From positions 1 to 24,017 of IMG/VR virus record IMGVR_UViG_3300042922_000770: 24,017 nucleotides of DNA; one strand, given 5' to 3'. Source of the stretch: a virus. Its lineage: Duplodnaviria; Caudoviricetes. This document shows positions 1 through 24,017 of the stretch, piece by piece; the first letter of the stretch is position 1, and every line of letters begins with the position of its first letter. The notes beneath the pieces are model-generated. The model saw only the letters and a program-made list of their open reading frames with translations. It searched no databases and had not been told where the DNA came from. A program made the translations under genes and the position numbers.

Positions 1-1120
1 CCAGGAAATCGCGGATCTGAAAGAGAAAAAAATCCTGACGGCCGGTCAGAAAAGCGTGCTCGCCAGCGAGCGGGATCTGCGTGCCCAGCTGGAGATTAAC
101 GCCAGCCTGGATAAGGCGAATGTGCAGCGGAAAATCGGCCTGCAGCTGCAGGAACAGAATCAGGAGCTGTACCGATCCACGCTCCAGCTGCAGCAGGAAT
201 ACAGCAACCGTGTGGCGCAGATGACGCTAAGTACGGACGCCTACGACCAGATGGTCGCGGAGCAGCAGGTGCGGGAGCGGTTTGCAAAACAACGTGAAGA
301 TTTAAATAAGAGGGTGTCTGATTCAACCTCTGTAATTTACAAAGAACAATCAGCCATTATCGAGGAAGAAGAAGCCAAGCAGCTCTCTATCGTTCGAGAC
401 GGCGCACAGCGCAAAAAAGAGGTGGAAGGCTCTGCAACGGATGGCATGAAGCGCGGACTGCAGGACTGGCGCGAAAGCGCCGAAAACCAGTTTGAACAGG
501 TACGGGATATTGCATCCAGCGCGATGACCGGCATGGGCGACGCGGTCTGGAATCTGGCGTCCAAGGGCAAAGCCGACTTCAAATCCTTTGCGGCATCGGT
601 CATTAACGACATCGGGCAGATGATCACGCGCATGCTGGTTTTAAACGCCGTCAAATCTGGCGCAACGTCCATGGGCGTAGGAAGCTGGTTCGGCTGGGCT
701 GACGGCGGCTATACCGGTGATGGCGGCAAGCACGACGTCGCCGGTGTCGTTCACCGTGGGGAGTGGGTTGTACCACAATCCGTGGTTAAAAAACCCGGCA
801 TGCTGAATTTCCTGAACCAGCTGACGTATGGCAAGGGGTACGCGGAGGGCGGGCCGGTTGGCGGTACTGTCAGGAATTCCGGCCCCAGCAACGCAGGCAG
901 CGGCAGCGCATCCGGTAGCGAACTGAATCTGAGTATTTCCATTCCAGTTCATATCATTCAGCAGGGCAGCACGACGGGCCAGCAACAGCCCTCCGGGCGC
1001 GATCAGCGTGCTGTCAGTTCTGAGGTGAAAGATCAGGTGAAACAGTACGTGATGGAGGTTCTGGACCGTGAAATGGGCAATGGCGGCGTAATCGACATGA
1101 AAATCAGGGCGGCGAACTAA
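1..1120 (+). CDS. Phage tail tape measure protein, C-terminal part (5' end outside window)
   Basis: Frame is open from base 2 to TAA at 1118-1120. Helical Q/E/A-rich sequence, lambda H-like C-terminal motifs ([16 protein letters not shown]; [25 protein letters not shown]), directly upstream of an M-like gene. Confidence 0.93.
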
Positions 1121-1467
1121 TGGCACTGGAAACATTCACCTGGTCACCACAAAACGGTCCTACGGCAGACATCGAAAACCGGAATACGACTGCGCAATAT
1201 GGCGATGGCTACTCGCAGGTTGTGGGGGACGGGATTAATACGGAATCGCAGTCGTGGCCGCTGACATTTACTGGCTACAAATCGGAAATCCTGCCAATTC
1301 TGGCGTTTCTCCGGTCGCATGCGGAACGTCGAGCGTTCAAATGGATAAATCCGCTGGGTGAACTGGGGCTGTATCACGGGAAGTCGATAAAACCCACCAT
1401 TATTGATTTTGAGCGGATGTCTGTTACGGTCACACTCGTCACGGCCTACCGTGCGGAACCAATTTAA
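1120..1467 (+). CDS. Phage minor tail protein M (lambda gpM-like)
   Basis: 115 aa, METFTW..., AQYGDGYSQVVGDGIN motif, TAATG overlap with the tape measure stop. Confidence 0.92.
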   Translation: MALETFTWSPQNGPTADIENRNTTAQYGDGYSQVVGDGINTESQSWPLTFTGYKSEILPILAFLRSHAERRAFKWINPLGELGLYHGKSIKPTIIDFERMSVTVTLVTAYRAEPI

Positions 1468-1476
1468 GAGGGAAGA

Positions 1477-1824
1477 ATGAAAAAAATTACCGGCGCGCTA
1501 ATGGTGGCGGCCCTTACCGTAACCAGCGTGGCAGCACAGGCACGCGAACTCTCCCCTAAAGAGAAAGGAATTATTGAAGATGTCACTAAGCAGCAGCTAA
1601 AAGATCCGGAGAGCGCGAGATTTTTTTGGCAAGATTACAAGGGTGGGGAAATTTACTGCGCTCACGTTAATGCAAAGAACTCGTATGGAGGTTATGCGGG
1701 AAAGTCACTGCTTATCGCGGGTGTTAAAACTAGCAGCAACGGTGAAATTATATCCGCAGAAGTCACGACCCATAACGACAGTTTGATGAATCCTATCTGC
1801 ACAAAACGCGGTTACAAAGTTTAA
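1477..1824 (+). CDS. Hypothetical secreted/periplasmic protein inserted in the tail operon (moron-like)
   Basis: GAGGG RBS, Sec signal peptide (MKKITGALMVAALTVTSVAAQA), LKDPESARF and YCAHVNAKNSYGGYAG motifs, two Cys, more AT-rich than flanks, followed by a terminator. Confidence 0.85.
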   Translation: MKKITGALMVAALTVTSVAAQARELSPKEKGIIEDVTKQQLKDPESARFFWQDYKGGEIYCAHVNAKNSYGGYAGKSLLIAGVKTSSNGEIISAEVTTHNDSLMNPICTKRGYKV

Positions 1825-1850
1825 TTACTATCAAAAGCACACCCACTCCC

Positions 1851-1873
1851 GACCCCGCTCTGCGGGGTTTTTT
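1851..1873 (+). terminator. Intrinsic terminator after the inserted gene
   Basis: ACCCCGC-TCT-GCGGGGT hairpin followed by a T-run. Confidence 0.75.
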
Positions 1874-1878
1874 GTTAT

Positions 1879-1894
1879 TGGGACCACGGTCCCA
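1879..1894. promoter_or_regulatory. sopC: sopC-type centromere site (SopB-binding palindrome) 1
   Basis: TGGGACCACGGTCCCA, the 16-bp inverted repeat core of F sopC / N15 IR sites; sopAB is present in the window. Confidence 0.9.
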
Positions 1895-1909
1895 TTTTGC
1901 GAGACACCC

Positions 1910-2659
1910 ATGACTATCACAGCCGATCACCAGAAACTGGAGCCGGGCAGCGCCGTTCGCCTGATTGAGGTCGACGGTACCGCGTTTGGTGCTGACGTTC
2001 TTTATTTCCACAACCACGCCATACCCTACACCGCTGCCGAAATTCAGGCCGCCGGTACGGACGAGGCGAACCTCCCCGGAAAGTCGATTATCTGGCAGGG
2101 TATTCGCTACGACGCGTGGCCATGCAAAATTGAGGACATCGAGTCGAACGGCGACGGCACCGCCGCGTCACCGAAACTTTCGGTGGCCAACCTCGATGGC
2201 AGCATCTCGTCGTTGTGTCGCATGTACGAAGACATGAAGCAGGCGAAGGTCACCATTCACGAAACCTACGCTCATTATCTCGATGCCGCGAATTTTCCCG
2301 GTGGCAATCCTACAGCCAATCCGGCAGCTGAGACGATCGAGGTGTTTTACATCGACAGCAAATCAGCTGAGAACGAAACCACGGTGCAGTTTACGTTGTC
2401 CTCGCCGGTTGACGTAACCGGTCAGAAATTGCCGGCTCGTCAGATGACGAACCGCTGCAAATGGTGTCTGGAGGGGCAGTATCGCGGCCCTGACTGCGGT
2501 TACACCGGCACGCGGTATTTCGACAAATTCGGCAACCCGGTCGATAACCCTGCCGCTGACGAATGTCCGGGCACGGTTAACGGCTGCAAACTGCGGCATG
2601 GCCCTGATGCACGGCTGCCGTTCGGCGGCTTCCCGGCCATTGGTCTGATAAGGATGTAG
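1910..2659 (+). CDS. Phage minor tail protein L (lambda gpL-like)
   Basis: 249 aa, QKLEPG..VRLIEVDGT N-terminus, C-terminal Cys cluster (C-W..YRGPDCGY..D.C..C..R) and FGGFP end. Confidence 0.93.
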   Translation: MTITADHQKLEPGSAVRLIEVDGTAFGADVLYFHNHAIPYTAAEIQAAGTDEANLPGKSIIWQGIRYDAWPCKIEDIESNGDGTAASPKLSVANLDGSISSLCRMYEDMKQAKVTIHETYAHYLDAANFPGGNPTANPAAETIEVFYIDSKSAENETTVQFTLSSPVDVTGQKLPARQMTNRCKWCLEGQYRGPDCGYTGTRYFDKFGNPVDNPAADECPGTVNGCKLRHGPDARLPFGGFPAIGLIRM

Positions 2660-2661
2660 TT

Positions 2662-3375
2662 ATGCTGAGCCAGCGTTTAATTACCGCCATCGGGCGGCAC
2701 GCGGAGCAGGTTTACCCGCAGGAGTGTTGCGGCCTGATTGTCCGGGCCGGTCGCCAGCGGCGCTACATTCCCTGCAAAAATACCCACGACCAGCCCACAG
2801 AGCATTTCCGGATTGACGCTGCAGACTGGGCTGAGGCTGAAGACACTGGCGAGGTGCTGGCCGTTGTGCATTCACATCCGGATGCCGGGCCGCACGCGTC
2901 CCCGGTGGATCGGCAGGCCTGTCATGAAACCGGCCTGCCCTGGGTGATTATGGCGTGGCCGGGGGGCGAAACCAGCGTCATCACCCCGGAAGATCGTCCA
3001 CCGCTACTTGGACGACCTTTTATCCACGGCAGCTGGGACTGCTACGGGCTGATCCGGGACTGGTACAGCCAGGAGCGCGGCATTGCCCTGCCGGATTTTG
3101 AGCGTACCGACAACTGGTGGACGCGGGGCGAAAACCTGTACGTACGGCATTACGCCGATGCCGGATTTGTCTCCCATGCCGGCGAGCTGGAGCCGGGCGA
3201 CGTGATCCTGATGCAGTACAAAGCCGACGAAATCAATCACGCCGGCGTGTATCTGGGTGACGGGAAAATGCTCCACCACATGTACGGCAAACTGAGTGAA
3301 GTTGTGCCCTATGGCGGTTTCTGGCGCAATCGCACGATGATGACACTGAGGTTCAAACATGCTGAATCCGATTGA
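2662..3375 (+). CDS. Tail assembly protein K (JAB/MPN + NlpC/P60 domains)
   Basis: P.ECCG, VHSHP...S..D JAB motif, DCYGLIRDWY and HAGVYLGDGKMLHH NlpC/P60 motifs. Confidence 0.93.
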   Translation: MLSQRLITAIGRHAEQVYPQECCGLIVRAGRQRRYIPCKNTHDQPTEHFRIDAADWAEAEDTGEVLAVVHSHPDAGPHASPVDRQACHETGLPWVIMAWPGGETSVITPEDRPPLLGRPFIHGSWDCYGLIRDWYSQERGIALPDFERTDNWWTRGENLYVRHYADAGFVSHAGELEPGDVILMQYKADEINHAGVYLGDGKMLHHMYGKLSEVVPYGGFWRNRTMMTLRFKHAESD

Positions 3376-3958
3376 AAAAATCGTGCTCGTCCGGCTATAC
3401 GGCAAGCTGGGCAAACATTTCGGGCGTGAGCACAGGCTGTCGGTTTCCTCTGTGCGGGAGGCAATACGCGCGCTCTGCATCATGATCCCAGGTTTCGAGC
3501 GCTGGCTGGAAATCAGCCAGGAGCGCGGGGTAACGTACACCGTGTTCAACGGCACGCAGAACATGACCGAGCAGGATCTGAAACTGAACGGCGTTCACGA
3601 CGTCATCCGCATCGCACCGGTCATTATCGGCAGCAAAAAGGCCGGCACATTCCAGACCATTTTTGGTGCCGTGCTGGTTGCGGTCGGATTCGTGCTGAGC
3701 TTTACGCCGTGGGCTGCCGCATCGCCGTTCCTCTACAAATTTGGTGCGGCCATGATGCTGGGCGGTGTCTCGCAGATGCTCTCGCCGACAGGAACGCAGG
3801 GCATGACCAGTGAAACCAGTGATACACGCAAAAGTTATTCGTTCGGCGCGCCGGCGAATCAGATGGCTGCCGGCAGCGCCATGCCTGTTCTGTACGGGGA
3901 GCGAGAGATAGGCGGTGTGCTGATCAGCGGCGGCATCTATGCCGAACAGCAGCAGTAA
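3359..3958 (+). CDS. Tail assembly protein I (lambda gpI-like)
   Basis: VRLYGKLGKHFGR N-terminus, hydrophobic middle, PVLYGE..IGG C-terminus; position between K and J. Confidence 0.92.
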   Translation: MLNPIEKIVLVRLYGKLGKHFGREHRLSVSSVREAIRALCIMIPGFERWLEISQERGVTYTVFNGTQNMTEQDLKLNGVHDVIRIAPVIIGSKKAGTFQTIFGAVLVAVGFVLSFTPWAAASPFLYKFGAAMMLGGVSQMLSPTGTQGMTSETSDTRKSYSFGAPANQMAAGSAMPVLYGEREIGGVLISGGIYAEQQQ

Positions 3959-3978
3959 AAATAATAAAAACCAACCAC

Positions 3979-4002
3979 TCCCGCTCCGGCGGGATTTTTT
4001 TT
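3979..4002 (+). terminator. Intrinsic terminator-like hairpin between I and J
   Basis: TCCCGC-TCCG-GCGGGA followed by 8 T. Confidence 0.65.
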
Positions 4003-4015
4003 GCCTGGAGTTTGT

Positions 4016-7000
4016 ATGGTACAGATGATCGCGGGTTCGAAAGGAAGCGGCGGCGGGGGCAGCAGCGACAAGGGCGGCAACCGTGGTACGGAAATAGCCT
4101 CCGTAGCGTACATGAAGCTGCTGCTGGCGCTGTCCGAGGGCGAAATCGCCGGCGGTTTTACCGGGAAAGACATTTATCTCGACGGCACACCGCTTCAGGA
4201 TGAGAACGGGTTGGCCAACTTTCCGGGCGTTACGTGGGAGTGGCGCAGCGGTACGCCTGACCAGGATTACATTCAGGGTTTTCCGTCCGTCGAAAACGAA
4301 ACATCGCTGGGCTACGAGCTGAAATACGGCACGCCGTGGGTAAAATCTATCACTAACACCCAGCTCTCCGCCGTTCGCCTGCGCCTGAAATTCCCGAACG
4401 GGCTGTACTACATGCGAGACAGCGGCGGCAAAAACGGCTACCGCGTGGAATACGCCATTGATATTTCAACGGACGGATCAACCTATACCGAATACGGCAC
4501 CGATGCCGCTGATGGCATTGGCAACACCGGCTATGAGCGCAGCTATCGTATCGATCTGCCGCCGGCGACGTCGGGCTGGCAGATCCGCGTTCGCCGCCTG
4601 ACCGAGAACAGCACCGACGGCCGCCATGCCGACACCACGCGCATCGAGTCGATGTCCGAAATCGTCGACGCAAAACTGGCGTACCCGCACACCGCGCTGC
4701 TGTTCATCCAGTTTGACGCAAAATTATTCGATGGCCGTACGCCGACCGTAACGGTCAAAACGAAAGGCATCCTGTGCCGCATCCCGGCGAACTATGACCC
4801 TGTGAACCGGACCTATGCCGGCACATGGGACGGCACGTTCAGATGGGCCTGGACGAACAACCCGGCATGGGTGTTTTACGATCTGGTGCTGAGCAAGCGC
4901 TACGGGCTGGGCCGGCGCATCAGCGCTGATCAGGTCGACAAATGGGCGCTGTATAAAATTGCGCAGTACTGCGATGCGCCGGTATCAGACGGCGCAGGCG
5001 GCAAAGAGGCGCGTTTCCTGTGCGATCTGTACCTGCAGTCGCGCAGCGATGCCTGGACCGTCCTGATGGACATGGCATCAATTTTCCGGGGCATGCTGAG
5101 CTGGTCGAACAACCTGCTGACAGTCGATGCCGACATGCCGCGAGAGCTCGATCCGGATTTCGTGTTCAACAAATCAAACATTGTCGGCCAGTTCAACTTC
5201 TCCGGTTCGTCAGAAAAAACCAATTATTCGGCGGCGATCGTCACCTACAGTAACCCGGCCAACGGGTATAAGGACGATCAGGCCAGCGTACACGTGCAGG
5301 CGGTTTCCAGCCGGTTTGGGTTTAATACGCTGGATATGACAGCCGTGGGCTGTACGCGTGAATCCGAAGGGCAGCGGCGCGGCCTGTGGGCCATTGAAAC
5401 CAACCGTGACGATAACGCGGTCGAGTTCACTACCGGCATGGAGGGGCGTCTCCCGCGCGTGGGTAAAATCATTGGCGTGAATAATGCACCGCTGGCCGGA
5501 CGGGCGAACGGCGGGCGCGTGGCGGCAGCGACGGCCACCAAAATTACGCTGGACAGGAACGTGGCCGCAAAAGCCGGTGACCGGCTGATCGTCAACCTCC
5601 CGACCGGGAAATCAGAAGGGCGCGACGTTAAATCGGTTTCCGGGCGTGTCCTGACCGTCACCCAGCCTTTCAGCGTGGTCCCGGATACGGAGTCTGCCTG
5701 GGTACTCGACCAGCCCGATCTGGGCATCCAGTTATTCCGCGTCAAACGAGTGGCGCGCAAGGACGACAATCTCGTCACCATCAGCGGGTTGCCGTACAAC
5801 CCGAACAAATTCGCGCGCATCGATGACGGCGCGATTATTGAAGATCGGCCTGTGAGCATCGTCCCGCCACGCAATCAGGAAATGCCGTCGAACATTCAGA
5901 TCGGCAGTTCATACCGCGTGGAGCAGGGCATCGGGATCACCACCATGGAGGTGACGTGGGACGGTGTGAAAAATGCGGTGGCGTACGAGGCGCAGTGGCG
6001 GCAGAACAGCGGCGACTGGATTAACGCCTCCCGCACCGGAAACACGCGGTTTGAGGTCGATGGCATTTACGCGGGGCGCTACACCGTCCGCGTGAGGGCC
6101 ATCAACGCGCTTGATGTGGCCTCCGCCTGGGCGACGTCTGTGGAAACGCAACTGAACGGCAAAGTCGGTAAGCCGCCGATCCCCGTTAATCTGAAAACGG
6201 AATCGCTGGTATTCGGTATCAGGCTGAGCTGGAGTTTTCCCGCCGGCGCGCAGGATACGCTGAAAACCGAAATCCACTACAGCGAAACCAGTGCCGGCGA
6301 CAGCCCGCTTCTGCTGTCTGATGTGCCGTATCCGTCATCCAGCTACCAGCAGATGGGCCTGCTGGCCGGGAAGCGCTTCTGGTACCGGGCGCGGCTGGTA
6401 GACCGTATCGGGAACCAGGGCGACTGGACAGAGTGGGTAATGGGCGAATCCAGTACTGACGTATCCGACATCACCAAAGCCGTACTCGAGCAGATGATGC
6501 AGACAGAACTGGTTAAGGACATGATCGAGGATGCCGTTGCGACAAACAAAACCGTGGCAGATATGGCTGACCAGATCGCCCAGAATGCAGATCAGCTGGC
6601 CGAGGCAGTCGGCGCGAACCGGCAGATGGCGGAAGGCCTGATTCAGCACTCGCTGGCCATCGCCGACATTGTTTTCCGTCAGTCAGTCCAGAATGGGGCG
6701 AACTCAGCGAAATTTGAACAACTGCGTGAGGTGGTAGCGACCGAGACAGAGGCACGCGTTACCGATGTTACGCGACTGGAGGCCAAAACCGACGGGAACA
6801 CGGCAGAACTGGTGGAAGTTCGTCAGGCATTGACCACGGAAACAGAAGCACGTGCAACGGCTGTTGATCAGCTCACTGCACAAACGCAGGAGAACACCGC
6901 TAGCGTCACCGAACTCACGCAGGCTGTTACCGAACTGGATTCGTCCACAGCGTCACGGTTCGATGAGCTGACGGCAGAGATTGCGGGCCAGGACGGCCAG

Positions 7001-7822
7001 ACCGGTGCCATAAAGGGAAGCCTCCAGAATACGGGCGTGGCGCTGATCCAGAGTACGCTTGCGCAGGTAAGTCTCTCGCAACAACTCAGCGTGCAGTATG
7101 GGGATAATAAAGCTGGCATCGCTCGCGTTGACAACGTGATGGCCGATGCCACGAAAGCTGTGGCTGAATCCCTGAAAACACTGGATGCGAATGCGGGCGG
7201 TGGCACGGCAAATACCACCGATTTTGCGAAAGCGATGGCGGATTTCTCGCAGGCCGCGGCGCAGAAAATCAATACGATGACGGTCACGCTAAACGGCCAG
7301 ACGGCGGCGATTACTGAAACGTCAAAGGTTCTGTCGGACCTGTCCGGGAATATTAACGCCATGTATTCCGTGAAAATTGCCGCTGATGTTAACGGCGTTA
7401 AATACATGGCCGGGATCGGGCTGGGACTTGAAAATACGCCGGCGGGGATGCAGTCACAAATGGTTGTTCTCGCTGACCGGTTTGCGGTGATGGCGCAGGC
7501 CGGGGGCACGGTGATGTTGCCGCTGGTTGTCCAGGGCGGGCAGACATTTATCAACCAGGCGCTTATCGGGAAAGGCTGGATCCAGAACGCCATGATTGGG
7601 GACTACATCCAGTCGAACTCCTGGGACGGGACCGGCAATGTCGGCTGGCACATCAATAAATCGGGTTTCGCCACCTTCAACGGGGTGACGGTGCGCGGCA
7701 GCATTTACGCAACCAGCGGTAATTTTGCATTTAACGGAGCAAATAACGTGGTGGTTATCGACGGTAACGGTCTGACGGTAAACCTCCCCGGTGGCGGCAT
7801 GATCAGAGTGGGGACGTGGTAA
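4016..7822 (+). CDS. Tail tip / host specificity protein J
   Basis: ATG at 4016 after GGAG; ~1268 aa; LSEGEI.G, WAWTNNPAW.FYD, FN3-like region, coiled-coil region, IGDYIQS...GW.I.K.G C-terminal motif. Confidence 0.95.
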   Translation: MVQMIAGSKGSGGGGSSDKGGNRGTEIASVAYMKLLLALSEGEIAGGFTGKDIYLDGTPLQDENGLANFPGVTWEWRSGTPDQDYIQGFPSVENETSLGYELKYGTPWVKSITNTQLSAVRLRLKFPNGLYYMRDSGGKNGYRVEYAIDISTDGSTYTEYGTDAADGIGNTGYERSYRIDLPPATSGWQIRVRRLTENSTDGRHADTTRIESMSEIVDAKLAYPHTALLFIQFDAKLFDGRTPTVTVKTKGILCRIPANYDPVNRTYAGTWDGTFRWAWTNNPAWVFYDLVLSKRYGLGRRISADQVDKWALYKIAQYCDAPVSDGAGGKEARFLCDLYLQSRSDAWTVLMDMASIFRGMLSWSNNLLTVDADMPRELDPDFVFNKSNIVGQFNFSGSSEKTNYSAAIVTYSNPANGYKDDQASVHVQAVSSRFGFNTLDMTAVGCTRESEGQRRGLWAIETNRDDNAVEFTTGMEGRLPRVGKIIGVNNAPLAGRANGGRVAAATATKITLDRNVAAKAGDRLIVNLPTGKSEGRDVKSVSGRVLTVTQPFSVVPDTESAWVLDQPDLGIQLFRVKRVARKDDNLVTISGLPYNPNKFARIDDGAIIEDRPVSIVPPRNQEMPSNIQIGSSYRVEQGIGITTMEVTWDGVKNAVAYEAQWRQNSGDWINASRTGNTRFEVDGIYAGRYTVRVRAINALDVASAWATSVETQLNGKVGKPPIPVNLKTESLVFGIRLSWSFPAGAQDTLKTEIHYSETSAGDSPLLLSDVPYPSSSYQQMGLLAGKRFWYRARLVDRIGNQGDWTEWVMGESSTDVSDITKAVLEQMMQTELVKDMIEDAVATNKTVADMADQIAQNADQLAEAVGANRQMAEGLIQHSLAIADIVFRQSVQNGANSAKFEQLREVVATETEARVTDVTRLEAKTDGNTAELVEVRQALTTETEARATAVDQLTAQTQENTASVTELTQAVTELDSSTASRFDELTAEIAGQDGQTGAIKGSLQNTGVALIQSTLAQVSLSQQLSVQYGDNKAGIARVDNVMADATKAVAESLKTLDANAGGGTANTTDFAKAMADFSQAAAQKINTMTVTLNGQTAAITETSKVLSDLSGNINAMYSVKIAADVNGVKYMAGIGLGLENTPAGMQSQMVVLADRFAVMAQAGGTVMLPLVVQGGQTFINQALIGKGWIQNAMIGDYIQSNSWDGTGNVGWHINKSGFATFNGVTVRGSIYATSGNFAFNGANNVVVIDGNGLTVNLPGGGMIRVGTW

Positions 7823-8781
7823 TGGGGCAGGGAATATATATTGATTTAAATGATGGTGGCCCTCCGATGGAAATCACTGCCGGGCTGCGATGCCCGTCAT
7901 ACAGCCTGAGTATTCCTGATACGTGGGATGTGAACCAGTACACGCTGCCGAACTACGTTGCCGGCAGTCAGGTAGTCATCATGCCGAAGAGCTGCGTTTA
8001 CTCCCTGAATCGGGGCACCAACCTCATTGCCTCCATTGCCGTACTCGACAGCATTTCCGTATCAGGTAACACGGTAACGCAGAATGTGTGGTGGTCAGAT
8101 AACTGGGGAAGGGCCAAATCATTTCCAGCCACCGTGTGGCAAATACTGCCCGCATCATCCGGGCGTGGCCTGCTGATCCAGAACAGTACTGATTTTACGT
8201 CCATCACTGATAACACGATGGTCGGTCAGTGTGCCTGGCGCGGTACGGTTAGCATTAATGGGTCATGGTCACCGCCGGATATTCCTGGTCTGACGCGCGA
8301 CCAGTACCTTGTTTTCGCGAAATGGAGCGCACCTGGTGTTGTTATTGACTATGACGGCACCACTATCCGGGCTCTTGCAGAGCGTGATGGCTCAGATATT
8401 GCTGCCTCTGTAACCATGCAGATCGCGATTTTTGCGAGTGGCGTAGCGCCAGTCCCTGGTCCCGGCCTGAATATATTTAACGCAGCCGGGAGGTGTGTGT
8501 TTTCCACAACGAAACGGCCATTCGTATACGGGAACGTCACATGGGTGCCCACCTGGAACGAAACCGACATAGGAAACACGATGATTATGCTTGGCCGGTA
8601 CGGGTACGACAGCTCATTAGCTGGCGGCTGGGACTGGCTCAAATTTGCCGGACTGGTCCGGAACGGCAACGCTGTGCGCTGCGGTAAAGGCAAGGTCAGT
8701 GCGAGCTGGACAGATAAGTATCCGGTTACCGGAAGACGGCTGACGTCGATTGCGGTCCCCTGCATCGACGCTATGTATTAA
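7822..8781 (+). CDS. Accessory tail protein following J (N15/phiKO2/phi80-type)
   Basis: TAATG overlap with the J stop; 319 aa, beta-rich, GLNIFNAAGRCVFST..RP motif typical of post-J tail proteins. Confidence 0.75.
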   Translation: MGQGIYIDLNDGGPPMEITAGLRCPSYSLSIPDTWDVNQYTLPNYVAGSQVVIMPKSCVYSLNRGTNLIASIAVLDSISVSGNTVTQNVWWSDNWGRAKSFPATVWQILPASSGRGLLIQNSTDFTSITDNTMVGQCAWRGTVSINGSWSPPDIPGLTRDQYLVFAKWSAPGVVIDYDGTTIRALAERDGSDIAASVTMQIAIFASGVAPVPGPGLNIFNAAGRCVFSTTKRPFVYGNVTWVPTWNETDIGNTMIMLGRYGYDSSLAGGWDWLKFAGLVRNGNAVRCGKGKVSASWTDKYPVTGRRLTSIAVPCIDAMY

Positions 8782-8800
8782 CCCTGCATCACATTCAGAT

Positions 8801-8822
8801 AACCCGCTTAGGCGGGTTTTTT
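8801..8822 (+). terminator. Intrinsic terminator-like hairpin before the tail fibre gene
   Basis: AACCCGC-TTAG-GCGGGTT followed by a T-run. Confidence 0.65.
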
Positions 8823-8838
8823 ATTGTCCGGAGAAAAT

Positions 8839-10059
8839 ATGATTTACACAACAGGCACTATCGCCGCAAATGGCAACACACTGACCGGCACCGGAACCAG
8901 CTGGACGGCGGCAGGCTCACTTATCCGCAACGGTTGCACGGTCATTGTCTTTTCCACCCCGTTACAGGCATTTCAGATAACGAGTATCGACAGTGCGACA
9001 CAGCTTACCGTCACACCCGCCGCCAGCCCGGCAATCGCTGCTGGTCAGCGATACGCGATTCTGGTCAGTGATTCGCTCAGCGTTGATGGACTGGCGCAGG
9101 ATATTGCTGAGACGTTCGGCATGTACCAGCGTTACATGGGGGGCTTTGCTGATGTCATGAACGGCGCCGGCGATGTCACCATCACCATCAACGGTAGCCA
9201 GGTAACCGTACCTGGACAAAAAACGCTGGCGAAAAAAGGCATAAATAAGGACATCACCAGTCTGGAAGGGCTGACCACGCCACTAAGTCGCTCGCAGGGA
9301 GGCACAGGATCTGATTCTCCTTTCGGGACAGCAGCGGGTTCATTCGCACAGGGGAATGATGAGCGTCTCAATACAGTTAGCAACAAAACCGGCGGGCTGG
9401 TAAAAAGCAAAATAGTTTTCAATGCCAACAGCACTTCGAAAGGGATAACCGTAGCTTCACTTAATCCCTCTGACTTTTCTGCTATGTATGCTTCGGATGA
9501 GTCTTCCGCTGTATCGATTTCGCCTGCCAGAGTGACCATAGGCTCATTTTATCCGGAGTTTACCGATAAGCATTACGTTGATGGCAGGTATGCCGGCGTG
9601 TTTTATCGGGGTACCGTTCACACCAATACCGAACCAGTAGTGCACTGGGGGTATACCTTTGAAAGTGGGGCTGTATCTTCACAAATTCTTCAGTACAGGC
9701 CAACACTTGGCACCCTGTATGTCTCAGGTTCTGTAACATCTCCGGTGATTGCCCAGACATCAGATCTGGACTGCAAAGATAAAGTAGAAGTCATACCCGA
9801 CGCCATGTCGAAAATAAATGCTATCAGGGGTGTCACGTTTAACTGGGCCGCAACAGGCTATCCATCGGCGGGTGTAATTGCTCAGGAAATAAAAGAGGTA
9901 CTGCCGGAATGTATTTCTCAGCAGCAAAATGCTGAAGGTGAGAGATTTTATGCAGTTGAGTATGCAGGCGTGGTTGGTTTGTGTGTTGAAGCGATAAAAG
10001 CACTGAACGAAAAAGTCGCGCAACTTGAACGAGCTTTGGCAGGATGTGACCAGGGCTGA
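8839..10059 (+). CDS. Tail fibre protein with C-terminal peptidase S74-type intramolecular chaperone
   Basis: ATG 8839 after GGAG; MIYTTGTI..NGNTLTGTGT.W N-terminus; C-terminal SD...K..V..I..A..KI..IRGVTF.W, GVIAQE..EVLPE, V.Y.G...L.VEAIK.L chaperone motifs. Confidence 0.9.
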   Translation: MIYTTGTIAANGNTLTGTGTSWTAAGSLIRNGCTVIVFSTPLQAFQITSIDSATQLTVTPAASPAIAAGQRYAILVSDSLSVDGLAQDIAETFGMYQRYMGGFADVMNGAGDVTITINGSQVTVPGQKTLAKKGINKDITSLEGLTTPLSRSQGGTGSDSPFGTAAGSFAQGNDERLNTVSNKTGGLVKSKIVFNANSTSKGITVASLNPSDFSAMYASDESSAVSISPARVTIGSFYPEFTDKHYVDGRYAGVFYRGTVHTNTEPVVHWGYTFESGAVSSQILQYRPTLGTLYVSGSVTSPVIAQTSDLDCKDKVEVIPDAMSKINAIRGVTFNWAATGYPSAGVIAQEIKEVLPECISQQQNAEGERFYAVEYAGVVGLCVEAIKALNEKVAQLERALAGCDQG

Positions 10060-10105
10060 CGCACAACAAAAAGTCTGTCCTGGTGATTGATAGTTTTAAC
10101 CAGTA

Positions 10106-10148
10106 TTGATCTGCCTCCGAATTAAAACTACTGTATATATACACAGTA
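10106..10148 (+). promoter_or_regulatory. SOS promoter of umuDC with LexA box
   Basis: TTGATC(10106)-N17-TACTGT(10129); LexA box TACTGTATATATACACAGTA (CTG-N10-CAG) at 10129-10148 overlapping the -10. Confidence 0.9.
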
Positions 10149-10169
10149 AGTTACAAAGGAGGTAATTAT

Positions 10170-10607
10170 ATGCAGTTACAACGCCTTATTTTTCCGGACG
10201 TTCCGGTACAGATCCCCATTTACGGGGATCTCATTTCCGCAGGCTTCCCCAGTCCTGCGGCTGACTATATCGAGAGCGGCATCGATCTGGTGTCGCATCT
10301 TATTCCGCACCCGTCCTCAACCTACACGCTGCGCGTATCCGGCGATTCCATGATCGGCGCTGGCATCCTTGATGGCTCACTTCTTCTTGTCGATTTCAGC
10401 ATTCATCCCCAGCATAACGATATTGTCGTAGCCAACCTCGGAGGTGAGTTCACCGTCAAAAGACTGGTGACACACCCGGTGGCACAGCTGCTGGCAGAGA
10501 ACCCGGCCTACCCTGCGATCCCTATTTATGACGCCGACGAACTTGAAATCGTCGGCGTTGTCATTTCCGTCATCAGCACGATGCACCGCAATGTTCGCCC
10601 TCGTTGA
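10170..10607 (+). CDS. umuD: DNA polymerase V accessory subunit UmuD (S24 peptidase)
   Basis: AGFPSPAADY cleavage motif, VSGDSM catalytic Ser, EFTVKRL catalytic Lys; AAGGAGG RBS. Confidence 0.95.
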   Translation: MQLQRLIFPDVPVQIPIYGDLISAGFPSPAADYIESGIDLVSHLIPHPSSTYTLRVSGDSMIGAGILDGSLLLVDFSIHPQHNDIVVANLGGEFTVKRLVTHPVAQLLAENPAYPAIPIYDADELEIVGVVISVISTMHRNVRPR

Positions 10608-11859
10608 TATGAACTCGTTTTACGCGAGTTGCGAAACCGCATTCCGGCCCGATATTGCCGGGCGGCCCATAATCGTTTTAAGCAACAATGATGGCTGCGT
10701 TATCGCCCGATCAGCTGAGGCCAAAAAGCTCGGCATCAAGATGGGCACGCCGTGGTTCCAGTTGCGGGAGACGCCTTTCCAGCAGCCGCTGCTGGCCTTC
10801 TCCAGTAATTACGAGCTGTACGGTGATATGTCGCAGCGTGTGATGACCACGCTTGAGGAAATGTGCCCGCGCGTGGAAGTGTACTCAATCGACGAGGCCT
10901 TTTGTGACCTGACCGGCGTGCGCAATTGCCGTGATCTGGACGATTTCGGGCGGGAAATCCGCGACACGGTGTGGCGTAATACGCGACTGCGTTGCGGGGT
11001 GGGTATTGCGCAAACCAAGACTCTTGCAAAACTGGCAAACAGAGCTGCGAAAGAGTATCCGCAGACCGGGGGCGTGGTCGATTTATCGAACGTCGAGCGC
11101 CAGCGCCGTTTAATGGCGCTGATGCCGGTGGAGGAAGTGTGGGGCGTCGGCAGGCGCATTGCCAAAAAGCTGGCGGCCATGGGGATCACCACAGCGCTCC
11201 AGCTGGCGGACACGGATATTCGGTTTATCAGAAAACATTTCAATGTTGTGCTGGAGCGTACGGTGCGGGAGCTGCGCGGCGAGTCCTGTCTGGAGCTGGA
11301 AGAATTCGCGCCAGCGAAGCAGGAAATTGTCTGCAGCCGGTCGTTTGGCGAGCGCATCACCGACCATGAGGAAATGCGTCAGGCGATCTGCTCTTATGCT
11401 GCCCGGGCGGCGGAAAAGCTGCGCAGTGAACGCCAGTACTGCCGGTACATTTCGGTCTTTGTGAAAACGTCGCCCTTTGCGCTGAATGAGCCCTACTACG
11501 GCAATAACGTCGGCACGAAACTGCTTACCCCGACGCAGGACACCCGCGACATTATCGCGGCGGCCATGCGCTGTCTGGACGCGATATGGCGCGATGGCCA
11601 CCGTTATCAGAAAGCCGGGATCATGCTGGGCGACTTTTTCAGCCAGGGCGTTGCCCAGCTCAACCTGTTCGATGACAACGCCCCACGCGCCGACAGCGAC
11701 GCGCTGATGACGTTACTCGACAAACTCAACAAACAAGGGCGGGGCACGCTGTACTTCGCCGGGCAGGGCGTACAGCAGGCATGGCAGATGAAGCGGCAGA
11801 TGCTCTCGCCATGTTACACAACGCGCCTCTCAGACATTCCTGTAGCCAGGGCGAATTAG
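10591..11859 (+). CDS. umuC: Y-family DNA polymerase V subunit UmuC
   Basis: True start MFALVDMNSFYASCE at 10591 (422 aa); LSNNDGCVIARS, YSIDEAF, W.MKR..LSP.YTT motifs. Confidence 0.96.
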   Translation: MFALVDMNSFYASCETAFRPDIAGRPIIVLSNNDGCVIARSAEAKKLGIKMGTPWFQLRETPFQQPLLAFSSNYELYGDMSQRVMTTLEEMCPRVEVYSIDEAFCDLTGVRNCRDLDDFGREIRDTVWRNTRLRCGVGIAQTKTLAKLANRAAKEYPQTGGVVDLSNVERQRRLMALMPVEEVWGVGRRIAKKLAAMGITTALQLADTDIRFIRKHFNVVLERTVRELRGESCLELEEFAPAKQEIVCSRSFGERITDHEEMRQAICSYAARAAEKLRSERQYCRYISVFVKTSPFALNEPYYGNNVGTKLLTPTQDTRDIIAAAMRCLDAIWRDGHRYQKAGIMLGDFFSQGVAQLNLFDDNAPRADSDALMTLLDKLNKQGRGTLYFAGQGVQQAWQMKRQMLSPCYTTRLSDIPVARAN

Positions 11860-11871
11860 CAGGCGATGCAA

Positions 11872-11887
11872 CGGGACCATGGTCCCA
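11872..11887. promoter_or_regulatory. sopC: sopC-type centromere site 2
   Basis: CGGGACCATGGTCCCA, matches the GGGACC-NN-GGTCCC core. Confidence 0.85.
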
Positions 11888-11936
11888 ATTTTTGGGCGGG
11901 ATTCTGTGGCGGTTTCCCGCTGCGCCATTTGGCGAA

Positions 11937-11968
11937 ACCCTGCCGCAGGCAAGGCAGGGTATTTTTTT
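11937..11968 (+). terminator. Intrinsic terminator after umuC
   Basis: ACCCTGCC-N8-GGCAGGGT-A-T7. Confidence 0.7.
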
Positions 11969-11979
11969 GGTCATAAAAA

Positions 11980-13683
11980 CTATATAGCGAGGTCATTGAC
12001 CTTAACGACATAATAGTCTCTGGCTTCTGGAATCAGTCTGTCGACCTTAGCCCCAAATTTTCCAGAGCTGACTTCGTCATAGTCTTGCCCATCCACCTGA
12101 ATGCTTTCGATATTCAGAAGGTGCCAGTGATTTTCTTTATCTTGAATGGCTAGTTTATCTGATTTTGCAACGGTGAAATTTATTTCTTCAGGAATGATCA
12201 GGGAATAGACCGTATTTCCTTTGTAACAGTGATTAAAATTCAACTTATAAATGCTTTCTCTGAAGTTAATTAAACCTTCTTGTTTAAAAGCTTCACGTGC
12301 AGCGGATTTTGTTATAATGCCTGTTTCTATCATGTGATAAATATTAAAAAGTTCATAAGTAAATGTCATGCCTCGGTTAGCCATTTCCGCATCTTCTATT
12401 TGAGTCTCATTAAATGGGATATTTATCCTTTCCATGGGAGCCCTGTAACGTTGATGATTGACTACATAGACAGCCTTGTAGGTATTTCCCGGATTAGACC
12501 TTCTTCTACGCAATGCTATTTTTGAAATTTGGGCACATAGAGCATCTGTTGAGGTTCCTCCAATGCCTTTTACTTCAAGTAAGAAATGAATGCCGTCATA
12601 TTGAAAGTTGAGATCTTCTTCGAATATTTCACCTGCATCCACATCCACGTTTTCATCAGGATCAATGACATTGGTAAACCCAATATATTCAAGAAACCAT
12701 TTTACTGAGAGAACAAGATCATCCCCAGTTTCTTTAAGCATATTTCTTAGCTTAACATTTTTATCATCATTATGAATCATTTCATATTCATTGTTTAGTT
12801 GAGAAATAGTTAGTTCATGGCGCTTTATTTCTTCAGCAATTTCAATAGATTTATTTTTTTCTTCAAGGGAAATATATGAAAAATCTTTAGTCCATGAGAA
12901 GTTATCGTTATCTGGGAAAAGATCCTGAAATTCAGGGAGTTCAGGTAAAACCTTTTCAAATAACTCAGATATAAATGAATCTTTATCAGCTAAGTCTGGG
13001 AAAACCATTATAGTTTTGTTACCTATTTTCCTAATGATGGAAACAGGTTCATTAGAGCCATTTACAGCTAAAACGACATCGTTAGTATATATATTAAATG
13101 CAACATTATAATGTGATTCAGGTAGAAATTTTATCAAGCATTTCTTAATTTCCTGATTGTCATGGCTTTGGTTAATTGAAATTCTATTGCCTGTTCTTTT
13201 GACGATATTGAAATAAGAATGAGGAAGGTAAAGAGAGTCAGATGTCAATTGGTAACCATCAGAGCCCTCGACCTCTATATTATAGGTTTGTTTGTCATAA
13301 TAGCTAGCAAAAAAAATGATAAGTTGTTTTTTATTTGTACTAAATGAATTCTTAATTGCATATGAAACATCAAGCGGAAATAAGTAGGCGACAGATGGTA
13401 TATTCCTATAGTAGACAGAGCGCCCATTATATGTATTTGATACAAAACCTTCACGGGGCGATGTATCTATAATTATTATTTCCGCTTCATGGCAGTTTCG
13501 TGGAACCTCGTTATTATATGGTATCGACATGCCGCCCCTTGAGCTACTGTCGTACTCTTTATAGCCATTCATTTTATGAGCGGAAGAATTAAAGCCTTTA
13601 GATTTTAAAAGCGCATTCATTGCCTCATCAGTATTTAATAAATATATAAGAGGCTGGGAGTTATCAATCATCTTCACATCCAC
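11980..13683 (-). CDS. AT-rich hypothetical protein with restriction-endonuclease-like PD-(D/E)xK domain (candidate defence protein)
   Basis: 567-aa ORF, much more AT-rich than flanks; coiled coil followed by FLEYIGF...EEDL-x9-LLEVKG...Q motif. Start could be GTG 13683 or ATG 13671. Confidence 0.7.
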   Translation of the reverse strand: MDVKMIDNSQPLIYLLNTDEAMNALLKSKGFNSSAHKMNGYKEYDSSSRGGMSIPYNNEVPRNCHEAEIIIIDTSPREGFVSNTYNGRSVYYRNIPSVAYLFPLDVSYAIKNSFSTNKKQLIIFFASYYDKQTYNIEVEGSDGYQLTSDSLYLPHSYFNIVKRTGNRISINQSHDNQEIKKCLIKFLPESHYNVAFNIYTNDVVLAVNGSNEPVSIIRKIGNKTIMVFPDLADKDSFISELFEKVLPELPEFQDLFPDNDNFSWTKDFSYISLEEKNKSIEIAEEIKRHELTISQLNNEYEMIHNDDKNVKLRNMLKETGDDLVLSVKWFLEYIGFTNVIDPDENVDVDAGEIFEEDLNFQYDGIHFLLEVKGIGGTSTDALCAQISKIALRRRRSNPGNTYKAVYVVNHQRYRAPMERINIPFNETQIEDAEMANRGMTFTYELFNIYHMIETGIITKSAAREAFKQEGLINFRESIYKLNFNHCYKGNTVYSLIIPEEINFTVAKSDKLAIQDKENHWHLLNIESIQVDGQDYDEVSSGKFGAKVDRLIPEARDYYVVKVNDLAI

Positions 13684-13851
13684 CTTTAATTCGAAAGATA
13701 AAATTAATTGATATAATGATTATATTAAAAATGAGCACATAAAGAACATTGCATAGATTAACTGCTTTCATTCTATTGTAAAAATGTTCTATCGTTAAGC
13801 GATTAGTCACATCATCCAAAGAGAATTTAAACGTTACTGAAGCTGTCATAC

Positions 13852-13876
13852 AAAAACCGCCCGGGAGGGCGGCTTT
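13852..13876 (-). terminator. Intrinsic terminator of sopAB
   Basis: Minus strand reads AAAGCCGCCC-TCCC-GGGCGGTTTTTG, downstream of sopB. Confidence 0.7.
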
Positions 13877-13950
13877 CAAGGGCATACGTTCACAGGTTAT
13901 CAATCGACGCTACGGGTTTGAAATAATGCAGCCATCGAGCGGTTTTTTCC

Positions 13951-15129
13951 TTACAGGACATAGCGCCTTGTGATTTCAGCGGCGATCTTCTCTGCCCGGG
14001 CAGGTTCGTCAGCCTCCTGTTTTACCACGGTACGGGCAAACGGGATCATCGACTGCAGCTCGTTGGGTGAGATGCCATATTTGATGCCAGCAGCGGCTGT
14101 GCGGATGCAGGTCACAACGGCGTCCAGCTCGAGCATGGATTCGTCCACGACTTCATGCACGGCTTTTTGCTGTTTGGCCTGGTGCTGTTCCAGCATCTGC
14201 TCGATGCGTTTAACCAGTTCTGCCGGTACGTTGTTGAGCTGGAACGTCACGGCATCACCCTTATAGCGCGCCTTCATGCCGGTGCCGAACAGACGTTCAC
14301 GTGCGACGGGTTTAGCCGGTGCGCCGGTCACTTTGTGCAGTTGCTCCAGCAGATCATCAGTATCGAAAGATTCACCGCTGTTCTTGCGGCGCAGCAGCGA
14401 CTGCGCAAACGCGAACATGGCGTCTTCGTTGGCGGCATAGATTTTGGCCAGTGACTCGCCGGCGCGCGCGCTCAGCTCGTTCGGGTTGTTGAACAGGCTG
14501 ATGATTTCGAGCGGCAGTTTTGCAGTGTTCACGCAGCGCATAATGACCTTGCGCTCGATCCCCTCTGCCTCAGACAACTTGCTGACATTCCCGCCAAACT
14601 CAGTTTCCAGCCGGCGCGCGTAGCGCTTACCGCGTTCATACGCGCTGGTCGGGCGGTAGTCGTTGCCGATTTGCGACAGCCAGCGCATCTGCTCATCGTC
14701 CAGCTCGCCAACCAGTACCCGGTATTCGCTGCTGGTTACAATAGCCGTCTGCCGGCGACGGCTGCCGTCGGCCACTTCGATGATGCCATTCGTTTTACGG
14801 GCAAACGCCGGATTCTGCTGACCGTTCGCCAGAAACGAGGGGATCAGGTCATCGAGAGACGCCTGCGTCAGCAGCGCCTGGTCACGTTCGTTCCCTGACC
14901 ACACCATCGTCGCCTTCTTCACCATGTGCGCCGGCACGGTTTCCAGCACAAATTTCACGTCACGGCCACAAACCGGCAGCGTGATGGTGTTGCCGGTCAT
15001 GCCGTTCATGAGGCGATTTAAATCGCTGACCACGGGCGAGGTGAATTTTGGCATTCCCGGTGCCGATGATTTCGTTTCACCGGTATTTTTGGGGAGGGTC
15101 GGTGCATTTTTCATCGTGGTGCGTTTCAT
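13951..15129 (-). CDS. sopB: Plasmid partition protein SopB (ParB family)
   Basis: ITLPVCGRDVKF, VWSGNERDQ, IEVADGSRRR, GNDYRPTSAYERG and NELSAR motifs as in F SopB; overlaps the sopA stop. Confidence 0.95.
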   Translation of the reverse strand: MKRTTMKNAPTLPKNTGETKSSAPGMPKFTSPVVSDLNRLMNGMTGNTITLPVCGRDVKFVLETVPAHMVKKATMVWSGNERDQALLTQASLDDLIPSFLANGQQNPAFARKTNGIIEVADGSRRRQTAIVTSSEYRVLVGELDDEQMRWLSQIGNDYRPTSAYERGKRYARRLETEFGGNVSKLSEAEGIERKVIMRCVNTAKLPLEIISLFNNPNELSARAGESLAKIYAANEDAMFAFAQSLLRRKNSGESFDTDDLLEQLHKVTGAPAKPVARERLFGTGMKARYKGDAVTFQLNNVPAELVKRIEQMLEQHQAKQQKAVHEVVDESMLELDAVVTCIRTAAAGIKYGISPNELQSMIPFARTVVKQEADEPARAEKIAAEITRRYVL

Positions 15130-16304
15130 TTGGCCTCCTCCCAGCGCGGTTTAATCAGTTTGTCGAAAATCTCTTTGCACACCGGCTCCCAGATGGCCAG
15201 CGCGTTACGCCATGCGCTGGTGGATGAGCGCTGGGCGGTTGCCTGTTCAAAAATGGTACGCATGCGGATCTGGCCCTTGCCGACTTCATCCGTCACGCGC
15301 ACCACTTCACGCAGCACCAGGCTACCCCATGCATCGCGAATCTGTTCTTCCATCCATGGTGACTGGCTGCCGGTTGCGTTGGAATATTTGGTCAGCAGGA
15401 TACGCACGATGGGCTCGAATCCCTCCACACCGAGGTCGACGGTTGAAAGCATGTCGCGCAGCATGGTGAAGAACTGCAGCGTGGAGGTGTAGTCGTACAG
15501 CTCTGCCGGCGTCGGGACAACAATTACATCAGCGGCGCACACCACATTGATGGTGCCGATGCCGAGGTTTGGTGCGCTGTCGATGACGATCACGTCGTAG
15601 TTATCCCACACGCTCTCGATAGCGGCGCGCAGCATCATGTGCGGCGGCTGTGGCAGCTGGCCAGCGTGGTGCAACTGCATCAGTTCGGTTTCGATACGGT
15701 GCAGAGACAGGCAGGACGGGATGATTTCAAGATTTGGCCAGCATGTCGGTTTGATGGCGTATTCCGCGCTATCACGCTCACCCAGGTAGAACGGCAGGAG
15801 TGTGTCGTCTGCATGGATGTTCAGGTCCGGGACAAAACCGTGGTACATCGATGCGGTTGCCTGCGGATCGTTACCCTCAACGAGCAGCACGCGCTGTCCC
15901 TGGAGGGCCAGCCATTGCGCGAGGTGTACAGAACTGGAGGTTTTGTACGCGCCGCCCTTGTGCGCTGCGACGGCCAGCACGACCGGGTCAGAACCTTCCG
16001 GACGACGGCGAACCGTGCCGAACACTTCACGCATATAGTTGATCTGCTGAATGGTGTATCCGATGCGCTGCTCTACACGGCCACGACGCTCCATATCCGG
16101 CACCGGCAGACGCTGAGATTTTTCAGCATCGCGGATAGCCTGTGGCGTCACGCCAACCAGTTCAGCGGCTTCTGTGATACCCCAGCGGCGGGTAATCTGC
16201 CGCGCCTCCGGGCTGTCATCGCCGAACTGCGCAATAGCGATTGCCCGCGTCATGTCCTGCCCACGTTCGATACACTGATCCAACGTTTCAATAAGTTTCA
16301 TCAT
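15126..16304 (-). CDS. sopA: Plasmid partition ATPase SopA (ParA type Ia)
   Basis: AIAIAQF.DDSPEAR.ITRRW.I.EAA HTH, Walker A HKGGAYKT, EGNDPQ, IDSAPNLG, LIKPRWE C-terminus. Confidence 0.96.
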   Translation of the reverse strand: MMKLIETLDQCIERGQDMTRAIAIAQFGDDSPEARQITRRWGITEAAELVGVTPQAIRDAEKSQRLPVPDMERRGRVEQRIGYTIQQINYMREVFGTVRRRPEGSDPVVLAVAAHKGGAYKTSSSVHLAQWLALQGQRVLLVEGNDPQATASMYHGFVPDLNIHADDTLLPFYLGERDSAEYAIKPTCWPNLEIIPSCLSLHRIETELMQLHHAGQLPQPPHMMLRAAIESVWDNYDVIVIDSAPNLGIGTINVVCAADVIVVPTPAELYDYTSTLQFFTMLRDMLSTVDLGVEGFEPIVRILLTKYSNATGSQSPWMEEQIRDAWGSLVLREVVRVTDEVGKGQIRMRTIFEQATAQRSSTSAWRNALAIWEPVCKEIFDKLIKPRWEEAK

Positions 16305-16321
16305 CGCATTAGTTCCGTTAA

Positions 16322-16399
16322 CTTTGCCTGTAAAGATTCAATCATGGTATTTGACGCAAAGCAAGGTGAAATACGCAAACTTTCGAGTTAGACGCAAAG
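16322..16399 (-). promoter_or_regulatory. sopA promoter/operator region with CTTTGC boxes
   Basis: CTTTGC at 16322 and inverse copies GCAAAG/GCAAAC/GCAAAG at 16356, 16375, 16394 (19-bp period); CTTTGC hexamers are the SopA autorepression operator in F. Confidence 0.65.
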
Positions 16400-16460
16400 T
16401 TAAATAAAACTAGTAAAGTTAAAATGTCGGCTTTATGATCTGACCACATACAAAAATTTA

Positions 16461-16490
16461 TTGACGTGTCGTGTCGATGCGAGCTAACGT
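16461..16490 (+). promoter_or_regulatory. Putative sigma70 promoter of the icd/anti-immunity operon
   Basis: TTGACG-N18-TAACGT with an A/T-rich upstream tract, just 5' of the first antisense target box. Confidence 0.45.
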
Positions 16491-16552
16491 TATGTCGCTG
16501 CAGCAAAATCTGCAGCCGGGCGTAGGAACCCGGATGACTAAGTGACGCATAG

Positions 16553-16574
16553 ACACGCGTTGGCGTGTTTTTTT
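16553..16574 (+). terminator. Attenuator-like terminator in the icd leader
   Basis: ACACGC-GTTG-GCGTGT followed by a T-run, between the upstream target boxes and the C4-like RNA. Confidence 0.55.
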
Positions 16575-16603
16575 GTATGCGTAGCCTGCACACACCGAAA
16601 TTA

Positions 16604-16681
16604 TGGTGGCTCAGGCGGGGCAGCCTTCGGGCTGGCCGGTACTCACTTAGGCCGGTATTCCTACCCCCGTCTGGGCTACCA
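16604..16681 (+). ncRNA. C4/CI/CA-type antisense immunity RNA (P1 c4, P4 CI, N15 CA family)
   Basis: Closing stem TGGTGGCTCAGGCGGGG/CCCCGTCTGGGCTACCA, CAGCC-TTCG-GGCTG hairpin. Loops TCACTTAG (16643-50) and TTCCTAC (16658-64) are complementary to CTAAGTG(A) and GTAGGAA boxes upstream (16522, 16538) and downstream (16693, 16721). Confidence 0.88.
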
Positions 16682-16739
16682 CCCTACAGAGCGTAGGAAC
16701 TCTGGTGGTAGCGATGCTCACTAAGTGGAGTCACGCACC

Positions 16740-16913
16740 ATGTTCAAATTCAAGTTCGCGGCTATCTGCCGTACCGATCGCAAAAATCATATCCATATTT
16801 TCAGTGCCGTTGCTTATAGCGAGCGCGATGCCCGTCGCCAGCTTGCAGGCCGTGCGCGCAAATTTATCCTGTTCTTTCAGGCTCGCCTGCCAGTCGCAGG
16901 AGGTGCCGCGTGA
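16740..16913 (+). CDS. icd: Host cell division inhibitor Icd/Kil-like protein
   Basis: ATG 16740 after GGAG; 57 aa, F.FAA..R..., A.SER.ARR.L....L.F.ARLP pattern; position directly after a C4-type RNA. Confidence 0.8.
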   Translation: MFKFKFAAICRTDRKNHIHIFSAVAYSERDARRQLAGRARKFILFFQARLPVAGGAA

Positions 16914-17137
16914 ACCAGCTCAAACTGAACGAACACGGCCTGTCGGAATCACTGGAATCGGTACTGGCGCAGATTAACGCGCTGGCCAACGTCGCGCACT
17001 TCACTATCAGCAATGCCAGCGCCTCGATTTATCTGGAGGACGCCGCGCAGCTGCTTATCACAATCAAGAATCTGGCCGCTGAGGCCGAACAGTACCGGAA
17101 CGAGTGGGAAGATCTGATACCACGGTCGCGTCGCTGA
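16910..17137 (+). CDS. Small helical hypothetical protein in the icd operon
   Basis: GTGA overlap with the icd stop, AGGAGG RBS, 75 aa amphipathic helices. Confidence 0.75.
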   Translation: MNQLKLNEHGLSESLESVLAQINALANVAHFTISNASASIYLEDAAQLLITIKNLAAEAEQYRNEWEDLIPRSRR

Positions 17138-18318
17138 TGCTGTACGCCATCCGCGTCCGCCTGTATCCGAACGCCGCGCAGCGGGAGTTTTTTGCTAAGA
17201 CGTTTGGCTGCTGCCGGTGGGTTTATAACGACGCGCTGGCGTACTGCCAGCGCCAGTACGAGGCGGGTGCGCCACGCCCGTCTGCGTACGATCTGATGAA
17301 GCGACTAACGCAGTTGAAGGCTGAATACCCCTGGCTTGCCGATGCGGACAGCCAGGCGCTGAAACAGGCCTGCGCGGATCTGGATGGCGCGTATAAGCAT
17401 TTTTTCCGTCGTGTCAAAAATGGCGAGACGCCGGGCTTTCCCCGGTTTAAATCGAAGCACCGGGGCGATGCCACCTACAACGCCACGGCTGCCACCAGTA
17501 TTGCGCTTGAGCCCCGCCAGCTGAAATTGCCGAAAGCGGGATGGGTACGCTGCCGGGGTGGCAGGGAATGGGAAGGTAAAATCAAACGGGCGACGGTACG
17601 GCAGACGCCGACCGGAAAATACTATGCCACCGTGCTGATTGATGACGGGCGCGACCTGCCGGTGCAGCCAACAACGAACCTGACGCCACTGGGTATCGAT
17701 GTCGGCTGTAAAACCGAAGGGTTCACGCACCAGTTTGTGGCACTGTCGACCGGAGAAATCATCACTGCTCCGGCGGAATATAAACGGCAGATGAAGCGGC
17801 TGCGCCGGGCATCCCGCCGGCTGGCCAGAAAACAGAAGGGCAGCGCCAATCGGTTAAAACAAAAACGCCGCGTCGCGCAGCTGCACGAGCGAATCAGTGC
17901 AGTTCGCCGGGATTTCCTGCACAAACTGACTCACCGCCTGACCTGCGAGAACCAAGCGCTGGCGATTGAGGATTTGAATGTGAAGGGGATGATGGCTAAG
18001 CCGGCACCGAAGCCCGACCCGGAACGCCCGGGCACGTTTCTGCCGAACGGCGCGATTCGTAAGCGCGGGCTTTCCCGGTCGCTGGCCAGCGCCAGCCTGG
18101 GCGAGTTTTTCCGCCAGCTGGAATATAAAAGTGCCTGGCGGGGTGTGGCATTGCTGAAAGTCAGCCGCTGGGAGCCGTCCAGCAAGCGCTGCAGCGGCTG
18201 CGGTGAAATTAACGATGCACTGACACTGGCCGACCGCCGGTGGCAGTGTCCGGCGTGCGGGTCAGAACTGCACCGCGACATTAACGCCGCCATGAATATC
18301 GCCGCGCGAGCGGTGTAA
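17137..18318 (+). CDS. tnpB: RNA-guided endonuclease TnpB family protein, RuvC triad intact, no tnpA
   Basis: ATG 17137 in a TGATG overlap; 393 aa; RLYPN..Q....FG..RWVYN..L HTH, GFPRFKSK, RuvC-I LGIDVG, RuvC-II AIEDLNV, Zn finger CSGC/CPAC, RuvC-III HRDINAA. Confidence 0.95.
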   Translation: MLYAIRVRLYPNAAQREFFAKTFGCCRWVYNDALAYCQRQYEAGAPRPSAYDLMKRLTQLKAEYPWLADADSQALKQACADLDGAYKHFFRRVKNGETPGFPRFKSKHRGDATYNATAATSIALEPRQLKLPKAGWVRCRGGREWEGKIKRATVRQTPTGKYYATVLIDDGRDLPVQPTTNLTPLGIDVGCKTEGFTHQFVALSTGEIITAPAEYKRQMKRLRRASRRLARKQKGSANRLKQKRRVAQLHERISAVRRDFLHKLTHRLTCENQALAIEDLNVKGMMAKPAPKPDPERPGTFLPNGAIRKRGLSRSLASASLGEFFRQLEYKSAWRGVALLKVSRWEPSSKRCSGCGEINDALTLADRRWQCPACGSELHRDINAAMNIAARAV

Positions 18319-18326
18319 CGAAAAAA

Positions 18327-18425
18327 TAGGGCGCGGCCCGCCCGAATCTACGCCTCCGGACATGGCCAGTGCGCCGTGGTAGAAAGAGGAAATTCCCGTA
18401 AATATTTGGTGGGTTTTGACGCTGG
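18327..18425 (+). ncRNA. Putative TnpB omega-RNA scaffold (boundaries uncertain)
   Basis: Directly 3' of tnpB; hairpins GGGCG-CGGCC-CGCCC and CATGGC-CAGTGC-GCCGTG enclosed by CCTC/GAGG; layout resembles tnpB 3' RNAs as recalled, not computed. Confidence 0.6.
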
Positions 18426-18462
18426 CTATAACCAGCTGATTAACCAGCCGAATCCCGCAAGA

Positions 18463-18552
18463 GGTTAGCCTACGCGGGCGGGGATAGGTCGAGGGACCAA
18501 TGAAGATAATTACCGGCGCGCTAGGTTAATCCACGCGGGCGGGGGTAGGTTG
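18463..18552 (+). CRISPR. CRISPR-like mini-array: two ~29-nt repeats with one 32-nt spacer
   Basis: R1 GGTTAGCCTACGCGGGCGGGGATAGGTCG (18463-91), R2 GGTTAATCCACGCGGGCGGGGGTAGGTTG (18524-52), 24/29 identical, 61-nt period; spacer 18492-18523 matches 1469-1500 at 28/32. Confidence 0.7.
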
Positions 18553-18574
18553 CAATTCAGTTGATGAAAGGTAC

Positions 18575-18602
18575 AAAAAAACCGCCATTAGGCGGTTTTT
18601 TT
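18575..18602. terminator. Bidirectional intrinsic terminator
   Basis: A7-CCGCC-ATTA-GGCGG-T7; closes the tnpB/array transcript and the convergent sRNA. Confidence 0.85.
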
Positions 18603-18695
18603 GGCAGTAGAGAATTGGCGTTCTTAACTGCAAGTCCACTTAAGCAAAAGATAGTTTGGCATCCATCAAATGTTTCGTGAGACTGTCGATTGGTC
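18575..18695 (-). ncRNA. Putative type I antitoxin sRNA (~120 nt)
   Basis: Minus-strand promoter TTGACG(18730-25)-N17-GACAAT(18707-02); first 19 nt are complementary to 19219-19237; internal hairpin 18604-31; ends at the bidirectional terminator. Confidence 0.6.
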
Positions 18696-19237
18696 AATTC
18701 AATTGTCAATCACTCTGACGAGTACGTCAACTATGAATTTAATAGTTGCCACTTCACATGCCGATCAGATAGCACTACAACGTGAAAAAAAGTTGTACTG
18801 TTCCGCTGGTATAGTTTTATAATTTTCAAAGACCAGGACCAATCCTATAAATGACATTCTGGTCAGTCCTCTTGGGGCGATTTAAGATCGATTTTTAAGC
18901 ATTAGTGAAAAAAAACAGTCAATCAGGGAGAAAGCATCAGCTCAAAAAGCTGGCACTGACTCTATATCTAGCTATGATTTCATAGCTTAACATCACTAAA
19001 ATGAGGAGGAGAAACATGATTATGAACAATTGTTCTAGTTTGTTTAGGCCCTTCTCTGGAAGGGCTTAAAACACTTTTAATAGTGAAGCTATTTTGGCCG
19101 TAACCGGCCGTTAATGGTATCGAATACTTAAGTCGCACGCCTGTGGCAAGGCATCTGTGGGTCCGAAGATTCGGAAGTTCATCCGGATCTCCGGATTGTG
19201 GCTTTTGCCCCAGAGGTTGTGAGACTGTCGATTGGTC
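18677..19237 (+). repeat. Perfect 19-bp direct repeat GTGAGACTGTCGATTGGTC at 18677-18695 and 19219-19237
   Basis: Read directly from the sequence. Confidence 0.95.
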
Positions 19238-19316
19238 CCTTCGGTCACTCATGAGTGATTTGGTTGCCCTGATGCTACCTCTTGAGATGCAGCCTCCTCT
19301 ATTAGAGGAGAAAAGC

Positions 19317-19520
19317 ATGCCAAAAAAAAGTAAGAAATCGAACGGAAAAGTAGGCGGCATTCCAGCATTTTTTATCACGTTGGCTTTGTCTCTTTCTGCA
19401 CAGTTACCGGGCCATAGTGAAAAGGGCGACCTTGGATCTCAACCTTTAGTTAACGTGACGGTTAATAACGTCAATGTTTACAACAACATTACGATTATTA
19501 ATAACGGATCTGAGCGATAA
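19317..19520 (+). CDS. Small membrane/secreted peptide (67 aa), putative type I toxin
   Basis: GAGGAG RBS inside the hairpin CTCCTCT-ATT-AGAGGAG; basic N-terminus, hydrophobic segment GIPAFFITLALSLSA, Asn/Val-rich tail; followed by a terminator. Confidence 0.6.
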   Translation: MPKKSKKSNGKVGGIPAFFITLALSLSAQLPGHSEKGDLGSQPLVNVTVNNVNVYNNITIINNGSER

Positions 19521-19528
19521 AAACGAGG

Positions 19529-19566
19529 AGGGCAGAGTCTGTAAAAGGACTCTGCCCTTTCTCTTT
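19529..19566 (+). terminator. Intrinsic terminator after the 67-aa ORF
   Basis: AGGGCAGAGTC-N8-GACTCTGCCCT followed by TTCTCTTT. Confidence 0.7.
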
Positions 19567-19654
19567 GCGTAATGCGGTCTTCTGTCTATGCACTTTAATG
19601 CAGCCTTACAAACCCCTTCTTCTAGATTTCACTCTGCCTCAGAGTTCGCAAAGC

Positions 19655-19670
19655 CGGGACCGTGGTCCCG
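19655..19670. promoter_or_regulatory. sopC: sopC-type centromere site 3
   Basis: CGGGACCGTGGTCCCG within the extended palindrome GCCGGGACC-GT-GGTCCCGGC. Confidence 0.85.
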
Positions 19671-19692
19671 GCGCAGGCGGTCAGGCTCGTAA

Positions 19693-20088
19693 CTATTTGG
19701 GGAGGCCTTCGCCAACCTGGCACAGGATGTCGCCCAATGTCGCACCAACACTGCCGCCATCTTTTATGAAATCTGCATTAAACAAAAAGTTATTGCCCAG
19801 ATCATAATAATTTAGTTTTCCAAAACCCTGAGCGCATTCAGCATCACCAATCTTAATTTTGTAATACGTTATTTTCCCATCGTTCCTGAGCTTGTCTGTT
19901 CTAACTTGTTGAATAAGGCCTGTGGTAACGTTTTTCTCGTGCGAGAAAGACCCTTTTTTCCCATAAAAATCATACTTTTCGTTATTGTTTTCACTGCTTG
20001 ACATTGGAACCCAAACCTTCGGATCGACTTCAACTGCCAGAGCGTTCCCAGCCACAATCAACCCCAGTAATGCAGCGACCTTTATCAT
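19693..20088 (-). CDS. Hypothetical secreted/periplasmic protein
   Basis: AAGGA RBS, signal peptide ending GNALA, two Cys, AT-rich. Confidence 0.8.
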   Translation of the reverse strand: MIKVAALLGLIVAGNALAVEVDPKVWVPMSSSENNNEKYDFYGKKGSFSHEKNVTTGLIQQVRTDKLRNDGKITYYKIKIGDAECAQGFGKLNYYDLGNNFLFNADFIKDGGSVGATLGDILCQVGEGLPK

Positions 20089-20271
20089 CTTAAAAATCCT
20101 TATTGTGATTTATTGGGCACATTCTTATGGATTTGGCGCATGAATAAAAGTGCACGCCGATTTTTTTGAAGTGCTGATTGGTTTTGCGGGCTCACGTAGA
20201 ACAGTCAAAACATTACGGCAGATGGCCAGAACGCGGTAGCTGAACGGGGAGTGCACAAGTTAATCATCAAG

Positions 20272-20322
20272 CCGTACACCACCCGTACAAAATGTACGTA
20301 CAGCGTACGGGTATCATTGACA
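20272..20322 (+). promoter_or_regulatory. CGTAC-box cluster / palindrome next to TTGACA, probable TA operator-promoter
   Basis: ACCCGTAC...GTACGGGT inverted repeat (20281-20312), several CGTAC(A) boxes, TTGACA at 20317; the -10 is weak. Confidence 0.5.
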
Positions 20323-20575
20323 TTGGTGAAAAAAAGTGCGAAACTAAGCGTGTTCCAATGAGAACTAAATTTTAAATTCCAATTTTAATGAATAGTAAAT
20401 TTTCATAAAGCATTGTTAATCAATGCCATATACCTAGAAAAGTTTACCTAAAGGATAAAGTTATGCATTCACTGAAAGTCATGGTCCTGAGAGAACGAAG
20501 ATGTTTTGGATAAAACTAGAAAAGGAGGTAACTCACTGATTTTAATGATCAATATATAGTGTTTGGAGAGTTCTT

Positions 20576-20899
20576 ATGATGAGAAACACCGATGTGACAG
20601 GTGGTTCCGCAAACTTAGCTTTGGCCGGGGCCAAAGATACACGTGTCGAGCTGCGAACCAGTGTCGATATAAAAGAGAAGTTGCGTGCAGCAGCCTCTCT
20701 GGCTGGGGTGGACTTGAGTGCTTTTATTCTGATGGCTGCGACACGAGCTGCACAACAGACGCTGGATGAACAGCGAATGCGTGTGTTTAGCGAGAAAGAG
20801 TGGGATCACATGAACGCGCTTATTAATTCACCCCGTCAGGCTGGCAATAAACTGCGCACGCTTATGACGGGAGAAGTTAAATATGAGCGAGATTTTTGA
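20576..20899 (+). CDS. DUF1778 (TacA/AtaR/KacA-like) RHH antitoxin
   Basis: KDTRVELRTS...KE.L..AA.L.G..LS.FI..AA...A...L pattern, P....L..LM tail; overlaps a GNAT gene. Confidence 0.9.
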   Translation: MMRNTDVTGGSANLALAGAKDTRVELRTSVDIKEKLRAAASLAGVDLSAFILMAATRAAQQTLDEQRMRVFSEKEWDHMNALINSPRQAGNKLRTLMTGEVKYERDF

Positions 20900-21431
20900 T
20901 GTAAAGTTAGTGAAAGGTGATTCCGATGTAAAACTTAACGGAATCAAAAAGTTCGATTGTGGCGACAAAGTTCTGAACGATTTTTTACAGCAACTTAAGC
21001 GCCAGTGCAGCCGTGACAACATCCAGGCATTATTGCTTGTTAATGGTGATGGTACTGTCATTGGGTTTGTTACGGCAGCTTTACAGCAGGTTGGGAAGGA
21101 TGTCATTCCGGAAGGGATTTATCCATACGCACTTCCCCCTGTATTTACAGCTATGAAGGTTCCTATGATTGCTATCGACAAGCAATATCAAAGGCAAGGA
21201 TGGGGACTACAGCTGATGCGCGCTATTTTGGATTACTGTCTTGAAAGCGCAGCATTGGTAAAAGGTATCAAGGGCGTGATCCTTGACGCCAAGGTTGAGG
21301 CTCGCAGCTTCTATGAGGACTTCGATTTTGAAGCGATCAGTGAGGAGGTCAGCCCTAACAATACCATCCCAATGTTCATAACGATGGACACCTTACGGGA
21401 TAGTAAAAGTAAGCTGGATAAAAGCGCGTAG
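20883..21431 (+). CDS. GNAT acetyltransferase toxin (TacT/AtaT/KacT-like)
   Basis: FDCG...LNDFL, acetyl-CoA loop IAIDKQYQRQGWG..L, LDA...A..FYE.F.F motifs. Confidence 0.9.
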   Translation: MSEIFDVKLVKGDSDVKLNGIKKFDCGDKVLNDFLQQLKRQCSRDNIQALLLVNGDGTVIGFVTAALQQVGKDVIPEGIYPYALPPVFTAMKVPMIAIDKQYQRQGWGLQLMRAILDYCLESAALVKGIKGVILDAKVEARSFYEDFDFEAISEEVSPNNTIPMFITMDTLRDSKSKLDKSA

Positions 21432-21495
21432 CTTTAGACCAGATCTGTATACGCAAGAACAGGCCACTTTGGTGTCACCTGTTTAAGCTAAAGAA

Positions 21496-21533
21496 GGGCT
21501 ATCAGCGTGAGCTGATAGCCCCTTTTTGTTTTT
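21496..21533 (+). terminator. Intrinsic terminator after the GNAT toxin
   Basis: GGGCTATCAGC-GTGA-GCTGATAGCCC followed by T-runs. Confidence 0.8.
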
Positions 21534-21644
21534 GTCGCACAATGTTAAATATCTGGTAATAGCAGAGCTCTTGAAAAGATATGATTGTAGCTTCGCAAAT
21601 AACTGTCCATGAAGTCTGAAAATCCCTCTGACCTGGAGCCGTAA

Positions 21645-22835
21645 ATGACTGACACAGCCTATTCAAAAAGATTTCAAAGAGAAGTCGACCCTGAGCAATA
21701 CCTACAGCTGGTTGGAGTGGGGATAAACGACATTCATAGCCATGCAAGAGGCGATATTACATGTCCTATATGTGGAGCTGAAGGCGGAACGTTTGTTCGC
21801 GGGGCAACAAACGCAATGCGTAACCGAAGAGCTCACTTTCGCTTCAGAAATGCTGCTGATACGAGCAACCATCACCCAGCCTGTGACTACTACAATGATC
21901 GCCAGTCACCTGAATCAAGAAATCATCAGGTCTATTTTAGTCAAATCGATAAAACCAAAATAACAAAGGTGATACGACACATGGTATGTGCTGGAATTCA
22001 GGAACACCTTTTTACCCCTGACTCACTTCGTCAAATGCGGCAATGGATGTTTCAAAAACGAGTTGCATCGACTTTCATGGTGACGATTAGTTCAGAGCAG
22101 GTAGAGTGGTTAGAGTATCTGCGGGAGAAAGCGCAGGGTTTTATTAATCCAAAAGATATTGCGCCGTTTACACCAATTCAGGCAACCATCCCAGGTTTCT
22201 CCTGGAAAGACGCAATTCATAATGAGTTTATTCGCACTCATTCCTTTAATCTTTCCAAGCTTCAGGAGTTGAGGATATGGTATCCACAACTAAAAATGCT
22301 GCATCAGTTTGTGCGTAGCTCATCGGAAGCGTATCTGATTGACCCTGAGCTGTTAAGGAACGAATACCAAAAAACACGGCAACTGAACAATTTTATTATC
22401 AGCAACTATGCTGAGTTCAAGAATAAGGCGGTAAGGGATCGAGCTGACGGGGAGGTTAAGCTTCTTGCTTTCTCCGCTCTGCTTCTTTTTATTTCTGATT
22501 GGAATGTTGCCCAAGCTATCGAGAAATTCGCAATTATAGCCAATGTTCGTAAGGTTGATGACGATTTGGCTGCCAATTGCATTGGTCTTAACCCTTACCT
22601 TCGATATGAACTCGCTGAAACGGCTAAGAAGCTTCAAGAGAACGGCCCTTTCGATTATCAAGATATTGACTATTGGCAAGTCGAGCAACGAATGCGGCAT
22701 ATGTATGAAAAGGAAAATATTTCCCGCGCTGTGCCGCTTCCCCCACTGCCGGCTGATGAATACATTACACAACATCGGAAAAAAGAAGAGGATGAGGAAC
22801 GAATAAGACGCATGCTGAACAGCGAAGGAATATAG
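21645..22835 (+). CDS. Hypothetical protein with N-terminal Zn-ribbon-like motif
   Basis: 396-aa ORF, GGAG RBS, CPIC...AHFRF...HHPAC (CoiA-N-like arrangement); remainder unrecognised. Confidence 0.7.
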   Translation: MTDTAYSKRFQREVDPEQYLQLVGVGINDIHSHARGDITCPICGAEGGTFVRGATNAMRNRRAHFRFRNAADTSNHHPACDYYNDRQSPESRNHQVYFSQIDKTKITKVIRHMVCAGIQEHLFTPDSLRQMRQWMFQKRVASTFMVTISSEQVEWLEYLREKAQGFINPKDIAPFTPIQATIPGFSWKDAIHNEFIRTHSFNLSKLQELRIWYPQLKMLHQFVRSSSEAYLIDPELLRNEYQKTRQLNNFIISNYAEFKNKAVRDRADGEVKLLAFSALLLFISDWNVAQAIEKFAIIANVRKVDDDLAANCIGLNPYLRYELAETAKKLQENGPFDYQDIDYWQVEQRMRHMYEKENISRAVPLPPLPADEYITQHRKKEEDEERIRRMLNSEGI

Positions 22836-23032
22836 TTTTAAGATACATCGACTCGTTGATTTAGGCGGTCACTAATTGAGGATGTCTATAAGTTTCAATT
22901 GACCGCCATACTTCCAAAATCTCAGAAGGTAGGTGGCTACGCCGATGTGGATATGACGATGCCAGGGGCTCTTACAGCATATGAAGATTATGATAGAATG
23001 TAAACGATAAACCCTTTGCTCTTGAGGTAGCA

Positions 23033-23584
23033 ATGCGAAACATAGTAAATGGAAAAAAACCTGACAATAGCGCTATGGCAAAGAAGATGTTAATTATGCT
23101 GGTTATCACTATCATGCCATTGCCAATTGCTTTCGCTATCTTCTTAAATGATCCTCAATCTCAAATGCTCAGTTCCATATCTGCAGCAACAAGTGACTTT
23201 CCTGTACTCTGGTCCGTTAATAATCCCTTACTTAGTTCAGTGATGAATGCATGGTGCAAGACAGCGCCTTTTTGGGGATTGATTTTATTTATAATGTCAT
23301 TTAATCACATTGAAATAAATGGCAGGCAATCAGCGAGAGAAATGGTCAAAGGACTTGTATTATTCTCAGTGTTGTACTTTCCAATAATGTATATGTTGTT
23401 GCTTCACTCTACGGAGATAACTGAGTCCGGTAAGATTTATCAGGTAATGTCACAAAATGACTTTTTGCTGACTCTGCTTTTCATGAGTATTTATGCGGTG
23501 TGTTATATATCTACTGCTTATTACCTGCTCATAGTTGCTGCAACATGTAAGGCCTTAAGTAAAAAACGCAAGTTGTCATTTTAA
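23033..23584 (+). CDS. Colicin A/B/N-type immunity protein (inner membrane)
   Basis: 183 aa, four hydrophobic segments, P..WS.NNPLLS..M..WCKTAP motif, convergent with a pore-forming colicin gene. Confidence 0.88.
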   Translation: MRNIVNGKKPDNSAMAKKMLIMLVITIMPLPIAFAIFLNDPQSQMLSSISAATSDFPVLWSVNNPLLSSVMNAWCKTAPFWGLILFIMSFNHIEINGRQSAREMVKGLVLFSVLYFPIMYMLLLHSTEITESGKIYQVMSQNDFLLTLLFMSIYAVCYISTAYYLLIVAATCKALSKKRKLSF

Positions 23585-23602
23585 TTTCCAGATTATAAAA
23601 AT

Positions 23603-23632
23603 AAAAGGCAGACGGTTTCCCGTCTGCCTTTT
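23603..23632. terminator. Bidirectional terminator between immunity and toxin genes
   Basis: AAAAGGCAGACGG-TTTC-CCGTCTGCCTTTT. Confidence 0.85.
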
Positions 23633-23634
23633 AA

Positions 23635-24017
23635 TTAACGCGCCGGACGAATCACTTCATTGTTGATTTTGTCGACCAGCTTATCATCAATAAGTGATGC
23701 AGCCAGGCTGATCGCGATAACGCCGACGATCATGACTGCGGTTACCGGCAGGCCAGCTGTAGACGCAAGGAAAGTAGCCAGCGATGCAAGAATGCTCAGC
23801 GCAAAGCCTGTTGCAATACCGCTTAACACCCACGACTCTACTTCAAGCAGTAACGGCTTCCAGTTTCCGGTATTGATGCCTTCGATAGACTTCTGTCGGG
23901 CTTTCTCAACTTTCATGATTATATCCGCAGCAGAAAAAGCCTTGCCCAGATAAGCGAACTTATAGGCCATATCGGTAGCATTAAGATGGTTCCATGCATT
24001 GATAATCGCGGCTTTGT
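23635..24017 (-). CDS. Colicin A-like pore-forming bacteriocin, C-terminal part (5' end outside window)
   Basis: Frame open to the window edge (KAAIINAWNHLNATDMA...); MKVEK.R.KSIEG..TGNW.PL.LEVESWVLSGIA, hydrophobic hairpin and IDDK..D..NNE.IRPA end closely match the colicin A channel domain. Confidence 0.93.
   Translation of the reverse strand, partial: KAAIINAWNHLNATDMAYKFAYLGKAFSAADIIMKVEKARQKSIEGINTGNWKPLLLEVESWVLSGIATGFALSILASLATFLASTAGLPVTAVMIVGVIAISLAASLIDDKLVDKINNEVIRPAR

Follow-up and report, generated by a model that had tools for sequence, protein, structure and literature searches.

A C4-controlled tnpB cassette of an N15/PY54-like phage-plasmid with a guide RNA predicted to end in a type I-E-like leader, repeat and spacer

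The window, by which we mean the whole stretch of 24,017 nucleotides analysed here (IMG/VR record IMGVR_UViG_3300042922_000770), belongs to an N15/PY54-like phage-plasmid, because the partition genes sopA and sopB mark the element (Table 1). The record covers about half a genome, and no telomere palindrome with arms of at least 8 bases was found within the window. Next to sopA, in the same sopA-C4-icd arrangement as in PY54, lies an operon composed of a C4 antisense RNA, icd, a 75-aa ORF and tnpB; in the other carriers it is located elsewhere. The first-pass annotation had read these elements as a single operon, as Rfam, NF033153 and the gene overlaps confirm, and had chained all of them by overlaps, which holds for icd and the ORF (GTGA, 16910-16913) and for the ORF and tnpB (TGATG, 17135-17139), but not for the C4 RNA, which does not overlap icd. 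A TTGAC hexamer occupies the promoter position in most carriers, in N15 and in PY54 and is absent in L038 (L-numbers denote related carrier loci, W the window); the operon promoter was not called by a promoter consensus scan. The pairs formed by the C4 loops and their targets co-vary among carriers. The icd product is 60% identical to N15 gp32 over 53 aa, and the 75-aa ORF, an AntA homologue, is 47% identical to N15 gp31 over 59 aa. In the N15-type immA operon, which is silenced in lysogens and expressed on infection, the third gene is gp30/antB, a member of the Ant family; in the window antB is absent and tnpB is found in its place. Passages of PMC4488713 describe the immA operons of N15 and phiKO2 and immI of P1 as likewise combining icd and antA with a C4/CA RNA and its two target pairs, the difference being that N15/phiKO2 immA possesses antB where the window has tnpB and a guide locus. 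Because antA is retained, TnpB, which has replaced antB, would add to anti-immunity, and the proposed role as a substitute for it is not supported.

Table 1 Features of the cassette and its surroundings in the window, with the basis of each assignment.
Feature	Position	Strand	Basis
Own-genome protospacer homologue	1466..1500	+	AAG + 32 nt, start of ORF 1477-1824 (phrog_2320)
sopB	13951-15129	-	PF18090/PF13614 and phrog_1146/phrog_164 support for the sopB-sopA pair
sopA	15126-16304	-	partition gene; profiles as for sopB
Likely operon promoter	16461..16490	+	inferred; TTGACG hexamer at 16461-16466
First C4 target pair, isrK-type leader RNA and attenuating terminator	16484..16573	+	pair 16522-16528 and 16538-16545 complementary to C4; Rfam c4-a1b1 (16484-16536) and isrK (16497-16573), both above gathering scores; terminator scan (16551-16570)
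C4/CA antisense RNA	16599..16686	+	Rfam RF01695, 79.8 bits, cut-off 45
Second C4 target pair	16693-16699 and 16721-16727	+	directly upstream of icd; complementary to both C4 loops
icd, cell-division-inhibitor-like, 57 aa	16740..16913	+	NF033153, above cut-off
antA-like antirepressor, 75 aa	16910..17137	+	phrog_10889 'anti-repressor', E 2.5e-29
tnpB, 393 aa	17137..18318	+	ATG 17137; PF12323, PF01385, PF07282; antB position
omegaRNA scaffold core	18325..18395	+	non-coding block behind tnpB, conserved in 9 aligned loci
Type I-E-like leader within omegaRNA	18400..18462	+	upstream motif 18406-18415, IHF consensus 18429-18441, end AGA
Repeat 1, 29 nt	18463..18491	+	repeat family D4; predicted omegaRNA scaffold 3' end
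Spacer, 32 nt, predicted TnpB guide	18492..18523	+	differs in every related array examined
Repeat 2, 29 nt	18524..18552	+	five differences from repeat 1 (5/29); period 61
Terminator-like inverted repeat, operon end	18574..18603	+	perfect 13-nt inverted repeat I18, then T run

The tnpB product scores above the cut-off of NF040570 and reaches 341.7 with NF038281, below that profile's cut-off of 425. Among natural solved structures, that of ISDra2 TnpB is nearest (E 7e-68); LaTranC matches the C-terminus only (E 1e-18), the Cas12 profiles c2c8 and Cas12f2 give 117.9 (cut-off 350) and 37.2 (cut-off 450), and the PADLOC matches to Cas12u4/Cas12f are family-level, from profiles without a cut-off. 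The reading of an intact RuvC domain and zinc finger stands, as D188, E278, D381 and four zinc cysteines are kept, and D-E-D is intact in all eight tnpB genes checked; going by these catalytic residues, the protein appears distinct from the nuclease-dead TldR, as had been suggested. Purifying selection is indicated by a dN/dS of 0.07-0.17 in 28 of 28 tnpB pairs, in keeping with the expected value below 1, and the base composition resembles that of the phage backbone (tnpB GC 0.61, GC3 0.71; GC3 0.68-0.72 in tail L, J, umuC, sopA and sopB).

A long-term residence of tnpB in C4-controlled operons is likewise supported, with C4 upstream in 10 of the 11 carrier loci scanned and this linkage reaching relatives at 54-58% identity. 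The opposite possibility, that TnpB arrived recently as an IS1341-type passenger, or else is an antirepressor substitute without a guide role against other phages, is largely refuted, and we give it very little probability. It could draw on the Ant-family identity of the N15 slot occupant, on the pseudogene in one close relative (L003, the closest, has a frameshifted tnpB and a retained array) and on the existence of alleles without the cassette, which the first-pass annotation had expected to be missing. Against it stand the C4 linkage and the retention of antA, together with the absence of an IS left end, for which the overlap of the antA stop with the tnpB start leaves no room, and of tnpA, as PF01797 detected no Y1 transposase either in the window record or in five of five carrier records, mostly incomplete. 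Moreover, the cassette junctions are of a replacement type, in which 31-390 bp of the empty allele are exchanged, with no clean insertion; each record holds one tnpB copy; no member of the clade was detected at E 1e-110 among 401 sampled bacterial genomes, a set without a positive control, and no homologue above 40% full-length identity was present in the genome contigs list. Because empty alleles exist and the cassette is found at no fewer than four different positions among N15-like genomes, it is evidently mobile, but apparently not by clean IS1341 insertion.

Beyond tnpB, at whose end (18318) the first-pass annotation had stopped, an omegaRNA, a leader and a mini-array extend over 18325-18552. 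Compensatory changes occur among loci in the stem pairs of the scaffold, whose first hairpin (18329-18343) exposes a loop (18334-18338) that is the predicted pseudoknot partner of the last five bases of repeat 1 (18487-18491). Of the 11 units, 10 form four or five of the five loop/tail pairs; compensatory changes on both sides are seen in L234 and L039, and one pair is broken in L126. This co-varying pairing of repeat tail and scaffold loop ties the guide to TnpB. A pseudoknot is present at the equivalent place in the ISDra2 omegaRNA, whose guide is 16 nt, according to passages of PMC10097598. In a pseudoknot-free fold the full 167-nt RNA does not exceed shuffled sequences in stability (z -0.97), and no Rfam family was assigned to the omegaRNA or the repeat (22 weak matches, none near a cut-off).

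The window leader shows the features required by type I-E integration rules, as taken from passages of PMC10011333: an upstream motif near -55 and an IHF site at -9 to -35. The upstream 10-mer is identical to that of the E. coli K-12 leader (offset -57 versus -56) and occurs once in the window; in the comparison across carriers, the upstream motif is placed at -55 in K-12 and at -53 to -56 in W, both L234 units, L001, L002, L003, L004, L036 and L037. Among 10 units, only W, L003 and L131 have an exact IHF consensus, and matches are weak at best in the rest, including the Salmonella-type carriers; the K-12 leader itself matches the consensus only with mismatches. The leader RNA is predicted to fold out as a hairpin (z = -2.4), and the L131 leader has no hairpin fold (z +0.3). 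The mostly weak IHF matches and this unfolded leader, like the broken pair of L126 and the frameshift of L003, weigh against the explanation that we favour below. The arrays hold one or two spacers, and the K-12 array, fetched for comparison, has the same geometry as the window (29-nt repeat, period 61). Repeat 1 is identical to the K-12 repeat at 18 of 29 positions (14-18 among carriers), with a different 5' handle, and its hairpin is weaker (about -7 vs -15 kcal/mol), although K-12 may not model the true host. The differences between the two window repeats are unlike a fresh integration and also weigh against the favoured explanation.

Nine of the 12 spacers looked up match phage DNA nearly over their full length, and the 5' flanks of these matches are AAG (six), GAG, ATG and AAA (one each). 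Behind AAG, the L002 spacer matches protelomerase genes (32/32), that of L036 a tape measure gene (32/32), its second spacer a tape measure gene with one gap, that of L001 a tail terminator gene (31/32) and one further spacer a tail-region gene of a close relative. The L037 spacers match integrated prophages without a protelomerase, behind GAG and ATG, in viral contigs, with no plasmid target found; the ATG flank does not fit NAG, a further point against the favoured explanation. The window spacer matches its own genome at 1469-1500 (28/32, behind AAG; mismatches at spacer positions 6, 7, 14 and 16), whereas 300 of 300 shuffled spacers gave at least 10 mismatches. Such own-genome copies are mismatched or motif-less in W, L002, L004 and L038. 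With a background of about 1.2% for AAG, its occurrence in six of eight flanks, a count that omits the AAA own-genome copy of L004, has a binomial probability of 8e-11; the final G of the repeat was part of the L036 and L002 sequences used as BLAST queries, a small bias toward G-ending flanks. The last G of AAG is kept in the repeat, as in I-E arrays, and we regard the G-ending, mainly AAG flanks as the putative signature of host I-E Cas1-Cas2. No match was found in the sequences searched for the remaining three spacers or units (L003, with only self or weak matches, and two in L005), nor in plasmids for the window spacer. Plasmid matches at E > 0.9 (Vibrio, Burkholderia, Streptomyces, Pseudomonas and others) were dropped as weak; a 19-nt exact match of the window spacer in the viral contig L215, where the sequence diverges at once, and an 18-nt match of the L126 guide in L227 were treated as chance.

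The single-guide relatives are predicted to target empty alleles, that of N15 behind antB included, with a 5' motif NAG: the L038 guide matches empty alleles at 17/17 behind GAG and TAG, and the L234 guide matches at 19/20 directly behind the N15 antB stop, behind TAG, and at 28/32 at the right flank, again behind TAG. Such guides, aimed at the cassette's own empty site, would suit a purely selfish, intronless homing element, whose guides change by recombination or template capture and not through Cas1-Cas2 and which brings no gain to the phage. The several positions of the cassette, its degenerate repeats and its mosaic nature (W and L003 are 100% identical in sopA and 91.5% in tnpB) would also agree with this. 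We nevertheless hold it to be improbable, as the array spacers match genes far from the cassette and prophages that lack a protelomerase, and as I-E integration rules fit the fixed 32-nt length, the G-ending flanks, the leader motif offset and the degenerate trailer repeat.

The main rival, which we regard as unlikely, yet as marginally the stronger of these two, is that the mini-array feeds a host type I-E Cascade-Cas3 and that TnpB is a neighbouring homing gene or remnant. Array geometry, leader and 5' flanks are all type I-E, and I-E interference accepts AAG, GAG and ATG, a set that suits the observed flanks better than a strict NAG. The spacer matches span 32 nt, twice the length of the ISDra2 guide, the array of L003 is kept despite its broken tnpB, and the Salmonella repeat hairpin leaves the 8-nt 3' tail expected of a Cas6e substrate. 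On the other hand, the leader is embedded within the scaffold, the altered repeat 3' end pairs and co-varies with the loop of the omegaRNA, and selection on tnpB is purifying in the carriers of arrays. Viral CRISPR mini-arrays described in passages of PMC11656645 resemble the window array in having one or two spacers against related viruses and in relying on host enzymes; their repeats are identical to those of the host, unlike the diverged repeats with weaker hairpins seen here, where a predicted effector is supplied by the phage itself.

We propose, as the probable explanation, a C4-controlled icd-antA-tnpB cassette in which the TnpB guide RNA would end in an I-E-like leader, repeat and spacer, likely written by the host, and be directed at rival phages. 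The sequence itself shows the operon layout, the intact nuclease, the leader motifs at I-E spacing, the 29+32 geometry, the spacer turnover, the phage targets with G-ending flanks, the loop/tail covariation and the diverged own-genome copies. On infection the operon would be transcribed before the C4 RNA accumulates, and in lysogens it would be silenced. TnpB itself may release the omegaRNA from the tnpB mRNA and is predicted to cleave the DNA of rival phages at matches to the newest spacer beside NAG. New spacers are likely written by host type I-E Cas1-Cas2 with IHF, a host I-E system being assumed; Cas1 was not found in five of five carrier records. Because repeat 1 forms the predicted 3' end of the scaffold, each integration at the leader junction would exchange the guide without any enzyme having to process the array; older spacers would come into use only if the RNA were split, as in TranC. 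Cleavage would destroy a resident or co-infecting rival and could also, through recombination, place a copy of the cassette in it. A free-standing homing nuclease is the likely ancestor, its NAG motif being by chance compatible with I-E AAG, and most likely this homing TnpB became re-programmable for competition between phages. The tnpB tree, quick and midpoint-drawn, does not establish the order of events.

In protein size, D-E-D residues, zinc finger and a downstream pseudoknotted scaffold next to the guide, the window TnpB resembles ISDra2 of the IS200/IS605 family, whose use of the right flank as guide is shared by the single-guide carriers. It differs in the absence of tnpA and a left end, in having leader, repeat and array inside the scaffold 3' end, in its antisense control and in a short inferred NAG motif in place of TTGAT. 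The TranC (Jin et al. 2025, as cited) and V-U type V intermediates, including CauTranC9, a phage-borne TranC that targets phages, also pair a nuclease of TnpB size with an array downstream of it and lack cas genes, as far as passages of bioRxiv 10.64898/2026.03.27.714800 and PMC10691335 describe them; they have repeats of 32-38 bp and a separate tracrRNA, whereas the window repeat is 29 nt, has I-E spacing and is contiguous with the scaffold through the leader. SegF-type intronless homing endonucleases, in passages of PMC13565253, similarly cut a related allele, spare their own diverged copy and can spread by recombination, the phage TnpB differing in being RNA-guided and apparently re-targetable. 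TldR is likewise a phage-borne domesticated TnpB, but a nuclease-dead repressor of host genes, whereas here the active site is intact and phage genes are the predicted targets. No description of such a phage TnpB-I-E array was found in the literature searched, which covered TranC through citing work; the clade may be among the untested TranC or V-U clades and may be listed in the large tables of PMC10691335.

We judge it somewhat better than an even chance that a transposon single-guide RNA has here been made adaptive by a built-in I-E leader and repeat, gated by NAG/AAG compatibility and fired on infection by the C4 switch to displace resident prophages, with one clade showing the passage from homing through leader capture to mini-array. 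According to passages of PMC10691335, type V arrays could have originated from TnpB guides either by omegaRNA duplication or by array capture, and all three states, single-guide, leader-bearing and array-bearing, appear to coexist within the present clade. If true, this would make it a living intermediate that links transposon guides with CRISPR, and the transition would be directly testable, because the carriers are relatives of N15, which can be grown on laboratory E. coli. The array, missed at first, indicates the purpose of the nuclease: the phage likely borrows the spacer-capturing enzymes of its host to re-aim a transposon-derived nuclease of 393 aa, for which a short NAG motif is predicted and whose guide may be open to rewriting in vivo, at its competitors. 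An offensive role of TnpB, timed to infection, is suggested in the competition between Enterobacterales phage-plasmids.

The conserved non-coding block directly 3′ of tnpB, whose first hairpin stem carries compensatory changes, has at its end a 32-nt spacer between two 29-nt repeats. We consider this guide-array system to be real, although TnpB-like proteins with arrays as such are already known: 40 V-U branches have been described (PMC10691335), as has TranC, with one phage-borne case and 38-bp repeats (bioRxiv 10.64898/2026.03.27.714800). Viral mini-arrays are described as having repeats identical to those of the host (PMC11656645), whereas the window's repeat matches that of the E. coli K-12 type I-E array at 18/29 positions and differs in its final bases. 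In the literature searched, which excluded most subscription papers, we found neither arrays associated with TnpB in N15-like phages nor a type I-E leader inside an omegaRNA, and the clade may already be among listed candidates. Related carriers hold one spacer (L001, L002, L003, L004) or two (L036, L037), none common to any two. Among eight runs aligned on the window, X2 and X3 (the latter partially) hold its spacer, X5 holds a new 32-nt unit flanked by near-identical repeats, X12 diverges exactly at 18492, and X4, X6, X8 and X15 differ inside the spacer. The window's two repeats differ at 5/29 positions, so its spacer does not stem from a fresh integration.

Positions of the cassette and of neighbouring or related features
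Feature	Record	Position	Remark
Spacer match to own genome	window	1469-1500
Variable tail-region gene	window	1477-1824	phrog_2320 (function unknown); matched by two independent spacers (window's, X5's)
umuD-umuC pair	window	10170-11859	complete; Salmonella relatives annotated with short polymerase V fragment only here
567-aa ORF	window	11980-13683	GC 0.35; between umuC and sopB
Segment 100% identical to L003	window	14751-16750
tnpB (+)	window	17137..18318
Proline-rich insertion, TnpB residues about 287-306	window	17995-18060	about 20 residues after RuvC-II glutamate; clade feature, absent from ISDra2 TnpB
Array leader	window	18400..18462
Repeat 1	window	18463..18491
Spacer	window	18492..18523
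Repeat 2	window	18524..18552
24-nt direct repeat, 92% identical	window	18677-18700, 19219-19242	downstream of cassette; possibly partition-site-like
Second, degenerate omega-like fragment	window	20193-20254	1.6 kb downstream of cassette
Same fragment, running on into second leader-like stretch	L003 (also several runs)	7560-7720
TacA/GNAT toxin-antitoxin pair, colicin immunity gene, end of pore-forming colicin-like gene	window	20576-21431, 23033-23970	last at contig edge; bacterial competition cargo on phage-plasmid
Two short omegaRNA copies upstream of tnpB; three degenerate units downstream at about 61-nt spacing	L005 (leaderless carrier)	3776-3930, 5183-5402

In E. coli type I-E, repeats are 29 bp and spacers 32 bp, the motif is AAG, its G becoming the last repeat base, and in the leader IHF occupies -9 to -35, while an upstream element is located at -50 to -55 (PMC10011333). 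The window's leader shares a 10-mer with the K-12 leader (at -57 and -56, respectively), ends in AGA as K-12's does, and matches the IHF consensus exactly at -34. In nine units the core upstream motif is located between -53 and -56, and exact IHF matches occur in only 3/10. As no Cas1 was found in the five carrier records searched, host Cas1-Cas2 is the probable writer of the spacers. As RNA, the leader forms a self-contained hairpin in 4/5 leader-bearing units (z -2.4 to -3.4; L131, z +0.3) but not in K-12, suggesting an additional, RNA-level constraint.

Of 12 spacers or units looked up (10 from arrays, two degenerate units from L005), nine have a counterpart in phage DNA, with at least 28/32 positions identical or a single gap; no targets for the L005 units were found in the sequences searched. 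AAG precedes six targets: the protelomerase of related phage-plasmids (L002 spacer, 32/32), two tape-measure sites (L036), a tail terminator (L001, 31/32; AAT in one target allele), a gene of the window's closest relative (X5) and the window's own genome (28/32), against which 300/300 shuffles of the window's spacer gave at least 10 mismatches. For the two spacers of L037 the matches are integrated proviruses that lack protelomerase, with 5′ flanks GAG and ATG. With L004 left out, its spacer matching only its own genome (28/32, AAA), AAG stands at 6/8 targets (binomial 8e-11 against a background of about 1.2%). Carriers target one another, with perfect sites for other carriers' spacers in L001 and CP054718, and spacer copies in a carrier's own genome have mismatches or are not preceded by the motif.

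The last five bases of the repeat pair with the first scaffold hairpin loop (4 or 5 of 5 pairs in 10/11 units), with double-sided changes in L234 and L039 and one internal mismatch in L126. Since the ISDra2 pseudoknot is built from bases just before the guide (PMC10097598), the omegaRNA scaffold is predicted to end with repeat 1 and to have the first spacer as its guide. In L038, the guide has 17/17 matches in empty alleles, at the start of terL and behind GAG or TAG, and the corresponding stretch of L038 itself is recoded; the two guides of L234 match N15 behind TAG, at 19/20 directly behind the antB stop and 28/32 at the right flank. These targets of single-guide relatives support use of the guides by TnpB, with a putative NAG motif that would cover AAG and GAG and exclude ATG. 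The main rival is that host Cascade is the effector, to which point the ATG flank at one L037 target, outside NAG, and the array that L003 holds beside a frameshifted tnpB. The window's TnpB retains D188, E278, D381 and four cysteines, in line with the intact D-E-D residues and Zn finger that the first-pass annotation had noted.

The window covers roughly half of a linear phage-plasmid of N15/PY54-like type (24,017 bases, completeness 52%), with lambda-type tail genes, umuD/umuC, sopB and sopA; its 567-aa ORF, possibly defence cargo, had no match in Pfam, PHROG, NCBIfam or PADLOC. The operon of C4-type RNA, icd, a 75-aa ORF and tnpB proposed earlier is confirmed by the GTGA and TGATG overlaps that chain the three genes and by Rfam matches to c4-a1b1, isrK and C4, all 5′ of icd. 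The two C4 loops have two complementary target pairs, the first located in the leader and the second before icd; at least one loop/target pair occurs in 11/11 C4-bearing loci examined and its sequence differs among phages, in keeping with a functional switch that has several specificities. N15 immA comprises icd, antA and antB, the last described as of unknown function (PMC4488713, PMC10612081), and since the 75-aa ORF is homologous to AntA, TnpB occupies the place of antB. The antirepressor slot assigned by the first-pass annotation thus stands, in that PHROGs places antB in Ant families, but an antirepressor homologue is still present. L209 (NZ_CP117191), a complete N15-like phage-plasmid, has no C4/icd locus; immA is therefore dispensable within this group.

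The GC3 of tnpB resembles that of the backbone, and no tnpA was found nearby. Of 11 carrier loci scanned, with identities as low as 54%, 10 have C4 upstream, and dN/dS is 0.07-0.17 in 28/28 pairs of eight genes. The clade comprises 71 proteins (E 1e-100 or better, identity 56-94%), with named members from Salmonella, Citrobacter, Xenorhabdus and Aeromonas, and is present in 8/72,556 plasmid and 1/50,697 phage records. The cassette adjoins sopA in the window, L001, L003, L004, L036, L037 and L210, lies in the N15 position before protelomerase in L002, L005 and L234, between terS and terL in L038, and at a methyltransferase position in L126. The closest relative, L003, is about 91% identical across tnpB. 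Contrary to the expectation of no empty-site alleles, such alleles exist: L209, lacking the whole cassette, L213 (flanks matching L038 at 99.6-100%) and N15 (flanks matching L234 at 87-93%). The junctions are replacements rather than clean insertions, unlike a precise empty site of a recent IS1341-type insertion. A quick, unrooted and unfinished tree places leaderless L005 as first branch among enterobacterial members and leader-bearing, single-guide L234 next, the array carriers' group also including L038 and leaderless L126; because of the state of the tree, the order L005, L234, array carriers is only suggestive.

In N15 and P1, the operon is read on infection before C4 RNA builds up, and here too it would be read before this RNA accumulates. 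TnpB is able to process its own mRNA (PMC10278001), and its complex would then cut resident or co-infecting phages, leading to their removal or to conversion by recombination, for which intronless homing provides a precedent (PMC13565253). Such homing would explain the replacement of antB by tnpB.

Follow-up and report, generated by a model that had tools for sequence, protein, structure and literature searches.

A phage-plasmid TnpB with a type I-E-derived array in its predicted omega-RNA, probably reprogrammed by host Cas1-Cas2

Can a TnpB nuclease carried by a phage take its guides from a CRISPR-like array, and where would such an array and its spacers come from? The question is raised by a stretch of 24,017 nucleotides, called here the window (positions 1 to 24,017 of the IMG/VR record IMGVR_UViG_3300042922_000770), which is part of an N15-like phage-plasmid with tail genes, umuDC and sopAB. 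The reading we favor, with a probability of roughly 70%, is that the host Cas1-Cas2 reprograms the phage TnpB through a type I-E-derived leader and repeat situated in the predicted omega-RNA, and that the guides direct cuts in competing phages. It rests on sequence: an intact RuvC domain, the conserved order scaffold-leader-repeat, variable spacers matching other phages, and extra spacers at the leader end. The features concerned are the following.

1466..1500, + strand: self protospacer (1469-1500) with an AAG flank (1466-1468), mismatched, spanning the start of a 115-aa accessory gene
16484..16686, + strand: C4-type antisense RNA control region ahead of the operon (C4, a1/b1 targets, overlapping isrK match; Rfam, above the gathering score)
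16725..16913, + strand: icd-like gene that opens an immA-like operon (NCBIfam NF033153, E 5e-15)
16910..17137, + strand: 75-aa gene, second in the operon, without Pfam or NCBIfam family
17137..18318, + strand: tnpB (Pfam), 393 aa, third gene of the operon, no tnpA
18327..18398, + strand: predicted omega-RNA scaffold (covariation, 12 cassettes) with stem 1 (18329-18343), pseudoknot loop 18335-18338, stems 2 and 3, and anti-repeat 18392-18398
18399..18462, + strand: type I-E-like leader with the upstream motif at -55 (motif profile), also a predicted RNA hairpin (fold)
18463..18491, + strand: repeat 1, I-E-derived, 18/29 identical to the E. coli repeat
18492..18523, + strand: spacer, 32 nt, 28/32 identical to 1469-1500
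18524..18552, + strand: repeat 2, terminal, slightly degenerate
18575..18602, no strand assigned: intrinsic terminator, likely bidirectional (fold -15.4 kcal/mol)

The two repeats are identical at 24 of 29 positions and have a period of 61 nt, with the first one starting 145 nt past the tnpB stop (18318). These values, as well as the 29/33 identity between 18491-18523 and 1468-1500, agree with an earlier note made from the sequence alone. The spacer start, placed in that note at 18491, had to be moved: base 18491 is the last G of the repeat, and orthologous arrays set the spacer at 18492-18523. The self-mismatches, listed as positions 7, 8, 15 and 17, thereby become 6, 7, 14 and 16. The motif TTTAA, proposed as preceding the target, is shifted by one base should the guide begin with the first base of the spacer, and the flank ends with AAG. 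The guide could begin one base inside the spacer; the guide register is thus uncertain by about one base, and so is the exact motif, because canonical ends suggest such an inner start. The 22-nt tail is followed by no repeat, and no target was found for it. As for the terminator described after the tail, a 12-bp hairpin with A/T runs is present at 18575-18602 but is absent from the terminator scan. At 20200-20260 the window has an apparent 5' remnant of a second cassette, unscored by the RNA model and by local alignment; a decayed second cassette is also seen in the closest relative (L267:2651-2804).

The self-match of the window spacer exceeds chance: 28/32 was observed, and 200 mononucleotide shuffles of the window gave the 32-nt spacer no match better than 22/32. 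The gene hit at its start (1477-1824) belongs to a family of 55 matches that has no Pfam name. One homologue of the 55, P0130, starts with the same eight residues that the spacer encodes, which fits the view that the spacer is a captured homologous allele; its source is likely a sibling allele of the 115-aa gene. A search with the spacer, suggested earlier as a check, gave no perfect DNA target in PLSDB or IMG/VR.

A further proposal was that the phage uses the guide to repress its 115-aa gene, whose start the self-match covers, with TnpB binding over the ribosome-binding site without cutting, as TldR does. The AAG flank of the self-match is kept, and in Klebsiella, too, a spacer lies over a start codon, that of terL (24/32). 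Nevertheless, we find this proposal scarcely credible. The RuvC residues are intact in 35/35 aligned proteins, most self-matches at other loci fall within coding sequences (telN, parA, J) and not at starts, and the spacer fits the sibling allele better than the self allele. Besides, all four mismatches fall in the first 16 positions, two of them within the TnpB seed, described as about 12 bp long (PMC13639567).

Operons of the immA type are on early in infection and silent in lysogens. In N15 and phiKO2 the immA operon is described as containing icd and an antirepressor gene (PMC10612081). The third position of the operon, held by tnpB in the window, is occupied in siblings by a BRO-family gene, and an ORF of 75-88 aa precedes tnpB in most loci of the clade. 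The catalytic residues D188/E278/D381 and the four zinc-finger cysteines are invariant in the 35 aligned proteins; judged by these residues, the window TnpB is catalytically intact. Its closest natural match in the PDB is ISDra2 TnpB, over the full length (E 7e-68). The protein scores over the cut-off of the TnpB model NF040570, while NF038281 gives 342, below its cut-off of 425. The PADLOC profiles Cas12u4 and Cas12f score as well, which is expected for TnpB-like proteins.

Among the best 120 homologues, 71 are 56-94% identical to the window protein and the next ones are at about 45%, so defining a tight clade; a quick tree places it at 29 rows with SH-aLRT 93 and three subclades without resolved order. 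A search of 36 sequences (700 kb) gave no match to tnpA, cas1, cas6 or cas7. The context differs from that of an insertion sequence, with neither tnpA nor a canonical right end, a conserved phage operon around the gene, and spacers in the guide position. In Salmonella, a cluster of the protein (P0013) has about 660 members. The 1.5-kb locus had no match among 5,426 E. coli genomes, and protein searches found the clade protein in none of 401 sampled genomes of the family of G001, in 1 of 285 genomes of the genus of G003 and in 2 of 36 of the genus of G002. The closest tnpB relative (L009:10001-11181, 94%) is frameshifted, with the L009 array intact.

Elsewhere the window carries umuDC-like genes (10170-11859), a TacA/GNAT toxin-antitoxin pair (20576-21431), and the C-terminal end of a likely colicin-like gene with a colicin immunity gene opposite to it (23033-24017). 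Two AT-rich inserted genes of 567 and 396 aa (11980-13683 and 21645-22835), both without a Pfam match, are possible defense cargo.

Downstream of the tnpB stop we observed a conserved scaffold of about 70 nt, with the leader and repeat 1 predicted to lie inside the omega-RNA. Repeat bases 18479-18485 would pair with the anti-repeat, bases 18487-18490 would close the pseudoknot, and the leader (about 64 nt) and the repeat would fill the loop of stem 4, with the leader folding out as a hairpin. In ISDra2 the pseudoknot is described as linking the loop of the first stem to the bases that directly precede the guide (PMC10097598). Across 16 cassettes, counted without the near-duplicates L002, L004, L007, L122, L123 and L006, the pseudoknot loop and the repeat end form 63 of 64 pairs, compared to a shuffled mean of 58.1 (P 0.0002). 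The seven distinct loop/handle types give 27 of 28 pairs (P 0.014), slid registers give 5-33 pairs, and the host handle only 1-3 of 4.

In the 12-row alignment 95.7% of the cells of the whole structure are paired versus 84.1% in shuffles, and 16 of the 32 structure pairs are doubly changed (0/500 shuffles as high), the structure having been derived from the same sequences on which the pairs were counted. Within the pseudoknot a single pair is changed on both sides, and the two cassettes involved lie on one contig. The locus L253 has two cassettes with different loops, each matching its own different handle. When run against 37 sources, a covariance model made from 12 cassettes picked up the single-guide RNA of Aeromonas phage phiARM81ld (49 bits) as well as, in L013, an RNA end of the canonical IS605 type (35 bits, E 8e-8); its match to a host I-E leader-repeat was weak (18 bits). 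The minimum-energy fold of the whole cassette was no better than that of shuffles (z -0.78), and Rfam gave no CRISPR or omega-RNA family match in the window. The omega-RNA scaffold, which the first reading had missed, is still present and is predicted to pair with the repeat. In this model the repeat has been adapted to the RNA of the TnpB, with the host sequence lost at the bases that close the pseudoknot.

Several variants of the cassette were observed. A second scaffold-leader-array cassette, with its own repeat and a matching loop, is located upstream of tnpB in L253 (G227), L042, L011 and L200. In L011 there are compact forms that lack a leader, and part of the scaffold is duplicated. A leaderless single-guide form (L121:11194-11308) stands amid array-bearing proteins in the quick tree and is possibly a reversion. 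In the genome G208 (L291, L294), a full cassette adjoins only a short C-terminal remnant of tnpB, and a lone repeat lies at another place in that genome. Behind the icd-BRO operon of a Citrobacter phage-plasmid that lacks tnpB there is a degenerate sequence resembling omega-RNA (L280:23022-23157, 36.5 bits).

The origin of the leader and the repeat was assessed with respect to 17 host I-E arrays, those of E. coli K-12 and of 16 of the 19 cas2 loci from 201 genomes. The upstream leader motif, at -55 in the window, is found at -54 in 14 of the 17 host leaders; ten of its bases are common to the window and E. coli K-12 at nearly equal distance, and its profile score exceeds that of all 1036 sampled window positions (1036/1036). 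With the same profile, the leader segment falls into the top 0.35% of positions for 10 of the 16 phage cassettes and at 1.8% for one more; the five failures are a decayed Klebsiella copy and four leaderless cassettes. The other leader segments are less host-like. At the IHF site the window scores 3.5 versus a host leave-one-out minimum of 4.3, with scores mostly below the host minimum, and the leader-end segment matches the host profile in 2 of 16 cassettes; because of these weak matches, integration by the host Cas1-Cas2 may be inefficient.

First repeats of the phage cassettes are identical to the nearest host repeat at 14-18 of 29 positions, and BLASTN with one cassette found chromosomal I-E arrays, with leader and repeat, in 2 of 36 genomes apart from the one it came from. 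Type I-E features present are the 29-nt repeat, the 32-nt spacer, the upstream leader motif, the AAG flank and growth at the leader end; those missing are the 6-7-bp repeat hairpin, the 8-nt host handle and linked cas genes. From these similarities we conclude that the array is type I-E-derived. The first reading, of arrayed guides, has support in the sequences; it overlooked that leader, repeat, spacer length and AAG flank all have this origin; given these four features, the spacer source likely is the host Cas1-Cas2. Two of the three host genomes carrying the system, G002 and G003, have no cas1 or I-E cas2 match. The genome G227 has an I-E cas1 and the longest arrays of the set.

With every acquisition feature being of type I-E, the phage might simply carry a mini-array read by the host Cascade-Cas3, the TnpB being a neighbor that uses its own scaffold only or nothing. 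The AAG, ATG and GAG flanks described below fit Cascade, and virus mini-arrays that rely on host effectors have reportedly been described. Also, the cassettes L291 and L294 have no intact tnpB alongside. The repeats themselves, however, argue for the TnpB. The host hairpin register, which gives 5-6 of 6 pairs in the 17 host repeats, gives 2-4 of 6 in 14 phage repeats and is broken in 14/14, so the guide would be shielded from Cas6e cleavage. Hairpins of 4-5 bp that end at base 21 do arise when the register is shifted, and the phage handles mostly agree with the host in their first three bases. At positions 25-26, on the other hand, 17/17 host repeats have AA, and in 12/12 phage repeats this pair of bases begins with G; the phage handle differs from 17/17 host handles at the loop-pairing positions and covaries with the TnpB RNA loop, even between the two cassettes of one locus. 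Moreover, L281, a sibling without tnpB, has no cassette, and 7/7 scaffold matches in PLSDB are tnpB plasmids. We therefore regard a Cascade-read array as unlikely, and continue with the TnpB as the reader.

Comparison of the orthologous loci, as had been suggested, showed conserved repeats and variable spacers. Out of 19 spacers, six matched targets at no less than 30/32, a 1-nt gap being needed for one of them, five at 26-28/32 and one at 24/32; the remaining seven (L002.1, L009.1, L011.2, L253u.1-3 and L253d.1) had no target in the one or two collections searched for each. The flanks of the six near-perfect targets were AAG (four), ATG and GAG, and two of the six also had alleles with AAT or GAA flanks. 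The four AAG targets are two tape-measure sites, a head-closure gene and the protelomerase of sibling phage-plasmids; the ATG target is the start of a P2-like integrase, present in 6 contigs. The GAG target, that of spacer L253d.2 in the G227 array, is a 31/32 match to the lysis region of a lambdoid prophage of G227 itself (L306, G227:C1:903237-903270), a match which a fully active nuclease might not tolerate in its own host genome.

Among the five matches at 26-28/32, three had an AAG flank and one fell in a repeated intergenic site. The L042 spacer (9927-9958), preceded by a repeat ending with A and not G, matched the 5' end of tnpB in related elements at 28/32 and 27/32; judged from these matches, nucleases of rivals may themselves be targets. 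A longer motif with T five bases upstream (6/7, P 0.0013 uncorrected) failed in two further spacers and was rejected, and the left flank ending with TGAC in Olsenella IS elements was too distant to serve as a motif guide.

Self alleles were always either mismatched or differently flanked (window, L008, L043, L010, L005). The mismatches were weakly PAM-proximal, with 15 of 20 in positions 1-16 (P 0.02) and 10 of 20 in positions 1-10 (P 0.06). As far as sequence can tell, the view of a phage TnpB standing alone, with arrayed variable guides against related phages and mismatched self alleles, is supported.

Acquisition was assessed in 8 sequencing runs, four of them marked as potential origins of the query sequence. 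In five of the 8 the L007 spacer was retained and preceded, on the leader side, by one additional spacer, of which two different ones were seen; one run bridges it on a single contig. The other three runs carried different spacers. Two different leader-end spacers in front of one common distal spacer indicate polarity of growth, though for one event the alternative may be a loss of the leader-end spacer in L007.

The targets bear on another reading, in which the TnpB is mainly a reprogrammable free-standing homing endonuclease: a cut in a co-resident sibling would cause recombination that spreads the cassette, and the rival would not be destroyed. Most targets are homologous genes in siblings, one site is common to siblings that have the tnpB operon and siblings that lack it, and free-standing homing nucleases of phages are described as acting in this way (PMC13565253). 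Yet the targets are spread over whole genomes, including P2-like and lambdoid prophage regions that have no common insertion site, and the tnpB operon itself is located at several unrelated sites across the loci of the clade. Homing as the main role is very unlikely in our estimate.

The system may also be real in the clade while the window copy is a spent or silent relic, with a single spacer left without a target. The absence of a perfect target in PLSDB and IMG/VR would agree with this, as would the frameshifted tnpB of L009 and the decayed cassettes in L005, G900 and G208. We consider a relic quite unlikely, given that the ORF, catalytic residues, scaffold, leader motif and repeat 1 of the window copy are all intact and that P0130 carries the N-terminal peptide encoded by the spacer.

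The favored reading, reprogramming of the TnpB by host Cas1-Cas2, would work as follows. Host Cas1-Cas2 would add AAG-flanked 32-nt spacers at the leader-repeat junction. In the model, the omega-RNA has its 3' end at this same junction, and the spacer added last would therefore serve as the guide. The operon transcript would yield one RNA made of scaffold, leader hairpin, repeat 1 and newest spacer. The 3' half of the repeat would form stem 4 and the pseudoknot of the omega-RNA, and each acquisition would swap the guide. The scaffold is contiguous with repeat 1, and its anti-repeat is predicted to be able to pair in trans, which may let repeat-spacer units further downstream use the scaffold in this manner, as in TranC. 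The TnpB would accept an AAG-type motif and cleave rival phages, the allele of its own phage escaping through PAM-proximal mismatches or an altered flank.

On the history of the system we are evenly divided. It may be that a 393-aa TnpB became adaptive with an unsplit guide when an I-E leader-repeat was captured in stem 4 and the repeat was reshaped to complete the pseudoknot, with Cas1-Cas2 writing the guides. For the origin of type V arrays, Altae-Tran et al. are reported to favor duplication of an omega-RNA segment, with capture of an existing array staying possible (PMC10691335). If true, this history would show, in a system still alive, how type V CRISPR can arise by capture of a pre-existing array; one and the same clade would still hold single-guide, leaderless and two-cassette forms. 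Host type I-E is plainly recognizable in the repeat and leader, as is IS605 in the scaffold, and the protein (393 aa) is no larger than a TnpB. In their conflicts with one another, N15-like phage-plasmids of Salmonella, Klebsiella, Xenorhabdus and Vibrio likely have a weapon in this system. The nuclease is very small and has a predicted short AAG-type motif; the predicted spacer writer is E. coli's own I-E Cas1-Cas2, and the parts are testable in E. coli.

With respect to known systems, titles and abstract openings among open-access papers gave nothing on this clade or on an I-E leader inside an omega-RNA, and one supplement file of PMC10691335 had no match to host or type names. With TnpB of IS200/IS605 elements (ISDra2; PMC10097598), as described, the window system shares the domain set and, as predicted, the layout of stem and pseudoknot by the guide; it differs in that tnpA and the canonical right end are missing and the putative guide is a captured spacer and not flanking DNA. 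TldR is likewise described as a domesticated, prophage-borne TnpB; it is, however, catalytically dead with a fixed guide targeting promoters, whereas here D-E-D is kept (RuvC intact, 35/35) and the spacers are variable.

Type IV-A3 of Klebsiella plasmids also has a mobile-element array with an I-E-like leader and repeat, directed at rivals; host Cas1/2e lengthens it in trans, with AAG as the motif (bioRxiv 10.1101/2023.06.23.546257). Its effector is described as multi-subunit and nuclease-free, in contrast to the single RuvC protein with a scaffold RNA here.

The Cas12r-CRISPR of Thermus Lalka phages (bioRxiv 10.64898/2026.04.20.719267) is described as similar in many ways: a TnpB-derived phage nuclease, degenerate 29-bp I-E-like repeats, 31-33-nt spacers, an ARG PAM and polarized acquisition, with no cas1-cas2 reported. 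The same source proposes host I-E adaptation and a conflict between mobile elements, and reports cutting with these repeats. Unlike the ARG rule, two of our six near-perfect flanks (ATG, GAG) are not ARG. Cas12r has 564 aa, so the 393-aa protein is 170 aa shorter and has no significant similarity to it (best E 0.018). Cas12r reportedly works with crRNA alone, whereas here a full predicted omega-RNA is fused with an I-E leader; the scaffold model had no match in the Lalka27a (Cas12r) locus. By these comparisons the window system is not Cas12r, and the two appear to be of independent origin with similar working.

Finally, TranC (Jin et al., Cell 2025) is described as having a TnpB-sized effector by an array and an omega-RNA-derived structure that pairs with the repeats, as here; CauTranC9 is phage-borne, with a clade average of about 414 aa (bioRxiv 10.64898/2026.03.27.714800). 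In TranC the omega-RNA is described as split into tracrRNA and crRNA, whereas here the first guide is apparently unsplit and the repeat is predicted to come from a class 1 system. The reported TranC repeats are 38 bp in clade 9 and 32-38 bp in clades 3, 11 and 20, compared to 29 nt here, and LaTranC matches the window TnpB at the C-terminus only (E 1e-18). A conserved adjacent array, variable spacers and a 5' motif on the targets, as in type V and TranC, are all present. The system fits the TranC concept, and it may belong to a further TranC clade or a V-U group.

Follow-up and report, generated by a model that had tools for sequence, protein, structure and literature searches.

A TnpB locus of phage-plasmids whose omegaRNA probably receives its guides from host type I-E Cas1-Cas2

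Introduction

Cas12r, carried by the Thermus Lalka phages, is a phage-borne TnpB-derived nuclease without cas1-cas2; it is described with degenerate 29-bp I-E-like repeats, 31-33-nt spacers, an A-rich ARG PAM and new spacers next to the gene (10.64898/2026.04.20.719267). For this phage type V system host I-E adaptation was tentatively proposed, along with mobile-element conflict (10.64898/2026.04.20.719267). TranC systems likewise join a TnpB-sized nuclease to a downstream variable array (10.64898/2026.03.27.714800, 10.1101/2025.09.28.678669). Their clades are described with 32-38-bp repeats, 3-20 in number, and by a second-hand account CauTranC9 comes from a phage, belongs to a clade averaging 414 aa and has an array that targets phages. 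Arrays have been proposed to arise from omegaRNA segments, with no writer named in the consulted part of that paper (PMC10691335). Type IV-A3 arrays are found on mobile elements, have an I-E-like repeat and leader, and are filled in trans by Cas1/2e with 33-bp spacers that keep the G of AAG, a mark of I-E adaptation, in a setting of inter-element competition (10.1101/2023.06.23.546257). Viral mini-arrays and RNA anti-CRISPRs hold one or two spacers against related viruses, with host-identical repeats and, as described, no effector of their own (PMC11656645).

The locus analysed here resembles each of these systems in part. It resembles ISDra2/IS605 TnpB (PMC10097598) in its protein over the full length, in the scaffold motifs and in a guide position at the scaffold's 3' end, but it has no Y1 TnpA (five records), would take a variable spacer as guide instead of flanking DNA, carries a leader insert of about 65 nt, and has an inferred target motif of AA or AAG instead of five bases. 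Cas12r has 564 aa and is described as having no tracr or scaffold RNA, whereas the TnpB studied here has 393 aa and a conserved omegaRNA, so that by description the two are set apart; our system further differs in an omegaRNA predicted to end in the first repeat with the leader inside, in its residence on Enterobacterales N15-like phage-plasmids and in its sibling-phage targets. Compared with TranC, the repeats are 28 (29) bp and only two or three in number, and the TranC descriptions consulted mention no I-E link. The effector of type IV-A3 is of class 1, has several subunits and is borne by conjugative plasmids, whereas this locus has a single TnpB with its omegaRNA, and in contrast to viral mini-arrays the repeats are fused to the TnpB scaffold and form no hairpin. 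Within the open-licence literature, subscription papers and preprint supplements lying outside the scope, we found no description of this system, and the consulted part of the PMC10691335 supplement has no Salmonella or I-E entry.

We estimate a probability of roughly 0.7 that host type I-E Cas1-Cas2 writes spacers into the TnpB omegaRNA and that the newest spacer guides TnpB against sibling phages. The more specific proposal is a self-rewriting single-guide RNA, with an I-E leader stem inside the omegaRNA and a repeat as its 3' end, in which each integration by host Cas1-Cas2 would replace the guide of a TnpB that otherwise stays as it is; we give this slightly better than even odds.

Results

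Genomic setting

The window, by which we mean the whole stretch of 24,017 nt that was analysed, is a 24-kb virus record that is about 52% complete as a genome. Among its genes are those for a lambdoid tail, umuDC-like genes and sopB/sopA; it also has an operon led by C4/IsrK, and a colicin-like fragment accompanied by an immunity gene. The closest relatives of its sopAB genes (70%) belong to Salmonella phage-plasmids, and because these carry a protelomerase we regard the window as part of an N15-like phage-plasmid.

The operon runs c4 - icd-like - orf75 - tnpB, with tnpB as its last gene (Table 1). We take the C4 antisense RNA, on its predicted role, to control this operon, and presume the same C4 control for the icd/ant operon of N15. 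The presence of an icd/ant operon in N15 has been reported (PMC10612081). A promoter scan of the window gave nothing above chance, and the hairpin behind the array is absent from the terminator-scan list. The orf75 gene adjoins tnpB in L001-L005, L116 and L120; in L292, a relative without TnpB, homologues of the icd-like gene and orf75 are followed by a BRO-family gene in the tnpB slot.

The site of the cassette varies, being beside sopA, next to the telomere or within terminase genes, and it therefore moves as a block. In the Salmonella records L116 (5057-5900) and L117 (7182-7950) some 0.4-0.5 kb separate the array from the centre of an assembly inverted repeat, which places it next to the hairpin telomere. 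The Klebsiella phage-plasmid L120 (19240-21500), and also L121, has the whole c4-icd-orf-tnpB cassette between terS and terL.

Elsewhere in the window, a colicin immunity gene faces the C-terminal part of a pore-forming colicin-like gene that is cut at the window end (23033-23970), and L120 likewise has a colicin-like gene. A small gene and a GNAT acetyltransferase stand in a toxin-antitoxin-like arrangement with no PADLOC match (20576-21431), and two long ORFs of 567 and 396 aa in cargo positions (11980-13683 and 21645-22835) have no Pfam or PADLOC match. The AT-rich stretch behind the array contains a 24-nt direct repeat (92%; 18677-18700 and 19219-19242, 542 nt apart).

Table 1. Features of the locus in window coordinates, and protospacers of the family's spacers. 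AA/G denotes AA followed by the first matched base, G.
Feature	Position	Strand	Details
c4-a1b1 target / IsrK-like RNA, operon head	16484..16573	+	Rfam RF03163 E 4.5e-10, RF01394 E 1.6e-14
C4 antisense RNA	16599..16686	+	Rfam RF01695, 79.8 bits
icd-like gene	16740..16913	+	57-93% identity to Icd-like annotated genes in L116, L120, L292 and others
orf75, 75-aa gene without assigned function	16910..17137	+	stop overlaps tnpB start
TnpB, 393 aa, IS605/ISDra2-like	17137..18318	+	Pfam PF12323, PF01385, PF07282
Predicted omegaRNA scaffold	18325..18490	+	conserved in 7 aligned loci; 5' limit provisional
Inserted stem-loop bearing I-E leader upstream motif	18404..18453	+	predicted fold
Repeat 1 (R1), 28 nt	18463..18490	+	3' half 18474-18485 predicted to close omegaRNA
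Spacer, 33 nt, first base the PAM-derived G; likely TnpB guide	18491..18523	+	differs in every orthologue
Repeat 2 (R2), diverged terminal repeat	18524..18551	+	23/28 to R1
Terminator-like hairpin with A and T runs	18575..18602	+	12-pair stem, -15.7 kcal/mol
Own near-match of window spacer	1466..1500	+	AA/G at 1466-1468, 29/33 at 1468-1500
Protospacer of window spacer			own site, 29/33; TTT before AA/G
Protospacer of L001 spacer			neck-region hypothetical gene, 32/33; GTC before AA/G
Protospacer of L002 spacer			protelomerase, 33/33; CGA before AA/G
Protospacer of L116 s1			tape measure, 33/33; TTC before AA/G
Protospacer of L116 s2			tape measure, 31/33 with one gap; GTT before AA/G
Protospacer of X7 unit			start of tail gene, 33/33; ACA before AA/G
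Protospacer of X3 unit			head-tail connector, 33/34; ACG before AA/G
Protospacer of X16 unit			protelomerase end, one mismatch in 31 nt seen; TAA before AA/G
Protospacer of L117 s1 (31 nt)			tape measure, 29/31; GA/G, AAG two bases upstream being the 33-nt register

TnpB and its predicted omegaRNA

The window TnpB matches ISDra2 TnpB over its full length (E 7e-68) and has the RuvC residues D188, E278 and D381 together with a four-cysteine zinc finger. These three residues and four cysteines are conserved in 69-70 of 70 aligned full-length homologues, one fragment among the 71 having been omitted. Between the tnpB genes of the window and L001 there are 125 synonymous and 55 non-synonymous codon changes. 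Judged by its residues the protein looks intact and would be expected to cut DNA. An AlphaFold model was of poor quality (pLDDT 57, pTM 0.34) and was left unused.

Close TnpBs occur in 5 of 35 viral loci and in eight plasmid records; 71 protein clusters lie past E 1e-100, and one cluster, named from Salmonella, has 659 member sequences. A scan of genome contigs returned no relative above 48%, E. coli genomes gave no match, and none of 401 Enterobacteriaceae genomes had this protein at E 1e-120. In a metagenome motif scan one of 103 loci was TnpB-linked, and it is a copy of L004. A search for TnpA of the Y1 type was negative in all five records. LaTranC aligns with the window TnpB over the C-terminal 90 aa only (E 1e-18), and the PADLOC Cas12u4 and Cas12f models match it at E 1e-80, a level that has no plain-TnpB baseline. 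The window TnpB may belong to some TranC clade. Among more distant homologues, the TnpB of Aeromonas phage phiARM81ld (L119:3227-4465, about 59% identity) has neither the scaffold motif nor a nearby 61-nt period. In L003 (10001-11178), the closest relative, tnpB is frameshifted as assembled while the array looks intact, which assembly error or decay may explain.

The conserved segment behind tnpB is predicted to fold by pairing of 18474-18485 with 18392-18398 and 18454-18458, around the leader stem, and R1 is thereby modelled as the TnpB omegaRNA's 3' end. The scaffold is continuous into R1, one pairing strand abutting the repeat. Both sides change in 7 of 28 named pairs, a result reached in 0 of 500 shuffles; this comparison uses seven close sequences and ignores their kinship. 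The scaffolds of L002 and L003 take a partly different predicted fold, and Rfam gave no omegaRNA match in the window. Under a strict pattern, 9 of 92 generic TnpB loci share two motifs with the scaffold. Where the case is clear, in the generic IS605 loci L007, L011 and L059, the element ends about 30 nt past the second motif, compared with about 100 nt here, and the leader therefore looks inserted into an omegaRNA ending in R1. In an ensemble of the whole transcript, the closing strand prefers R1 (0.32) over R2 (0.05); the inner scaffold strand pairs with R2 (0.66) over R1 (0.31), which we count against our preferred reading.

L005 (9790-11440) encodes a TnpB of 75% identity; two short omegaRNA copies lie upstream of its gene, and downstream of it three scaffold ends follow at 61- and 60-nt spacing without a leader stem; no targets were found for these. 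We count this spacing without the leader stem against our preferred reading.

Array and repeats

A repeat-spacer-repeat arrangement with a 61-nt period occupies 18463-18552, starting 145 nt behind tnpB. The original prediction had read it as a 29-nt repeat with a 32-nt spacer, the geometry of type I-E, and the period is confirmed; the better register is a 28-nt repeat followed by a 33-nt unit whose first base is the G of AAG. R1 and R2 agree at 24 of 29 positions in the longer register, and the terminal repeat is degenerate in the orthologues as well. The likeness of R1 to the E. coli-type repeat, given as 18/29, was reproduced with R1 plus the next base against the K-12 repeat in L294. The window R1 matches the host I-E consensus at 17 of 28 positions and the phage repeats together at 15-17/28, this consensus being that of 26 Enterobacteriaceae arrays, which may not be that of the window's host; the likeness is concentrated in the repeat 3' half.

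Seven loci (the window, L001-L004, L116 and L117) have the scaffold, the 28-nt repeat, a spacer and a diverged last repeat, while L118 is cut before the array. L116 and L117 hold two spacers each, with near-perfect middle repeats, and one or two spacers is the range in all loci and runs seen. The nine spacers at these loci are all different and all begin with G; seven measure 33 nt, one 32 nt and one 31 nt. Units from the isolate runs are 33 and 34 nt long and begin with G in three of three cases. Host I-E spacers, taken from arrays at 26 of 30 cas2-anchored loci, begin with G in 442 of 451 cases and are 33 nt long in 432 of 451. As a control for chance, the best 28-nt self-match at a period of 58-63 behind 85 generic TnpB loci was 12-17/28, compared with 23-28/28 for the same scan in the seven related array loci.

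The repeats do not fold as I-E repeats do. As had been noted from the sequence, the repeat stem is weak, with a fold z of 0.12 (R1) and 0.51 (R2) against -3.36 for E. coli; across five phage repeats z ranges from 0.12 to 1.15, with no common hairpin and with folds that differ between orthologues. The window was also correctly described as holding no cas genes: neither Cas1 nor Cas6e was found there, and a search of five records found no Cas1. The Cas6e search is a weak test, being positive in 1 of 14 control genomes and applied to about half of a genome.

L120 and L121 lack the leader motif and a clear second repeat (15/28). The starts of terL are what the L120 guide matches: the match in L359 follows TA, and the one in the L120 record itself, which needs a gap, follows AA. 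This form may be of a homing type or decayed; that it represents an array-less ancestor was considered and is not established.

Leader motif and spacer addition

Type I-E leaders have an upstream motif. In our leader profile, built from 25 distinct host leaders picked by cas2 and not by motif, TGGTRG stands at -55 in 19 of the 25. All seven phage loci have the motif at -53 to -56 with scores of 10.3-16.2, at a background fraction of 1e-4; leave-one-out scores of the host leaders have a median of 15.6 and a minimum of 6.8. The window motif (18407-18412, position -56) scores 16.2, and L120 scores -13.7, meaning that the motif is absent. The seven phage leader loci are related and represent about three independent variants, and structure alone may help to conserve the motif because it doubles as an arm of the RNA stem. 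The region of the IHF site scores -7.7 to 3.1 in the phages (background fraction 0.004-0.055), whereas no host leader scores below 14.2 there, and most loci have a poor fit at the junction bases.

The polarity of the array was assessed by comparing 8 of 24 listed isolate runs with L001. In six of the eight a further unit separates R1 from the shared old spacer, and two different units are involved: in X7 it is a single 33-nt unit that follows R1 and precedes the L001 spacer, while X3, X6, X13, X14 and X15 have a different 34-nt unit likewise on the R1 side, the order having been pieced together from contig fragments. In X16, on a different allele, R1 is followed by a third spacer, and X8 is identical to L001. 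Five of the eight runs carry a flag as possible sources of the DNA. We read this as addition of new units on the leader (TnpB) side; loss in L001 could yield part of the pattern.

Protospacers and target motif

The AAG before the window's own near-match and its four mismatches at positions 6, 7, 14 and 16 (32-nt register) were found as originally stated; in the 33-nt register the mismatches are 7, 8, 15 and 17. When the spacer was shuffled, no site in the window came within fewer than 10 mismatches in 500 of 500 trials. The near-match overlaps a 115-aa gene (1477-1824) at its ribosome site and start. This gene is inserted among tail genes, has 46% GC and no Pfam match, and is followed by a terminator-like hairpin; its relatives in viral contigs number only two, and the phages that have them, those of the L003 and L004 records, both carry TnpB.

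A comparison of AAG with TTTAA across database protospacers, as the original prediction proposed, favours the former. Eight of the nine mappable protospacers have AA/G, the background frequency of AA preceding G being 0.045, and one of the nine has TTTAA. TTTAA is ruled out as the common target motif, occurring only at the window's own site. At the -3 position of the AA/G protospacers all four letters occur. Protospacers entered this count by sequence match alone, with the L004 and L003 spacers, L117 s2 and the L005 and L120 guides left out. The L004 spacer has 49 non-self matches with 6-7 mismatches, and at its best matches there are 5-6 mismatches and AA/A. No viral protospacer match was found for the L003 spacer or L117 s2, nor an exact viral match for either end of the window spacer, and the phage collection gave only chance-level matches for the L116 and L117 spacers. 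Three spacers correspond to the non-coding and six to the coding strand, and their origin from both strands fits DNA targeting.

The targets are sibling N15-like phage-plasmids. None of the nine locus spacers has fewer than four mismatches to its own record (several of these records are partial), and five of the nine match a sibling within two differences. Between the phages of L001 and L002 (the latter taken together with a contig sharing the record prefix) the matching is mutual, the spacer of each having its target in the other. Counted against our preferred reading, the L001 record has a 33/33 match with AAG for the X7 spacer and, for the X16 spacer, a match that differs at one of the 31 nt seen; self-targets would be tolerated if the phages of the X7 and X16 isolates themselves carry those sites. 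At one L001 protospacer, in L293 near 28600-28634, AAT stands instead of AAG, possibly through escape or plain divergence.

For ISDra2 TnpB, double mismatches in positions 1-12 are reported to abolish cutting (PMC10097598). The 29/33 site in the window is most likely the homologue of a sibling allele, protected by the adjacent mismatches 7 and 8. Sibling alleles L295 and L296 vary at this site, and because they do so and the start codon is in register, the window spacer likely came from an unsampled sibling. Repression of the phage's own 115-aa gene as the purpose of the family is ruled out, as the orthologues target other genes.

Discussion

Acquisition by host I-E Cas1-Cas2, already suggested in the original prediction, is well supported because the units are of 33 nt and begin with G, the protospacers have AA/G, the leader motif is present and additions occur on the TnpB side; the part that fits less well is the low-scoring IHF-site region. 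As one of three possibilities, that prediction also had TnpB co-opt the array at a later time. The link to TnpB is most likely right; the order is probably wrong or incomplete because R1 itself is the predicted omegaRNA 3' end.

Of the ways in which such an array might be used, one has host Cascade-Cas3 as the effector of an array filled by host Cas1-Cas2, in the manner of viral mini-arrays, with TnpB a neighbour or leftover. The AAG PAM, the 61-nt period and the leader motif are indeed all I-E features, yet we consider this very improbable: no I-E hairpin is present in any of five phage repeats, the predicted folds vary among orthologues, the repeats agree with those of the host at 15-17/28 and are not identical, and in every case the array is joined to a conserved omegaRNA and to a TnpB whose catalytic residues are intact. 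The suggestion that the array borrows host Cascade thus finds no favour in the repeats, and the mismatch at position 6, taken as a flipped-out position in Cascade, is no pointer to that complex because position 7 mismatches too. An RNA decoy would need the Cas6e hairpin, which the repeats lack, and this also speaks against the decoy role first envisaged. Such a decoy (an anti-CRISPR RNA), or a chance or recombinational duplication of the omegaRNA end with no part for Cas1-Cas2, would accord with the degenerate repeat, with the several omegaRNA copies in L005 and with the irregular omegaRNA arrays that have been described (PMC10691335), but neither leads one to expect fixed 33-nt units, an invariant first G, AA/G protospacers and leader-side additions, and we find either one barely credible.

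A different question is what TnpB does with a guide written by Cas1-Cas2. Mainly binding and repressing, be it the phage's own 115-aa gene or the gene starts of siblings, without cutting, would suit the observation that three sequences, the spacers of the window and of X7 and the guide of L120, span a ribosome site with its start codon and each match, nearly or in full, a genome that has the cassette, as well as the place of tnpB in an antirepressor-type operon. Conservation of the catalytic residues in nearly all homologues argues against it, as do the six other targets, which lie inside genes or at a gene end and on both strands; ribosome sites, being rich in purines, moreover often contain AAG, and the matches at start codons may have this explanation; we judge repression distinctly unlikely. 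It is unlikely, too, that the scaffold is a tracr-like RNA split from the array in the manner of TranC or type V, so that all spacers are used, with writer and effector as we propose. Near-perfect middle repeats in L116 and L117, the capacity of the inner scaffold strand to pair with R2 and a second-hand report of RNA splitting in TranC (10.64898/2026.03.27.714800) point in that direction; against it, the scaffold runs unbroken into R1 with one pairing strand abutting the repeat, and no locus or run seen has more than one or two spacers.

In the reading that we prefer, writing by host Cas1-Cas2 and reading by TnpB, host Cas1-Cas2 would capture, during co-infection, a 33-bp AAG-flanked piece of a sibling phage-plasmid. 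Integration of this piece at the leader-repeat junction would put it in the guide position of the omegaRNA and push the old spacer back, and the guide would then be trimmed to TnpB length. TnpB, whose gene occupies the slot of a BRO-family gene in a relative and is presumably expressed as part of the C4-controlled icd operon, would cut incoming or co-resident siblings at sites with AA or AAG as target motif. Self-directed spacers would be purged or escape.

We place the system as a variant among the TnpB-to-type-V intermediates represented by TranC and Cas12r. It bears on how TnpB lineages gained spacer acquisition en route to Cas12: the writer is identifiable here from sequence, through the 33-bp units, AAG, the leader motif and the leader-side additions, while the scaffold is still whole. 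If the self-rewriting single-guide RNA proposed above is real, a single phage gene of 393 aa together with about 230 nt of RNA would suffice for adaptive immunity, with spacers being added in present-day isolates, and the locus would show the first step by which a TnpB gains an array. It would also provide a nuclease of 393 aa that programs itself from recorded DNA and needs only AA or AAG, a short motif. For the N15-like phage-plasmids it would amount to a mechanism of competition, in which a virus carries a self-updating weapon against its relatives.
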